A stretch of DNA of 63,992 bases, the filler included, from an uncultured Methanosarcinales archaeon (GTDB taxonomy: Archaea; Nanobdellota; Nanobdellia; Woesearchaeales; CAZKBD01): the NCBI GenBank assembly GCA_964550945.1. It is 5 parts of 5 records of this genome, joined end to end, with 100 filler letters (N's around TTAATTAATTAA, not from the genome) between each part and the next. Parts side by side here need not be neighbours in the genome. Positions count along the whole stretch, not along the records: positions 43,138 to 56,815 come from CAZKBD010000049.1; positions 56,916 to 63,992 come from CAZKBD010000087.1; 3 more parts are not named here. One strand, written 5' to 3'. Made by a program: the position numbers and the translations under genes. The notes under the pieces were generated by a model that ran no database searches, was not told the origin of the DNA, and saw nothing but the letters and a program-made list of their open reading frames with translations. Of this stretch, positions 1 to 63,992 are shown piece after piece (positions within the stretch are counted from its first letter, which is position 1; the number at the start of each line of letters is the position of its first letter).

Positions 1-651
1 GATCTGTTTTACTGATTTATCTAATCCTGTGACAGAGCCAGAGAATTTGTCGAAGTTAGAGAATCTTTTTTGCATCTCTGAAAATATAGTCTCTACACGG
101 TCAGCGTGCCTTTCAACTACTGCAGTCTGCTTTTTTATCTCCATTAACTCTCCTTTCACTTCTTCATTCAATTTGACTACCTGTTCCATCCCCCTAAAAG
201 CCTGTATTTTATTCCTCATCTCTTTTAATTCAGATATGGTGTTGTTGATTACAACTTCGTTGCTTTCTAGACTGGCTCTTAACGCCTCAATTTTACCGTC
301 TGTTTTTCGCAACTCTATCATAAGCTTGTCAGGCTGAACTGTCTGGACCATATCTATTGCTTGCAAAGCTTTTGCTTCCAGCATCTTAGAGTTTTTATCA
401 ACGTCCAGAATCATTGCCCGTAATTCCCCAATCTGCTCATTCAATCTGGTAAACCGCTCTGTAGAGGCTTTTTGCATCTCATAGAATGTGCTAAATTGAG
501 CCTTTAATTTATCCAAATCAGCAACCAGCTGGCCTGAAGAAATATCGCCTGATCTTCTTTCTTCTTTCGGCTGTTCTTTCTCCTCCTCTATTTCCTCGCC
601 TGCTTCTTCAGCCCCAGCATTATCTTCTTTTTTCTTTTTTTTAAACCACAT
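1..651 (-). CDS. Coiled-coil hypothetical protein, runs off the window edge
   Basis: Read by hand, not in the ORF track. ATG at 651 after GGAG; open to position 1 (MWFKKKKKEDNAG...LVADLDKLKAQFSTFYEMQKASTERFTRLNEQIGELR...); heptad-rich. Confidence 0.8.
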   Translation of the reverse strand, partial: MWFKKKKKEDNAGAEEAGEEIEEEKEQPKEERRSGDISSGQLVADLDKLKAQFSTFYEMQKASTERFTRLNEQIGELRAMILDVDKNSKMLEAKALQAIDMVQTVQPDKLMIELRKTDGKIEALRASLESNEVVINNTISELKEMRNKIQAFRGMEQVVKLNEEVKGELMEIKKQTAVVERHADRVETIFSEMQKRFSNFDKFSGSVTGLDKSVKQI

Positions 652-687
652 TTTATATCTCCTAAACCTATTATACTCTTTTTTTTA

Positions 688-1146
688 TTAATCTTTTGTA
701 TTTTGCTTCTGGCTTTTTATTGCAATTATCCTTTTATTTAAATAGCCAGATTTATCTTTTACTTTGGCCTTGAAATCTTCTGATAATTCAAGATAGAGCT
801 TTTCAATTCTTTCGCTTATATTCCCGGCATCCACAACATTTTCATTATCTAAACACATGTTTGCATTGTCAATCAAGCTATCTATTTTTTCTATATACTC
901 CAATTGAAGCTTGTTGCTTGATTCATCAATCTCTTTTTTTACATCATCTATCAACAATTTGGCCTTTTCTGAATCCTTGCTATTTTTTGTAATCTCAGCC
1001 ATCTTTATTTTTGGAGGGATGTTTATCATCTTCAGTTCAGCAATCTTCATGTCAGCCCCTTTTTTTCTTAACTCGCTTATTCTTGCCTTTAGCTCGCTTA
1101 ATGCTTTTTTTAATTCATCTGCTACGTTTTTGTTTTCCATCTTCAA
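688..1146 (-). CDS. Helical hypothetical protein
   Basis: 152-aa ORF 1 nt downstream of the ATPase fusion. ELRKKGAD...ELK and LY.EL...K segments resemble the C-terminal region of that fusion. Confidence 0.75.
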   Translation of the reverse strand: MKMENKNVADELKKALSELKARISELRKKGADMKIAELKMINIPPKIKMAEITKNSKDSEKAKLLIDDVKKEIDESSNKLQLEYIEKIDSLIDNANMCLDNENVVDAGNISERIEKLYLELSEDFKAKVKDKSGYLNKRIIAIKSQKQNTKD

Positions 1147-1147
1147 G

Positions 1148-4100
1148 TTAACCAGCTAGTTTTTTCTGGATTTCAACGCAATCTTTGAATATCTGGGGCT
1201 TGTATTCTTTTGGCAGGCTCTTGTAAATTCCCATGACCTTGACGTACAAGGATTTTGCTTCATCATTTTTGTTCGATTTGAGTAGATTATTAATGTTATT
1301 TACTAATTCTTTTACATCATTAACCTCTTTTGGAGCCTTTTGAGCTTCTTTAGCTTCTTCTTCTGGTGTTTCTGCTGTATCTTCTTTTATATTCTTGATT
1401 TCCTCCTTTTTTTCTTCTTTTGTCTTATCTTTTTCCTCAGCTTTTTTTAATTCTCTCTCTGGTTCTTCTTCATCTGCCAGTTTAGTTTCGCGCTTTTTTG
1501 GCTGTTTGCCTAGCTTATCCCATTGAGTTTTTATCCTTGGCTTTAGGCTATCTAGATATATATTGACCATATTGAAATTTCCTGATCTAACCTTGTCTTT
1601 TGATAGCTTTAATTCCAGCTCTAGGTCAAAAGTGTCTATCCCTTCTTTTTTTAGTTGCTGCAATTGATCTTCCATGTCATCAATAACCTCATTGTACTTG
1701 TTATAATTATCAAGCTCATCATCAGTAATCCTCTGCAAGCTGTGGAGTACTGGCCTGAATGAGATAAAATAGGGCTTGCCTCTATTATAAGCTGCGTTTT
1801 CAACCATACCTGTGCCTATTCCAGCTTTGACTAAAGATTTTAGTATTTCGCCTCCATAGGATTCAGATACTCTTTTAAGATCGCCCTCATCTCTTGTCCT
1901 TAACTGAATTTCTGTGTTTATATTAGCTAAAACTTGCGGCGGGAAATCATTTAGAACCTGGCTGATTAATATTAGGCCGACTCCCCATTTTCTAAACTCT
2001 CTTGTGGCTCTTTCGATTTGTACAAATACTTTGCCGGATCCGCCAAATTTTGGCAGCAAGGTGTGGATTCCGTCATAAACTAGCAAGTATTTAAGCTCAG
2101 GCGATTCAGGCAGATTTGCATGGAAAACTTCCTTTATTGCATTTGCGACAAAGGTTTCTGTGCTCTTTGTGTCCAGCTTATTTATTACAAATACGTTGAT
2201 TTCGCCAGCTTTCATGTACTTGTGGAAATCTATCAATTCACGCCCGTCATTTATCTGCTTTACATTACCATTAAATGATTTAGCTTCGCCTTTTTTTAGC
2301 CCAAATTTCGAATATATATTCAACATATTTTTGTCCTGGCATTTCCTTAGGAAACCTGTCCAGGTAGCGCTTGGGTCAAATACTATAACAGCGACGTTCT
2401 TAGATATAGCTTCTTCAACTAATGTTTGGGCAACTACAGTTTTACCGCTTCCAGAGGCTCCTGCTATTAATGTATGAATCTGGAATTTATCCAGGTCAAA
2501 ATAGGTTTTTGTGGATGTTTCTGCTACTAAGCCAACATAGGCAGATCTTGGCCCTGCTTTAGGCAGCTGGCTTGTATCTACTGTCATTTTGTATCTTTGT
2601 TTCTCTGATTTTCTTTTTTTATAGATCATGAAAATGAAGGTTCCAGTTGCTAAAGCAGCTATCCCAACCAAAATCATCCATAAGGGGATTACACCAAACA
2701 CAGCATACTTATAGAACGGCTCTATAATGCTAAAGACAGCTGTATGAGTAGAAGAAAGATCTAAGTAGCGAGCTTCAAGGCTTAGTATATAGTCGCCTGT
2801 TTGGAAATCCTGGGGTATTTGAAAATTTTTAATTAGGCTGAAAGATGTTTGGACCACTACTTTTTCACTGTCAATAGGAAATTCTTCTCCAGTTTCTTCA
2901 TTTGTCAGCTTATAATTTAAGGAAATCTCATACTCTTCTTCCCTGAGTAGATTTTGGATGTCTACTCTGTATCTAAGCACGTCTCCTGTATAAACTTTAC
3001 TTTCCAATAAGTTTAATTTTATCAAAAGGGCTTCTATGGGCAGTTTATCTTCTCCATACATAACAACATCAATAGGTATCTTCTCATCAATATCCCCGGA
3101 TATAATTATATTGCCTTCGTATACTCCAGGATCAGCATTGCCAAGCAAGGTAACTAAGAATTCATCGCTTGTTCCAGAATCGATAGTCATTGTTGTTTTA
3201 TCTAATTTTACTAGAGATGCAACAGTGCCATCGACTGATAAAAATAAGGTAATTGAATTTGCCCTGTAGTTTGATACCTCTATTGGCACATTTAAGAAAG
3301 AGCCAACACGCATTTTTTTTAGTATTTTTTTGACTGAAATTTCATGATCTGCATATTCAGAAGGCTGGGTTATAATAGCCCTTTGTGTTATGCCTATTCC
3401 TGTGCCAGCCCCTGCCCCTGCACCAGCGCCTGTGCCTGCACCAGCGCCTGTGCCTGCACCAGTACCTGCTGCTGCGGTAACAGACGTATTCATTGTAATA
3501 TTATGGTATGTAATCTGGCTTGTGTTTATTGTGACGTTATATATATAGTTGTTATATCCTGATCTTGTTGCAACCAAATTATGAGTCCCTTCTACTACAG
3601 TTAGATTATACTCTCCTGAAGAGTTGGATGATGTGGATTTTCCAGCTATGCTGATTGCAACTCCACTAAGGACTGAACCGCTCGTGGTTTTTACAACCCC
3701 TTTTAGAGTACCATTACCTGAGGCACCCCCACTGACAAATACAGACATAGAGATATTATGGGCAGTTATATTATTAGCAGATACATTTACTGATGCTATA
3801 TAATTATTATAGCTGCTTTTTGTAGCAACCAAATTATGAGTCCCTTCAATCATTGAGAGATTATAAAATCCATTAGAATTGCTGCCATTAGAAACACCAG
3901 CTACAGTTATTGTGGCATTTGCAATTACTGCTGATGTTGAGCTATCTCTTACATACCCTTCTATAGTGCCATTTTCAAATAGAGCACCAGCACCAATGCC
4001 AGTGGATACCATAGTGAGGTTATGTTGGATTGTGGTTCCTGGAATGATTGTTACATTTCCAGCATAATTTTCATAACCTGCCTTTGTGCCAATAATGAAA

Positions 4101-5470
4101 TTACTTCCGGTTGTGACTGTTATTAAATAAGCGCCACTGCTATTTGTTGTTGCATTTTGGTCAGCTATTGAAACCCTTGCACCTGAAATTACAGAGCCGG
4201 TGCTGTTATCTATTGCAAAACCTTCTATTGTTCCTGTTGTTGGCTCGAGTGATATGTTGTGGGTTGTGGTGCTACTTGAGTTTATAACTGCAAAGTCTAT
4301 ATGTGTTAAATATCCGCTTAAAAGAGCCGCAACTGTAAAGTTTCCTTCTATTACAGTGCCGTTATAGGATCCAGTTGAATTAGTGGCAAGGGTTGTTCCT
4401 CCTACATGGATCATTACATTAGCTAATGTTGAGTAAGTTCTATTGTTAATTACAGTTCCTTGTATAGTTCCATTGCCTAATGTAGTTTCTCCAGCCGATA
4501 CGCCAGTGAAGGGGGTCATTGTGATGTTATGTTGTGTCACTCCATACAGCGTAATATTAACTAATGATGTATAAGCAAGATAGCCAGTTTTAATGGCAAC
4601 AAGATATTGGTAGCCAATAGGAGCTGTAATATTGTAATGACCAGAGCCGTTTGAATAGTTAAGCTGGCCCCCTATGCCAATTGTTGCGTTTGTTATTGTT
4701 TGGTTTGTGCTGTTGTCTGTCACTATTCCTATAACAAAACCATCACCCAACGCTCCAGTTCCATAACCTGCAGGGCATTCATCATTTGGGTCTGTGAAGA
4801 AATAATAAGTAGTTGCGTTTGGAGCAGGAACTATCATCTGATAATTTATTGTTGAGTTGCTGTATCCTCTCTGGATAGTGGCTATGCGCGTAAAAAAGAC
4901 CAAATCCCCGCTGACATTTAATATCCCCAAATTAAAAGCAGTGCTTGTTGGATCATTATATTTTTTTGTGTATGCAAGTGGGATATTACTTACATTAGTA
5001 GCACCTATCAAGACAGAACCGTTTTGCGTGAAAGTGTTTGCGGCAGAATCTGCTGAGGAAGGGCTAAAACTAAAGTAATTATCCACCCATGCAGCTGTCG
5101 CTGGTTGTATTGAAGACCAGTCCAAAGTATCTGGATCAACAGTAGTTGCATAAATCTCGTGGTCTATGCTTGGTTCGAGGCAATTGAAAATAAGATGTTT
5201 TGGTTCCATGCCACCAGGGGAAGCTTGTTCGCTTTGTTGTTCATTGTAACCTTCCTGCATTAAGCCTAGCCCATAGAACCCTTGCCAGTTTGATGTCTGC
5301 CATTCTTGTGTAAGGATGATAGTGGTTATGTAACCAGCCTGAGCAGGAACTGAAACTGCATAGCCAATAAATTTCTTTAATATTATTGCTCCAAATGCTG
5401 CTGCGACTATCAACAGGAGTATTAAGATTACAAATATAACCTTATTATCAAGCAATTGTTTATTTCTCAT
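1148..5470 (-). CDS. Membrane-anchored surface-repeat protein (carboxypeptidase-regulatory-like beta-sandwich repeats) fused to a cytoplasmic HerA/FtsK-like (DUF87) ATPase
   Basis: N-terminal TM; about 5 repeats of G.I.G.V.D..T...I..A.I.I.G...SNS.G.Y...GY..Y; Gly/Ala/Thr linker; second TM (WMILVGIAALATGTFIFMIY); Walker A GASGSGKT, IVFDPS, Walker B LLVYDG, REFRKWGVGLILISQ. Start placed at ATG 5470. Confidence 0.85.
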   Translation of the reverse strand: MRNKQLLDNKVIFVILILLLIVAAAFGAIILKKFIGYAVSVPAQAGYITTIILTQEWQTSNWQGFYGLGLMQEGYNEQQSEQASPGGMEPKHLIFNCLEPSIDHEIYATTVDPDTLDWSSIQPATAAWVDNYFSFSPSSADSAANTFTQNGSVLIGATNVSNIPLAYTKKYNDPTSTAFNLGILNVSGDLVFFTRIATIQRGYSNSTINYQMIVPAPNATTYYFFTDPNDECPAGYGTGALGDGFVIGIVTDNSTNQTITNATIGIGGQLNYSNGSGHYNITAPIGYQYLVAIKTGYLAYTSLVNITLYGVTQHNITMTPFTGVSAGETTLGNGTIQGTVINNRTYSTLANVMIHVGGTTLATNSTGSYNGTVIEGNFTVAALLSGYLTHIDFAVINSSSTTTHNISLEPTTGTIEGFAIDNSTGSVISGARVSIADQNATTNSSGAYLITVTTGSNFIIGTKAGYENYAGNVTIIPGTTIQHNLTMVSTGIGAGALFENGTIEGYVRDSSTSAVIANATITVAGVSNGSNSNGFYNLSMIEGTHNLVATKSSYNNYIASVNVSANNITAHNISMSVFVSGGASGNGTLKGVVKTTSGSVLSGVAISIAGKSTSSNSSGEYNLTVVEGTHNLVATRSGYNNYIYNVTINTSQITYHNITMNTSVTAAAGTGAGTGAGAGTGAGAGAGAGTGIGITQRAIITQPSEYADHEISVKKILKKMRVGSFLNVPIEVSNYRANSITLFLSVDGTVASLVKLDKTTMTIDSGTSDEFLVTLLGNADPGVYEGNIIISGDIDEKIPIDVVMYGEDKLPIEALLIKLNLLESKVYTGDVLRYRVDIQNLLREEEYEISLNYKLTNEETGEEFPIDSEKVVVQTSFSLIKNFQIPQDFQTGDYILSLEARYLDLSSTHTAVFSIIEPFYKYAVFGVIPLWMILVGIAALATGTFIFMIYKKRKSEKQRYKMTVDTSQLPKAGPRSAYVGLVAETSTKTYFDLDKFQIHTLIAGASGSGKTVVAQTLVEEAISKNVAVIVFDPSATWTGFLRKCQDKNMLNIYSKFGLKKGEAKSFNGNVKQINDGRELIDFHKYMKAGEINVFVINKLDTKSTETFVANAIKEVFHANLPESPELKYLLVYDGIHTLLPKFGGSGKVFVQIERATREFRKWGVGLILISQVLNDFPPQVLANINTEIQLRTRDEGDLKRVSESYGGEILKSLVKAGIGTGMVENAAYNRGKPYFISFRPVLHSLQRITDDELDNYNKYNEVIDDMEDQLQQLKKEGIDTFDLELELKLSKDKVRSGNFNMVNIYLDSLKPRIKTQWDKLGKQPKKRETKLADEEEPERELKKAEEKDKTKEEKKEEIKNIKEDTAETPEEEAKEAQKAPKEVNDVKELVNNINNLLKSNKNDEAKSLYVKVMGIYKSLPKEYKPQIFKDCVEIQKKLAG
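3400..3470 (-). repeat. Gly-Ala/Thr low-complexity linker with an 18-bp tandem unit
   Basis: cctgcaccagcgcctgtg repeated; encodes AGTGAGTGAGAGTGAGAGAGAGTG. Confidence 0.8.
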
Positions 5471-5678
5471 TTTCGTTTTTAGCGATTCTAACAATCTCGA
5501 TACCGCCTTGTTTCCCTGGAATAAAAGAAATCACTGAGCCTTTCTTTACATTTAGGATATTGGCCCACATAGCAGGCAAAGTCACTATAAACTGCTTATT
5601 TTTCAACTGCTGTATCTTAATCTGATTCTGGCTTAATCTTCTGCCTTTTTTCTGTTGCTGGTTGATTAGTTTATTCAT
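5460..5678 (-). CDS. AbrB/MazE/SpoVT-like small DNA-binding protein
   Basis: KIQQLKNKQFIVTLPAMWANILNVKKGSVISF fits the swapped-hairpin pattern; overlaps the start of the downstream gene. Confidence 0.7.
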   Translation of the reverse strand: MNKLINQQQKKGRRLSQNQIKIQQLKNKQFIVTLPAMWANILNVKKGSVISFIPGKQGGIEIVRIAKNENEK

Positions 5679-5684
5679 GGTTAT

Positions 5685-5750
5685 GATTAATATTAATCCT
5701 ATATATAGATTTATATATAATTTGAGATTTAGAATATAAATGTTTCGTTT
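5685..5750 (-). promoter_or_regulatory. BRE/TATA promoter and palindromic operator candidate
   Basis: Minus strand AAACGAAACATTTATATT; perfect palindrome GATTAATATTAATC at 5685-5698. Confidence 0.55.
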
Positions 5751-5813
5751 TTTTAATACCAGTATACTAATTGATACACCTCATAATCTAAGAGAATTTG
5801 ACTGAATCAGCTA

Positions 5814-5855
5814 TAATAGCGGACAAATAATATTGAGAATTGTTGTCCGCTCTTA
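5814..5855. repeat. TA-ended inverted repeat (MITE-like hairpin or terminator)
   Basis: taatAGCGGACAA...TTGTCCGCTctta. Confidence 0.4.
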
Positions 5856-5930
5856 ATAATTAAAAGACCTATCTGTAATGCTTAAATTATTGCGTCCTTT
5901 ACTATAACAAAAATAAAAACTCAGTACAGC

Positions 5931-6386
5931 CTACTTTTTCTCCTTCTTCTTTTTTGCCTCTATTATCTTTTCGATTTTCTTAGCTTGTTTTTCAAAACCA
6001 AATTCCTTGCCCATTATCAAAACCTGGTAAGCAGTTGCCACAAAGATTAAGAATGCCACAATCAGAAAGAAATAACCTGGATAGAGCATGTACTCATTGA
6101 CTGTCTCGCGCCAGTTCCATAGTTTTGATATTGTATGCCAGATAGCAAACAAAAGGATAAAGACTAAACAGAACAAAAAGTTAGTAATATGCTTTCTTAG
6201 GCTGGATCCTTTTGATAAGCTTGTTACGGCCATTACAGTCCATATTATGGCTAGAATACCAAAAGATATTGTAACAAAGCCTACAGCTACTTCTGTATCA
6301 ACAACTAACTTAAAAATGGCAGTTAACCCAAACGCTATTGCTAATAATCCAAATAAAATGCTTGTCCTCTTTTTCATGAATATCAC
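5931..6386 (-). CDS. Four-TM membrane protein
   Basis: Four hydrophobic segments and a Lys-rich tail; 6 nt downstream of the RecA-fold gene. Confidence 0.8.
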   Translation of the reverse strand: MIFMKKRTSILFGLLAIAFGLTAIFKLVVDTEVAVGFVTISFGILAIIWTVMAVTSLSKGSSLRKHITNFLFCLVFILLFAIWHTISKLWNWRETVNEYMLYPGYFFLIVAFLIFVATAYQVLIMGKEFGFEKQAKKIEKIIEAKKKKEKK

Positions 6387-6392
6387 CTTTTT

Positions 6393-6959
6393 TTAATTTA
6401 TATCGAAAGTTACATCACAGAATTGGGATAATTCATTAATCAATTCCTTATTCTTTTCTTTTTCTAATGTTACAATAATCCCTTTTACTCTCCAAGACCT
6501 CATCTTTCCAGCCAGGAAATGTATAAATCTTCCAACAGTGCCCACTTGATTAAACATCAGCAGTAGATTTAATGAATCAAAAAACACAAATCTGTCTTTG
6601 GAAGGCAACGATCTAACAGATTGATCCATTGCTACTGAGATATCGCTTAATCTTTCTGGAGAGCCTATGAACAAACAAGAATCTGTCCTTTCTATCTCTC
6701 CCTCACTGGTTTGCGTTACAGCATCAATAAAAATAACCATGTCTGTGTCTATGCCCTTTTTCTCAAAAAGTTTCTGCAATGTTTTAAAAGGCTTTGCCAG
6801 AGTTACATAAACGCCTGGGATTTTTTCTTCTTCTGTTAACTGCTTTATTATCTCAAGGTTGGTATTTTGGTAGTCCTTAGCTTTAACAGTCGCTAATACA
6901 ACATACTCCTTTAGGTCTTTTACCTCTTTTTTGAATTGTTGCCCTATTCTATTTTTCAT
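6393..6959 (-). CDS. Inactivated KaiC/RecA-fold protein
   Basis: GVYVTL, FIDAV, FVFFDSL...RFIHFL, LSQFCD; no Walker A. Confidence 0.65.
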   Translation of the reverse strand: MKNRIGQQFKKEVKDLKEYVVLATVKAKDYQNTNLEIIKQLTEEEKIPGVYVTLAKPFKTLQKLFEKKGIDTDMVIFIDAVTQTSEGEIERTDSCLFIGSPERLSDISVAMDQSVRSLPSKDRFVFFDSLNLLLMFNQVGTVGRFIHFLAGKMRSWRVKGIIVTLEKEKNKELINELSQFCDVTFDIN

Positions 6960-7098
6960 CTAATTTTTTATGGATTAGCAAGATATATAAACTTTTCTAT
7001 TAATCCTATTGACAGGAGGCATATTATTTTATTTATTGCTTGGCATAATCCAAAAATTTTTATATTAGATGTTTTAGTAAGCAATAAGAGGTGCTTTT

Positions 7099-7821
7099 AT
7101 GGCTATGAATCTGATAAAGACTGGAATAAAGGGTTTTGATGCTATTTTGAAAGGCGGTTTAAGGGAGAATTCTTCTGTTTTACTCACAGGCGGCCCTGGA
7201 ACTGGAAAAACTATTTTTGCTTTACAATTTATATGCGAAGGAGCCAAATTAGGGGAGCCTGGCCTGTATATCACTTTTGAAGAAACTGTTGAAAGCTTAA
7301 GAGAATATTCTGAATCTATTGGTTTGGACTTAAAAAAGTTAGAAAACAAGGGGCTTGTGACCTTAGTGCAGCAGCCGATTTCTGATAAAAAGATTATGTC
7401 AATAGCGGCTCCATTGAATGTCATAAAACAAAAAAAGATTAAAAGAGTAGCTTTGGATTCATTGACACTGTTTGAGTATATGCACGTTGCAGGAACTATG
7501 GATTTTAGAAAAGAAGTACTAGATTTTATACTCAGGATGAAAGAAGTAGGAGTTACATTATTGACAACATCCCAAAAGGCGGTGGTCAATTTTGATGCTT
7601 TAGAATACCAGCCTCAGGATTTTCTTTTTGAGGGCGTTGTTGTCTTAACAAAGGTAAGGAAATCGTCGTCTTTTGAGAGGTGCCTTAATGTCATCAAGTT
7701 AAGGGGCCAGGATCATTTGCTTGATGTATTCCCTTTTACTATAAAAAAAGGGGGTATAGAAGTCTACCCAAAAGAACTGCCATTTTCTTTAATTGAAGAA
7801 GATATAGGAAAACAAAAATGA
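7099..7821 (+). CDS. KaiC-like (RAD55 family) single-domain ATPase
   Basis: KTGIKGFD, GGPGTGKT, YITFEE, VALDSL, IKLRG. Confidence 0.9.
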   Translation: MAMNLIKTGIKGFDAILKGGLRENSSVLLTGGPGTGKTIFALQFICEGAKLGEPGLYITFEETVESLREYSESIGLDLKKLENKGLVTLVQQPISDKKIMSIAAPLNVIKQKKIKRVALDSLTLFEYMHVAGTMDFRKEVLDFILRMKEVGVTLLTTSQKAVVNFDALEYQPQDFLFEGVVVLTKVRKSSSFERCLNVIKLRGQDHLLDVFPFTIKKGGIEVYPKELPFSLIEEDIGKQK

Positions 7822-8582
7822 CTAAAAAGACCCAAAAATCCGATAAGATTAGAACAGATAAAGCTGATAGGATAGTTAAAACTAAAGATCCAATTAGGGT
7901 TGAGACCGGAATACCTGATCTGGATCCTTTGATTCAAGGCGGCATAATAAGGAATAGCGTCAATCTTGTAGCTGGCGGAGCAGGCACAGGAAAGACTATC
8001 TTTGCGATGCAATTTCTTATTCATGGAATAAAAAAATATAATGAGGCAGGAATATACATCACATTTGAAGAAAAAAAGAAAAAAGTCTATCAGGATATGC
8101 TGGAGTTTGGCTGGGATTTGGAAAAATATGAAAAAGAAGGCAAATTCATCTTTTTGGAATACACTCCGGAGCAGGTTAAAAATATACTAACTGAAGGCGG
8201 AGGCATAGTTGAAAATATAATTGAAAATATTGATGCGAAAAGGCTTGTAATTGACAGCATAACCTCTTTTGCTTTGCTTTATGAAGACGACTTAACAAAA
8301 AAAGAAGCAAGCTTAGCTTTGTTTGAATTAATAGACAAATGGAATTGCACTGGGCTGCTTACTTCGCAAGACGAATCTAAAGATGGCCATACAATAACTG
8401 CTGCAATGGAATTTGAAGTAGATGGCATTATCATCCTTTACCATGTAAAAAAGAAAGCAGTAAGAGAAAGAGCCCTTGAGATATTGAAGATGAGGGGGAC
8501 AAAGATTCCTGAGAAAACGGTTGCTATGGATATCGGCCCAACAGGCATAAAGATAAATCCTGACAAACTTGTTGAGTTCTAG
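7818..8582 (+). CDS. KaiC-like (RAD55 family) single-domain ATPase
   Basis: ETGIPDLD, GGAGTGKT, YITFEE, LVIDSI, LKMRG; 4-nt ATGA overlap with the previous gene. Confidence 0.9.
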   Translation: MTKKTQKSDKIRTDKADRIVKTKDPIRVETGIPDLDPLIQGGIIRNSVNLVAGGAGTGKTIFAMQFLIHGIKKYNEAGIYITFEEKKKKVYQDMLEFGWDLEKYEKEGKFIFLEYTPEQVKNILTEGGGIVENIIENIDAKRLVIDSITSFALLYEDDLTKKEASLALFELIDKWNCTGLLTSQDESKDGHTITAAMEFEVDGIIILYHVKKKAVRERALEILKMRGTKIPEKTVAMDIGPTGIKINPDKLVEF

Positions 8583-9770
8583 TTATCTTGTTCTTAATAC
8601 TATCCCGCTCTTTTTATCATAGTCAAATCTGAGGTATTTCTGATTGATCACAGGACAACCTTCCATCTTTTTTATTAATAGGTATCTAGATATCTTTGCC
8701 TTTTCTTCTTTAATAGCAATTTCAATTACACCATCCATTAATTGCTCTAAAGCAGTCACTTCCTTCTGATCATGCATATCCTTTTCAAGAGAGTACATCG
8801 CAGTTATTTTTTTGCTCCTAACATATTCAGTCAAATCGAATATAAACCGGTAGATAGTAGCGATTTTCCAGAACATCAAAGCCTGCGATATGATGTTAGT
8901 TACGCATCTTACCTTTCCTTTGCTTTCTTCAACTATGCTATTGATTGTTTTAGTAATGGAATAAAGATCTTCAAATTTACAAAGAAGCGAGTCCTTGTTT
9001 TGTGTGCATACTTTGCTTACAACATCTATCAGGATTATCTGCTTCTTTTTTATATACCCGTCTAGATCCACCCCTATAGCATCGAAATCCCTCTTTAGGC
9101 TGTCTATTGTCTGGTTAGAATAGATGTAGATGCATAGATCGCCTTCCTTTAGCCCTTTGGCCAGGAATGAGTTAGTTATGAACTTTTTTTCAAAACTTGT
9201 TGGGCCTTCTATTAAAAAGTTACCGCCTATCTGAAATCCGCCTGCTGTCAACTCATTGATTGCAGGAATGCCTGTATCTATTTTTTTGTATAAGTCCCTG
9301 ACTTCTTTTATCTTTTTTGACAGTTCTTCCTGTTTTTTTGTGTAATCCTTTATAGTAATCCTCCCTTTAGATAACTTTGCGCTTAATTCTTCCTCCAGAT
9401 TAAATACAGCATTAACAACGTCGGTTTCAGTAATAAGGCCGACTAATTGTTTGTTTTCTACAACAGGGAACCTCCTGCAATGCTTTCGTTTCATCAATTT
9501 TACAACCTCAAAGAAATTTTGTTTTGTTGTGATGGAGGGGATATCAGCACTCATTATTTCGCTGATTTTTATCTTTTCAGGGTTCTTTTCTGGCACAATA
9601 ATCTCTCTCACAAGGTCTCTCTCAGTAATTATTCCTACTGGTGCATTGTTCTTGACAACAATTAGACAGCTAGCTGGCTTTCCAGCCATTTTTCTGGCAG
9701 CATCAATGGCTTTTGAATTTATATCAATGGTCATTACTTTCTTTGACATGACATCTTTGATCTTAATCAA
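8583..9770 (-). CDS. CBS-pair domain fused to a degenerate KaiC-like domain
   Basis: VGIITERD and VGLITETD CBS motifs; IDTGIPAINELTAGGF, broken P-loop GPTSFEKK, MDGVIE, IKKMEG. TTG start at 9770 follows GAGGTG. Confidence 0.8.
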   Translation of the reverse strand: MIKIKDVMSKKVMTIDINSKAIDAARKMAGKPASCLIVVKNNAPVGIITERDLVREIIVPEKNPEKIKISEIMSADIPSITTKQNFFEVVKLMKRKHCRRFPVVENKQLVGLITETDVVNAVFNLEEELSAKLSKGRITIKDYTKKQEELSKKIKEVRDLYKKIDTGIPAINELTAGGFQIGGNFLIEGPTSFEKKFITNSFLAKGLKEGDLCIYIYSNQTIDSLKRDFDAIGVDLDGYIKKKQIILIDVVSKVCTQNKDSLLCKFEDLYSITKTINSIVEESKGKVRCVTNIISQALMFWKIATIYRFIFDLTEYVRSKKITAMYSLEKDMHDQKEVTALEQLMDGVIEIAIKEEKAKISRYLLIKKMEGCPVINQKYLRFDYDKKSGIVLRTR

Positions 9771-9840
9771 TAGGAACACCTCAATTACTAAATAAAAATA
9801 GAGAATAAGCAACTATTTAAGTTTTTCGGATAAACATAAT

Positions 9841-11106
9841 TTATGTGCCTTCCTGCCACGATGTGCTATACTTTTTCTGTTCCTCAGTCATTGAGTCAAT
9901 CTTAATGCCCATAGATTCGAGCTGCAATCTAGCAATTTTATCATCGTTTTCTTTCGGCAGGACATAAACTTTAGAATCCAACCTTCCTTTATTCTTGACT
10001 AGGAATTCACAGGCAAAGGCCTGATTGATAAACGACATAGCCATTATTGTTGATGGATGCCCCTCACCGGCAGCGAGATTAATAAGGCGGGCTTCTCCTA
10101 AAATGAATATTGCTTTTCCATCATCTAACGTGAACTCGTCCATAAAAGGCCTTATCTTCCTTTGTTTCTTAGCAACTTTTTTTAATCCATTTATATTAAT
10201 CTCAGCATCAAAATGCCCTGAATTAGCAAGAATAGCCCCTCCTTTCATCAGCTTCATATGATCAACATCAATAACATTTTTATTGCCTGTAACTGTTACA
10301 AAAATGTCCCCTATCTTTGCAGCTTCTTTGATGGGCATCACTCTGAATCCATCCATAACTGCCTGTAAAGCCCTAAATGCATCAACTTCAGTTACAATGA
10401 CATTAGCATCCATTCCTTTTGCTCTTTTTGCAACCCCTTTTCCACAATCACCATAGCCGCACACAACAAAATTCTTTCCTGCAATTAAAACATTGGTTGC
10501 CCTTAAAATACCGTCTATGGTGCTTTGGCCAGTTCCTTTTACATTATCCATCAGGTGCTTTGTGTCTGATTCATTTACTGCCACAATTGGGTATCTTAAG
10601 GCATTATCTTTTTCCATTGCCCTTAACCTTATGACTCCAGTTGTTGTTTCTTCACAACCTCCAATTATATCTTTTATTAATTGAGGGTGTTTTGAATGAA
10701 TCTCGCTTACCAAATCACAACCATCATCAATTGTTATTTGCGGCTTAAATTCTATAACTTTGTTTAAAAATTTGTAATAATCCTCTTTTGTTTAGCCTTT
10801 ATACGCCCAAACTTTCATTCCTTCACTGGCAAGTGCTGCAGCCACATCGTCTTGAGTGCTTAAAGGATTACAAGAGCAAGAAGCGACATCTGCTCCACCA
10901 TCAATTAATGTTTTAATCAAAACTGCGGTTTCTTTTGTTATATGCAAACAAGAACCGATTTTTAGCCCTTTCAATGGCTTTTCTTCCTGAAAGCGCTCTC
11001 TAACTTTGAGCAGGGCACCCATCTGCGATTCTGCCCATTCAATGTTCTTTTTTCCTTGATCTGCCAGTTTGATGTCTTTAACTTCGTAATTATTCCCTTT
11101 GTCCAT
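9841..11106 (-). pseudogene. ahcY: Adenosylhomocysteinase interrupted by one in-frame TAA (10792-10794)
   Basis: HITKET, SCNPLSTQDDVAAAL, IDDG.DL, EETTTG, GYGDCGKG, NLAAGEGHP. The two ORF halves are in frame across the stop. Confidence 0.85.
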
Positions 11107-11167
11107 AATATCACCGTTAGGATAGAGCGTTATAAGGTTTAATATACTTTATCCTCAGAAAAATTGA

Positions 11168-11231
11168 ATTTGTCCAAGTTTTTTGGTTATTTTTGGACAA
11201 ATAACGAAAAGTTTATATATATGTTGGACAG
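11168..11231. promoter_or_regulatory. Divergent ahcY/lrp control region with three TTGGACA half-sites and a BRE/TATA
   Basis: TTTGTCCAA...TTGGACAAA inverted pair, CGAAAAGTTTATATA, then a third TTGGACA at 11224. Confidence 0.5.
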
Positions 11232-11353
11232 TAATAATGACAACGCCAGATTTTGTTTGGCTCTCTGAACAAAACCCCCAATGTTTTAGCTTGAATTTGG
11301 CGCTCTGTTCTTTGAACTTCAGGGGGCCTATTTTTTTTTATTTCGGTGAAAAT

Positions 11354-11785
11354 ATGTACGCGCTGGATGAAAAAGACCACAAAATCATAGAAATTCTTAA
11401 GCAGGATTCCAGATTTTCAATCAGGGATATAGCCAAGAAGACAGGGATAAGGCCAAGCACAGTGCACCAAAGGATCACTCAGCTTAGGAAAAATANNNNN
11501 NNNNNGATAGAGAAGTTCACGCTAAAACTAAATAATGATGCAGTAGGCGAGAATTTTATTGTATTCATGCTTGTCAATACAACTAAGGATTTGGATGTCA
11601 AGACTGTCCATAACAACCATATCAAGGAATTATTTGGCGTTACTGGCGAATATGACCTGATAATCAAGCTCAAATTTAAGGATGTAAACGAGTTTAATGA
11701 TTTTGTTATTGATTTCAGGAAAAGGGAAGGTGTAAAGGAAACTTTGACAATGGTTGCCACTATTAACCTGAAGGAAGACATATAA
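11354..11785 (+). CDS. Lrp/AsnC family transcriptional regulator (10-N gap inside)
   Basis: LDEKDHKIIEILKQDSR.SIRDIAKKTG..PSTVHQRI, VTGEYDL; GGTGA SD before ATG 11354. Confidence 0.9.
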   Translation: MYALDEKDHKIIEILKQDSRFSIRDIAKKTGIRPSTVHQRITQLRKNXXXXIEKFTLKLNNDAVGENFIVFMLVNTTKDLDVKTVHNNHIKELFGVTGEYDLIIKLKFKDVNEFNDFVIDFRKREGVKETLTMVATINLKEDI

Positions 11786-11878
11786 AAAAAAGAGGCAGCG
11801 GAAACGAGAAAATTAAAAAATTTTCTCTAGTTCAAAAGTATTTCATACTTTATAAACAATAAAAAAAGAGGTGCTTAG

Positions 11879-14290
11879 ATGGAAAAAGATAAACAGCTTA
11901 TTTTATGGTTTGACCAAATTTCTATAGATGATGTCCAATTAGTTGGCGGAAAAAATGCCTCCCTAGGAGAGATGTATAGGACATTAACGCCAAAAGGAGT
12001 AAATATCCCTAATGGGTTTGCAGTTACTGCTTTGGCTTATAGATCTTTTCTAGACAAGTCAGGAGTTACTGAAAAAATAAAGCAAATACTCTCAGACCTT
12101 AATACAAGCGACATTAAAAATCTTGTAGCGAGAGGGAAAAATGTAAGGGAAACAATCCTACAAGCTGAACTTCCAGAAGAATTAAAAAACTGCATTATTG
12201 AGGCTTACGGCCATTTGTGCCTGCAGTATGGCAAGGATTGTGATGTAGCTGTCAGAAGCTCTGCAACTGCAGAGGACTTACCTGATGCCAGCTTTGCCGG
12301 TCAACAGGAAACATATCTGAATATAAGGGGCGGCAAGGATCTGATAGATGCGTGCAAAAGATGTTTTGCCTCTCTGTTCACCAATAGGGCTATCTCATAC
12401 AGGGTTGACAAGGGCTTTGACCATTTTAAAATTGCATTGTCCATTGGTGTAGAGAAAATGGTAAGGTCTGATAAAGCTTGCTCTGGAGTCATGTTTTCAA
12501 TAGACACAGAATCAGGATTTAAGGATGTGATATTCATAAACGGGGCTTATGGGTTAGGAGAAAATATTGTCCAGGGAGCGGTTAATCCTGACGAATACCA
12601 CATCTTCAAGCCTACCTTACGCCAGGGTAAAAAACCGATCTTATCCAAGGCACTGGGAGATAAAAAAATTAAGATGATCTATACAAAAGACCAAAAGAAA
12701 CACACTAAAAATGTTGCAGTGCCAGAAAATGAAAGAAGAAAATTCTGCCTAAGTGATGATGAGATAATGATCTTGGCTAACTGGGCATGCATCATTGAGG
12801 AGCATTATAGCGAGAAAAGGAGGCAATATACTCCTATGGACATGGAGTGGGCTAAGGACGGCGTTAATAACAAGCTGTTCATTGTCCAAGCCAGGCCAGA
12901 AACAGTACAATCCCAGAGAAACAGGAATTTTCTTGAAGAATACCTGTTAAAGGAAAAAGGAGCTATTATCGCAAAAGGCCATAGTGTTGGAGAAAAGATC
13001 GGCCAAGGTGAAGCACATGTAATTAAGGATGTAAAACAAATTGGAAATTTTACCAAAGGGCAGGTATTGGTAACAGATATGACTGATCCTGATTGGGAGC
13101 CTATTATGAAGATTGCTTCTGCTATTGTTACAAACAGGGGCGGGAGAACTTGCCATGCAGCAATTATTTCTCGTGAATTAGGAATACCTTGTGTGGTTGG
13201 GACAAATAATGGAACAGAAGTTCTTAAAAATCATGAAAAAATAACTGTAAGCTGCGCTGAAGGCGAAGAGGGATTTGTTTACAAAGGATTATTAAAATTT
13301 GAAATTAAAAAAACAGATCTGCAGCAGATACCAAAACCAAAAACAAAAATAATGATGAATGTGGGGAATCCAGAACAAGCTTTTGAGTTAAGCTTTATCC
13401 CTAATGAAGGAGTTGGATTAGCTCGTGAAGAGTTTATAATAAATGAATACATCAAAATACATCCAAAGGCGCTGATCCATTTCAGTAAACTAAAAGATAA
13501 ACAGGCTAAGAAGCAGATAGAGCAATTGACATTTGGCTATACAAACAAATCAGATTATTTTGTAGACAAACTATCACAAGGGGTTTCTATAATAGCTGCT
13601 GCTTTTTACCCTAAACCAGTCATATTAAGGTTTAGTGATTTTAAAAGCAATGAATACAGGAACTTAATTGGCGGTAAGGAGTTTGAGCCAACTGAAGACA
13701 ACCCTATGATTGGCTGGAGAGGGGCAAGCAGATATTATGATAAAAATTACAAGGATTGTTTTGCACTCGAATGCAAAGCAATAAAACAAGTAAGGGAAGA
13801 GATGGGATTGACAAATCTTATTGTGATGATCCCATTCTGCAGGACTGTTGAAGAGGGCAAACAGGTCTTGGCTGAGATGGATACAAATGGGTTAAAGAGG
13901 GGAGAGAATGGGCTTCAAGTCTATGTTATGTGTGAAATACCATCTAATGTCATCCTAGCGGATAAGTTCAGCGAGATATTTGACGGATTTAGCATAGGGT
14001 CAAATGATCTGACTCAATTGACTTTGGGGCTGGATAGGGATAGTGAGCTGGTTTCTAGAATATACGATGAGAGAAACGAGGCTGTGAAAAGGTTAATCAG
14101 CCAAGTGATTAGGGTAGCTAAGGAAAAAGGGAAGAAGATTGGGATCTGCGGAGAAGCTGCATCAATACCAGAATTCGCCAGGTTCTTGGTTGAATGTGGA
14201 ATAGATTCAGTATCAACGGTGCCAGATGCAAGCATTAAAACAAGGATAGCTGTGTTTGATGAAGAGAAAAAGCTAGGGTTGCATAATTGA
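11879..14290 (+). CDS. ppsA: Phosphoenolpyruvate synthase
   Basis: VGGKNASLGEM, AVRSSATAEDLPDASFAGQQET, GGRTCHAAIISRE (phospho-His), SIGSNDLTQ. Confidence 0.97.
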   Translation: MEKDKQLILWFDQISIDDVQLVGGKNASLGEMYRTLTPKGVNIPNGFAVTALAYRSFLDKSGVTEKIKQILSDLNTSDIKNLVARGKNVRETILQAELPEELKNCIIEAYGHLCLQYGKDCDVAVRSSATAEDLPDASFAGQQETYLNIRGGKDLIDACKRCFASLFTNRAISYRVDKGFDHFKIALSIGVEKMVRSDKACSGVMFSIDTESGFKDVIFINGAYGLGENIVQGAVNPDEYHIFKPTLRQGKKPILSKALGDKKIKMIYTKDQKKHTKNVAVPENERRKFCLSDDEIMILANWACIIEEHYSEKRRQYTPMDMEWAKDGVNNKLFIVQARPETVQSQRNRNFLEEYLLKEKGAIIAKGHSVGEKIGQGEAHVIKDVKQIGNFTKGQVLVTDMTDPDWEPIMKIASAIVTNRGGRTCHAAIISRELGIPCVVGTNNGTEVLKNHEKITVSCAEGEEGFVYKGLLKFEIKKTDLQQIPKPKTKIMMNVGNPEQAFELSFIPNEGVGLAREEFIINEYIKIHPKALIHFSKLKDKQAKKQIEQLTFGYTNKSDYFVDKLSQGVSIIAAAFYPKPVILRFSDFKSNEYRNLIGGKEFEPTEDNPMIGWRGASRYYDKNYKDCFALECKAIKQVREEMGLTNLIVMIPFCRTVEEGKQVLAEMDTNGLKRGENGLQVYVMCEIPSNVILADKFSEIFDGFSIGSNDLTQLTLGLDRDSELVSRIYDERNEAVKRLISQVIRVAKEKGKKIGICGEAASIPEFARFLVECGIDSVSTVPDASIKTRIAVFDEEKKLGLHN

Positions 14291-14365
14291 TTTGGGCCCC
14301 ATTGGACACCCATTAGCACTGGACATGGACGCGTAGCCTATTTAAATAACCTATTTCTACACATT

Positions 14366-14420
14366 TAGAATTCCTCTTTCCACCAGTCTATAGCGAGCCA
14401 AGAGCGGTGACTGGTGGGAT
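14366..14420. mobile_element. Truncated MITE-like hairpin at contig end
   Basis: TAGAATTCCTCT start resembles the TAGCATTCCACT terminus at 61068; CCACCAGTC...GACTGGTGG stem; the assembly breaks inside it. Confidence 0.4.
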
Positions 14421-14520
14421 NNNNNNNNNNNNNNNNNNNNNNNNNNNNNNNNNNNNNNNNNNNNTTAATTAATTAANNNNNNNNNNNNNNNNNNNNNNNN
14501 NNNNNNNNNNNNNNNNNNNN
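14421..14520. other. Artificial contig linker
   Basis: N-run with TTAATTAATTAA (stops in all six frames). Confidence 0.97.
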
Positions 14521-14640
14521 AAATTTAAAGAAAATACTTAATGAACAGGTTTTTGTAAAAAACGCAAAAGTCTAAAAACAGCAACATTTAAATATCTACT
14601 CCAAAATAAATTTACTGACAAAAAATTCTTGTTAAAGGGG

Positions 14641-15666
14641 ATGGTCTTGAAAATAGCTTTGCTGTTCAATAAAAAAAGAGAAGTGCCTTTAGATAAGCCT
14701 AAAGATTTCTATGCTGAATTTGATTCTAAAGAGACGATAAATGACTTAAAGAGCGCGATCGAAGCTAATGGCCACGAAGTGATGATAATAGAAGCGGATG
14801 AGGATGCATACATAGAGCTAAAAAACAACAAGGATAAAATAGATTTTGTTTTTAACTTTGCAGAAGGCATCGGAGGAGAAAGTCGAGAAAGCCAAATTCC
14901 CATTTTTTGTGAATTATTGGATATCCCTTACTTAGGATGCGGCCCATTAAGCTCTGCAATCATTCTGGACAAGGCAAGAACTAAAGAGATTCTAAGTTAT
15001 TATAATATTCCTACTCCTAAATTTCAGGTATTCGCTGATGAAAATGAAAAATTAAACAATTTAAAGTTTCCGATATTAGTAAAGCCTGTTGCAGAAGGCT
15101 CTTCAAAAGGATTAAAAAATGAGAATCTTGTAAAAAACAATGAAGAGTTAAGAGAGATAGTCAAAAAGATTAGAGAATGTTATAGCCAAAAAGCGATTGC
15201 TGAAGAGTTTTTAGAAGGAAGGGAATTTACAGTCTCGATGATTGGGAACCAAGCTCCATTAATCCTCCCGATTGTTGAAATTAAGTTTGACCATCTTCCA
15301 AAAGAGCTTAACAGATTTGACCATTATGAAGCAAAATGGCACTATGACAATCCAGATTACATCAAAAAGCATAAAATTGAGCCAGTTGTTTGCCCGGCAA
15401 AGATAGGCAAGCACCTTGAAGCAGCTATCCTTAATGTTGCATTGGAAGCATTCAAAGCATTAGGCTGCAGGGACTGGGCAAGAATAGATATAAGGTTAGA
15501 CAAAGATGACATACCTAATGTTATTGAAGTGAACAGCCCTGCTGGATTGATAAAAGACCCCAAAGAGAATTCAAGAATGCCAAAATCAGCATATGTTCAT
15601 GGCTGGAGTTATGAAAAGCTAATTGGAGAAATTCTAGATGCTGGCTTGAAAAGGTATAACCTATGA
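14641..15666 (+). CDS. D-Ala-D-Ala-ligase-like ATP-grasp ligase
   Basis: VFNFAEG...RESQIP, LDK, VKPVAEGSSKG, EEFLEGREF, RIDIR, IEVN. Confidence 0.88.
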   Translation: MVLKIALLFNKKREVPLDKPKDFYAEFDSKETINDLKSAIEANGHEVMIIEADEDAYIELKNNKDKIDFVFNFAEGIGGESRESQIPIFCELLDIPYLGCGPLSSAIILDKARTKEILSYYNIPTPKFQVFADENEKLNNLKFPILVKPVAEGSSKGLKNENLVKNNEELREIVKKIRECYSQKAIAEEFLEGREFTVSMIGNQAPLILPIVEIKFDHLPKELNRFDHYEAKWHYDNPDYIKKHKIEPVVCPAKIGKHLEAAILNVALEAFKALGCRDWARIDIRLDKDDIPNVIEVNSPAGLIKDPKENSRMPKSAYVHGWSYEKLIGEILDAGLKRYNL

Positions 15667-16667
15667 GAATTGCAGTTATTTTCACAGAAAGGCAGGATAT
15701 GCCATCACTTTATAAAAAAGATTGGGAAGGAAGGGACAAAAACCAGGACAAAGATTCTGTCATAAAATCATTAAAAACACTGGGCCATAAAGTTGTCAGT
15801 TATCCAGCTGACGTTCAGCTGTTTGAAACATTAAGAAAAAACAAAAAAGATATAAACCTTATATTCAATCTATGCGATGATGGCTTTCTCTCAAATGCTA
15901 AATTTGAGCCTCATATCCCTGCTATGCTCGATCTAATCGGCATAGATTATACTGGAGGGGATTATTTATCACTTGCCCTCACTTCAGACAAAGGCATCGC
16001 TAAAAAACTGCTGGCTTACCATAAGTTGTCCACTCCAGAATTCCAGATTTTTGAACATTCTAATGAAAATAACGAAAAAACAAAATTAAGATTTCCATTG
16101 ATTGTTAAGCCAGCAAGAGAGGATGCAAGCATAGGAATCAAAGACGATTCTGTTGTAAAAAATGAGCTGGAGCTTAAAAAAATGATCGAAACAATCATCA
16201 CAGATTACAACCAGCCTGCTCTGGTTGAAGAGTTTATCCAGGGAAGGGAGTTCAATGTTGCTGTTATTGGAAACAGCGAAGTGCTTCCGATTTCTGAGAT
16301 AAGCTTTAATCTGCCGGAAGGGAAGCCCAATATTGTCAATTATAATGCAAAATGGAAAAAGTCCAGCGTAGACTACAAAGGAACTAAACGGATATGCCCT
16401 GCAGATATAGTAAAAGAATTGGAAAGAAAATTAACATGCATGGCATTAAAAGCAGGCTCAATTTTTGGCTGCAGAGATTATTATAGAGTTGACTTCAGGG
16501 TTGATAAGGAGAATAATCCATACATACTGGAGATAAACCAAAATCCTGATATTTCTGAAGATGCTGGCTTGGCTGCCATGGCAAAAGCAAAAGGTTACCT
16601 TTACAGAGAGCTAATAGCTAAAATACTAGAAAGTGCTTGCAGAAGAAAAAATGGAAATAAAGATTAA
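15663..16667 (+). CDS. D-Ala-D-Ala-ligase-like ATP-grasp ligase (second paralogue)
   Basis: IFNLCD, DK, VKPAREDASIG, EEFIQGREF, RVDFR, LEINQNPDI; ATGA overlap. Confidence 0.88.
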   Translation: MRIAVIFTERQDMPSLYKKDWEGRDKNQDKDSVIKSLKTLGHKVVSYPADVQLFETLRKNKKDINLIFNLCDDGFLSNAKFEPHIPAMLDLIGIDYTGGDYLSLALTSDKGIAKKLLAYHKLSTPEFQIFEHSNENNEKTKLRFPLIVKPAREDASIGIKDDSVVKNELELKKMIETIITDYNQPALVEEFIQGREFNVAVIGNSEVLPISEISFNLPEGKPNIVNYNAKWKKSSVDYKGTKRICPADIVKELERKLTCMALKAGSIFGCRDYYRVDFRVDKENNPYILEINQNPDISEDAGLAAMAKAKGYLYRELIAKILESACRRKNGNKD

Positions 16668-17988
16668 CTTTCTAAAACAGGGATTTCATACCTCTTTGCT
16701 GAAAAACAGCAAGATTTTGTATCCAAAAGATGTATGGGGGTCTATAAAAAAAGAAAATAGGGAGGCTATTGCAGAAAATCTAGCCTATCTGAAGATATCG
16801 CCTTACTCTATGTTCTTTGAGCAGGAATTCTATTTTAATTTTTCTAAGCCTTACCTAAAAGATTTGGGAGACAGAGGAATGATAAAAGATATGCCAAGAA
16901 TAGCTGCAGAAGACAAAACATCAACTAAAAAACTAATGCAAATGTTCAGAAATAAAAAAACCAGATTTAGGGATGTGAATATGAAATTGATTGAAGGTAT
17001 AGGCACTAACGATTCTGCTCTGATTGGAATGTCTTTTGGCAAAGACAGCCTGTTATCCTACGGAATCGCAAAAGAACTTGATCTGGCACCCAAATTAGTC
17101 ATGGTGCAGGACTTTTGGGATATAGAATCTGCTCATAAGCTAGATTTGATCAAAAGATTCAAGAAAGAATTTAATGCTCAAACAGCTATTATTGTAGACG
17201 AACTGAACAGCATTTGTGATGTCAGGAGAATGAATAAAAAAAAATCTGAAGGTATTGTGAATGCGAATGCTATGAATGCTTATATTGCAATGTTTTTGCC
17301 ATTGGCTGAGCATAATAAGGCTAAGTATCTTGTATTTGGCAATGAGCAGAACCTCAATGATTGTTTTATCGACAAAGAAGGGTTCAAGGTATATCCTTCA
17401 TATGACCAAAGCAGTGAATGGATGCAAGAGCAAAACAAATCCCTAAAAGAATTCACGAATAACAGCATACAAGTTACAAGCTTGGTAGAGCCTATTTATA
17501 ACATCGCCGAAGTCAAGGTATTATTTAACCGCTATCCAAAAATAGCCAAATACCAGATGTCCTGCGCATTGCTGAAAATAAAGAAAAAAAAAGAGATGTG
17601 GTGCTATAACTGTGCAATGTGCGCAAGAGCATTTCTCTATTTAACATCTATAGGCATTAACCCTAAGGCCATATCTTTTAATAAAAATTTTCTTGAGAAA
17701 AAATACAAAAATCTGTATCCTCTGTTTAATAAGAATATCTCGACATTATACGAAAAGCCTTTGGCAGCCAGAGACGAGCAGCTTTTTGCTTTTTATTTGG
17801 CATTCAGAAAAGGCAAGAAAGGATATCTTATGGACATTTTCAAAAAAGAATATTTAACTGAAGCAAAAAAACGGGAAGATGAATTGTATAACAGATTTTT
17901 TGGGATTTACAATTCATACAGCATGCCTCCGAGCATAAAGAAAAAAGTGGGATCAATATACAAAGAAGAATTGAGCAATAAGGATTAA
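16651..17988 (+). CDS. PP-loop (adenine nucleotide alpha-hydrolase) enzyme, MurL-like
   Basis: SFGKDSL PP-loop, GNE, SC...WCYNCAMC Cys cluster; overlaps the upstream ligase. Confidence 0.6.
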   Translation: MEIKINFLKQGFHTSLLKNSKILYPKDVWGSIKKENREAIAENLAYLKISPYSMFFEQEFYFNFSKPYLKDLGDRGMIKDMPRIAAEDKTSTKKLMQMFRNKKTRFRDVNMKLIEGIGTNDSALIGMSFGKDSLLSYGIAKELDLAPKLVMVQDFWDIESAHKLDLIKRFKKEFNAQTAIIVDELNSICDVRRMNKKKSEGIVNANAMNAYIAMFLPLAEHNKAKYLVFGNEQNLNDCFIDKEGFKVYPSYDQSSEWMQEQNKSLKEFTNNSIQVTSLVEPIYNIAEVKVLFNRYPKIAKYQMSCALLKIKKKKEMWCYNCAMCARAFLYLTSIGINPKAISFNKNFLEKKYKNLYPLFNKNISTLYEKPLAARDEQLFAFYLAFRKGKKGYLMDIFKKEYLTEAKKREDELYNRFFGIYNSYSMPPSIKKKVGSIYKEELSNKD

Positions 17989-18216
17989 CAAACAAAATAA
18001 AAATTTGAAAATATGCTAATAAATTCAATTTGATAAAAATTATGGGATTATTCTTCCGTCGATAAAAATAAAAAATATATTTTTTAATAAAAATTCCGAA
18101 GAAAAATAAAAAAAATCTCGTTTTTTCCCGACGGAAAAACCAAAAAAACGTTACATTTATATATTAGTATTTCCATAGAAAATTTAAGGAAATCTGAGGA
18201 TTATGGTGAAAAAAAC

Positions 18217-18300
18217 ATGAGTTTGTTGTCGGAAAATATTTCTTTTCTTGTGCGCAAGATTATCAAAAACTTTGCGAACCGTTGCGAAAAAAGGTGTTAG
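18217..18300 (+). CDS. Possible 27-aa leader or precursor peptide upstream of kamA
   Basis: GGTGA SD then ATG; MSLLSENISFLVRKIIKNFANRCEKRC; stops 4 nt before the kamA ATG. Confidence 0.35.
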   Translation: MSLLSENISFLVRKIIKNFANRCEKRC

Positions 18301-18304
18301 CTAG

Positions 18305-19426
18305 ATGGAAGACATAGTAGAAAAAACATTGATCAAAGCAAGTTACACAAAAATAGATCCCCAGGAACTTGAAAATACGCCTATCTGGCAGATACTTCTG
18401 AAAAAAAGTGTTACAAATGAATCAGTTTTGGATGCTATATGCAGGTGCAGGATAGACAAAGATGATCTCAAAGCTGTTATCAAGAAATATCCTATGATGA
18501 TCACCCCTTATTATCTAAGCTTGATTAAGAAAAAAGATGATGCGATCTGGAAACAGTGCATTCCTGATGTGAAAGAGCTTAGCGATTCCCTCGGCCTTGA
18601 CGACCCTTTATGTGAAGAAAGGGATATGCCTGTGCCAGGATTAACACACAGGTATCCGGACAGGGTTCTGTTGCTGGTTTCAAACCAATGCGCAACCTAT
18701 TGTAGATTCTGCACAAGAAAAAGAAAAGTTGGCGATCCATTCAAAAGGATTACCAAAGAACAGATACAAAAAGGGATTGATTACATAAGGGAACATAAGG
18801 AAGTCAGGGATGTTCTTTTGTCAGGCGGCGATCCTTTATTGCTCTCAGACAATTATCTTGAGTCAATACTGAAAGAATTGAGAAAGATAGAGCATATTGA
18901 GGTGATAAGGATTGGAACAAGAGTCCCTTGCACATTGCCTCAGAGGATCACTCCGGAATTATGCAGCATGTTAAAAAAGTATCATCCATTATATGTTAAC
19001 ACTCATTTCAATCATCCAAACGAGATAACCGAGCAAAGCAAAGAAGCTTGTGAGATGCTAGCTGATGCTGGAGTTCCATTAAGCAACCAGACTGTTTTGC
19101 TGAAAGGCGTTAATGATGATGCAAAGGTCATGAAAGAGCTTATGCACAAGCTGCTTAAGATAAGGGTAAAGCCTTATTATATATACCAGGCAGATTATGT
19201 AAAAGGAACAAACCATTTCAGGACAAAAGTCAGAGAAGGCATTGAGATAATAAGAAGCCTGAGGGGCCATACTTCTGGATTGGCTGTCCCTCATTATATA
19301 ATTGACGCTCCAGGTGGAGGAGGTAAAATACCCCTGCTGCCAGATTATTGCTTAGGGACTAACAATAACAAGATAATCCTAAAGAATTACGCAGGAAAGA
19401 TTTTTGAGTATATTGAGCCTTGTTAA
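18305..19426 (+). CDS. kamA: Lysine 2,3-aminomutase (radical SAM, PLP)
   Basis: THRYPDRVL, CATYCRFCTR, SGGDP, NQTVLL, YQAD, IDAPGGGGK (PLP lysine). Confidence 0.92.
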   Translation: MEDIVEKTLIKASYTKIDPQELENTPIWQILLKKSVTNESVLDAICRCRIDKDDLKAVIKKYPMMITPYYLSLIKKKDDAIWKQCIPDVKELSDSLGLDDPLCEERDMPVPGLTHRYPDRVLLLVSNQCATYCRFCTRKRKVGDPFKRITKEQIQKGIDYIREHKEVRDVLLSGGDPLLLSDNYLESILKELRKIEHIEVIRIGTRVPCTLPQRITPELCSMLKKYHPLYVNTHFNHPNEITEQSKEACEMLADAGVPLSNQTVLLKGVNDDAKVMKELMHKLLKIRVKPYYIYQADYVKGTNHFRTKVREGIEIIRSLRGHTSGLAVPHYIIDAPGGGGKIPLLPDYCLGTNNNKIILKNYAGKIFEYIEPC

Positions 19427-20079
19427 GATTGTATTATTTTCTCGCTTTCTTTTGTTTTCTTCAGATAAGCCACTATATAACATCCTTGGTCTCCTCCCGC
19501 AATTGTTCTTCTAAGATGGACCTTGCTGTATCCTGAATTATTTGCTGCTATTGTTCCTATTATGTTGGATGTAAAAGTGCATAGCAAAGGAGCTTGTTTT
19601 ACTTTTGCTGTAAAAGGGCATTTATCAACTCTTAATATTATCTTATCGCTTCTTTTTTCCACAACCTTGAATTCTCCACCTATCTTGGTTTCCACATCAA
19701 TGATTGCATCTGCAATCTGGTCAACACTTAGTTTCTGGACATTATAGAATTGCTTGTAAATCTGCTCGATCTGCTTTGCGATTTTAATGCTGACTTCATG
19801 GATTATGGCTTTTGGATCTCCTTTGTCAAGGTTCTCTACTATGTCCAAAACAACATTCTCCAAAAATTTTTCCTTATTGATATTCATAGGGATGTACCAC
19901 AATTTTGCCATTCCAAGCTGCTTGAAATCAAGCAATGCTCTGGCCTTGATTATTTCCAGATATTTAGCTAGGGTCATTCTGTTAACATCAAGGTATTTTG
20001 CAAGTTCAGAAGAAGTAACCCCTATAGGGCTTTTTTTTACAAAATCCACAATCTTTTGTTCTATGTCTGAGTCAAACAT
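19423..20079 (-). CDS. HTH regulator with a V4R/MetOD1-like ligand domain
   Basis: N-terminal HTH (SSELAKYLDVNRMTLAKYL); C-terminal CPF...LC.FTSNIIG.IAA..GY.KV...IA.GD..C. Confidence 0.7.
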   Translation of the reverse strand: MFDSDIEQKIVDFVKKSPIGVTSSELAKYLDVNRMTLAKYLEIIKARALLDFKQLGMAKLWYIPMNINKEKFLENVVLDIVENLDKGDPKAIIHEVSIKIAKQIEQIYKQFYNVQKLSVDQIADAIIDVETKIGGEFKVVEKRSDKIILRVDKCPFTAKVKQAPLLCTFTSNIIGTIAANNSGYSKVHLRRTIAGGDQGCYIVAYLKKTKESEKIIQS

Positions 20080-20170
20080 AACTAGCTCCGTATATAATGA
20101 ACCCCTTAGGGCGATAAGGTTGAACAGCTTATATTTAAAGCTTACCATTATTGATTATCAATACTGCTTA

Positions 20171-20190
20171 AAAACCGAAAGGTTTATATA
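20171..20190 (+). promoter_or_regulatory. Archaeal BRE/TATA promoter
   Basis: AAAACCGAAAGGTTTATATA upstream of the membrane-protein pair. Confidence 0.65.
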
Positions 20191-20260
20191 GGTATTATAC
20201 GATAATCATCTCTAATAGCTGCCCCATTATGGGCATAAACAAAACAAGGAGGTCATCCAA

Positions 20261-20617
20261 ATGGAAAAGAAAATAGGCAATTACTCCTTCATTATAGGAG
20301 TGATACTTGCTATTATATTAGGCCTGGCATTGCCTCTAGGTGTAGGAACAACAGCAGTATTAACCTCAATATTGGTTGTACTAGGATTGATTGTTGGTTT
20401 CCTAAATGTTACCGGCAAAGAAACAACTGAATTTCTTACAGTAGCAACCATCTTAGTCATAGTTTCCTATGCTGGTGGAGCTGCAGGTAGCTTAGGCACA
20501 GTACAGGTCATAGGCAAATACTTAACAGGCATCTTCCAGGGCATAATGGCTTTGGTTGTTCCAGCAGCTGTTGTTGTTGGGCTTAAAGATGTATGGAGAT
20601 TAAGCCAAAACAATTAA
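20261..20617 (+). CDS. Small multi-TM membrane protein
   Basis: AGGAGGT SD; GLIVGFLNVTGKET motif; followed by a T-tract. Confidence 0.85.
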   Translation: MEKKIGNYSFIIGVILAIILGLALPLGVGTTAVLTSILVVLGLIVGFLNVTGKETTEFLTVATILVIVSYAGGAAGSLGTVQVIGKYLTGIFQGIMALVVPAAVVVGLKDVWRLSQNN

Positions 20618-20670
20618 ATTCTTCTTTTTTATTTTTTTAGTTTAGATTAAAACACAAAGGTGATGCAAAA

Positions 20671-21030
20671 ATGGACAAAGAAGGAAAAATGGGCGCATGG
20701 GCATTTATTATTGGAGTTGTAATCGCTTTGATATTGGGACTACTCCCAGCAAGCTTACAATCCATTGGCGTGCCTGTGCTGGTAATTATGGGATTGATTG
20801 TTGGTTTCCTTAATGTGACAGAAAAAGAAACCTCCCAGTATTTAATGGCTGCTGTGGCAATAATGATTGCCTTGTTTACAGCAGGAAGCGCTATTAGTGC
20901 GCAGCTAGAATCCCTTCCAACAATAGGCAAATATATGATTGGATTGTTAGGAAGCATCAATATGTTTGTCTTTCCAGCAACAATTGTTGTTGCTCTAAAG
21001 GCAATCTATGGTATATCTAAGCAAAAATAA
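20671..21030 (+). CDS. Small multi-TM membrane protein, paralogue of the upstream gene
   Basis: AGGTGA SD; GLIVGFLNVTEKET and the same C-terminal PA.IVV.LK. Confidence 0.85.
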   Translation: MDKEGKMGAWAFIIGVVIALILGLLPASLQSIGVPVLVIMGLIVGFLNVTEKETSQYLMAAVAIMIALFTAGSAISAQLESLPTIGKYMIGLLGSINMFVFPATIVVALKAIYGISKQK

Positions 21031-21033
21031 GAA

Positions 21034-21060
21034 TCTCTTTTTCTTTTATTTTTTTTTGTT
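21034..21060 (+). terminator. Archaeal oligo-T terminator candidate
   Basis: tctctttttcttttatttttttttgtt after the stop; a similar tract lies at 20620-20638. Confidence 0.5.
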
Positions 21061-21113
21061 AACCCTAGGGCGTTATAACAATCTATTTATACAAATTAAC
21101 CATTCTTAACTTT

Positions 21114-21851
21114 ATGCACATCCTAAAAGGCATAAAAATAGTTGACTTAGCCCTCTGCATAGGCAATAGCCTGATCATAGCAGACACCCATATTGGCTAT
21201 GAAGAAGCCATTAACAAGCAAGGGGTGCTAATACCAAGATTCCAATTCGATAAGATAATCAAAAGGCTAGAGAGAATATTCAAACAGCTCAATGCTGGCA
21301 AAAGTAATAAACTAAAAAAGATCATCATCAATGGCGACATAAAGCATGAATTTGGCGTTATTTCAGAAACAGAGTGGAGGCATACCATAAGGCTTCTTGA
21401 TTTTCTATTGCAATATTGTGAAGAAATCATCTTAATCAAGGGAAACCATGACACTATTCTCGGTCCAATAGCCAAAAAAAGGAATATAAAAATAGTGGAT
21501 TATCTTAGTATTGATGATAATCTCATTATGCATGGCGACAAATTAGCAGATAAGTTAAATATAGACAAGAAATTATTTAAGAGGATTAACACAATTATAA
21601 TCGGCCATGAACACCCTGCTGTTTCTATAAGGGAAAATGCCCGTGCAGAGCTGTTCAAGTGCTTTTTATTAGGCAAATACAAAGGCAAAAACCTGATTGT
21701 GCAGCCGTCATTCAACCTTGTGACAGAAGGAAGTGATGTATTAAAAGATAAGCTTTTGAGCCCTTTCTTAAAGCAGGATTTAAGTGATTTTGAGGTTTAT
21801 GTGGTTGCTGATAAGGTGTACAAATTTGGAAGAATAAAGAACCTCAGCTAG
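21114..21851 (+). CDS. Calcineurin-like metallophosphoesterase
   Basis: ADTHIG, NGDIKH, GNHD, MHGD, GHEHP. Confidence 0.9.
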   Translation: MHILKGIKIVDLALCIGNSLIIADTHIGYEEAINKQGVLIPRFQFDKIIKRLERIFKQLNAGKSNKLKKIIINGDIKHEFGVISETEWRHTIRLLDFLLQYCEEIILIKGNHDTILGPIAKKRNIKIVDYLSIDDNLIMHGDKLADKLNIDKKLFKRINTIIIGHEHPAVSIRENARAELFKCFLLGKYKGKNLIVQPSFNLVTEGSDVLKDKLLSPFLKQDLSDFEVYVVADKVYKFGRIKNLS

Positions 21852-22392
21852 AATAAATCTTTCCCAACAAATCAGATTTTGTAATAACTCCCTTTAAATT
21901 GCCATCTTCTGAGACAAGAATCAATGGATAAAACTTCAATAAATTAGAAATAACGCTGACTGGACTTTCTTTTGAGACTACAGGCGGACTTTCACCCATA
22001 ACATCTTTAACCTTCAATTTTTCCTTTTTGTCTAACATTGCTTCTAATATTATTGATTCTGAAACAATTCCGACAGATTTATGCTCTTCTACAACAGGCA
22101 TCTGGCTAATTCCAAATTTCTTCATTTTCTTTATCGCTTCAGTTAATTCGTCTTCTGGTTCTAAAAAAACAATTTTCTGAGTCATTATCTCCTCTGCCTT
22201 AAGCTCATGCTTTTTGCCAAGGTCGCTAAGTGCAGTGAATATTTTCTGGACCTTAGTATATGTTGGATCAATCCTTCCTGCTTCAATCTTGGCAATCAGA
22301 GACTGCGATACATTTGCCCTTCTAGCTAAATCGTTTTGCGTGATTCCTAATTTTTTCCTTATTTCCTTTATTTCTTCCAATTCAAAAGGCAT
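21844..22392 (-). CDS. XRE-HTH plus CBS-pair transcriptional regulator
   Basis: LGITQNDLARRANVSQSLIAKIEAG..DP; CBS motifs ISQMPV and GVITKSD. Confidence 0.9.
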   Translation of the reverse strand: MPFELEEIKEIRKKLGITQNDLARRANVSQSLIAKIEAGRIDPTYTKVQKIFTALSDLGKKHELKAEEIMTQKIVFLEPEDELTEAIKKMKKFGISQMPVVEEHKSVGIVSESIILEAMLDKKEKLKVKDVMGESPPVVSKESPVSVISNLLKFYPLILVSEDGNLKGVITKSDLLGKIYSS

Positions 22393-22536
22393 ATCAGTGA
22401 TAATAATCATTACCTATATTTATTATTTTCGGAATATGGGAGTAGTAAATTATTCCTTTGAGAATATTATTGTCAAGAATGTTTTTATAGGTTGCATCTA
22501 AAAGTGCTCATAGAGATCCTAAATGGAGGTACAAAA

Positions 22537-23700
22537 ATGGTAAAAAGATATACTGTAACATCTGAAAGCGTAACTGAGGGGCATCCTGATAAGATCTGCG
22601 ATAAGATATCTGACTCTGTATTAGACGAGTTGATAAAGCAGGATCCAAATTCCAGAGTTGCTATTGAATGCCTTACAACAACAGGCACGGTCCATGTTGC
22701 TGGAGAAGTAACAACAAGAGGCTATGCCGACGTGCAAAAGATAGTAAGAAATACATTAAGGGATATTGGATACACTGATCCTCTGTTTGGAATTGATTGT
22801 GATGATGCTGGGGTCTGGGTTTCAGTCCATGGCCAGAGCCCTGATATTTCGCAAGGAGTAACAGAAGGCCAGGGAGAGGACAAAGACCAGGGAGCCGGCG
22901 ACCAGGGTATGATGTACGGCTATGCATCTGATGAAACAGATGAGCTAATGCCCTTGCCAATAATGCTGGCTCATAAGCTTACTATGCGTTTGGCGTATGT
23001 GAGAAAAGAAGGAATAATCAAGAATATTGGGCCTGATGGAAAATCTCAGGTTACTGTCCTGTATGAAGATGATAAGCCTATAAAAGCAACTGATATTGTC
23101 ATAGCGCAACAGCATAAAGAGGACATATCTGAGGAAGAATTAAGAGAACAGATATTTGACCATGTAATACAGCCTATCTGCAGCAAATATATGGATGAAA
23201 ACACAAATATTCACGTGAATGCTACTGGCAGATTTGTTATTGGGGGCCCGGAAGGTGATACAGGAGTCACAGGAAGAAAGATAATTGTAGACACTTATGG
23301 CGGAGTTGGAAGGCATGGGGGCGGAGCTTTCTCAGGAAAAGACCCAAGCAAAGTAGACAGAAGCGCAGCATATATGTGCAGGTATGTAGCCAAAAATATA
23401 GTTGCATCAGGAATAGCAAAAAGATGCGAAGTGCAGCTTAGCTATGCCATTGGAGTTGCCCAGCCCACTAATGTAAATGTCCAGTGTTTTGGCACTAATA
23501 AGATTCCAGAAGAGAAAATTCAGGAGATAGTAAAGAAAACATTTGACTTGAGGCCCAAAGCTATAATACAAAACCTTGACTTGAAAAGGCCGATTTACTC
23601 AAAGACAGCTGCTTATGGCCATTTCGGAAGAAATGATCCTGACTTCACCTGGGAGATAACAGACAAAGCCAAGATAATAAGAAAAGAAGCTGGATTATAG
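22537..23700 (+). CDS. metK: S-adenosylmethionine synthetase (bacterial/eukaryotic type)
   Basis: [43 protein letters not shown]. Confidence 0.96.
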
Positions 23701-23779
23701 AAAAATACCAAGACGACAAAGCCATTTTTTATTATCTTTATTAATTGATATTTTCTATCCCCCGGAGCGCACCTTGATT

Positions 23780-23908
23780 ACTAAAAAAGCATACCTCGAT
23801 TTTAATTGAGGATTGGTTTCCTTTTTTACAATCAACAACTCGCTGTATACCAATCACATGCTTTTCTTAGTTTCAACATACCTCGCCTTTAGGCGAGGTT
23901 GTTGATTT
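23780..23908 (-). mobile_element. Non-autonomous IS200/IS605-like palindromic mini-element overlapping the MFS 3' end
   Basis: TCAACAAC-CTCGCCTAAAGGCGAG-GTATG...GCGAGTTGTTGAT plus a second hairpin CCTCAATTAAAATCGAGG. Confidence 0.55.
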
Positions 23909-25057
23909 TATCGAAAAAAATATTATTGCCGCCACAGATATAACAGCTGCAAACATAAAAGCATAATTTGGATTAATTTTCCATAGATATCCAGCAACTA
24001 ATGATGCTGGTAAGTAGATTACTCCTGTTATAAAATTATAGAATCCTATTGCAGTGCCTCTTCTGGATATTTCTAGGTCTGAGATGTATGCCTTGCTCTG
24101 GCTTTCGTCAATTGCGTAGAATATGCCAAATACAAAAAATAATATCAATATTTCCATCTTTGTTGATGCAAATATGAACCATATGCTCATAATCGCATAA
24201 ACAATATATTCGAGATATACAATTTTCCTTCTACCTATATAATCTCCCAACAGCCCTATTGGTGCTGCGACGATTACAAATGATATATTGAAAAGAGCGT
24301 ACAACAGCACTATATCCTTTATTGCATAACCCACTATATATGCCTTTAACAATAGGAAACTGAAGCTAAAATATGCAAGGGAGAATATCCCTGCAGTATA
24401 CAGGTAATGCTTATATCCTCTACTTAAGTTTTTATAGGCCTTGAAGATGTTCTCCCTTTCAGTAGCCTTGATTGGATTTTCTTTTATGAAAAAAAGGAAT
24501 ACGACTGCTGCTATCGCAGGAATCAATGCTATCTTGAAGAGTAATGAAAAAGATTCCTTGCTTTGCCCCATCAAGCTAAGGATTAGATAGGCTATTAGCG
24601 GCCCAATTATCGCTCCTGATTTATCAAGCGCTTTATGAACGCCAAAAGACAATCCTCTATTCGCTTCTGTAGTCAATGAAGACAGCCATGCATCCCTGGG
24701 CGGCCCTCTGAATGATTTTCCAAGCCTTTCAACCACCCTGAACAATGAGGCTATAAATGAAGAATTCGCAAATATCAATATGCCTTTCGCGATTGCTGAA
24801 AACGTATACCCTATTCCTGTAAGCAATTTCCTCTTGCCTGTTCTGTCAGAGCTAACACCCGATATATAATCAAGTGATGATGATGCAAAATCTGCCAACC
24901 CTTCCACCAGCCCCAGTAATACTGTTGATGCTCCTAGAATTACAGTAAAAAATATTGAGAAAACCGCGAATATCATCTCTGAACTGACATCCGTGAGGAA
25001 ACTGACGATGCCTAATAGATATACATTAGTATTTATGCCAAGCAGGCGTTGTTTCAT
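23873..25057 (-). CDS. MFS transporter
   Basis: About 12 TMs; SDRTGKRK, ERLGK..RGPPRDA, GDYIGRR. Confidence 0.92.
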   Translation of the reverse strand: MKQRLLGINTNVYLLGIVSFLTDVSSEMIFAVFSIFFTVILGASTVLLGLVEGLADFASSSLDYISGVSSDRTGKRKLLTGIGYTFSAIAKGILIFANSSFIASLFRVVERLGKSFRGPPRDAWLSSLTTEANRGLSFGVHKALDKSGAIIGPLIAYLILSLMGQSKESFSLLFKIALIPAIAAVVFLFFIKENPIKATERENIFKAYKNLSRGYKHYLYTAGIFSLAYFSFSFLLLKAYIVGYAIKDIVLLYALFNISFVIVAAPIGLLGDYIGRRKIVYLEYIVYAIMSIWFIFASTKMEILILFFVFGIFYAIDESQSKAYISDLEISRRGTAIGFYNFITGVIYLPASLVAGYLWKINPNYAFMFAAVISVAAIIFFSIKSTTSPKGEVC

Positions 25058-25108
25058 AAAGGCACATGCATAATTAGCAGGTTAATAAATTTTGTGTACA
25101 ATTTTCTG

Positions 25109-25966
25109 TCAACCCGAGATTCTATACTTTTCAACCATATTAACAGGATTGTAGCTTAGCTTTGACTTACGCAATCCTGCTATGCCCAGGTCTTCCTCCC
25201 TGTTCAGGTATTTGAAATTTTTAGGTATTGCTTTCACAAATTCATGCAGAACATACTGGTATATGCCATTAAACTTTGTGTTCGCCTTCTCAAAATGCTC
25301 GACGAAAGTGCCATTATTTAATTTTTCTCCAATAGCAAAAGCTTCAATGTTTTTGTTTATGGCTACACAAACTCCAAAAAGATTAAACTCCTTAAAATGC
25401 GCGAGAGCTTCTTTTATTGCGATGTCTTCAGCTTGCAATTGCTCATCACTTACGCAATTTTTAATATTGCACCATTTTTCCTGCAGCGAAAAAAAAGAGT
25501 TGACTGTGTTTTCATCCAATATGCAGGTAGTAGGGTTATATTTCTTGCATTGATTGACAAAGTTCCTTTTTGCTGAGTATTTAGTGCCTGGCAACTTGAT
25601 TAGTTCGTCTATAGAATAGATATAATCAAACATCTCTCGCTGTTGTGTTATATTCAACTCTCCTGACAGTTTTGCAGCTACTCTCTTCTCCACCCTTTCA
25701 AACACTAGATTTGGTGAAAGTTTTAGTATTTTTTCTATTACCGACCAAGGATATTCGCCAATTGGCTGGTATAAAATAGCCTCTCCTTTAGAAAAGGAGG
25801 ATACCAAAAGGTGGTTATCAAAGATGGTATGCCTGTGTTTATAATGGCCTTTCCACGCAAAGAGATTTGTAAAAGTGAATTCTGATGCTTCAGGCTGATA
25901 ACTATCAAAGAATTTGTCAAATATGGCCCGGTCATTAAGCCCAAGCGATTTAAAATTAATGCCCAT
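25109..25966 (-). CDS. DUF2156 / phosphatidylglycerol-lysyltransferase C-terminal-like protein
   Basis: SEFTFTNLFAW, FDYIY..EL..L.G.KY..KRN, HFEKA, NREEDLG..GLRKSKLSY.P. Confidence 0.85.
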   Translation of the reverse strand: MGINFKSLGLNDRAIFDKFFDSYQPEASEFTFTNLFAWKGHYKHRHTIFDNHLLVSSFSKGEAILYQPIGEYPWSVIEKILKLSPNLVFERVEKRVAAKLSGELNITQQREMFDYIYSIDELIKLPGTKYSAKRNFVNQCKKYNPTTCILDENTVNSFFSLQEKWCNIKNCVSDEQLQAEDIAIKEALAHFKEFNLFGVCVAINKNIEAFAIGEKLNNGTFVEHFEKANTKFNGIYQYVLHEFVKAIPKNFKYLNREEDLGIAGLRKSKLSYNPVNMVEKYRISG

Positions 25967-26011
25967 ATGATGTCAGGGGTATAGAACATTATTTAAATAA
26001 TGTGTTATCTC

Positions 26012-27352
26012 ATGCCAGTTATGGCTGAATCAAAACTAGATGGGTTTATAAAGAATCCCAGGAGATCGCTGATTTCAGTAAGTATTCCTGTGATAGCTGC
26101 TGCGGTTGTTGAAACATTATACAATCTTGTTGATACATTTTTTGTTGGAAAGCTAGGCCCTGAAGCTTTAGCAGCAATCACTTTTTCCTGGCCATTTTTC
26201 TTCATACTTGTCGCAATCAGCCTGGGCATTAACTCAGGCATTAGTTCAAGGATAGCGCGATTCTTAGGGGAAAAGAACAAAAGCCAGGCTGAGAACACGG
26301 CATTGCATGGTTTAGTTCTTGCCTTGATCTCTTCATTAGCAATTGCGATTGTGTCTATCCCATTCCTAGACACTATATTTAAGCTGTCAGGAGCATCAGG
26401 CGAAGTAATGAAAATGGCATCGTCATATATGTTTATTATTTTGCTTGGTGTGGTGTTTATGTTCCTGTCATACGCTATAAACAGCATATTTTCAGCGCAG
26501 GGCGACACAAAGACTGCAATGAAGATAGACATATACTCCCTGGCGTTGAATATAATTTTGGCCCCCATCTTTATCTTTGTGTTAGGTATGGGCATTAAGG
26601 GCGCTGCCTTAGCAACTTCAGTTGCTGTTTTGTTTGCATTTATCCAGTCAATATACTATTTATCAAAAGTTTCTTATTTGAGGCTTAACTTCAGATCGTT
26701 TAGGTTTTCTTCAGAAATCCTTAAAGATATAACTAAAGTAGGGTTTCCTTCCACTCTTATGATGCTGGTTATGTCGTTTTATATCATATTCTTAAACAAG
26801 GCAATGGCCCATTTTAGCGTTAATCATGTTGCTGCTTTTGGTGTGGTAAGCAGGCTTGAAAGTGTTGCAATTCTCCCCATATATGGCCTTTCTATTGGTG
26901 CAATGACTTTAGCAGGGATGTTTTATGGGGCTAAAGCGTATAACCTTCTTAAAGATGTAAGCTGGTACGCTGTACGTATAAGCATAATCATTGCGTCGGT
27001 GATTGGCATAGTTTTTTTTATTTTTCCTCAATTTTTTATCAGCATATTTACTGCTGATGCTGAGGTTATAAAAATTGGAATTCCATACATGATGCTGGAT
27101 GTCTTCACATTTCCAGCTATGGCCATAACAATGATCACAAGCAGAATACTGCAGGGATTTGGCTATGGTATGCCCGGCCTGGTCATAAACGTTGTTCGCG
27201 TCTTTGTGATTGCAGTTCCTTTATCTTATTTTTTTGTTTTCATGATGGGTTATGAGTATCTCTCTATAGCCATAGCAATGATTCTTGGAGGATTAATTGC
27301 TACAGTCTTGAGCATATATTGGCTGAACAAGCATTTAAGACAATCTTTTTGA
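26012..27352 (+). CDS. MATE family efflux transporter
   Basis: LYNLVDTFFVGKLG..ALAA, GDTKT, GIKGAALAT. Confidence 0.93.
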   Translation: MPVMAESKLDGFIKNPRRSLISVSIPVIAAAVVETLYNLVDTFFVGKLGPEALAAITFSWPFFFILVAISLGINSGISSRIARFLGEKNKSQAENTALHGLVLALISSLAIAIVSIPFLDTIFKLSGASGEVMKMASSYMFIILLGVVFMFLSYAINSIFSAQGDTKTAMKIDIYSLALNIILAPIFIFVLGMGIKGAALATSVAVLFAFIQSIYYLSKVSYLRLNFRSFRFSSEILKDITKVGFPSTLMMLVMSFYIIFLNKAMAHFSVNHVAAFGVVSRLESVAILPIYGLSIGAMTLAGMFYGAKAYNLLKDVSWYAVRISIIIASVIGIVFFIFPQFFISIFTADAEVIKIGIPYMMLDVFTFPAMAITMITSRILQGFGYGMPGLVINVVRVFVIAVPLSYFFVFMMGYEYLSIAIAMILGGLIATVLSIYWLNKHLRQSF

Positions 27353-27421
27353 TCCATTTTAGAATCACGCCTTTTTTCCAGTAAAATTTATAAACTAAAG
27401 ACCACATTTAAGCTAATTGGG

Positions 27422-27556
27422 ATGGCTAATCAAAAATCTTTAGATAATCTGGAAAAGGAAGAGAAAATTACTAAATGCCCCGAATGTGGAAGCAAAAATC
27501 TAGATAGAAAAGGGGATGAAAGATTCTGCAAGAAATGCGGCCTTGTTATTGAATGA
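27422..27556 (+). CDS. Stand-alone TFIIB-type zinc-ribbon protein (44 aa)
   Basis: Read by hand: MANQKSLDNLEKEEKITKCPECGSKNLDRKGDERFCKKCGLVIE; TTTATAAA upstream. Confidence 0.75.
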   Translation: MANQKSLDNLEKEEKITKCPECGSKNLDRKGDERFCKKCGLVIE

Positions 27557-28003
27557 TCATTGCGTATCTTCGTCTGTCCCGTATTCTGTAACTTCACTCA
27601 TCTCCTGTTTTGCCCCTTCCTTTTTAACCGGCTTATGCCTGTGTATGTGTGCAAAACTTGGAACAGCCGCTATCCAGTCTTCACCAAAGCCCGCAATGTC
27701 TCCTTCTATTGCGTCGCACGTCTTTTTTAGCTTGTTAATGGCTCGCTTCAATTCAACAATATCCTTGTCTCTCAATGGCTTGATATTGATTAAAGCTATT
27801 GTGCGGCCCTCTCTCAAAGAATCCAGAATTCCTTTAATATGCTCAAAATCTTCAATAATAAACGGCCTGACAATAATCTTTGATTTCATCTCTTCTGGCT
27901 CAGTGCCTAATTCAACATACCCCTCTTCATTTGCTTCATCCAGTATGTCAGAGCTATCATCAGAACTAAGACTCTTCTTCAACCTTGAAAAAAAACCTTT
28001 CAT
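27557..28003 (-). CDS. sepF: Cell division protein SepF
   Basis: ILDSLREG..IALINI..L....ELKRAINKLK.....GDIAG....I..VP. Confidence 0.85.
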   Translation of the reverse strand: MKGFFSRLKKSLSSDDSSDILDEANEEGYVELGTEPEEMKSKIIVRPFIIEDFEHIKGILDSLREGRTIALINIKPLRDKDIVELKRAINKLKKTCDAIEGDIAGFGEDWIAAVPSFAHIHRHKPVKKEGAKQEMSEVTEYGTDEDTQ

Positions 28004-28169
28004 TTGAAAATCCCTCCCAGTAAGTTTCTATCCAGAAATGGAAACTATCATCTATATAAATCTTTTGTTTTTGTATTCGCTTGTCGGCAAATGCTCCCAA
28101 TAGCATTATTTCCGTAACATTTAAATAGGGGTGGAGATTCACTTGGTTATTATTTCGCGGGGTGTTTTT

Positions 28170-28397
28170 ATGGTTGAGGCATCAAGACCTTTAGATACAT
28201 TAAATCGAGCAAGAGACAGACAAATTATTGTTGAGCTTAAGAACAATAAGCAGTATGTAGGCAAGCTTAAGGCATTTGACATCCATATAAATGTCGTCCT
28301 TGAGGATGCTGAGGAAAGAGAAGATGGCCAGGTCAAAAGAAAATTAGGCGTAATATTTATCAGAGGAGATACAATAACAGTAATATCACCTGCTTAA
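28170..28397 (+). CDS. Sm-like archaeal protein (SmAP/LSm)
   Basis: RPLDTL...VELKN...G.L.AFD.H.N.VL.DAEE...IRGD; conserved linkage to L37e. Confidence 0.93.
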   Translation: MVEASRPLDTLNRARDRQIIVELKNNKQYVGKLKAFDIHINVVLEDAEEREDGQVKRKLGVIFIRGDTITVISPA

Positions 28398-28410
28398 AAG
28401 CTGATTTAGA

Positions 28411-28572
28411 ATGAAAGGAACTTATTCTATGGGTAGGAAATCCGGCGAGAAGAACATGATATATTGCCGGAGATGCGGAAAAAGGACATATCACATAAGG
28501 AAAAAGAAATGCTCCAGCTGCGGCTATGGCAAAAGCGCCAGATTAAGAAGCTATAACTGGCAGAAGAAATAA
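28411..28572 (+). CDS. rpl37e: 50S ribosomal protein L37e
   Basis: Read by hand: MKGTYSMGRKSGEKNMIYCRRCGKRTYHIRKKKCSSCGYGKSARLRSYNWQKK. Confidence 0.95.
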   Translation: MKGTYSMGRKSGEKNMIYCRRCGKRTYHIRKKKCSSCGYGKSARLRSYNWQKK

Positions 28573-28610
28573 TCCTAAAATTTTTATATTATCATCTATT
28601 AGCTCATTCC

Positions 28611-28735
28611 ATGAAGCTGGTATTCTACACAAAAGGCATTGAGTTCAATGGCAACACCCTAAATGAAAGAGCGCTAGGCGGAACAGAGACTGCCCTTATC
28701 TATATCGCTAAAGAATTAGCTAAACTAGATTTCAA
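28611..28735 (+). CDS. Glycosyltransferase (GT4-like) N-terminus, truncated by contig end
   Basis: MKLVFYT...LGGTETALIYIAKELAK. Confidence 0.6.
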
Positions 28736-28835
28736 NNNNNNNNNNNNNNNNNNNNNNNNNNNNNNNNNNNNNNNNNNNNTTAATTAATTAANNNNNNNNN
28801 NNNNNNNNNNNNNNNNNNNNNNNNNNNNNNNNNNN
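28736..28835. other. Artificial contig linker
   Basis: N-run with TTAATTAATTAA. Confidence 0.97.
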
Positions 28836-31800
28836 ATTACATGTTAAACCAGTATCTAGATTATCAATCGCTGTCCAGTTGAAGTTGATTAAAGAAGCGG
28901 TTGTATTGAAATAATCAATTGGAGCATTCAAATCAACAGAAGGCTCAATTGAATCAACATAAACCGTATAGTTTGTTCCATTGAATGCACCATTGCCAAC
29001 AGTATCATTGCACCATACATTCCAGATATAGCTGCCATTTGTCAGATTCAACAAGAACCAGGTTTGAATGCCACTTACAACACTAGCTGAACTTTTGTTA
29101 GCAGCCCAGCTATCATTAAAGTCACCATACAAAATACAAGTGCCAATACCTCTTTCATCTGTTGCTGTAAAGCTGAAGTTAACTAATGCATTTTGCTGCC
29201 ATATTTCATTAGCAAGGTCCAAACTAATTACTGGAGCAGTAATATCTCTTGTAAATATTCTTGTTAAAGAAGTATTTACATTACTTGTATTATCAATACA
29301 TGTCACATTCCAAGTATGAGTTCCTTCATTAAATCCAGCAACAGTAAAATTAACCGCTGTCCCATTAGCAGATTCATTGTTAGAAACATTTACAACACCA
29401 TCAATTGTTAGATTACATGTTAAACCAGTATCTAAATTATCAATTGCAGTCCAGTTGAAGTCAATTGTATCGCTGGTTGTGTTGAAATAATCTATAGGAT
29501 AGTTTAAGTTGATTCCTGGCTTGATTGAGTCCACAGTAAAGTTTCTTGTTAATGAAGTATTTACATTGCTTGCATTATCAGAACAGCTTACATTCCATGT
29601 ATGAGCTCCGTTACTAAAACCAGCAACAGTATAATTTGTTGGAGTTCCATTTGTAGAAGAGATGCCTGAAGCATTAATAACATTATCGAGCGTCAAGTTG
29701 CATGATAACATAGTAGCTATATTGTCTGTCGCAGTCCAATTGAAGTTAACAGAAGAGGGTAGTATTGAACCAGAGGCTGGATAACTTAATGTAATTCCTG
29801 GCCTTGTTTGGTCAATTGCTATGGTCCTTTCTTCAGAATCTATATAACCAGCCGTGTCCTGTGTATAAGCCTTAAATGTATGCGAGCCATTTTTAAGCGA
29901 AGTAATATTCACACCAAAATATTTTGAGGATGTGTTTGCGTATAATGCAAGAATTTCCTGAGCAGTTAAGGTTCTGTTAAAGATCATTACATCATCGATT
30001 GTTCCGTTGAAGACATTTGAAGTTCCGGTTGATCCACCAATTCCTACGTTTATTGTACTGGAGTCTATATTTCCAGAAGGATCTGGATCTGAGAGTTTCT
30101 GAATACCATCAACAAAAATTGCGATGTTTTCACCATCATAGGTACCAACAACATATGTCCAAGTATTCAAAGAGATTGCAGTAGGAGAAACTGCGTAAAA
30201 AGCACTATCACTTATATAAACTCCAAATTGTGGTTTTAGTGTACTGTTTTGAACACTGAAAGTATAAGAATCATCTACTCCACTAACGTCCCAGTTTTCC
30301 TTATTGACTATTAGTTGCCAATCTGTTACAGCAGATCCCTTAAGATAAATCCAAGCTGCAACACTCATATGACTAGGATTCAAGCTACTTGGATTCCCTA
30401 AATTAATATAATCACCATTACCATCAAACTCAAACGCCTTTCCAAAATATCCTGCATTAGTTTGAGCAGCATTCCCATTCTTGCTGCCATTATTCCTATT
30501 CATATAATCAGTAGGATCTCCGCTTCCGTTGATATCATCAAAACGCCACCAGCTTACTAAGCTATTGTGATAATCAATGAATGTTGAGATATTCTTAGTG
30601 GAACTAGCTGCAGTTACATTAACATAAATCCAACTTTCTTGTCTTGCTGAGCCATTTGCAGGAGTTGGATTTGTGAAGTTGACCGAAGGTAAGACAGTAT
30701 CAACAGTAAAGCTATACGTAAGAGATGTGTTCACATTGCTAAGGTTATCCCAACAGCTTACATTCCATGTGTGTGCTGCCTCACTAACACCAGCAATAGT
30801 ATAATTTGTTGGAGTTCCACTTGTAGAGGAGATATTTGAAGCATTAACAACACCATCAAGAGTCAGATTACATGATAACGCAGTAGCTACATTATCTGTC
30901 GCAGTCCAGTTAAAGTTAACAGAAGATGAAGATAATGTTGAACCATGTGCTGGATAATTTAATGCAATCTCTGGATCTATGTTGTCAATTGATATGATTC
31001 TTTCTTCAAAATCTATATATCCAATTGTATCTTGTACATAAGCTGTAAATGTATGCGAGCCATTTTTAAGGGAAGTAATATTTACACCTAAATATTTTGA
31101 GGTTGTGTTTGCGTATAATGCAAGAATTTCCTGAGCAGTTAAGGTTCTGTTAAAGATCATTACATCGTCTATTGTGCCATTAAGATACATGTCAGCGGGA
31201 GTCCAGCTACTATCACCTTTGTTTATATAAGTCTCATCAGCACTAGAGGTAACAGGATTCCATGATGAAGTTGCATTGTGAACCAGTTGACCATTAATAT
31301 AAACCTCAACTCTATTTGTTGGATCATTGTGGGTTACAGCTAGATAAGACCAATTATTAACAGGTAAATCATAAGTATAATTTATATACCCGCCGCTGCC
31401 ACTTCCATATAACCATAGGCATATATCACCATTCTTGCAGGTAAGATACGCTCTATCCATAACTATAGCCCATCCATCATTTGCATTAGTGTTAGAGAAG
31501 AATATTGAGTTATCAGATGTGAATTTTGGTTTTAACCATAATGAGATGGTAAATGTGTTTACATTAACAAAATTATCCGTTTCTATGTAATCACCATTGC
31601 CATCAAACTCAAATCCTTTCCCAAAATATCCTGCACTGGTCTGAGCAGCATTTCCAAGCTTGCTGCCATTATTCCTCCCCATATAATCCTGAGGATCTCC
31701 GCTTGCATTGACATCATCAAAGCGCCACCAGCCAACTAAGCTGTTGTCATAATCGATGAACGTTGAGATATTCTTGGTAGCACTTGATGCAGTTACATTC

Positions 31801-34259
31801 ATATATGCCCAATTAACAGAAATGACTGTGTTATTTGCTAGTGTAGGTGTAGTGAAGTTTATAGCAGGGTAAACTGTATCAACAGTAAAGCTATACATAA
31901 GAGAGGTGTTCACGTGGCTGACGTTATCCCAACAGCTTATATTCCATGTATGTGTATCCTCACTAACATCAGCAATAGTATAATTTGTTGAAGTTCCACT
32001 TGTGGAGGAGATATTTGAAGCATTAATAACACCATCAACAGTCAAATTACAGGACAACACCGCAGCTACGCTGTCTGTCGCAGTCCAATTAAAGTTAACA
32101 GACGTCGAATTTAGTATTGAATTATTGGCAGGATAATTTAAAGTAATTGAAGGAGGGTTAAAATCCCCATATACTACTAGCATCTCTATGGCATCAAGGA
32201 ACCATGTAACAGTGTCCTCTCCTGCAGCCTTATTTGAGGTTATCTTTAATGCAGTATTGTTTATCTCAAGCCATGTGTTCACACTGCAGTTTGCGATTAG
32301 ATCAAAAGTCCAGTTCACTGGTGCTAATGGTAAAGTTGAGCTTCTCCAAAGGTCGTCCCAATCATTATTTCCAGTTCCTGTGGGATCAGCCATGGGTGTA
32401 CCATTGCATGATATCCAGAATTCATCACTTCCTTGAGCATCAGTAACAGCATAAATATTATAGAAAGTTACATTAACAGCAGATATGTCGCCTCTTTGGG
32501 TTGTATTTTCCATGTAGAAATACCAGTTCTCATTATCCCACTTGGTACCTGTAGAAGCGCGAAGACCATCCGGAGGTCCTGTTACATTACTAGCACTGGT
32601 AATAGTAAGATCAGATGAAGATCCGCCTTGACCTGTAATATTAACGTATAACCTCAGTTCATTTGAAGGATCAACAATATAGTCAAAATCTACACTTCCT
32701 ATAATTCTTAGATCAAAAGTATCCTGTTTTTCAATCAACCTATTAAGATATACTTTGTATTCTCTCTCTTCAGTTACAGAATCAAAAAAAGCGATTGATT
32801 CATTCCCTTCATATTCATAAACCAATATGCTTCCATTTCCTCTTGCGTAAATAGTAATATCTTTTGTACTGTCAAGTGCTTTCTCAAAAGTGACTCTGAC
32901 ATATTCTGCATTATTAACTAAAGCCCAATTGTCATCTTTTGCCTTGACATAATCATAGATATCTGCTATAAATGCCCTATCTGAATCAAGATGCATTGCT
33001 TTTGTTATTGGAATAATCTCAAGGACAAAATGCTGCTCAGAAAGCTGTGGAACTATCCATGAGATCTTATCGACTAATCCATTGTTATTTGTGTCGTATA
33101 GGGTAACATTGAATCTTTGATCCAGTAATATATCCCTTTTGTCACTATCGATCCAATAAAACTTAACCTGCTCCTCTCTAACTTCAGGCATATCTGAATA
33201 TGACAAAACATCACTATAATGGATAGACACATCAGAATAAATAGTAATATTTTTAGTAATCTTACCATTAATAAATGTCTCTGATTCCAACTTTTTGGGA
33301 GAAGGGGTTTTATATGTTACCTCAAACTTATCTCCTTCATATACACCTATCACTTCTTTGAATTCAATCTGCCTTTTTTTATCTTTGATGATCTCTTTAA
33401 CAGGGCGCAAATTCTTGCTTTTATCCTTAATTGTAAGGTCTTCAGCTTCGGCCGGAATGGTAACATTAAAGGATAGTTCCCTTTCTTCAGGTGCGTTATT
33501 GGTAACTTCAACCTCTTGGGTCCATTCAACTGGCTTTCCGATTTCAGCGTTTCCTTGAATTGCGTTTATCACCCTAATACTTGCATTCATAGTCATGTTT
33601 GTATCATTAATAGGCTCTATTACATTGATAGTATGATTTAAAGGAATAGTCTCGTTCACAGTTATATTTGTGTTATTAGTCTGGTTTGGTTCTATGATTA
33701 TTGTGTCGTTGATTATGGTTGCATTTGAAGCGTTAGTCTCATTATCAAGAGGCGCAGTTTCATTCACAGATTGAGTTATGTTTGTTTCATTAATAATCTC
33801 AGTTTCATTAGTCTGGTTAAAAAGTGCAGTTTCATTCACAAGTGGTATTATATTTTTATTGTTAATCGTTTCTATGCCTATTATTGCTGAATCATTGCTC
33901 TCATTCTCATTGGTTGGGAGGGCAACAAATTTGCTTTCATTGATATCTTGATTAAAATGTATGGTTATGTCAAGAACCGCCGCACTAAAGTGCGGGGCGT
34001 GTTCTTGAGCATGCTCAGAAATCGCTTGCTTACTCTGGGTTAAAACCCCTTGAGTGTGCGCATTAGCGATTTCTGACATATCCAGGCTCTCGTTAATTGC
34101 TTTTGTCTCATTTGTTGCAATATCTAATAGAGTTTCATTGACTGAAATGTTTAAAATTGGGGTATCGTTAGAAGCAGCGATTACTGCAAATTGGATTACA
34201 GCTAGCAAAATCAAAATAGGCAAAATCTTTCCCAATCTACAATTTATTTTGTTTTTCAT
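28836..34259 (-). CDS. Giant secreted/surface glycoprotein with two LamG (ConA-like) domains and Ig-like repeats; 3' truncated
   Basis: Signal peptide; dense NxT/S sequons; two LV.WWRFD...FEFDGNGDYI...GTIDDVMIFNRTL modules; repeated FNWTA.D...CNLT.DG...HTWN..C.D units. Confidence 0.88.
29820..32160 (-). repeat. Tandem duplication of an Ig+Ig+LamG module (about 1.17 kb)
   Basis: Near-identical DNA, e.g. gcgtataatgcaagaatttcctgagcagttaaggttctgttaaagatcattacatc at 29938 and 31111, flanking divergent cores. Confidence 0.85.
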
Positions 34260-34576
34260 CCTAGTTTCTTTTTAGCTCTAAAATAGACCTTCCTTACATC
34301 CCGCTCATCTCTATCCAGCAATACAGCAATATTATGATAATTAAGACCAGAATCATCCTTCATATACGCAATAAGGGCCTCATAAGTTGTTAATGGCTTG
34401 TTTCTTAAAATAGAAAGGGGTATCTTAATTTCGGAATATCTCCTAATAATTTCTCTATTAGAAGGGCCTTTTTTATTCTTTTTATTCACACTAATACGGA
34501 CATTGTCCGTATTTATATTTAAACTTTGTGGTTTTGAATGTAGCAGAATAACTTTCAGAAAGATTCTCTTACACAA
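34256..34576 (-). CDS. Small C-terminal HTH protein
   Basis: IPLSIL..LT.YEALIAYMKD..GLNYHNIAVLLDRDERDVR..Y.RA; overlaps the surface-gene start; true start uncertain. Confidence 0.65.
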   Translation of the reverse strand: MCKRIFLKVILLHSKPQSLNINTDNVRISVNKKNKKGPSNREIIRRYSEIKIPLSILRNKPLTTYEALIAYMKDDSGLNYHNIAVLLDRDERDVRKVYFRAKKKLG

Positions 34577-34631
34577 CCACTAGAAATGAGATTGATTTCA
34601 TTCTATAACTATCCTAATAAATCTCTGATTT

Positions 34632-35159
34632 TTATCCTTTATACCTATCTCTTAATCTTTTAGCTGCTTCGTGGATTTCTCTAGAATCTCTCACATAAGA
34701 GCCATCACGCATCTTTGATTGGGTTGCATACATTATTGTGTCAAGCTTGCTCATCTGTTGATTAGATAGTGTTTCGCCTTCCTGTATCGCGTGGTATATT
34801 TCTGATTTGACACTTTCCCAATTGTGTATAAGCTCCTGCCTTGGAGCATATCTCAGCTCTTGTATCTCATATTGGCGCGTTGCCTCTTCTTTAGCTTTGG
34901 GCTTTACTCTTTCTTCTTCAACCTTTTGCTCTAATTCTATTTCTCTTCTAAACAACCTGCCTATATTAACCTCTTCTTGCTCTGGAATAGGAAATTTCTT
35001 TTTGCTTTCTTCTTTAATCTCGGCTTCACTCTGCTTTATCAAAGCTTCAGCTTTTTTTATCTCAGCTTCATTGCGCTTTGCAATCTCTTTTAGCTTTCTA
35101 ATTCGATCTTCTGGAATTAATTTCTTTGTTTCGTCTAATTCTTGGTCAGCCATTATCAT
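34632..35159 (-). CDS. Charged helical hypothetical protein
   Basis: Long ORF in a tightly packed operon. Confidence 0.7.
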   Translation of the reverse strand: MIMADQELDETKKLIPEDRIRKLKEIAKRNEAEIKKAEALIKQSEAEIKEESKKKFPIPEQEEVNIGRLFRREIELEQKVEEERVKPKAKEEATRQYEIQELRYAPRQELIHNWESVKSEIYHAIQEGETLSNQQMSKLDTIMYATQSKMRDGSYVRDSREIHEAAKRLRDRYKG

Positions 35160-35162
35160 CTA

Positions 35163-35789
35163 TCATCCTTCATAGCCATAAATGGGGTAGTGGAATGGCT
35201 CTGGTGTTGGGATAAACACTCTCAAGTTAAAATATCTTTTGACTCTGTTCTGCAGCCTATAAGCTTCTCTCCAAAGCTCTTTTTCGCGCTTATCAAGATC
35301 CTGAACCATTATCCTGCTCTCATAAATTTCCTGAAAGTGCTTCAAAAGCCAATGGTCTTTCCATTTCTTCTGGACATCAGACTCTATCCATGGCCTAAAA
35401 AATATCTCAATTTCGCCTTGTTGGACCTTCATCTTTTTGCCTTGATGCATGACTTCCATGTCCTGCATGTAGACCATATGGAAATCTATGTCAAGATGAT
35501 TCTTAAAATATCCTGAAAATTTCCCTTCATATGACTTGGTAGTTCTCCAGTAAACCCACATCTCTTTGCCGCCAGCGTGAAGGCCTTTTTGGCAGAATTT
35601 TTCAAGGTATAATGTCTCGATATCGTGGTGCCAAAAGACGCCATATGAACTGCTAAGTGGGCCTCTCCAGCCTTCTTCAGAGAGGTATTCGTGCATCATA
35701 ATATAAAGGTTTTTCAGATGGAATACATCTTTATACTTGACTTTAAATTGAGGGATTGTCCTTACTGCTCTTAGTTGTTTAGGGGCCAT
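35163..35789 (-). CDS. Hypothetical protein
   Basis: 208-aa globular-looking ORF with 1-3 nt spacing to its neighbours. Confidence 0.75.
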   Translation of the reverse strand: MAPKQLRAVRTIPQFKVKYKDVFHLKNLYIMMHEYLSEEGWRGPLSSSYGVFWHHDIETLYLEKFCQKGLHAGGKEMWVYWRTTKSYEGKFSGYFKNHLDIDFHMVYMQDMEVMHQGKKMKVQQGEIEIFFRPWIESDVQKKWKDHWLLKHFQEIYESRIMVQDLDKREKELWREAYRLQNRVKRYFNLRVFIPTPEPFHYPIYGYEG

Positions 35790-35790
35790 T

Positions 35791-37212
35791 TTACCAGTTC
35801 AGCATTGCATGATGCTTTTTGAAATGATGATACGTGTTCCACATATTATACACGGCTGTTGTTTGGGCTTTTGATCTTGCCAAGGATTTTCTTAATACAC
35901 TCACTTTCTCTTGTTTTGTAACTGTTTTTTTAGCTGTTAGGAATAAATTCTGGAAACCTTTGAAAACAGAAGGTTTTTGTTTTAATGCCTTTCCTTTATC
36001 CATAACCGTCTTTTTAGCGCCCATGTCTTCGCCTGCTTCTGACAAGTATCTCATCAGTTCATCTCCCAATGATTCCATAGCAGCCTTAACAGATGCATCA
36101 ATCAAGCCAAGCAATTCAAAATCCTCTCTCTTTTTCATTTTAATGTAGTTTTCAATCTCTTTTTCATCCCATGCATAGGCTCTGAATGCCATCTCAATCC
36201 TTCCGACATGGATTGGACCTCTTTGATAGCCTTCCTGCTGATAGCTCATCTCTGGCCTTGTCCTGAAAAGGAAATGGCATAATATGCATGACTTTACTGG
36301 ATCACTCGGCTTAGTCAATTTTGTCGCTAAAATCTCAACTTCAAGTATTGATGTCTCAAATGCAACCAGCAATTCTGGGCTTTTCATCTTTTCCTGGTCC
36401 ATCCTTAATCTTTCCAGATTTTTCAGATAAGGCTTTACCCAGTCCATATACATCTTGATGATCTCGTAATGCTGCCTGAGATATTTTAATGTAAAGATCC
36501 TTCTATTTTTCAGCTCTTCAAAAGTATGCTGTTTCCACGCGACAAATGTCCTTAATTTTCTAACTAATACTTCTCTTACTTTTCTGTTGAACTGGCCGTA
36601 CTTTTGCTCTACAACAATATCAACATCCTCCTGGTTCATAGGAGGAGCGTCAAAGAACAGATCAGGCAATGTTGTAAATTGCACTTCTCGAGACATCCCA
36701 TAAACAGAAGCAGGATTCTTCGCTCCCTGCTCGACCATGTCTATCCATATGCCTTTTAAAGTGATTTCTGCGCTTTTTGAGCTTGGGCTTCTTGTATAGC
36801 TGTCAGCATAATAGCCAAGCCTTTCATCCAGCACCCTTAATTCTCTGACAAGCTGGAATAATTCTTTGACCATCTTGCCGATTGTCGCTAAAAATTGTGA
36901 TACCTTATCCTGCTGCAAGCCAATGCGCTGCCATGAAGCGCCAAAAAAAGCAGAGTTTTCTGCTGCAGAGAATATGTCTGTGATCTTTATTATGTCTCTT
37001 TTTGCAAAGCCCTGCATATATTCCAGATAGTGCAATACCCAGAAATAGGGCTCTTCAATTGAGATATTATAGCCTTCAACATGCAGCCTGTATCTTAATG
37101 CAGACTGAGGATAGCCAGTAAACTCTAACAGAGGAGGGCCCTCCATTGCCTTAGCTTCTTCAGCATACTCTGGCTCAAAATTGTACTCTTTTAATTTTGA
37201 TTCGTCTATCAT
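35791..37212 (-). CDS. Hypothetical protein (473 aa, soluble)
   Basis: Long ORF overlapping the yhbY stop; no motif recognised. Confidence 0.8.
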   Translation of the reverse strand: MIDESKLKEYNFEPEYAEEAKAMEGPPLLEFTGYPQSALRYRLHVEGYNISIEEPYFWVLHYLEYMQGFAKRDIIKITDIFSAAENSAFFGASWQRIGLQQDKVSQFLATIGKMVKELFQLVRELRVLDERLGYYADSYTRSPSSKSAEITLKGIWIDMVEQGAKNPASVYGMSREVQFTTLPDLFFDAPPMNQEDVDIVVEQKYGQFNRKVREVLVRKLRTFVAWKQHTFEELKNRRIFTLKYLRQHYEIIKMYMDWVKPYLKNLERLRMDQEKMKSPELLVAFETSILEVEILATKLTKPSDPVKSCILCHFLFRTRPEMSYQQEGYQRGPIHVGRIEMAFRAYAWDEKEIENYIKMKKREDFELLGLIDASVKAAMESLGDELMRYLSEAGEDMGAKKTVMDKGKALKQKPSVFKGFQNLFLTAKKTVTKQEKVSVLRKSLARSKAQTTAVYNMWNTYHHFKKHHAMLNW

Positions 37213-37472
37213 CTAGCACCACATCTTAATACAATGACAAATCCTACCTGCTCAATAATCTCTGAGCTTGTTTTTTCTGCCAATTCCTTTGCAAACTCTT
37301 TTCTATCTTGGTTTCTTAAAGCGCTCTTTAATATCTTAATCTTAATCAGTTTTTTCTCTTTCAACTGTTTTTTTACTTCTTCTATTGTTCCAGGGCTTAG
37401 GCCATTTTTTCCGATCATTAATATCGGCTCAAGTAATCTTGCTTTTGACCTTAGTTGGATTTTTTCTTTCAT
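37209..37472 (-). CDS. YhbY/CRM-domain RNA-binding protein
   Basis: LRSKA..LEP...IGKNGL....EV..QL....LIKIK...IEQVG.VIVL. Confidence 0.9.
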   Translation of the reverse strand: MKEKIQLRSKARLLEPILMIGKNGLSPGTIEEVKKQLKEKKLIKIKILKSALRNQDRKEFAKELAEKTSSEIIEQVGFVIVLRCGAR

Positions 37473-37476
37473 CTTA

Positions 37477-39189
37477 TCACTTCTCGTTATGGCTTGGGTG
37501 CTCATGGCCCAAATTTTTTCTTCTGTATAACTCTTCTATATGCTCTTTCTTTGTTTTTAGCATCTTTTGGATATTATCAGATGATTTTTGAATTAAAACT
37601 GAAACATGCTCACCGCCTAAAAAATGAGGCAGTATAACATAGTCGGCTCCTGATTGATAAAGATGGAGAGCCTCTTCAACCTGGTTAGCGGTTACGAAGA
37701 TCGGCGCTTTCTTATTCACTTCCCTCAATTTTTTGATAAGAAGCAGATTATCCTGCTGCGTTGGAACAGTTGAGATAACCATCGATACATATTTTAAGTT
37801 CAATCTTTCCAAAATCTCAACATTTCCCACATCACCATAGAGGCAGGGGGTTTTATTTTTGATTAAATCCCTTATAGTCTCTGGGTTAAAGTCCACTATC
37901 AAGAACTTCTTTTTCATTTTTGTTAGTGTTTTTACTATGCTGTAGCCTATCCTGTTATGGCCACAAATCAAAACAAAATTACTCATTTTCTTGGGGATAT
38001 ACTCAAGATTATAGCTAGAGGATCTTGCAAACAGGTCAAATATCTTCAAATAAGGAGCAGATTTCCTGTAGATCTTGTCTTCGAATTTGATAAAATAAGC
38101 GGTTGCAGTCATTGTTGTTAATGCTAAAATAACCGCTAAAGTAAATATTTCCTGTGATACCTGGCCAAGAATAAGGCCCTGGGATATTATTATCAATGAG
38201 AATTCTGATGTCTGGGCTAATGAAGAGCCAGCTAAAAATGATGTTCTTTTTTCATAGCCGAAAAATGATGAGACAAACATTATTATCAAGGGCTTTGCAA
38301 ATAAGATAAACAATACAAGCACAATTAGAGGAATTAGTATCCTGCTAATTGAGCCGATCAACAGCTGCATCCCCAATGAAACAAAGAAGATTGTTGAAAA
38401 AAAGTCCCTTAATGATTTTGCTTTTCCTATTATCTCTATATTGTATGGCAGATTAGCCAATGAAATGCCTGCGACAAACGCCCCTATTGCAATCGAAAAG
38501 CCAATCTGGTTGAATAATAATGAAAATAAGAAGCATATCATCACAGCCAGCAGGAATAACAGCTCTTGTGATTTTGCCGCAAACTTGAAAAAAGTAGGGA
38601 ATACATATTTTGAAGCAAGGATCGCAACTGCAAATATTGCCAAGCCTTTTAGCAATGACAGCAATAAAGCCAGTAATGAGAAATGATTTAATGTTGTAAT
38701 AACAGAGACTGCTATTATCGCTACAATGTCTTCTACTAACAAGAAGCCGATAATTATCCTTCCATGCAATGTGTCTAACTCTCTTTTATCAGACAATAAT
38801 TTTATAACCACCATTGTTGAGCTGAATGCGATAATAAGGCCTAAGTATAATGATTCTACACTGGCAAAGCCTACCATAGAAGCGAAAATAAATCCAAATG
38901 AGAATAATACAGTAATGTTTATCAGCCCGCCTATAGATGACACAAAGCTTACATCTTTCAACTTTCTTAAATCAATCTGCAAGCCAACTATAAATAATAG
39001 GAAAGCTATTCCAATCTCTGAAAGTGTTTCGATGACATTTGTGTTTGTGATAAGCCCCAGAACTGGCCCTATTATTATGCCTGTCAAGACATAGCCGAGG
39101 ATTAAAGGCTGCCTCAGCAAGTTTGCCAAGTAAGCAAATAAGGTAGCGATTATTATGATGAATCCGATATCTAAAAATATATTATCCAT
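37477..39189 (-). CDS. CPA2 cation:proton antiporter with TrkA-N domain (Kef-type)
   Basis: LRQP..LGY..G, SSTMVV.K, LLVEDI, GAF.AG, CGHNRIG, YGD. Confidence 0.92.
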   Translation of the reverse strand: MDNIFLDIGFIIIIATLFAYLANLLRQPLILGYVLTGIIIGPVLGLITNTNVIETLSEIGIAFLLFIVGLQIDLRKLKDVSFVSSIGGLINITVLFSFGFIFASMVGFASVESLYLGLIIAFSSTMVVIKLLSDKRELDTLHGRIIIGFLLVEDIVAIIAVSVITTLNHFSLLALLLSLLKGLAIFAVAILASKYVFPTFFKFAAKSQELLFLLAVMICFLFSLLFNQIGFSIAIGAFVAGISLANLPYNIEIIGKAKSLRDFFSTIFFVSLGMQLLIGSISRILIPLIVLVLFILFAKPLIIMFVSSFFGYEKRTSFLAGSSLAQTSEFSLIIISQGLILGQVSQEIFTLAVILALTTMTATAYFIKFEDKIYRKSAPYLKIFDLFARSSSYNLEYIPKKMSNFVLICGHNRIGYSIVKTLTKMKKKFLIVDFNPETIRDLIKNKTPCLYGDVGNVEILERLNLKYVSMVISTVPTQQDNLLLIKKLREVNKKAPIFVTANQVEEALHLYQSGADYVILPHFLGGEHVSVLIQKSSDNIQKMLKTKKEHIEELYRRKNLGHEHPSHNEK

Positions 39190-39331
39190 CTTTTTTTACC
39201 TCTAAAATGAATCCTTCTTTATGCTTCTTGAATTCAACTTCCATTCCTTTGCCTATTCCCTCGTATTCTGCTATCTTTTTAGGGATAGTCAATATCAGCT
39301 GCCCTGATGGAAGTTCTTGTATTTTTACCAT
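39182..39331 (-). CDS. AbrB/MazE-like small DNA-binding protein (49 aa)
   Basis: Read by hand: MVKIQELPSGQLILTIPKKIAEYEGIGKGMEVEFKKHKEGFILEVKKDG; overlaps the Kef start. Confidence 0.75.
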   Translation of the reverse strand: MVKIQELPSGQLILTIPKKIAEYEGIGKGMEVEFKKHKEGFILEVKKDG

Positions 39332-39490
39332 ACTATTAATTTTAATATTATATTAATCATTAGTTTATATGTTTTATAACCTATTTTTTATATTACTTAT
39401 TTTAATAGTATATAAAGGTTGCGGTTTTGGCAGCCAGGAATCAAAAAGTTTATATATAATTAGATTATACATCTTATTGGTGACTTAAAC

Positions 39491-39706
39491 ATGGAATTAT
39501 TTGAAGCAGTTCCAAAACAATGGGGGAACTCAATAGGCATAACTATACCCAAGGAGATAATAGAGAAAGAGCACATATCCGGAAAAAAGAAGGTCAGATT
39601 TTTAGTGGTGGGAGATGTGAATGAAATCAAAAATACATTTGGCACACTGAAAATCAAGAAGCCAACGCAGCAAATAATGGATGAAATTGATGAAGGATAT
39701 GACTGA
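39491..39706 (+). CDS. vapB: AbrB-type antitoxin (VapB)
   Basis: KQWGNSIGITIPKE; GGTGA SD; overlaps the PIN gene. Confidence 0.85.
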   Translation: MELFEAVPKQWGNSIGITIPKEIIEKEHISGKKKVRFLVVGDVNEIKNTFGTLKIKKPTQQIMDEIDEGYD

Positions 39707-40070
39707 GGAGATATTTTTCGCAGATACATACGCAATCATTGAAATAATTAAAGGGAACCCTAATTATGAGAAATATACTAATTCTGTTCTTGTAACCTCA
39801 AAATTGGATTTAATCGAGCTATACTACCATTTCCTGCATGATTTTGATAAAGATACTGCAGAGAGGTACTTTAAGGTATATTCTAAATTTGTTGTGCCGA
39901 TTTCAAACAATTCTATAAGGAATGGAATGCAATTCAAATTAGCGCATAAAAAAGAAAAGGTTAGCTATGTTGATTGTGTTGGATATGCCCTTGCTTTGGA
40001 GTTGGGAATCAAATTTTTGACAGGAGACCAAAAGTTTGAGAACAAACCTAATGTAGAGTTTGTGAAATGA
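39699..40070 (+). CDS. vapC: PIN-domain toxin (VapC)
   Basis: FADTYAIIE, E, SYVDC...A, LTGD..F. Confidence 0.88.
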   Translation: MTEEIFFADTYAIIEIIKGNPNYEKYTNSVLVTSKLDLIELYYHFLHDFDKDTAERYFKVYSKFVVPISNNSIRNGMQFKLAHKKEKVSYVDCVGYALALELGIKFLTGDQKFENKPNVEFVK

Positions 40071-40082
40071 GTTCTCTGGCAT

Positions 40083-40802
40083 TTAAGAATTCCAAAGCAT
40101 ATCAAAATAATTTAAATGTGATTTGGCTATCTCTCTGTTTTGGATTTTAATTGCAATCGGCTCCTTAGACCATTGGATTAATAAGCAGTTATCCCCGTAA
40201 ATGATGGTCGTTGTTGGGCTTGTGTAGTTATCATCAACGAATTTGTATTCTAAAAGATCTCTTTTTTCCACTTTGTTCTTAAACTTTAATGATAGGATTG
40301 TTCTCTGTTTAATCTTATTTTCTGCCCTTTGTTTATGCCACAACTCAAAGTAAGGGCCAAAAATGTCTTTAAACTGAAGTTCAGCAGCTATCAGAGAAAC
40401 AGGTTTTTTGGCTTCCAATATGTCCCCATACAACATTCTCAAGCCTTTTTTGCCAACAAAAACATGAGCTTCCAACGATTTTTTATATGGGCTCATTTCG
40501 ATTTTTTTTATGCTTTCAAAAAGGTTCTTTTTTGTTGCCTTTATCTCGTCTTCTTTTTCCTTGATTAATGAGAAGATTGATTCTGGTGATTTTGATTCAA
40601 ACCACTTCATCTTGTTCCTGGTTATAAATGAGATAAGGCCTTTTGCGATTAACCTATCCATAGCTTCATAGACGTTTGTCCTGTTGAGTTTAGTTTCAGA
40701 GCTGATCTTGTTTGCGTAACTAGCCCCCTTTTCTAGCAGATGCAGGTATATTGTTGCTTCTGATGGGCTTAATCCGAGTTGTGTGAGTGTTTCTTTTAGC
40801 AT
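40083..40802 (-). CDS. TrmB-family transcriptional regulator
   Basis: LGLSPSEA.IY..LL..G....IS..T.LNRTNVYE....L..KGL; TIIYGD. Confidence 0.88.
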   Translation of the reverse strand: MLKETLTQLGLSPSEATIYLHLLEKGASYANKISSETKLNRTNVYEAMDRLIAKGLISFITRNKMKWFESKSPESIFSLIKEKEDEIKATKKNLFESIKKIEMSPYKKSLEAHVFVGKKGLRMLYGDILEAKKPVSLIAAELQFKDIFGPYFELWHKQRAENKIKQRTILSLKFKNKVEKRDLLEYKFVDDNYTSPTTTIIYGDNCLLIQWSKEPIAIKIQNREIAKSHLNYFDMLWNS

Positions 40803-40889
40803 TTGTGATGGAAATACCTTGTTATTTATAATTGTTGTGGTATAAGACAACAACTATAGCTTAAATAACGCCGAATATTCTACTGGATT

Positions 40890-41741
40890 ATGGTAAACGA
40901 TTTTTATGGTGGGATGAAAGAAGCATGCACTCAGCTTGAGGAATTGCTAAACAGAACTAAGGCAGATTATATAGCTCAGCTGAAAAATTTAGATCCGGCA
41001 TTGATCCCTCTGGTTTATACACATTGCAGACACATAAAGATTACTGAATGCATGGAAAAGATGGTAATCTTTCCAAACCAAGCAATCAACTATCCGTTCT
41101 ATCTACATTCTCGTGAAGTATTGGCAGCTGGAACTAGGGTACCAATTCAAATTGAGAATGGGTATTTGGCCAAAATAACACCGATGTGCGAAGCAAGCAA
41201 TCCTTTCTGCTTTTGCAGAGAGTATCCTTCTGTTACCTTATTGGACAAAATGGGAGGCGAATATACTCAAACTCAAGAACGATTAGTTGCTTTACTTCGA
41301 GATTTCGGATTCATTGAAGAAAATGGGTTTAAAGTAGCGGATCATCACACAGTTGCAATTTCTACTGGTCCAGATGGAACAGTTAGAGTAACGGATCATG
41401 GTTCAAATGAGCTGAATTTTTATGAACATGGTTTTAAATGCACAATAACAGAGGACCTGACTAGAGGAGGTTATACTGTAGAAGATATCAGAGCAGATCA
41501 TTTTCATTTCCTACATAATGGATCTGAATTTTTAGAATCATATCTCAGTTATATGGGTAGACTAACTGCCTTTTTTCAGAATCCCAAAATTGCACCCAAG
41601 ATAGCAAGACATGAAAGCCGTCTTGCTGATGACGATTTGAAGATGGAGGAAGCGATTAGCAGAATGCTGCTTGCCCAAATTAGAGATGGAATAGGCTCAA
41701 TATTTATTGGCGACGTAAATAACATCTTAATTAGACCGTGA
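40890..41741 (+). CDS. Hypothetical protein, possibly kinase-like fold
   Basis: 283 aa; ITEDLTRGG and IGDVNNI segments align with the two downstream ORFs. Confidence 0.65.
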   Translation: MVNDFYGGMKEACTQLEELLNRTKADYIAQLKNLDPALIPLVYTHCRHIKITECMEKMVIFPNQAINYPFYLHSREVLAAGTRVPIQIENGYLAKITPMCEASNPFCFCREYPSVTLLDKMGGEYTQTQERLVALLRDFGFIEENGFKVADHHTVAISTGPDGTVRVTDHGSNELNFYEHGFKCTITEDLTRGGYTVEDIRADHFHFLHNGSEFLESYLSYMGRLTAFFQNPKIAPKIARHESRLADDDLKMEEAISRMLLAQIRDGIGSIFIGDVNNILIRP

Positions 41742-41745
41742 TAAA

Positions 41746-42420
41746 ATGATGCCGTTTGACGAAAAATACTCTGAAATCCATGCAAGGATACAGGAAGATA
41801 GAGATTTAGTTAGAATCCTTTTTGGGTTAGCAAGGGAAAAGGGGATTATTAACCCATTTGACGGAAAGGTTAAGGATGGGAACTTGATAAAACCCCCAAC
41901 TTATTTTCCTTGTGGTTCTATTGAGGGAATCTGTTTGGGGTTGAACCTAAACAGCGACCATGTCCTACTTAATTTTCCAAGAATTCTTGCAAACATGAGG
42001 CTGGTTTATGAAGTATCTGAAGGAAAAGCAGATTTATCAAAAGTATGCGCATTACTGGTTTCAGATGAAAAAGAGAGTTATTCAGAAATTGGATTAGTAA
42101 GTGAGGATATGTCTTGTGACGGGAGATATGGAGTTACAGATCTAGCAGGTATAAACTATGAATCAAGAGATTTAAATTGGTTATGGAACATATTTGATGA
42201 AGGAATGGATGGAATCTACAGAACATGTTTTCATGTTTTTGATCCTAATACTCCTGTGGCAAAAGGCATAGGTAGTTTATCAGAGCTTAGAAAACCTATT
42301 AGAACACCGATTGTAGACCTTGACCATCTTTCACAAATCAGTCCAAAATATCTGGAACTGCACAAACAATATTGCCAACAGTACGAAACAGACACCAGAT
42401 TTCGAATACGTGAGCTATGA
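41746..42420 (+). CDS. Hypothetical protein, tandem paralogue 1
   Basis: PFDEKY.EIHARIQEDRDLVR, VSEDM, PIVDLDHLS. Confidence 0.75.
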   Translation: MMPFDEKYSEIHARIQEDRDLVRILFGLAREKGIINPFDGKVKDGNLIKPPTYFPCGSIEGICLGLNLNSDHVLLNFPRILANMRLVYEVSEGKADLSKVCALLVSDEKESYSEIGLVSEDMSCDGRYGVTDLAGINYESRDLNWLWNIFDEGMDGIYRTCFHVFDPNTPVAKGIGSLSELRKPIRTPIVDLDHLSQISPKYLELHKQYCQQYETDTRFRIREL

Positions 42421-43037
42421 TACCCTTTGACGAAAAATATGGGGAAATCCATGCACGAATACAGGAAGATAGAGATTTAGTTAGAAGAATATATGACCTT
42501 GCAAGACAAATGGGACTAAGGGATAAAAACAAGAGAGTTGATCTTGGGCCTAACATTGTCGGTCCTCAACAGGTTTATTTTCAAATCGGTGAGGCTGGTG
42601 GCATACCAATAGGATTGGATATGAATGAAAATCATGCACCTATCTTTCATCAAATTCTTGCAAAGATGAGATTAATTTATGATCTTTCAGAAGGTACTGC
42701 AGATTTGTTAAGCGTCTATGCAGTATTAGATGGTAGGGCAGGGATTGTCAGTGAAGATGTAACCTGTGGTGATTCTCATATTATCATCCCTTTTACACAT
42801 ATATCCAATGTTAATCCTGTTATCCAAACTATTTTCTTCGATAGAACACTTTCTGTAGAAGATACTGACCTCAGTCTATCAACTTTTAAGGTGTATTTAG
42901 AAAATAAACTGAGGGGTCTAATAAGGTATCCAATAGTGGATCTGGATCATCTTTCATACATCAAACCTGAATACGTTGAATTATTTGGACAATACACTCG
43001 ACAATATCAAGACGACCAAAGATTCAGGATACGTGAA
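42417..43037 (+). CDS. Hypothetical protein, tandem paralogue 2 (reaches contig end)
   Basis: Same N- and C-terminal blocks as the preceding gene; ATGA overlap. Confidence 0.75.
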
Positions 43038-43137
43038 NNNNNNNNNNNNNNNNNNNNNNNNNNNNNNNNNNNNNNNNNNNNTTAATTAATTAANNNNNNN
43101 NNNNNNNNNNNNNNNNNNNNNNNNNNNNNNNNNNNNN
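43038..43137. other. Artificial contig linker
   Basis: N-run with TTAATTAATTAA. Confidence 0.97.
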
Positions 43138-43400
43138 GTAAGCATTAAATCATCAATCTCTTTAGTTGCGCCCTTTGGCATAGGTATCGTTTTGTTGACG
43201 CCAACAAAATGATCATAAACATTCTGCCCCGAATTCTTGCATGAAATTTTGGCTTTCTCTATCACACTGGCAAAATTTCTCCATTCTTCATAATCCAACA
43301 GTTTCTGCAAGTCTCTTGCAAGCCAATACTCAACGCCTTGCTCCCCATATGCCGACTCTTCAAAAGATTTCTTTAATTGCGCAATCAATTCTTTTTTCAT
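43138..43400 (-). CDS. dinD: DNA-damage-inducible DinD (Bro-N-like), truncated by contig end
   Basis: FEE.....GVEYWLARDLQ.LL.Y..WRNF..VI.KAK..C..SG....DHF....K.I.MPKGA..EIDD.ML. Confidence 0.8.
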
Positions 43401-43576
43401 TTTAAAATACGTTTTTTAATTTTTTATATTCAAAATTTATTTTTATCCTTTGATTTTGAATTTAGTGGTTAATAATCACCATTAATTTTAAAATTACAGT
43501 TGCTGTTTTTATTTTAAAATTAAACTTTAACTTCTGACTTTAAATTTTTATTGATAATCCATTATTATTTTGATTA

Positions 43577-46180
43577 TTATTCATTCCAGGGGCTTCTTTG
43601 GTCCAGGATCATCCATTCAGGCGTGGTGATTGCAGTGTATGATTCTCTTAATTCTTCGCTTACTGTAAAATTTTTAGGATAATTTACCTTCCAGATCTTC
43701 AATGGCCCCATCAGCCTGCCTCCATAAATAGCTAAATTATAAAGGTCGCTATCATCATAGGCTAACTCAAAGCCAGGGATATCCTCTTCAAACAAGAATA
43801 GCCTGGTCCACATTGCATCAAGGCCTTTTCTTGAAACGTATAATAAAGCGCCGTTCTCCTGCTGGTATCTCTGGTTTAGATAGTAAGGAAAAATCCTTAG
43901 GCAGCCTTTTAATCCGGATTCATTGAAAAATGTCTTTTTGCCATCATCATACATGCACTCAACTGGAACATCTGTTCTCTCGCCTTTATAATAGATTATT
44001 GCTTTTGGCTGCTTAATCTCCATTTCATAATCTGTTTCATAAACCGGCACTATAAACCCGGCTATTACGGTCTCTTTTTGCGGGAAAATCTTTTCTTTAT
44101 AGCTAAAGTCTTCGTCTAAAGCTGTTCCGCCTTGGAAAACATAATCTGTAAGGTTTCCTTCTTTGTAAGTTGACTGTGAATTCATCATATAAGTCCCGAT
44201 CCATGAGAATGTATCATAGTTAGAATCTGAGCCAATGCTTGAGTAAGCAGCATATTTGCCAATCTCATCTGAGATTATTAATAGATGGGTTACGTTATGG
44301 ACATACATAAATTCAAAAGCTTCAGTAGAATTTTTTCCTGCTAAAACATGCCTTGCCATCAGATGGTTCCAGTAGCCAATATAGTTTCCTCCGTCTAAAA
44401 CAGTGGCCCTTTCTCCTAATGTCTGCACTGCATATCCATAATCCCACCAATGGGCAAATACTGCGTTTTTTTGTGTTTTTTCTCTAACCCATGCCATTGC
44501 ATCCTGCCATTGCTTGTCTGTGCTTGAGCCAGTATAGTATGCTTGTGTTAGGCTAGTTTTTGCAAATACAAAATAAATAGGGACTGAAATAAGGATGATG
44601 AGGCATACAACAACAACTTTGTAAAATAAATCCTTGAATTTTATTGCTTTTTCAAATAAGTATGATACTAAAAAAGCTGCCATCACTGCTGTGATTGGAG
44701 CAAGGACAAAGAGCAATCTTATGCCTCCTCGTGCAGTAATAACCAATATAACAAACCAGGCAAATACAAAAAGATAGTTATTGCTTAACTCTTTTATTGA
44801 ATTGTATGCGCCCTTATTCTTGTAGTAAAAATATATAAGAGAATAGAATATTATTGCTGCAAAAGCGATCAAAGAGCCAAAAAACAATATTTGCGAGATA
44901 GCATTATCTCCATTAAACAGGGAATATTGAGATATCCTGCTGAAAATATAGCCGCTTAAGAAGAATGCATAAGCTAATGTTAAAGACTTTCGCCATTTGC
45001 CTATTGGCTCAGTTAATAAATAAAACATCACAATAGAGCCAAAAAAGAAAATCCAGAAATATGACAAGCCAAAAGTGTCTGTCCAATCGGTAAAATAAGG
45101 CTGCTTTGACTCTGCGACAGTCAACATTACCCTGCTTCTTCCCATTGGGTTAACCATCTGCTCTTTAACTTCATTGAATTGCTCAAAGACAAAACTAGGC
45201 ATGATCAACAAGCCAAGAATCAAAGCGATAATCAGAATTGATGCTATTGAAAGCAGATTTGTTGGGAAATTTATTTTTAGCTTTATTTTATCCAAAAGGA
45301 TTTTGCCTATAAAAAAGGCCAAGATCATTAAAGGAATCGCAAAATAGATTGATTTGACAATCTCAATAAAACCCCCATATTTTTGCGTCAGGAAAGATAA
45401 AATGAAGATTAGTGTGAAAAGCCAAGTTGCGTAATTGTAGGCATCCTTTTTTTCAAATTTGTTTATCACAAAAAGGACAATATTAAATAATGCTATTATC
45501 AAAAGCGCAAACTTAAATCCTCCCCAGGCTAAGCCCATCAAGCTAGTGGTTATTCCGGCTGCAAATGCGAACAAAAGATCGTATTTTTTTGCCTGCCATG
45601 CCTTAACATAAAGATAGAATGTAACGAAAAGCAAGAATAATGCCAATGATTCCTTATCAGAAAATCCTGCAATTGACCTGTAAAGGTAAGCTGGCGTCAC
45701 TGCTAAAATTGCAGCTGCTATCAATGCTATTTTTTCATTAAACAAGGCTTTGACAAGAAAAAAGAAGACTATAAGGCCTAAAACAAAGAAGATTACTGGA
45801 TAAATGATATCTGTCTTTTCTAGCGTCAGATTTGGGAAAAAGATAATCAAAAATTTATGCAGGTATACGATAACATAACTTAGAAAGACGTTTTCTGTGC
45901 TAGGATCGTGGCCTAAAGGGACATACCTCATATTATCCCAAGCCATCAATGAGCCATGATTCAGGATGTGTTTAGCAATCCTCATGAAATAATAGCTGTC
46001 TAATTCTATCAGATATTTTCCCTCAAGCAGAGGAAGGTTTCTTGTCCTGATAAAAGCCCCAAACCAGAGTATAGCAACTAATAAAGGATAGATTAAAAAT
46101 CTAATTTTGAATTTTTTAATCCAGCTTTTAATCCAGCCAACTAATTTTGCCCTTCTTTGGTCTAAAACAGCGTCTACCAT
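43577..46180 (-). CDS. aglB: Oligosaccharyltransferase (STT3/AglB)
   Basis: ELDSYY, AGFSDKE, TVAE, WWDYG; about 13 TMs. Confidence 0.93.
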   Translation of the reverse strand: MVDAVLDQRRAKLVGWIKSWIKKFKIRFLIYPLLVAILWFGAFIRTRNLPLLEGKYLIELDSYYFMRIAKHILNHGSLMAWDNMRYVPLGHDPSTENVFLSYVIVYLHKFLIIFFPNLTLEKTDIIYPVIFFVLGLIVFFFLVKALFNEKIALIAAAILAVTPAYLYRSIAGFSDKESLALFLLFVTFYLYVKAWQAKKYDLLFAFAAGITTSLMGLAWGGFKFALLIIALFNIVLFVINKFEKKDAYNYATWLFTLIFILSFLTQKYGGFIEIVKSIYFAIPLMILAFFIGKILLDKIKLKINFPTNLLSIASILIIALILGLLIMPSFVFEQFNEVKEQMVNPMGRSRVMLTVAESKQPYFTDWTDTFGLSYFWIFFFGSIVMFYLLTEPIGKWRKSLTLAYAFFLSGYIFSRISQYSLFNGDNAISQILFFGSLIAFAAIIFYSLIYFYYKNKGAYNSIKELSNNYLFVFAWFVILVITARGGIRLLFVLAPITAVMAAFLVSYLFEKAIKFKDLFYKVVVVCLIILISVPIYFVFAKTSLTQAYYTGSSTDKQWQDAMAWVREKTQKNAVFAHWWDYGYAVQTLGERATVLDGGNYIGYWNHLMARHVLAGKNSTEAFEFMYVHNVTHLLIISDEIGKYAAYSSIGSDSNYDTFSWIGTYMMNSQSTYKEGNLTDYVFQGGTALDEDFSYKEKIFPQKETVIAGFIVPVYETDYEMEIKQPKAIIYYKGERTDVPVECMYDDGKKTFFNESGLKGCLRIFPYYLNQRYQQENGALLYVSRKGLDAMWTRLFLFEEDIPGFELAYDDSDLYNLAIYGGRLMGPLKIWKVNYPKNFTVSEELRESYTAITTPEWMILDQRSPWNE

Positions 46181-46218
46181 GTCCTATTCAGAATAAAGGA
46201 ACTTATTTATAAAGGTTA

Positions 46219-48054
46219 TCAAGTTACAACAAAATTAGCGTCATTTGAAGAGGCTTTCCTGCCTTTGTCGTCTGTTGCTTCTATAAACAATGAGTGGCTG
46301 CCTTGTTCAAGGTTTTTTAGATGAATAACATTCTCTGCCCCAACAACCGCTTCTCCAGAGCCTTTTTCAACATTATCCACAAAAACCCCATAATTGACAT
46401 TTTTTGCTTCAAAATGGCTGACAGTAAACCTAACCTCTATTTCGTTAGTTGACGTTATGTCACCTTTATTGGGGCTTGTTATATCTATTCCAAAGTTTAC
46501 TGTCCCATCAACATGAAAGTCAACTGCATCTGAAACGCCGTCAACAAAATCGCCTTTTGCCTCGATATACATATTGTAATCACCATTATCTAAGGTTATT
46601 CTTTCTTCAGTTAATTTGCCTGATGCCGCTGTCCCTTCAATCCCTTTGCCGCCATTTATGTAAACTTGATAGTCAACTGCCGGGCTATAATTGTATTTGA
46701 TAATAAACTTTATATCAAATTCGTTCTGCCAGAACCACTGCCCGTCTTTTACTTTTAGATCAATCTTTGGGATTAAGTCGGCTTCTTCTTTCTTTTTTCT
46801 ATCATTATACTCTTCAAAGGTGTTGGCAACATTGCATACATCAAAAATAGCTTCATTGAGAGTAAATGGGCTGTCAAAGAAATAAACTGTTTCAGGGCTT
46901 AATGTGAATATATTCCCTTCGCTGGTTGAGAATCTTCTGCATTTTTTTTCGCTATAATCGAATATTATCGCTAAATCCTCTGCTTTATCAAAAAACTTGC
47001 ACTCTGATTTAATTGCGCTTAAAGCATCTGAACCAAGCGTAAAGTCTTCCTCAATAATATAATAGTTTACCTGGTCAAACTTCTCTCTAAAGGGGGATAT
47101 GACTGCAAAATTATTGAAGTTGTTGTTTACATCAATCTTTAACCTATCAACCCCCCATTTTCTTTTATATTGGTTGCCAAGGAATATTATGTCTCTTTTC
47201 TTGCTGCTGTCCCACATTGTAAGGGGTATGCAATTAGAGTTAATGGATACTACAAAGCTGGATATCCTCTCTTTTAGGTTAATTGTTCCATCTTTCTTTA
47301 CGATGGCTGCATCTATTGATATTTTTCTTAAGCCACTGGCTCCTGTTAATGAAGAGCTGTCCCATTTATTTCCATATATCCCGTCTTCATTATTTGCATC
47401 ATCATGATTCCCATCATCATAAAGCGCTAATGTTGCGGCTGTTGAATTGTTGTCTTTTAAAGTTATTTCAACATCACTTATTTCTGAAGGCTCGTCTATC
47501 ACATATTTGATATAGAATAGGGTTCCTTTAGCACCGGCTATTGGTTCAACTAATACATATCTTAATCCGTAAGGGTCATCAGGATCGAATACCATATTGC
47601 CATTATCTAATCTGGCTCCAGAAGCGCCCTCAAATACATCCTGTATGCTGGCATCAACATTAACCCTTATCCCTGTATCTTGCCTTACCAAAAAAGATGG
47701 TGTGGGTATTACGCATTTTGGCACTTCAGGGCATTCTTTTTTTATGAATTTATAGCCATACGCCTCGCAATTTGACATTAGATAATTGCTTAAGCAATAT
47801 CCTTCCTTGTCAATGCAGCAGCCAATATTGCATTTATCAATCTTATCGCAGCTGGTTGCATCATGGAAAACCCCTTCATAGCATTTCTGCTTTGTTGTCT
47901 CTTCGCAGAATCTTTCGCAGCATCCTGAGCCTGATCCAGTTGCCATTCCTGTTATGCTGCTAGGCCGCTTAGTTTTGTCAATAAATGACATGCCTAGGCT
48001 TAGGATTAGGACAATAAAAAAAGCTATGATTGCATATTTAATATTCTTTTTCAT
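46219..48054 (-). CDS. Membrane-anchored Cys-rich surface protein with Ig-like domains
   Basis: N-terminal TM then SITGMAT; GCC...C repeats; LYDDGNHDD...DGIYG motif; an M64-peptidase-like segment without HExxH. Confidence 0.75.
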   Translation of the reverse strand: MKKNIKYAIIAFFIVLILSLGMSFIDKTKRPSSITGMATGSGSGCCERFCEETTKQKCYEGVFHDATSCDKIDKCNIGCCIDKEGYCLSNYLMSNCEAYGYKFIKKECPEVPKCVIPTPSFLVRQDTGIRVNVDASIQDVFEGASGARLDNGNMVFDPDDPYGLRYVLVEPIAGAKGTLFYIKYVIDEPSEISDVEITLKDNNSTAATLALYDDGNHDDANNEDGIYGNKWDSSSLTGASGLRKISIDAAIVKKDGTINLKERISSFVVSINSNCIPLTMWDSSKKRDIIFLGNQYKRKWGVDRLKIDVNNNFNNFAVISPFREKFDQVNYYIIEEDFTLGSDALSAIKSECKFFDKAEDLAIIFDYSEKKCRRFSTSEGNIFTLSPETVYFFDSPFTLNEAIFDVCNVANTFEEYNDRKKKEEADLIPKIDLKVKDGQWFWQNEFDIKFIIKYNYSPAVDYQVYINGGKGIEGTAASGKLTEERITLDNGDYNMYIEAKGDFVDGVSDAVDFHVDGTVNFGIDITSPNKGDITSTNEIEVRFTVSHFEAKNVNYGVFVDNVEKGSGEAVVGAENVIHLKNLEQGSHSLFIEATDDKGRKASSNDANFVVT

Positions 48055-48055
48055 T

Positions 48056-50281
48056 TTATTTGTAGGTTACAGTGCATGTTATACTGCACTTTTGGCAGAT
48101 TAGATTTGTAAGCACGTCGCATTTTTTTACCTTAGCGCAAACGCTATAAGTATGGCCTCCCTGAAGCAATTTTTTGCTTGCAGGCTGAAACATAGTGACC
48201 AATGAATTTAGAGGAGTTATTGTATCCCTAAGAGCAGTTAAAAAATCAGGCTGCTCTCTTAATCCCAGCTCATCTGGATCATTAATAATGCTTCCAGTGT
48301 CATTATAACTAGCTAAATATGATTTAGCGCCGCCTCCTTCATCAGACAAAGACTGTATGAGATTAGGAATGCTGATTACTAATGCAGTAATATCCCCTAT
48401 TGCATCTATGATGGTCTGGATGGTATTAGTAATAGGGTCTGCTGGCGCGATAGTGCATGATCCTGTTCCCTTGTCCTCTTCTTTTTCAAGCTCCACTTTT
48501 CCATCACATGAAGGAGTAAATTCTACACAATCTTTATCAGCGCTACCTCCTGCCAGAATACCTCCACCAGCTCCTACTCCTGTAGCTATTCCAGCTCCAA
48601 CATTACCTCCTGCCAAAATAGGCAGCCCACCTACACCTAACGAAAGAACACCAAAAGTCCAGAGCCCTGTAACGAGCAAAACCAAAGCTAAAAAGCAAGG
48701 CCATTCTGGCGTAAGCGTGCTCGTTGTTTTAGTGCTTATAGTGCTTTGCACTCCACAATCAAGCAATGTATAGCTTGTAAAGCCATTCAGCTCTGTCCAG
48801 CAATAATTTTGAGAGTAAACTGGATTTGAATCAATCGCTTTCCATGGATTATCTCCGTGCTTTGCTAATATGCCGGTAGGCCCCATCATTGGGCTGTAAT
48901 CTCCATCCCAGTGAAGGTTTAATCTCATCGGCCTTGTTGCAATAGTCCCTGTTGGCTCGATATTATACACTGGATGAGTCAGTATTCTTATGGCGCTGGA
49001 GTCAAAACCCTGCATTAATCCTGTATCGCCGTCATGGGACTGTGTCGCCCTATACGGCACTGCAGCAGACTGTTCATAGCTTTGCTGAATTGTTATCTCG
49101 CAGGCTCCTTTGGGCATATAGAGATAAGTCATTGGCCTGATAAATAATTCAGCATCCCTGTCAGCAGAGTAGATAACTATGGGAGCATAGTTAGGTATAA
49201 AATAACAGTTTGGCTGTAAATCAACTGATCTTGTCAGAGTAGAAGGGCCATTCTTAAATGCAAACCTAAATGTATAATTATTCTCACCAAAAACATAGTT
49301 TTGCTTGTCTTCTATCCTGTAAACTATATATTTGCCGTCTGATGTTGGCTCTGTGCTGACTGTAAAGTCTGCTGTATTAACTCCTTCTAATGGCTTGTTA
49401 TGGTCAAAATCCGGATCAAAGAACTTATTTTCGTATTTTGATGCCAGCTCCCATATTTTCCTGAATCTTATATCATATCTTATGATAAACTCATCATAAC
49501 TTTGCTCAACCTCTTTGTATTTTATCAGGACAGGGAAAAATACCCTTAGGGTTGCATCGTCTATTCCGTATGTCACCTCAGAGCTAACACTGCCATAAGT
49601 TATAGAAAAGCCTTCTTCTGAGCTGTATTGCGAAAAGGTTAGGCAATCTTTTAGGTGATTGTTCACATAAGAGGTCAATCTTGTCCTGGTTTCATTTAAC
49701 AAAGGCTGTATATTTTTTTCATTCAGATACCAGAATGAGGTATCCTGGTATTTTATGTAATCAGGAATATCAATATACCCTCCTTGCAGCCCTATTTTTT
49801 TAAACCCCTCGTAGCCTACTCGGTCAATACAATTCTCAATATAGATCCTGACAGGAGTTATTTTAGTGTCCACTATCTGAGTTTTGTACATCTCAGTTGC
49901 AGCCATCTCTTTGGACATTGCATAGATATAGATTGTGACTCCAATTGCAGTAAGAATTATTATTCCATAGATGATAAACAGGGCTATTTGGCTTTTTTTA
50001 TTTTCAAACCTGAATAACAACCCCAATAACACCAAACAAATCAGATATATCAAGTAAACATAAGAAAAACCATGGTGTTTGTTATCAACATCGTTATCTA
50101 AAGGCGTAACTTTTGAAGATAGTCCGTTTTCGATTAAATTTTCACTCTTAAGCTCGCTTGAGACCAAGGATGCCTCCCAGGATAATCTATCAGCAGCATA
50201 GACAGGGATCATGACTATATTCAGGATTACCCAAATCGAGACAAACCTGTTCGCTATCCGGGTTATCTCATTTATTGCCAT
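48056..50281 (-). CDS. Surface protein with shared leader and internal prepilin-like KKSQ|IALF site
   Basis: See findings; Y.ENC....IGLQGGY block follows the pilin-like helix. Confidence 0.75.
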   Translation of the reverse strand: MAINEITRIANRFVSIWVILNIVMIPVYAADRLSWEASLVSSELKSENLIENGLSSKVTPLDNDVDNKHHGFSYVYLIYLICLVLLGLLFRFENKKSQIALFIIYGIIILTAIGVTIYIYAMSKEMAATEMYKTQIVDTKITPVRIYIENCIDRVGYEGFKKIGLQGGYIDIPDYIKYQDTSFWYLNEKNIQPLLNETRTRLTSYVNNHLKDCLTFSQYSSEEGFSITYGSVSSEVTYGIDDATLRVFFPVLIKYKEVEQSYDEFIIRYDIRFRKIWELASKYENKFFDPDFDHNKPLEGVNTADFTVSTEPTSDGKYIVYRIEDKQNYVFGENNYTFRFAFKNGPSTLTRSVDLQPNCYFIPNYAPIVIYSADRDAELFIRPMTYLYMPKGACEITIQQSYEQSAAVPYRATQSHDGDTGLMQGFDSSAIRILTHPVYNIEPTGTIATRPMRLNLHWDGDYSPMMGPTGILAKHGDNPWKAIDSNPVYSQNYCWTELNGFTSYTLLDCGVQSTISTKTTSTLTPEWPCFLALVLLVTGLWTFGVLSLGVGGLPILAGGNVGAGIATGVGAGGGILAGGSADKDCVEFTPSCDGKVELEKEEDKGTGSCTIAPADPITNTIQTIIDAIGDITALVISIPNLIQSLSDEGGGAKSYLASYNDTGSIINDPDELGLREQPDFLTALRDTITPLNSLVTMFQPASKKLLQGGHTYSVCAKVKKCDVLTNLICQKCSITCTVTYK

Positions 50282-50480
50282 TCTTTTTGCCTATCTCAAT
50301 TTTTCCTTGTTCATTTAGCTTAAAACAGAGGATTGTTCCTTTAGCTATTCCAGTCAAGCTAGCTAATCCCTTTGGAAATGTCATAATCAATTGAGAATTA
50401 TTTAATTCCTGGACCTTAACTTCATTTGGCCCAAGCCTTTTTCCTTTTATTCCCTTTGGATTTATTTTTTTGTTTACCAT
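50268..50480 (-). CDS. AbrB/MazE-like small DNA-binding protein
   Basis: VKVQELNNSQLIMTFPKGLASLTGIAKGTILCF; overlaps the downstream start. Confidence 0.72.
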   Translation of the reverse strand: MVNKKINPKGIKGKRLGPNEVKVQELNNSQLIMTFPKGLASLTGIAKGTILCFKLNEQGKIEIGKKNGNK

Positions 50481-50703
50481 TAATATTAATCTTATTATTA
50501 GGTTAAATAATAATGTTATTATTATGTTGAATAATGGGGTTATTATTATATCAACTAATAATACTATTATTATGATTAATATTAAGAATATTTAAATGTT
50601 TCTGTTTAAACACGCAATTTACTAATTTCCTAATCTAAGATTCACTTGAGCGCGCAAAAGAATTTGTCATTGAGATGAAAAAATTAGTTGCTTATGTTTG
50701 AGT

Positions 50704-50940
50704 TATACTCACTCGCATAAATAATTGAGCGATATCACAGAAATCCTACCACTCTGGACTATAGTCCAGAGTTTGCTCGCAACTTCGTTGCTCGGGTCGG
50801 ATTTCTGGGATACCAGAAAAAGATAACTCCGTTTTACTCTCCGCACTATCGTACGGAGTTATCTTTTTCTTAGTATATGCTCGTTCGTAATAGCAAAGAA
50901 CCCACTATGCATTGCTCAATTATTGGTGTTCTTTGCTATA
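50704..50940. mobile_element. Composite nested hairpin (MITE-like) element, long copy
   Basis: Shares flanks with 55124-55216; carries two inserted TA-ended inverted repeats. Confidence 0.65.
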
Positions 50941-51080
50941 TAATGGATTATATTGAGAATAATCGAATGCTCTTATTGCAGCTAACTAGCACTAATACAC
51001 CCCAAAGCCTACACATTGTGATGTTGTGATTCCTCCTTTTGGAGGCGCTGGCGGAGATGGAAGAGCCTTTGCCGCCTAAC

Positions 51081-54000
51081 TTAAGTTTTTTTAACCCTCA
51101 GCTTTGCAGTGAGCTCTTTCCACAGCAGTTTCTGTTCAGCTGTTAAGCCATCATTTGTCCAAGAAGTAGATGGGTATCTTGTTTGGGTCTGTACATGCTC
51201 TGTAGTAACCCCTCCAGCTGTGGTTTTGTTGCAAGAAATTGGCATGGTTTCAGTGCTTCCAATAATAGGGACAATCTTGATGAATGTGTATTCATTCACT
51301 GTATCACAAATTCCGCTGATAAAGTTCCTGTATTCTACTGCTAGATAGGTTGTAAATTCGCTGCTAGGATTTCCTGGATTTTTCGCAACTCTTTCGATAA
51401 CACCATCAATCTCTTTGTTATCTTTTCGATCCATATAGATTCTTTTGAAGTCTTGTGCGTATGCAAAACTATAACTCTCTAGTTCGCCATCTAAGAAAGT
51501 TCCATATTGAACTTGTTCTCTTCCTAACAGATATTCGATTATTGTGTTCCATAATCCAATCCACCGATCAAGAGCAGGTCTTACTTCAAGATTGGATATT
51601 GCGCCTTTTGAGAAGATTACAGACATAGTATAATTGTTATACCATACATTAGCTAGACTGCATCGCTCATAGTTAACTCCAGTAGCTCCGCTGCAGTCGG
51701 TTATTGCTGCTCCTGTACTGACTATGTTTAAGAAGGTGAATCTGGTCCTAAATTCTTCAGCTATTGGTTTATTAAGCGCTACTCCTAGAAGCACTTTTTC
51801 TTGATCGCTTCCTGGATTTAGCCTAAGCACGCAGATGTTATTGATCAATCTTGATAATGGGTTGTTTGATTTAGGATTGTCTCTTGCAAAATCTTGGGAT
51901 TCAGAGCCGTAATTTAGTGATTCATTATAATTATCGCAAAATAATGTGAAATCTGTACTGCTTCTAGAATAGTTTAATAATTTTTGCGCAACCAACTTAG
52001 TCCTTGATGTCCATGTTCCATTCTCGCAATAATGGTCGCCGATAAACTGGCCGTCATTAATGCATTGGATTTCATTATCCTTCCAATCATCATAATTCAA
52101 ATGATTTAAATCAGAGAGATTTCCATTATCAAAATTCTCTTTTTCCTCTGGTTTTACCAAGCACTGGCTGTTATAAGGGCAGTAGCCTTTATTTCTTTTG
52201 TCCCATGTATATTTAACTAAACTCAAACTCCAATTTCCATCTATACACCTCTGCCCATCTATAAGGTTAACTGAATCTCTGCCTGGAAAAGGAGGATCTA
52301 ATGGATCGCGATTCTGCTCTGGATAGCATCCTGTTCCGTTCCAGCATTGCTCTGGAGTGCAGCATTCTGTTTGCTGCAAAGAAGGATCATTCCATGGGAT
52401 AGTTGTTGCCTGAGTCCTGTTTTCATTAGTTGGCAGCCATTCTCCTGTATAAGAGCAGAAAATGCCGTCATAGGCTCCATTCCCATAAATAGATCCCTCA
52501 AATCTGCAGTAATCATAATCAGTCCTTGGATAGTCTGGGTTGTTCCATGGATCATTCCTGCAGAAATGCGACCATTTGTTGTCTGAAAGGCAGTAAAAAG
52601 GATAATTGTCTATATCTACTTCTGCTAATAGTCCAGCACTCCTAGGAGAGATACAACTCCTGTCTGCACAACATTCATATACGTGATTTGCACCATACTC
52701 ATCATCGCATAAATACTCGTGATACACCCCACCATATGTTGGCGCAGCTATCAGGCCGTTTAAACTAGACAGCCTTATTAACCCGTTTGATGCGGTTAAT
52801 ATTCCGTTATTACTGGCAAGATTACATGTAAAATTAGTTATATTTGCATCATCTGAACTAAACGCAACAGCAAATGTATAAGGCTCGTATGCATATCTAT
52901 AAGCTGCATGGGCATTAGTTGAACTAGAGAGGCTTAATAAATATTTTTTATAAGCTCCCGTGCCTGATTTAAGAATATTGACTGATGGGTCATTTAAATT
53001 TTTAGCTTCACAGCAAATTCTTGATGGATAGCCTTGATCTAAGGTAGGTGTGGGGTCATTAGGACGACCTGGAGTGCGTAACTCTCCAGTATAAATATAC
53101 CCTCCCTCCATTCCTGATGGAATAAGGCCATGAACCGAATATCCTCCATCTAGTTGCGGCCCTCCTCCTGGAATGATTGCGCCATAGGAAGCATAACTTA
53201 AAGCTGCATGGGCATTATCCTGCCTTGATAATCTAAAAATTTCGACTTTATTACCTTCAAGCATACTACAATCTGAATCACTAATTTCACACTCTAAACT
53301 ATACCTGTTAGGTGGTTGGCAGAGTAAACTCCAGTTATACTTCCCAAGCCCACACTTTTCCATGTGAGCATTTATTCTGTCTGATAATGATACTACACAT
53401 ACAGAAGTGCTTATATTAATTATAGGTGGAGTGCCATCACACATGAACAATCCCTTCTGCCCACCCGATACTACATCATAATAAGTAGAATTTGGACACT
53501 CTGAACGGCCTATTGTTCCTATATTAACCGAATGCTTATAGTCATACCAATAAAAACTCGGATAGCTAGGATCTATGTTGCAGAAGAACTTATTATCAAT
53601 AGCGCTGATTGTACCGCATTCATATTTATCATCCCCGCAGCACCCTATAGGATCAATATAATGCCCAGGTATTGCGTTGCATAACGCCTCATTAGAATCA
53701 GGATCGTTGTTTGCAACAGTTGCTGCCATGCTTTTAGCTGCAGGAAAGTTAACGCTGCCCTTAGCTCCCTCTTCCTTCAAGGCAGAGTTTATAGAAGAGT
53801 TAAGAGAGAATTTAATATCTTTAGTATCAAGACTGCTGCCAGACGGAGTTATATTAAATTTTGGATTCTCTTCTGAAAAACTCCCACAATACTGTTTTGT
53901 AAATCTATGAATTGTACGATCAGCATCGCCGCTTGGTGGTGTTGAAACTCCCCCTTCAAAATCAATGTATTCAATATCCCACGATGAAGGTAAAGTCACA

Positions 54001-54563
54001 TCTATCCATCCATCATAACAATCGTCAGGATTCCATGAGCAGTCTTCCCCTTGGCAAGCGATATGCAAAGAAACTTCAAAAGGCACTCCATCAATCAATT
54101 CGATATTATCCAAATCTTCTGGTGCGGTTATCTCCATATTAACTTTAGCGTCAATAGTATTGTCGCATCCAGAAATAAAAATCAGCATTGCTATTGAAAA
54201 TAAAAAAATTATTTTTTCTGCTTGCAGATTCAAAGCATAAAAAGAGAATAAATAAAAAAGGATTATGAAAAGCAAGAGAAAGAAGTAGTCTAATTTTAAA
54301 TTATGTGCATTATTAGTGGTTATATCATCAGCTGCCTTAGCTGTACTCTCCAAATTGTTCACATAATTAGTGCTTTGGTCAGTTATGAAAGAAAAAGGCG
54401 TTATTTGGCCGAATGTTCCTGCGATTATATTTTTTTTGCCAGTATCTGATTTGATTATATAGTTTTCTTCATCCAAAGCAAAAGCCAATGGCGCCATAAT
54501 TAGGTTTATAGCAACCCAAATCAATAATACATTATTTGAAAATGAAAAGATTTGTTTTTTCAT
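51081..54563 (-). CDS. Large Cys-rich surface protein with shared leader and internal lipobox-like ISGC
   Basis: 1160 aa; repeated LS..xNAH motifs and many Cys; YCENG.W.SRTK..A..L. Confidence 0.8.
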   Translation of the reverse strand: MKKQIFSFSNNVLLIWVAINLIMAPLAFALDEENYIIKSDTGKKNIIAGTFGQITPFSFITDQSTNYVNNLESTAKAADDITTNNAHNLKLDYFFLLLFIILFYLFSFYALNLQAEKIIFLFSIAMLIFISGCDNTIDAKVNMEITAPEDLDNIELIDGVPFEVSLHIACQGEDCSWNPDDCYDGWIDVTLPSSWDIEYIDFEGGVSTPPSGDADRTIHRFTKQYCGSFSEENPKFNITPSGSSLDTKDIKFSLNSSINSALKEEGAKGSVNFPAAKSMAATVANNDPDSNEALCNAIPGHYIDPIGCCGDDKYECGTISAIDNKFFCNIDPSYPSFYWYDYKHSVNIGTIGRSECPNSTYYDVVSGGQKGLFMCDGTPPIINISTSVCVVSLSDRINAHMEKCGLGKYNWSLLCQPPNRYSLECEISDSDCSMLEGNKVEIFRLSRQDNAHAALSYASYGAIIPGGGPQLDGGYSVHGLIPSGMEGGYIYTGELRTPGRPNDPTPTLDQGYPSRICCEAKNLNDPSVNILKSGTGAYKKYLLSLSSSTNAHAAYRYAYEPYTFAVAFSSDDANITNFTCNLASNNGILTASNGLIRLSSLNGLIAAPTYGGVYHEYLCDDEYGANHVYECCADRSCISPRSAGLLAEVDIDNYPFYCLSDNKWSHFCRNDPWNNPDYPRTDYDYCRFEGSIYGNGAYDGIFCSYTGEWLPTNENRTQATTIPWNDPSLQQTECCTPEQCWNGTGCYPEQNRDPLDPPFPGRDSVNLIDGQRCIDGNWSLSLVKYTWDKRNKGYCPYNSQCLVKPEEKENFDNGNLSDLNHLNYDDWKDNEIQCINDGQFIGDHYCENGTWTSRTKLVAQKLLNYSRSSTDFTLFCDNYNESLNYGSESQDFARDNPKSNNPLSRLINNICVLRLNPGSDQEKVLLGVALNKPIAEEFRTRFTFLNIVSTGAAITDCSGATGVNYERCSLANVWYNNYTMSVIFSKGAISNLEVRPALDRWIGLWNTIIEYLLGREQVQYGTFLDGELESYSFAYAQDFKRIYMDRKDNKEIDGVIERVAKNPGNPSSEFTTYLAVEYRNFISGICDTVNEYTFIKIVPIIGSTETMPISCNKTTAGGVTTEHVQTQTRYPSTSWTNDGLTAEQKLLWKELTAKLRVKKT

Positions 54564-54569
54564 AATTAG

Positions 54570-54998
54570 TTAAATTTCGCAACAATAAACATGCAGATCA
54601 TCACCTTGGGCTCTTCCACCAAAATGTTTTACTCCAGCCATAAATCTACCGTTACCACAGAGGCATTCCTGCCCCAGGCTTTTACAATTTATCCAATTAC
54701 ATTCACCATAACTATTATAATCTGCTATTATATCATCCCATACAATTAGATCAAAAGGATTACGGATTGTGATGCTGCGAGTATCCAAATGCCCAACAAC
54801 CTCTAGACCAGTGTCGATTTTGACTTTATTTGCTGGAAAGGTAATTGGCCCCAGATCAAGGTCATCCTTTGTATGGCCAAATACAGCTGGGTTGCCAGCT
54901 GCTACAACCAATAGCCCAATCGCAAAAACCGCAATCAAAGCAGAAAGGATATACAGATGTTTTTTCTTAACATTAATCTCAATTTTCATATAGACCAC
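54570..54998 (-). CDS. Small membrane-anchored Cys-rich protein
   Basis: KKKHLY + TM + P..FGH; C-terminal C.NGRFMAG...YCC. Confidence 0.75.
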   Translation of the reverse strand: MVYMKIEINVKKKHLYILSALIAVFAIGLLVVAAGNPAVFGHTKDDLDLGPITFPANKVKIDTGLEVVGHLDTRSITIRNPFDLIVWDDIIADYNSYGECNWINCKSLGQECLCGNGRFMAGVKHFGGRAQGDDLHVYCCEI

Positions 54999-55123
54999 CT
55001 TTTTTTATAATTATATCTATCAATACTCTAATACCAAGCTAACGCATATTTAAAAGTTTCTATTTTATTTTTTAAGCTGTTTGGTTTAAAAAATAAGAAG
55101 GATTATTTGAGTAAAGCATGGCC

Positions 55124-55216
55124 ATACTCACTCGCATAATTAATTGAGCAATACCTGCTCGTTCGTAATAAGCAAAGAACATAATCTATTGTTCAATTAT
55201 TTGTGTTCTTTGCTAT
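55124..55216. mobile_element. Hairpin (MITE-like) element, short copy
   Basis: ATACTCACTCGCATAA.TAATTGAGC...TGCTCGTTCGTAATA.GCAAAGAAC...GTTCTTTGCTATA, shared with 50704-50940. Confidence 0.65.
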
Positions 55217-55262
55217 AACTATTAGTTAAAATGGCATTCATACGAAATTGAGAAAGTCGGAT

Positions 55263-55334
55263 TCATGCATGTTTCATGAATTCTTCTCTGCTAATCTGGA
55301 TATCATGTTTTATGGCCTTATTTAGAGATGGGCT
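55263..55334 (-). pseudogene. Possible HicA-toxin C-terminal remnant
   Basis: Translates to SPSLNKAIKHDIQISREEFMKHA* directly after the Fic stop; no start codon. Confidence 0.3.
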
Positions 55335-56585
55335 TTAGGATAGCTTCTCATTGATTGCTTTGAGATTAAACATAATAATCTGCTGGAGCAACTGACTGAG
55401 GTTTTTGTCATCCCTTCTCTTTGCCCCTTTTGTGGAGAATACATACGCCTCAAGCAAGCCTAGGGGTATGTCTAGAATCGGGATATCATTCATAAGCAGG
55501 AAATGAAATGTGATTAGCCTCGTGGTTCTGCTGTTTCCGTCAAAAAACGGATGGATATGCTGAAATTCATTGTGTAAGTAGGCTGCGAAGCCAACTATCT
55601 CACCAAGAGCATGTTTTTTCTTCGCATTAAAATCATTGTATCTCTTGAGCAGTGCTGCAACCATGCTCTCAATCTCAGTATAATGAGCTACCTTGTAATC
55701 TGCATTCCCCCTGATAATAACCTGATCATCCCTAAATCTGCCAGCAATCTCTTTTTTATGCTGCATTGCAATAAAGTGATAATTCAGTATGTTTTCTTTA
55801 GTGATAGCAGAATCATCATGGATATTCTCTATCATTTTCGAGAAGGCTTTTTGGTAATTCTCAACCTCATGGATAGATTCCATGCTTAAGTTCTCAGGAA
55901 CAATCTTATCCCTAAGAAGTTTAAATGTCTGTGCTAATGTAATTGGGTTGCCCTCGATGCTTAAGCTGTGGTGAATGAATTTAATCTGGTATGTTTCTGT
56001 CAATTCCTGGTATTTTCTTTCATTTGAGATTCTAAGCTTCTTAAATTTGGAAAGCTCTGATTGAATCTCATCAAAATACTCGTCTTCTTTTTTCTTGGTT
56101 ACCAGATGATGATGCCCGTAATATGCAGTAAGGTCGCCAAGAAATGAATTATAGGGAACTACAGCTTTGAATGGCTTTCTTGAAAGCACCAGCAGAAAAC
56201 CATTTTTCTCAAGAATGCCAGAAACTTTGGAAACGGTTTTCGCATTCAAGCCAAGGTCTTTCATTCCGAATGATTTTTTTAAGAAGGCTTTGCTCAGGTA
56301 TTTGGCTACAGACTCATCAAATAACTCATTATAATTAACGCCATTCTTTATACAGTATTTTAGCATATCATAAAGATGCTGGTGCTTAGCATTCATGGTT
56401 GCCTGGTATCCATATTTATTTTTCTCAATGAGCTTCATCTCAACAAGGGTGTCAAGTATTTTTCGAATCCTCTGGTATTCTGTTTTTTTCTTCTTAAAGG
56501 CTTTGACAATATCTATGCTGCCCTTTGGATTGCCGCTCTGGTATAATTCAACAAAAACATCATATTTTGTTACCATATCAACCAC
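55335..56585 (-). CDS. Fic-domain protein with N-terminal winged-helix region
   Basis: HPFFDGNSRTTR Fic motif; SLSIEGN inhibitory helix (class II arrangement). Confidence 0.9.
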   Translation of the reverse strand: MVDMVTKYDVFVELYQSGNPKGSIDIVKAFKKKKTEYQRIRKILDTLVEMKLIEKNKYGYQATMNAKHQHLYDMLKYCIKNGVNYNELFDESVAKYLSKAFLKKSFGMKDLGLNAKTVSKVSGILEKNGFLLVLSRKPFKAVVPYNSFLGDLTAYYGHHHLVTKKKEDEYFDEIQSELSKFKKLRISNERKYQELTETYQIKFIHHSLSIEGNPITLAQTFKLLRDKIVPENLSMESIHEVENYQKAFSKMIENIHDDSAITKENILNYHFIAMQHKKEIAGRFRDDQVIIRGNADYKVAHYTEIESMVAALLKRYNDFNAKKKHALGEIVGFAAYLHNEFQHIHPFFDGNSRTTRLITFHFLLMNDIPILDIPLGLLEAYVFSTKGAKRRDDKNLSQLLQQIIMFNLKAINEKLS

Positions 56586-56712
56586 CTAATTCGTACTGCT
56601 TAATAAATCTTCCTATTTGGTATAGAAAATACAAAATAATTGTACTTTTTATACTAAATATCTGATGTTGCAGCGCATACTATAATTGATATCCCTGAAC
56701 TCACCTAAATCT

Positions 56713-56754
56713 GTCAAGAACTGCGGACTGAAATCCACAGCGTGCAGTTCTTGA
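56713..56754 (+). mobile_element. IS200/IS605-like palindromic mini-element
   Basis: GTCAAGAAC-TGCGGACTGAAATCCACAG-CGTGCA-GTTCTTGA. Confidence 0.45.
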
Positions 56755-56815
56755 GCATGAACCAAGAAAGGAAAAATTAATTCTTAATTTTTCCAATTCT
56801 TAAATAGTTCTAACT

Positions 56816-56915
56816 NNNNNNNNNNNNNNNNNNNNNNNNNNNNNNNNNNNNNNNNNNNNTTAATTAATTAANNNNNNNNNNNNNNNNNNNNNNNNNNNNN
56901 NNNNNNNNNNNNNNN
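56816..56915. other. Artificial contig linker
   Basis: N-run with TTAATTAATTAA. Confidence 0.97.
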
Positions 56916-57558
56916 CTATCACAGGAGAATCAGCAAAGGACTCTTTTACAACAATCTCTCCATCGCTATTCTTCTTCTCTAAATCAACAGCAAACACATA
57001 ATCAACTGAGCAGGGAATGTCATAACCAAGCTCCTTCCTGCTTCCAACATCAGTTGCTTTTACTCTAACAGAATCCTTTAAGTCAGACTCCAGTATCGTG
57101 AGATGAGAAATGCAGTTAGAGCTGTTAATGCTGGAAATCGCTTTATAACCAAACAATAAAGAAGCAGCAATAACCAAAGCGACTAGAATATACTTTATCA
57201 CTTCCATATTCATCTGCGATTTAGAATTCAGCTTGACTACAAACACTAATAAAGCAAGTAGAAAAAACCATGCCAAATAAATCAAAAATAAGTTTTTATC
57301 TGTTTTAACCGGAATATTGTCTTTTTCAGGCAGATTATTATTTTCTCCATTGAATAAGGCAATTTTCTCTTCTTTATTGCTAATAAGATTATTATTTATT
57401 GGAGCTATTTTAGCAAACATCCCTATTTCATTACTTTCTTTATCAATCTCTTTAGAAACAAAGCCTAGCTCATCTTCATAAGCAACAGCAGCTGGAAATA
57501 AGAGAATATTGCAAATTACCCAAGATAAAACAAAATATTGAGCAATTTTGTTAAGCAT
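56916..57558 (-). CDS. Surface protein with shared leader and internal prepilin-like SKSQ|MNME site; truncated by contig end
   Basis: WVICNILLFP...GMFAKIAP...YLAWFFLL...SKSQMNMEVIKYILVALVIA; ATG at 57558. Confidence 0.75.
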
Positions 57559-57575
57559 TATGATCCTCTTTTTAT

Positions 57576-57866
57576 TTAGCAATGTTTTGGTTGCGATTCA
57601 AAAATGATTTTTTCTATTTCATCTATCTTTTTAACGTTTAATTGGTAAGCGTCTCCATGCTTTGTTCTGCCATAACAAAGGACTAGCCCCTGTTGGATAA
57701 GCTCATTAAGAACCTCTCCTACACAACCAGCAAGATGCGGCGGTATTCCTGAAGCAAGCCTTTCATAGAGCATGTGGCCTTTACTGAAAGCTTTATTTGA
57801 GTACAACTTTTTAATTATGTTCCTCTTTATAAGAATGTAATCGCTTCTTGACAATTTTCTTCCCAT
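57576..57866 (-). CDS. Small winged-helix-like hypothetical protein
   Basis: LNELIQQGLV...TKHGDAYQLN wing pattern. Confidence 0.6.
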   Translation of the reverse strand: MGRKLSRSDYILIKRNIIKKLYSNKAFSKGHMLYERLASGIPPHLAGCVGEVLNELIQQGLVLCYGRTKHGDAYQLNVKKIDEIEKIIFESQPKHC

Positions 57867-57978
57867 GATTAAACTGAGGCATAATCCCTATATAATATTT
57901 ATTCTTTTAATGTTTATTGATAGCCTATATTGGCTAAAAATAGAAACATTTATATAGTGGCCATGCTTACAAATCCAC

Positions 57979-58302
57979 ATGATGGATAATAAAACAGCTT
58001 TCCTTGAAGTCTTTGGGGATACCCCCATACTAAGAGTGATGGATTTTTTAATAGTTAACGAGGATTTCGATTATAGCATGACTGATATAGCTAATCTTTC
58101 AGGGGTAGGCTATTCTACTTTAAAGCTGTTTTGGGAAAAATTGGGATACAGCAAGATTGTAACCCAGACAAGAATTGTTGGAAAAGCCAAAATGTACAAG
58201 CTTAATTTTGCCAATCCTATTGTCAAAAAATTCAGGGATTTCTACTGGGAAACAACAAAGCAGATAGTAAGGGAAGAGATTAAGGAGAAAGTTGTTGTTT
58301 GA
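57979..58302 (+). CDS. HTH transcriptional regulator (ArsR-like)
   Basis: FGDTP.LRV.DFL.....DYSMTDIA..SGV..STL...TR.VGKAKMYKLN; TATA at about 57947. Confidence 0.8.
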   Translation: MMDNKTAFLEVFGDTPILRVMDFLIVNEDFDYSMTDIANLSGVGYSTLKLFWEKLGYSKIVTQTRIVGKAKMYKLNFANPIVKKFRDFYWETTKQIVREEIKEKVVV

Positions 58303-58351
58303 CTGTTAATGTAAAGCGTAAACTATTAGTCTATATGAATAAACTTTTTGT

Positions 58352-58972
58352 TTATAATTTCCTCAATTTGTCCAGCATCTCTTTCTTTTTCAGCTTGAGC
58401 TGCCGTGGATTCATGCCAATATAGTTTATATCTTTAAAATTACTAATAATTTTCTTCAATCTTTCATAAAAATGCCCTAGTTTATACTTCTGCAATATTC
58501 TAAAATACTCCCTGAAATCAATCTCAGAATAAAAAAGCATAGTCATAATATCTACTCTGTCTTTTCCTCCTTTTACCGAGCTTTCTCTGTCAAATTCAGC
58601 ACCTTGCTTCAATATTAACAAAAGCTCTGGCTTAGGAACCTCAAAATTTTGAATGGTGCTAGTATAATCTTTTATATCCTCAGCAGGTATTGCTAATGCA
58701 GAGAAAAAAGGCACATAAATATCAAGGTCTATCTCCTCAAATTTGATCTCATATTTTTTTAGATGATCATTCTTAACTAGATTATAGTTTTCTTTAAGGA
58801 AACTGATGTCCTTAAAATCATTGATAACAATATCAATATCCTTGGACTTATGCATGTTTGTATAAAGAAAAGCTGCCCACCCTCCAATGACTATAAAATC
58901 AAATTTTTTCTTTCTCAATTCCAATAAGGTATTCCAGCTTTTCTCAGTTAAGATGCTATTCCAGAACTGCAT
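58352..58972 (-). CDS. Pol-beta-superfamily nucleotidyltransferase (AbiEii-like toxin candidate)
   Basis: IVIGGWAA, SKDIDI, IDLD, K...KDRVD. Confidence 0.7.
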   Translation of the reverse strand: MQFWNSILTEKSWNTLLELRKKKFDFIVIGGWAAFLYTNMHKSKDIDIVINDFKDISFLKENYNLVKNDHLKKYEIKFEEIDLDIYVPFFSALAIPAEDIKDYTSTIQNFEVPKPELLLILKQGAEFDRESSVKGGKDRVDIMTMLFYSEIDFREYFRILQKYKLGHFYERLKKIISNFKDINYIGMNPRQLKLKKKEMLDKLRKL

Positions 58973-59531
58973 TTAGCCTCTCCTCCATTGCTTTTAGAAA
59001 GTCCTTCGCATACCATTCCTTAAGATTCCATAGATCCACAAATATTAAAGCTGATGTTAATTTCATATTTCTATCTTTTTCAAGAACAAATAGGTTAGGC
59101 GTTTTATTGTTTTTAGGAAACCTTTTTTCAATTTCCTTAACATTGCTGGAATAAACATAAACCTCAGAATAATCAGCAGGCGCATCTTTGAATTTGAACT
59201 TATATGCTGAGTATGCAGCAAAAACAGCTTCAGAGGGCATCTCAGATTCTATTTTTCTGGCAGGCTTCTCAACCCTTGTGCTGTAAACAATATCTTTTTC
59301 AATATTCCTCACAGAAGCCCAGTAATAAAGAATCTTTTTTTTGTCAATGACTTCAAAACCCCTTTGCTTAATGCTGACAGCATTCATCCTGGCCAATGGC
59401 TTTAAAGCAAGATTAACGATGCTTAAAGAGACGCCCAGAGCCTTGGCTAAGTAAGACTGAGTTAGCTTGCTATTTTTCTTTTCCATGCTCTCATACAATA
59501 TCTCTCTATAGGCCTCTTCAACTCGTTTCAT
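58956..59531 (-). CDS. Winged-HTH protein (AbiEi-like antitoxin candidate)
   Basis: TQSYLAKALGVSLSIVN; VYVY; IFVDLW; overlaps the nucleotidyltransferase start. Confidence 0.65.
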   Translation of the reverse strand: MKRVEEAYREILYESMEKKNSKLTQSYLAKALGVSLSIVNLALKPLARMNAVSIKQRGFEVIDKKKILYYWASVRNIEKDIVYSTRVEKPARKIESEMPSEAVFAAYSAYKFKFKDAPADYSEVYVYSSNVKEIEKRFPKNNKTPNLFVLEKDRNMKLTSALIFVDLWNLKEWYAKDFLKAMEERLNAVLE

Positions 59532-59603
59532 ATTTCTATTATAATAGATAGTGCTTTATAAATCTTTCTACTTTATTAGAAATATACTTAAACAAACATC
59601 CTA

Positions 59604-60266
59604 CTATTTAGAAATAGTGGTTCCTTTGAAATTTTTATCTTCAATCACATTTCTTAGGTTATCAATGCTCCTGCCGCAAATAATAACTCTGATATCCAAT
59701 TTCTCTGCTTCCCTGACTGCAACAGGGTCAAAAGGCATGTTAAGCCCCGGCTTCCATTCGCAATCAATGATCTTCTTGATATCTTTAAAAGAAACCTTCT
59801 TCAATGGCTTCGCTCCCAAAAGTTTAGGGTCTTTGTCATAAACATAATCAACATTAGTCATGTTAATAACCATATCAGCCTTAAGATTCTTAGCTAAAAG
59901 GACTGCATCATAATCAGTGCTCCAGCCAGGCTTCCATCCAGCTGCTATCAATATCCTTTTATTAGACTTAACTTTCAGAGTAGGATCCCCAATTATAGCG
60001 CCAGCATTCTCCCCAAAAACACACTTAACCAAAAAAGCATTCAGATAAGTTGCAGCAATGCCTACCCAGTCTAATGACTCCTTGTCATCAACAATCTCGC
60101 CTAATGCTTTCTGGTATTTCCGAGCGATTGAACCGCCGCCGCAATAAACCGCAAACCTGTATCCCTTAAAACTAAGTATCAAATCTTTAAATTGACGTAA
60201 GAAAGAAATATCTATCTCATCAGGAACAATTAATGATCCTCCCAATGATATTACAATTGTTTTCAT
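59604..60266 (-). CDS. pyrH: UMP kinase
   Basis: IVISLGGS, CGGG..ARKY, PGWSTDYDA, TNVDYVYDKDP, PFDPVA. Confidence 0.93.
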   Translation of the reverse strand: MKTIVISLGGSLIVPDEIDISFLRQFKDLILSFKGYRFAVYCGGGSIARKYQKALGEIVDDKESLDWVGIAATYLNAFLVKCVFGENAGAIIGDPTLKVKSNKRILIAAGWKPGWSTDYDAVLLAKNLKADMVINMTNVDYVYDKDPKLLGAKPLKKVSFKDIKKIIDCEWKPGLNMPFDPVAVREAEKLDIRVIICGRSIDNLRNVIEDKNFKGTTISK

Positions 60267-60610
60267 GATCCTAATCCTATAAGTGTTACACCTGAAATGA
60301 TCAAGGCTATTCCCAGCCATTTAAAGACATTCATTTTTTCCTTTAAAAGCTTAACTGAAAATATTGCAACAAATACATAAGTGACAGACACCAGAGGATA
60401 TAAGACAGAAAGCTCCCCGCCTTTTAATGCTGGGATAAACATGAGGGTGCCAAGCCCATACAATGAGATGCCGCCAAGCAGATATTTATTTTTTATTATA
60501 TCCAGGCTTAATGTTATATCTTTAGATGCTTTTTTTATTAGGATGGGAGCTAATGAGCCAATAACCGCAGCAGATACAACCAGTAAGATCGCCCATAGTT
60601 CTGTTGCCAT
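60263..60610 (-). CDS. EamA/SMR-like four-TM transporter
   Basis: ALKGGELSVLYPL...YV...LLKE......WLG. Confidence 0.85.
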   Translation of the reverse strand: MATELWAILLVVSAAVIGSLAPILIKKASKDITLSLDIIKNKYLLGGISLYGLGTLMFIPALKGGELSVLYPLVSVTYVFVAIFSVKLLKEKMNVFKWLGIALIISGVTLIGLGS

Positions 60611-60987
60611 TAAATCACACCTGGATAGCTTGTAGATTTATTTCCTAGATTGATAAAGATTACGCCAAAGATTATGGTTATAATGCCTATCCATTTAAGA
60701 ATGGTTAATGACTCTCCCAAAAAGATAACTGAGAACCAGCCAACCCATACATAGCTAGTAGAGACTATTGGATAAAGGACTGTAACTTCACCGCCTTTAA
60801 ATGCCTTAACCATCAATATAAAAGCCAGAAAATACAAAAAAAGGCCGATATAGAGGTAATGATTAGTGACAATTGAGATAAGATTAAATGAAAGTTTTGC
60901 AGAACCAAGCTTATAGAAGATTTGGGCCAAAGAAGTGAAGAATGTGATTAGGACCATTAATGCAACTGCCCATAGTTTTGTAGCCAT
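60610..60987 (-). CDS. EamA/SMR-like four-TM transporter (paralogue)
   Basis: AFKGGEVTVLYPI...SYVW...LGE.....KWIG. Confidence 0.85.
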   Translation of the reverse strand: MATKLWAVALMVLITFFTSLAQIFYKLGSAKLSFNLISIVTNHYLYIGLFLYFLAFILMVKAFKGGEVTVLYPIVSTSYVWVGWFSVIFLGESLTILKWIGIITIIFGVIFINLGNKSTSYPGVI

Positions 60988-60996
60988 TTTCACTCT

Positions 60997-61064
60997 GTCA
61001 AAAACCACCCCTCATAAGCAGGTGGCATATTTGAATTACCTCTAAATATTAAGTGGTTTTTGAT
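60997..61064 (+). mobile_element. IS200/IS605-like palindromic mini-element
   Basis: GTCAAAAAC-CACCCCTCATAAGCAGGTGG-CATA...GTGGTTTTTGAT. Confidence 0.45.
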
Positions 61065-61067
61065 ACT

Positions 61068-61148
61068 TAGCATTCCACTCATAATAAACTTGGTTTTTGA
61101 GCACAATAGATTCCACTTTGATCAACTACAAAGATGAGTGGAATGCTA
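61068..61148. mobile_element. TA-ended MITE-like element with 15-bp perfect inverted repeats, overlapping the secD stop
   Basis: TAGCATTCCACTCAT...ATGAGTGGAATGCTA. Confidence 0.55.
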
Positions 61149-62849
61149 TTGTTTTAAAAGTATCTCAACAACCGCAGCATAAGTCGGCCTTACCAAGAAT
61201 ACGCCAATTGAAGCTCCGATTATTGTTGTTATGGCAAATCCTTTCAATAATCCCGCGCCAGCAAATACCAAAGGCAGCATCGCAACAAATATTGTCGAAT
61301 AAGATCCCATAATAATAAAGAATGCTCCTTTCAATCTTTCTTTCCAGTTGAATATGGATTTTATCTCGCCCCTCAAAGTCTCATCTGTAATGACAATCAG
61401 ATTATCAACGCCTGTTCCAATAACTATTATGATGCCTGCAATAGAAGCTAAGTCAAGATTCCATCCTATCAAGGCTGCTACTCCCAATATCATAACCAGC
61501 TCTGAAACTAGAGTCAGGCATATTGGGATTGCAATCTTTAATTGCCTATACCTTACAAAAATCAATAGTGAAACAACAAGCACAGCAATCAGGCCGACAA
61601 ATAACGCATTCTTGATAAACTCCTGCCCCAGCGCAGGCGATATTGCGTCTGTCTTTATTATATCGAGCTTGACAGGCAAAGAGCCAGTGATTAATATTGT
61701 CTGCAGCCTTTTCATATTTTTAAGTGCTTCAAATGCTGCCTGCTGCTGGTTTCCGCCAACACCAGAACCGGATATCTGGATGTCTGTAACATCTGTTTTT
61801 CCTTTTAATTCAGAGCCTATGTTCAATTCATCAACCTGCTTATCATCAAGGAACAACAAAAGCTTCTCAGAAAGGTATTGGTTTTTATCTTCTGTTATAA
61901 CATCTAATTTAGAAGTAAGCTTCCCTTGCCGTTCAGCAGCTTCTTTACTGACAGAGATAGAAAATCTAAATCTGCAGAACCACTGGTTTTGAGACTGGCC
62001 GCAGCCATAATTCGGATCAATGCCAGCGCAGTCTGCTGATCTGCACACATATTTTATATCCTGGCCGCCAATGAACACCGTTTCATTCCCGATCTTTGCT
62101 TCGAATTTGCCTTGCTTTGCTAATAGGTCTTTAACTTCTTCCTCATTTGCTCCTGCGATCTCAACAAGGATATATTGGTTGCCTGAAAGGTCTCCTGCAG
62201 ACCTGATCGTTAGATCACTAAGGCCATAAACATTAAGGCGCTCTTTCATATTATCTATCAATGTGTTGGCTTCATCATCAGAAAGCTTTGCCTGCGGCTG
62301 CAGCAATACTCTTGTTCCGCCCTGTAAATCCAAGCCTTGCTTTATATTGGATGTAGGAGCTCCATATACATTTAAGCCAATATCTTCTAAGCCGCCTGGT
62401 ATTTTTTTTGGGGCAGTTATTGTTTTATTGATAGTCTTATTGACCAAAGAACCGCTCTCATTAACCTGGATTATCTCCTGCACAACTTTTGTTTCTGTTT
62501 CATTTAATTCTATAAATCCTGTTCTTGTTGTTAATTTGTATAATCCCTTGTTTGTTTTTATCTGTAATGTGGCATTAGGCTCTAATTTTAGCGTGGCTCC
62601 ATAATAATCATTAAGGTTTTTTATTGGCGCATTATCTATTGCAATAACCCTCTCGCGGCTCATTGGCTGCGTGTTTGGCTGTGGATTTGATATATCAGCA
62701 ATGTTTGCAGAAGAATTTAAGGTAACGCTTCTTATTGCAACGCCTTCAGCCCAAGGATTAGGGTGGATAGCTGTTACTGCCAAAACTAGCGAAATCAATA
62801 AGATGATTACCCTTACATTTGTAAATAACTTTTTTATTTTTCTATTCAT
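61146..62849 (-). CDS. secD: Protein translocase subunit SecD
   Basis: GLDLQGG, ERLN.YGL, GSLPV, ISPALG, LASIAG...IGTGVD, LKGFA.TT. Confidence 0.93.
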   Translation of the reverse strand: MNRKIKKLFTNVRVIILLISLVLAVTAIHPNPWAEGVAIRSVTLNSSANIADISNPQPNTQPMSRERVIAIDNAPIKNLNDYYGATLKLEPNATLQIKTNKGLYKLTTRTGFIELNETETKVVQEIIQVNESGSLVNKTINKTITAPKKIPGGLEDIGLNVYGAPTSNIKQGLDLQGGTRVLLQPQAKLSDDEANTLIDNMKERLNVYGLSDLTIRSAGDLSGNQYILVEIAGANEEEVKDLLAKQGKFEAKIGNETVFIGGQDIKYVCRSADCAGIDPNYGCGQSQNQWFCRFRFSISVSKEAAERQGKLTSKLDVITEDKNQYLSEKLLLFLDDKQVDELNIGSELKGKTDVTDIQISGSGVGGNQQQAAFEALKNMKRLQTILITGSLPVKLDIIKTDAISPALGQEFIKNALFVGLIAVLVVSLLIFVRYRQLKIAIPICLTLVSELVMILGVAALIGWNLDLASIAGIIIVIGTGVDNLIVITDETLRGEIKSIFNWKERLKGAFFIIMGSYSTIFVAMLPLVFAGAGLLKGFAITTIIGASIGVFLVRPTYAAVVEILLKQ

Positions 62850-63958
62850 TTTCGCTTTTTCTCAAGATACATCAGTAGTATAGCTGCGTTTTGCAGCCAT
62901 GTGTAGATTATATCAGCTACTAATCCAATAAGCACTATTGTCATGATTTGCGCTATAGTGTCAGATCCGGTAAATATTAAGGCTATGCCAACTGCCAAGA
63001 AAGTTGTAAGAGTCATCATGATCCCTGTTTTAAAAGCCCCAAAGGTTTTATCCATACTGGTCCCTTCTTTTCTTTTTAAGAGCCTTGTTGTAAGAAGTAT
63101 GTCTGTATCAACAGAGTAACCAATCAACATTAAAAAAGCTGCAATTCCTGCTGTGCTTATCCTCATTCCAATAAGATTGACAACTGCTAAAGTCACAGTT
63201 ATATCAGAGAAAGCGCAGAGTATAACTGTAATGCTGGGGATGCTATTTATTGCGTATATTATCATCAGAACAGGCCCCAGTATATATGCTACCACATCTG
63301 TCGCAAAGCTTTTGTTTATCAGTAAACAGTAAGCTGAAGTCAATGTCAGTATTACAGATACAATCTTGTACTTGAAGCTGGTTCCAAAGAACAAGAACAC
63401 AACCATTGCCATAAACAAAAATGCAATATATATCGTCTTGAAAGTCTCTTTAAAGAAGCTTGCTCCTAATGAAGAGCCCATAGTCTCCACAGTATAATTG
63501 TCCTTTGTCAGCTTGATATCAAGATTTTTCTCAATTGAGGCCAATAGCTGGTCAGATTTCTCGCTGGCAAGATCCGCGCTTATAGTGATTCCTGATGTTG
63601 TTGTCAGGCTTTTTAATAGCCTGACTGAAATATCGCTGCCAGGAAAATCTGACATGATATCAGCTTGCAGCAGGTCTGGATTTGCATCTTTATCAGTAAG
63701 CACCGTAACAGTCAAGCCGCCTTTTAAAGAAACATCTTTCCTGATAAAATCTCCTGTGGTTGCTGTTTGGACAGCAATCTGGATAATCGCTAATATTAGA
63801 ATCAAAACTGGAATGATTAATAGCTTTTTATAGTTTGAAGCATAAAAATTCTTTATAACCGTAACTAATGGCTTTTTTTCTTTTGGCTTATCTTCAATAG
63901 CAGGTTTCTTAGCCCCAATAACTGGCTTTACTCCTTCATTTGGGTAATTATCTTCCAT
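62846..63958 (-). CDS. secF: Protein translocase subunit SecF
   Basis: LKGG, GSSLG, AGIAAFLMLIGYSVDTDILL, T..TT, IGL..D...TW.QNA. Confidence 0.92.
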   Translation of the reverse strand: MEDNYPNEGVKPVIGAKKPAIEDKPKEKKPLVTVIKNFYASNYKKLLIIPVLILILAIIQIAVQTATTGDFIRKDVSLKGGLTVTVLTDKDANPDLLQADIMSDFPGSDISVRLLKSLTTTSGITISADLASEKSDQLLASIEKNLDIKLTKDNYTVETMGSSLGASFFKETFKTIYIAFLFMAMVVFLFFGTSFKYKIVSVILTLTSAYCLLINKSFATDVVAYILGPVLMIIYAINSIPSITVILCAFSDITVTLAVVNLIGMRISTAGIAAFLMLIGYSVDTDILLTTRLLKRKEGTSMDKTFGAFKTGIMMTLTTFLAVGIALIFTGSDTIAQIMTIVLIGLVADIIYTWLQNAAILLMYLEKKRK

Positions 63959-63992
63959 ATTGCTCAAAAATAGCGATTTATTAATAAAGTTT

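Follow-up and report, generated by a model that had tools for sequence, protein, structure and literature searches.

In a Woesearchaeota-like genome, 19 proteins with unrelated bodies are headed by one common leader, and this leader travels with a second, dedicated oligosaccharyltransferase of the AglB/STT3 family; the most likely role of the leader is therefore to single out proteins for glycosylation by a separate route. On balance, we favour the reading that the leader is an outside-facing cis tag, which is read co-translationally by a dedicated N-glycosylation island and adapted to pilins and lipoproteins by a hairpin. More tentatively, we suggest a leader-directed second N-glycosylation system, in which the tag attracts an AglB paralogue that moves horizontally, by way of the T-P-E-W tail or the active site of this enzyme, and thereby allows a special glycan coat to be chosen protein by protein. 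Woesearchaeota are tiny, probably symbiotic archaea, and such a coat on chosen adhesins, hydrolases and pilins might serve, for example, host recognition or virus evasion.

Results

A leader shared by unrelated surface proteins

The window, the whole stretch of 63,992 nucleotides that was analysed, consists of five joined contigs. Three tagged genes on its minus strand, named here after their start positions, drew attention to the leader: 50281 and 54563 on contig C49 and 57558 on contig C87 (Table 1). The helix, loop, second transmembrane segment (TM2) and internal signals that the original prediction had described in them are present as quoted. It had also held that their N-termini are related and their bodies are not, and both statements hold: the first 65 residues score 68–86 against one another, while comparison with 138 other N-termini that bear signal peptides in this genome gave no score above 44 (for each pair, none of 276 comparisons reached the observed value), and BLAST between the bodies gives nothing below E 0.36. 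A regular expression for the leader motif matches 18 of the 19 leaders and none of the 138 control N-termini. The leader-body junctions of 50281 and 54563 are spanned with zero differences in contigs re-assembled from public runs, which may represent the source sample.

The leader fits no described family, as had been supposed. A scan of all 19 leaders against Pfam and NCBIfam gave no match at the curated cut-offs, the best scores (E 0.11 and 0.016, respectively) coming from single members only; no PDB entry was matched by sequence, a likeness to the TM1 loop of OSCA/ERD4 at E 2.4 being attributable to chance; and the ESM Atlas gave nothing scoring 0.8 or more. The motif has a dN/dS of 0.15 at normal dS, which points to purifying selection at the protein level. 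A mobile DNA element was considered and rejected, given this selection and the lack of a repeat family at the DNA level.

Table 1. Positions in the window of the tagged genes, their leader elements and the neighbouring aglB-L gene
Feature	Position	Strand	Remarks
Second AglB/STT3 ('AglB-L'), candidate tag reader	43577..46180	-	motifs DSY, DKE, TVAE, WWDYG, DEIGK; C-terminal TTPEW tail
Surface protein, 611 aa, without leader, between tagged genes and aglB-L	46219..48054	-	
Surface protein, 741 aa: type A leader (~residues 1-95), then class III-like signal and body	48056..50281	-	
Internal class III-like site K-S|Q of 50281	49988..49996	-	A24 peptidase in genome
TM2 of 50281 leader, limits approximate	50000..50071	-	
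Loop motif GLSSKVTP of 50281, degenerate copy	50102..50125	-	
Helix 1 core W-x3-N-x4-P of 50281 leader, SPase I-type signal	50204..50233	-	
Cys-rich protein, 1160 aa: type A leader, TM2, lipobox-type signal	51081..54563	-	
Internal lipobox ISG|C of 54563	54165..54176	-	LspA and Lgt in genome
Loop motif GTFGQITP of 54563	54396..54419	-	
Helix 1 core of 54563 leader	54489..54518	-	
Pilin-like protein, type A leader, truncated by C87 contig end	56916..57558	-	
Internal class III-like site K-S|Q of 57558	57214..57222	-	
EKIALF in 57558, second patch, usual end of type B leaders	57352..57369	-	
Loop motif GMFAKIAP of 57558	57400..57423	-	
Helix 1 core of 57558 leader	57493..57522	-	

Leader architecture

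The module spans 70–130 residues and starts with a signal of the SPase I type, followed after about 20 residues by the motif G-x-F-[GSA]-[KR]-[IV]-x-P. It then takes one of two courses. In type A, the motif is followed by TM2 and the body's own class III, lipobox or SPase I signal; in type B, it is followed by E-x-x-x-L-L and then the body. The hairpin that had been taken for the form of the leader is thus real but is one of two forms, TM2 and a second signal being present in 9 of the 19 copies. For these counts, 3 of 104 rows were removed beforehand because the motif is absent (L059, L017 and C93), 6 further rows were too short for typing and P0050 was a false match.

Helix 1 is present as predicted, but its P-x-A-x-A end gives it the look of an SPase I signal that can be cleaved off, and it need not persist as a helix. 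It combines a basic n-region, an h-region, a proline (in 94–97% of leaders) and small residues at -3 and -1, with alanine at the last position in 63% of type A and 74% of type B leaders, and by these features it is probably cut by SPase I. The genome encodes one SPase I, missed by PF10502 and found by TIGR02228, and one A24 peptidase. From the helix 1 proline to the motif phenylalanine there are 23–31 residues, with a mode of 25–26. The loop is indeed conserved, its consensus being G-x-F-G-K-[IV]-T-P with the final proline at 71%, but the copy in 50281 is degenerate; of the two roles proposed for the loop, recognition or cleavage, the former is probable. After the motif lysine, position +1 is I, V, L or T and not proline, and since only 37 of the 66 leaders have Ser/Thr at +2, the tag does not require a pseudo-sequon. 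AlphaFold models a type A leader as three helices with a low-confidence, unstructured loop (pTM 0.39), a model that gives no information on how the helices pack.

TM2 returns the internal signal to its proper topology, in agreement with the original prediction. The internal class III signals lie at residues 96–98 and 113–115, and at the N-terminus in untagged homologs; they show a basic residue at -2, a small one at -1 and a hydrophobic helix thereafter, the rule described for archaeal class III signals (PMC3387779). A cut at K-S|Q is more likely than the proposed one behind the glutamine. In 54563, the lipobox cysteine follows a hydrophobic helix, as expected of a lipoprotein.

The tagged bodies include pilin-like proteins, adhesins with Ig, PKD, cadherin, TSP3 or YadA domains, an S8 protease and a GH9 domain; the carrier proteins reach 8836 aa. 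The first 210 residues of the 50281 body were modelled as a 70-residue helix and a beta sheet (pLDDT 92). Fold searches with this body named no pilin: Foldseek gave nothing at E 0.001, and VIA gave Z values of at most 6.0, for the helix only. A match of Ost5 to TM2-TM3 of 57558 (E 0.018, below cut-off) was taken as chance.

Gain and loss of the leader

Among 400 other genomes of the order, 11 have the leader; they are dispersed on the RpoB tree and adjoin negative sisters. A further 21 genomes that match helix 1 alone (G207 among them) were scored as negative. The portability of the leader, part of the original prediction, is borne out by orthologs that gain and lose it. As anticipated, orthologs elsewhere begin directly at KKxQ, and a homolog 52% identical to 50281 starts with MRKKSQ. 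Moreover, the tag moves between the genes of one operon from genome to genome, and the untagged 611-aa protein of the window has an ortholog in G139 that carries it. In G021, where AglB-L was not found, the hairpin is kept and the loop motif deleted. G269, which is 87% complete, has 14 leader matches, and AglB-L was not found there either.

A second, tailed AglB tracks the leader

What is new here is the recognition that the AglB in the window belongs to a second, tailed subtype that tracks the leader. The product of 43577-46180 matches PF02516 at E 1.6e-25 and has the catalytic motifs of STT3 (WWDYG, D-x-E, T-x-x-E and D-x-x-K type); by its sequence, it represents a second subtype of oligosaccharyltransferase, one with T-P-E-W as its tail. 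AglB proteins of this type (AglB-L) are found in 10 of the 11 other leader-positive and 19 of the 389 leader-negative genomes. Sixteen of these 19 negatives, which as a set include G182 and G244 (outside the tree and counted only here), have AglBs that form a clade of their own (support 0.988) and lack the tail. Where the C-terminus can be read, a T[TN]PEW-type tail ends 10 of 10 AglBs from leader-positive genomes and 0 of 14 from leader-negative ones. In the AglB tree, the leader-positive sequences form a grade, no supported clade; the AglB of leader-negative G001 falls outside the untailed clade, its C-terminus lying off the contig. The gene after aglB-L encodes a deacetylase-like, membrane-anchored protein; 7 of the 11 positive genomes have it, and none of the 389 negative ones.

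Metagenome loci, an out-of-sample check, show the same association. Of 7 tailed aglB genes, 5 have leader genes no more than 10 kb away, as against 0 of 70 untailed ones and 0 of the 34 untailed loci that measure at least 10 kb; among previously unseen tailed loci, 4 of 5 have leader genes, directly 5' of aglB. Between genomes, leader identity correlates with AglB-L identity (rho 0.65, Mantel p 0.006, 9 groups) more strongly than with RpoB identity (rho 0.28, 8 groups). The motif taken alone does not correlate significantly with AglB-L (rho 0.44, p 0.09), and its correlation with RpoB is higher (0.53). As leader genes and aglB-L share one island, co-transfer alone would also yield co-occurrence and correlated identities.

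Tagged bodies of at least 400 aa are richer in sequons than other exported proteins of the genome (median 1.89 versus 0.77 per 100 aa, n=14 versus 68, p 0.026, with a crude control), and none of the 86 long tagged proteins lacks a sequon. The 50281 protein is poor in sequons (0.40 per 100 aa), a tagged 180-aa protein on contig C16 has none, and many secreted proteins of the genome are rich in sequons without a tag. A pattern scan with the full AglB returned nothing relevant.

Other candidate readers were rejected. A co-distributed peptidase had been suggested, and none was found: a transglutaminase-like protease occurs in 11 of 11 positives but also in 13 of 19 leader-negative genomes. SecDF occurs in 31 of 31 genomes, and Lgt with LspA in 5 of 5, of which 2 are leader-negative. 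A SipW-type system is represented by TIGR04088 matches in 0 of 5 leader-positive genomes, the B. subtilis and H. volcanii controls matching. The proteomes of the source genome and G065 were also compared by subtraction of a complete negative genome, with 260 kb of G016 covered and a minority of the 184 shared membrane proteins profiled; further genes co-distributed with the leader may exist.

Discussion

Proposed mechanism

Judging from its sequence, helix 1 would direct the chain into Sec, where SPase I probably cuts it. The G-x-F-G-K-[IV]-x-P patch, held at a fixed distance from the membrane by the observed spacing, would emerge first and may dock to AglB-L at the translocon, so that the rest of the chain would receive the glycan of this island, in place of or in addition to the one attached by the housekeeping AglB, which is encoded on contig C124. 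The deacetylase-like neighbour possibly helps AglB-L to read the tag. Since the N-termini of pilins and lipoproteins are defined by enzymes, these proteins cannot bear a tag there, which is why they need TM2: it would send the chain back to the cytoplasm, where the native signal could then work and shed the tag. Ordinary secreted proteins bear the tag directly, up to E-x-x-x-L-L. The original prediction had considered a portable pre-leader for sorting, tethering or delayed maturation; its portability stands, and we favour glycosylation over sorting or delayed maturation because the second AglB and its neighbour co-distribute with the leader.

Alternative explanations

The strongest competitor, which we nonetheless regard as unlikely, is an address label that collects pilin-like subunits, adhesins and hydrolases at a pilus base or host-contact point, with AglB-L as a passenger of the island. 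The nature of the tagged bodies, the location of many tagged genes in pilin-like operons and the existence of sequon-poor tagged proteins would suit it well. It sits poorly with the swapping of the tag between genes of the same operon across genomes and with untagged orthologs in the same systems; furthermore, the two genes that track the tag are of a glycosylation type and not of a pilus type. Appreciably less probable is a kinetic device without a dedicated reader, resembling ESPR or an arrest peptide, which would delay export or keep large proteins tethered at Sec. The ribosome tunnel holds 30–35 residues, and the tight proline-to-phenylalanine spacing places the last motif proline about one tunnel length behind the signal; many carriers are very large, and ESPR acts in this way in autotransporters (PMC8151025). 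However, SecDF is present in all 31 genomes, so such a device leaves the confinement to AglB-L genomes unexplained, and small carriers (180–290 aa), the second conserved patch after the motif in type B and the modest conservation of the final proline also speak against it.

We give still less credence to a dockerin-like or self-assembling anchor that keeps released proteins at the cell surface. Most type B proteins lack a C-terminal membrane anchor, the motif pattern is beta-strand-like and positive genomes have several copies; yet the internal signal of type A would sever the tag from its body, two type B proteins of the source genome own a C-terminal anchor and AlphaFold models the loop without structure. 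Hardly credible, finally, is a neutral by-product, whether a DNA repeat, a mis-called upstream frame or an internal start at KKxQ. Orthologs without the tag exist, and 50281 does have TTG codons with an upstream GGTG, 7 and 9 codons ahead of KKSQ; but of the 9 type A genes only this 1 has such a Shine-Dalgarno-like start, the other 8 having no internal start. None of the findings that the earlier note named as refuting its observation was made. The same architecture, moreover, recurs in 8 families, and neither the DNA-level comparison nor the selection on the motif is compatible with a neutral repeat.

Implications and relation to known systems

In archaea with several oligosaccharyltransferases, it is an open question which enzyme modifies which protein, and this choice becomes directly testable with a portable tag and its candidate cognate AglB. 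If the glycosylation reading is true, the tag could be used for targeted glyco-engineering. Class III, lipobox and SPase I signals that lie 90–130 residues inside the chain, as they do here, would be missed by N-terminal predictors.

RiPP leaders are removable N-terminal leaders that recruit a modifying enzyme to a variable core. In our case, entire surface proteins would serve as cores, and the leader would be read on the outer side of the membrane. The SipW-cognate signal peptide (TIGR04088) is comparable in having about 20 conserved residues past the cut, unrelated carrier proteins and a cognate enzyme; here, a second signal peptidase was not found in the source genome, and the cognate gene is an oligosaccharyltransferase. 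ESPR (PF13018) is likewise described as a conserved add-on before a complete signal peptide of large surface proteins that is dispensable for targeting, but it comprises about 25 cytoplasmic residues and cannot itself act as a signal (PMC8151025). By contrast, the leader measures 70–130 residues, brings an outside loop and its own signal, with an h-region and an A-x-A end in helix 1, and matches neither PF13018 nor any other Pfam family.

Multiple AglB paralogs in archaea and TbSTT3A/B/C in Trypanosoma (PMC5131992) also place more than one oligosaccharyltransferase in a genome, as here, with presumed differences in donor or acceptor; the text available from that source names no substrate-side tag for any of them, whereas here one subtype tracks a leader family. 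A precedent, alike by description, is the binding of the pre-N segment of GRP94 (HSP90B1) to STT3A at the translocon (PMC12804085). As outlined there, this segment lies just behind the signal peptide, has an SRT pseudo-sequon and engages OST-A during translocation, thereby setting glycosylation. GRP94 is, however, one eukaryotic protein, and its control is inhibitory and CCDC134-dependent, whereas the archaeal leader is portable over dozens of unrelated proteins and comes with a hairpin adapter and a dedicated paralog. If our reading is true, the leader would be a prokaryotic counterpart of the substrate-directed control of glycosylation that has been described for this one eukaryotic protein.

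The leader family

As the original prediction held, the ORFs starting at 50281, 54563 and 57558 share one N-terminal leader, whose copies resemble each other more than chance allows, scoring 68–86 against one another, as against a maximum of 44 against 138 other signal peptides, and sequence comparison finds their bodies unrelated. A profile of the three leaders, searched as had been proposed, identifies 19 proteins with the module in the source genome (G000; 1.97 Mb, 92% complete), from which all five window contigs derive. A twentieth match, on contig C93, lacks the loop motif and was left out of the family. The leader is not a DNA repeat, and it matches nothing in Pfam, NCBIfam, PDB sequences or the ESM Atlas, in keeping with the suspicion that it belongs to no known family. 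It forms a real, undescribed family of portable tags, and the window also encodes a concrete enzyme that is a candidate for its cognate partner. No paper describing the leader or its AglB link was found in a search of the main texts of mainly open-access literature; a term search of 10.64898/2026.05.13.725050 turns up neither AglB nor any mention of a leader, a pilin or a signal peptide.

We collected 104 leader rows from G000, its relatives and 57 matches (one false) among 1.84 billion representatives; three rows were dropped and 95 could be typed. Every typed leader has a signal-like helix with a near-invariant proline, followed by 23–31 residues to the Phe of the motif G-x-F-[GSA]-[KR]-[IV]-x-P. 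In type A (51 rows), the motif precedes a variable spacer, a second transmembrane helix (TM2) and a complete second signal, judged by eye to be mostly class III-like, with about five lipoboxes and about eight SPase I-type signals. Type B (44 rows) lacks TM2 and closes with E-[KR]-x-x-L-L before the body, a patch conserved at 61% (E), 74% (L) and 68% (L) over 31 rows. W-x3-N in helix 1 accompanies TM2 (46/51 type A vs 2/44 type B), although the rows are related and so cannot count as independent evidence. Over 16 close pairs, dN/dS is 0.15 for the motif (dS 0.50) and 0.20 for the body (dS 0.54); therefore, selection acts on the peptide.

Tagged bodies range from 180 to 8836 aa and include pilin-like proteins, Ig/PKD/cadherin/TSP3/YadA adhesins, an S8 protease and a GH9 domain. 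The body of the 50281 ORF is well modelled as a long helix plus sheet, and fold searches of this body named no pilin.

Features and coordinates (numbers alone, window positions; otherwise contig or locus)
Feature	Position	Remark
Tagged ORFs	start 50281; 54563; 57558
aglB-L	43577-46180 (-)
Palindromic REP-like element	50690-50960; 55100-55240	small, intergenic
Winged-helix Fic protein	55335-56585	adjoins tagged genes
Carboxypeptidase-regulatory repeats fused to HerA/FtsK-like ATPase	1148-5494	1448 aa
Internal motif-like GSYGKITPL	G000 C1:68-3145, frame residues 643-667	no helix 1 (E 0.64)
Transglutaminase-like protein	G000 C77:134-790	membrane-anchored
SLT lytic transglycosylase domain protein	G065 L200:5424-9041	1206 aa
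Its partial homologue	G000 C57:5824-3752	class III signal
LspA	G000 C5:45606-45998
Lgt	G000 C3:18596-19315

Distribution and portability

A 66-row leader profile matches 33 of the 401 genomes of the order. Besides G000, the motif is reached in 11 genomes of seven families (best E 2e-11 or better), hereafter positives, while 21 of the 33 match in helix 1 alone. Copy numbers are lower bounds, since at most about 15–20 candidates per genome are scored, and a leader-negative genome is one in which the leader was not found; nearly all of G065 was covered, giving 10 copies. In a phylum sample of 250 genomes, three single weak matches were all plain signal peptides and were rejected. An RpoB-based tree of 28 genomes places positives in several positions, beside negative sisters.

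It had been asked whether orthologues elsewhere begin directly at KKxQ. A 52% identical, untagged homologue of 50281 indeed begins at MRKKSQ. The carrier that occurs most often has homologues that could be read in 26 of 30 genomes, most of them leader-negative; the start is readable in 27 distinct genes, and in 26 of these it lies at or close to M-KKxQ. The remaining one (locus L166, G021:C36) is a relic hairpin with helix 1 and TM2 kept before KGQ and the loop motif deleted; AglB-L was not found in its genome. Within conserved operons, different genes are tagged in different genomes, the window's 611-aa gene being one of those affected.

As for export, G000 encodes a single SPase I and a single A24 prepilin peptidase, gives four PF00437 ATPase matches, and has both Lgt and LspA. 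PMC13705601, PMC4858521 and PMC3387779 set out the class III signal rules, with no archaeal Lgt or SPase II known as of 2012. Bacterial-type LspA (SPase II) and Lgt exceed the Pfam cut-off in 5/5 genomes of the order (G000, G139, G026, G009, G015), with matches in 0/4 archaeal control genomes; a literature search showed no report of them in this order.

AglB-L and the glycosylation island

G000 has two STT3 proteins, of which the second, the oligosaccharyltransferase AglB-L, is encoded two genes below 50281. It has full-length or partial matches (36–56% identity) in 10 of the 11 other positives, the one in which it was not found being G269 (87% complete), and matches in 19/389 leader-negative genomes. 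Two of the 19 are unpublished and were left out of the AglB tree, in which 16 negatives form one clade (support 0.988) and positives lie outside as a grade; the AglB of G001, split by an assembly gap, has an unresolved placement. A C-terminal T[TN]PEW-x-x-L tail occurs in 10/10 readable positives (TNYW in G065) and in 0/14 readable leader-negative AglBs. Related AglBs with a named taxon come mostly from Woesearchaeota or Nanoarchaeota, and a locus homologous to that of G000 is also from Woesearchaeota. Multiple AglBs are treated in 10.1101/2023.10.27.564410 and PMC5131992.

As an out-of-sample check, we drew on 79 metagenome loci and 80 genome loci that surround AglB relatives, and parsed 77 of each kind. 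Leader genes occur in 5/7 tailed vs 0/70 untailed metagenome loci, and in 4/8 tailed vs 0/69 untailed genome loci, those eight being genomes already counted. In four of the five new tailed metagenome loci, a tagged gene lies directly upstream of aglB. The island order is tagged gene, aglB-L, a gene for a membrane-anchored protein of polysaccharide-deacetylase-like fold (in G000, 7/11 other positives and 0/389 negatives), GT4/MraY-type transferase, glycosyltransferases, often a flippase-like gene, and further tagged genes. Gene order in relatives suggests that the end of C49, C30 and the start of C36 form one island in G000; so joined, it would hold tagged genes, aglB-L, glycosyltransferases, a flippase-like gene, giant proteins and pilin-like genes.

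Several incidental features were observed. Pieces of the REP-like element recur on C1, C7, C20, C93 and C102, and a 66% identical copy of the Fic protein lies between tagged genes in G008. The transglutaminase-like protein is widespread in the order (24/30 genomes), and in two genomes of one family (G139:C65, G269:C42) its gene and that of a short tagged protein are 2 kb apart. The SLT protein of G065 hints at a partner with a peptidoglycan wall.

Possible function

The leader's architecture, the selection on it, its portability, and its co-distribution with and linkage to AglB-L are established. For its function, which we infer from genomes alone, we lean on balance towards a glycosylation tag. 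Helix 1 would be cut, and the loop would face outside and bind AglB-L or its deacetylase-like neighbour while the chain emerges; type A may serve as the adapter where prepilin or lipoprotein processing dictates a protein's N-terminus. Tagged bodies are richer in sequons and Cys, and leader identity follows AglB-L identity between genomes, both of which hint at this function. Against it, sequons are sparse or lacking in two of the tagged proteins of G000, the motif alone tracks AglB-L without significance, a pseudo-sequon S/T is present in just 37/66 leaders, and island co-transfer accounts for the same patterns.

That the leader is a localisation tag we consider unlikely; that it is a kinetic or tethering device seems more doubtful still, and a role as surface anchor is the least probable of these. 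For comparison, the pre-N of GRP94 binds STT3A, according to PMC12804085, and the ESPR is described in PMC8151025.
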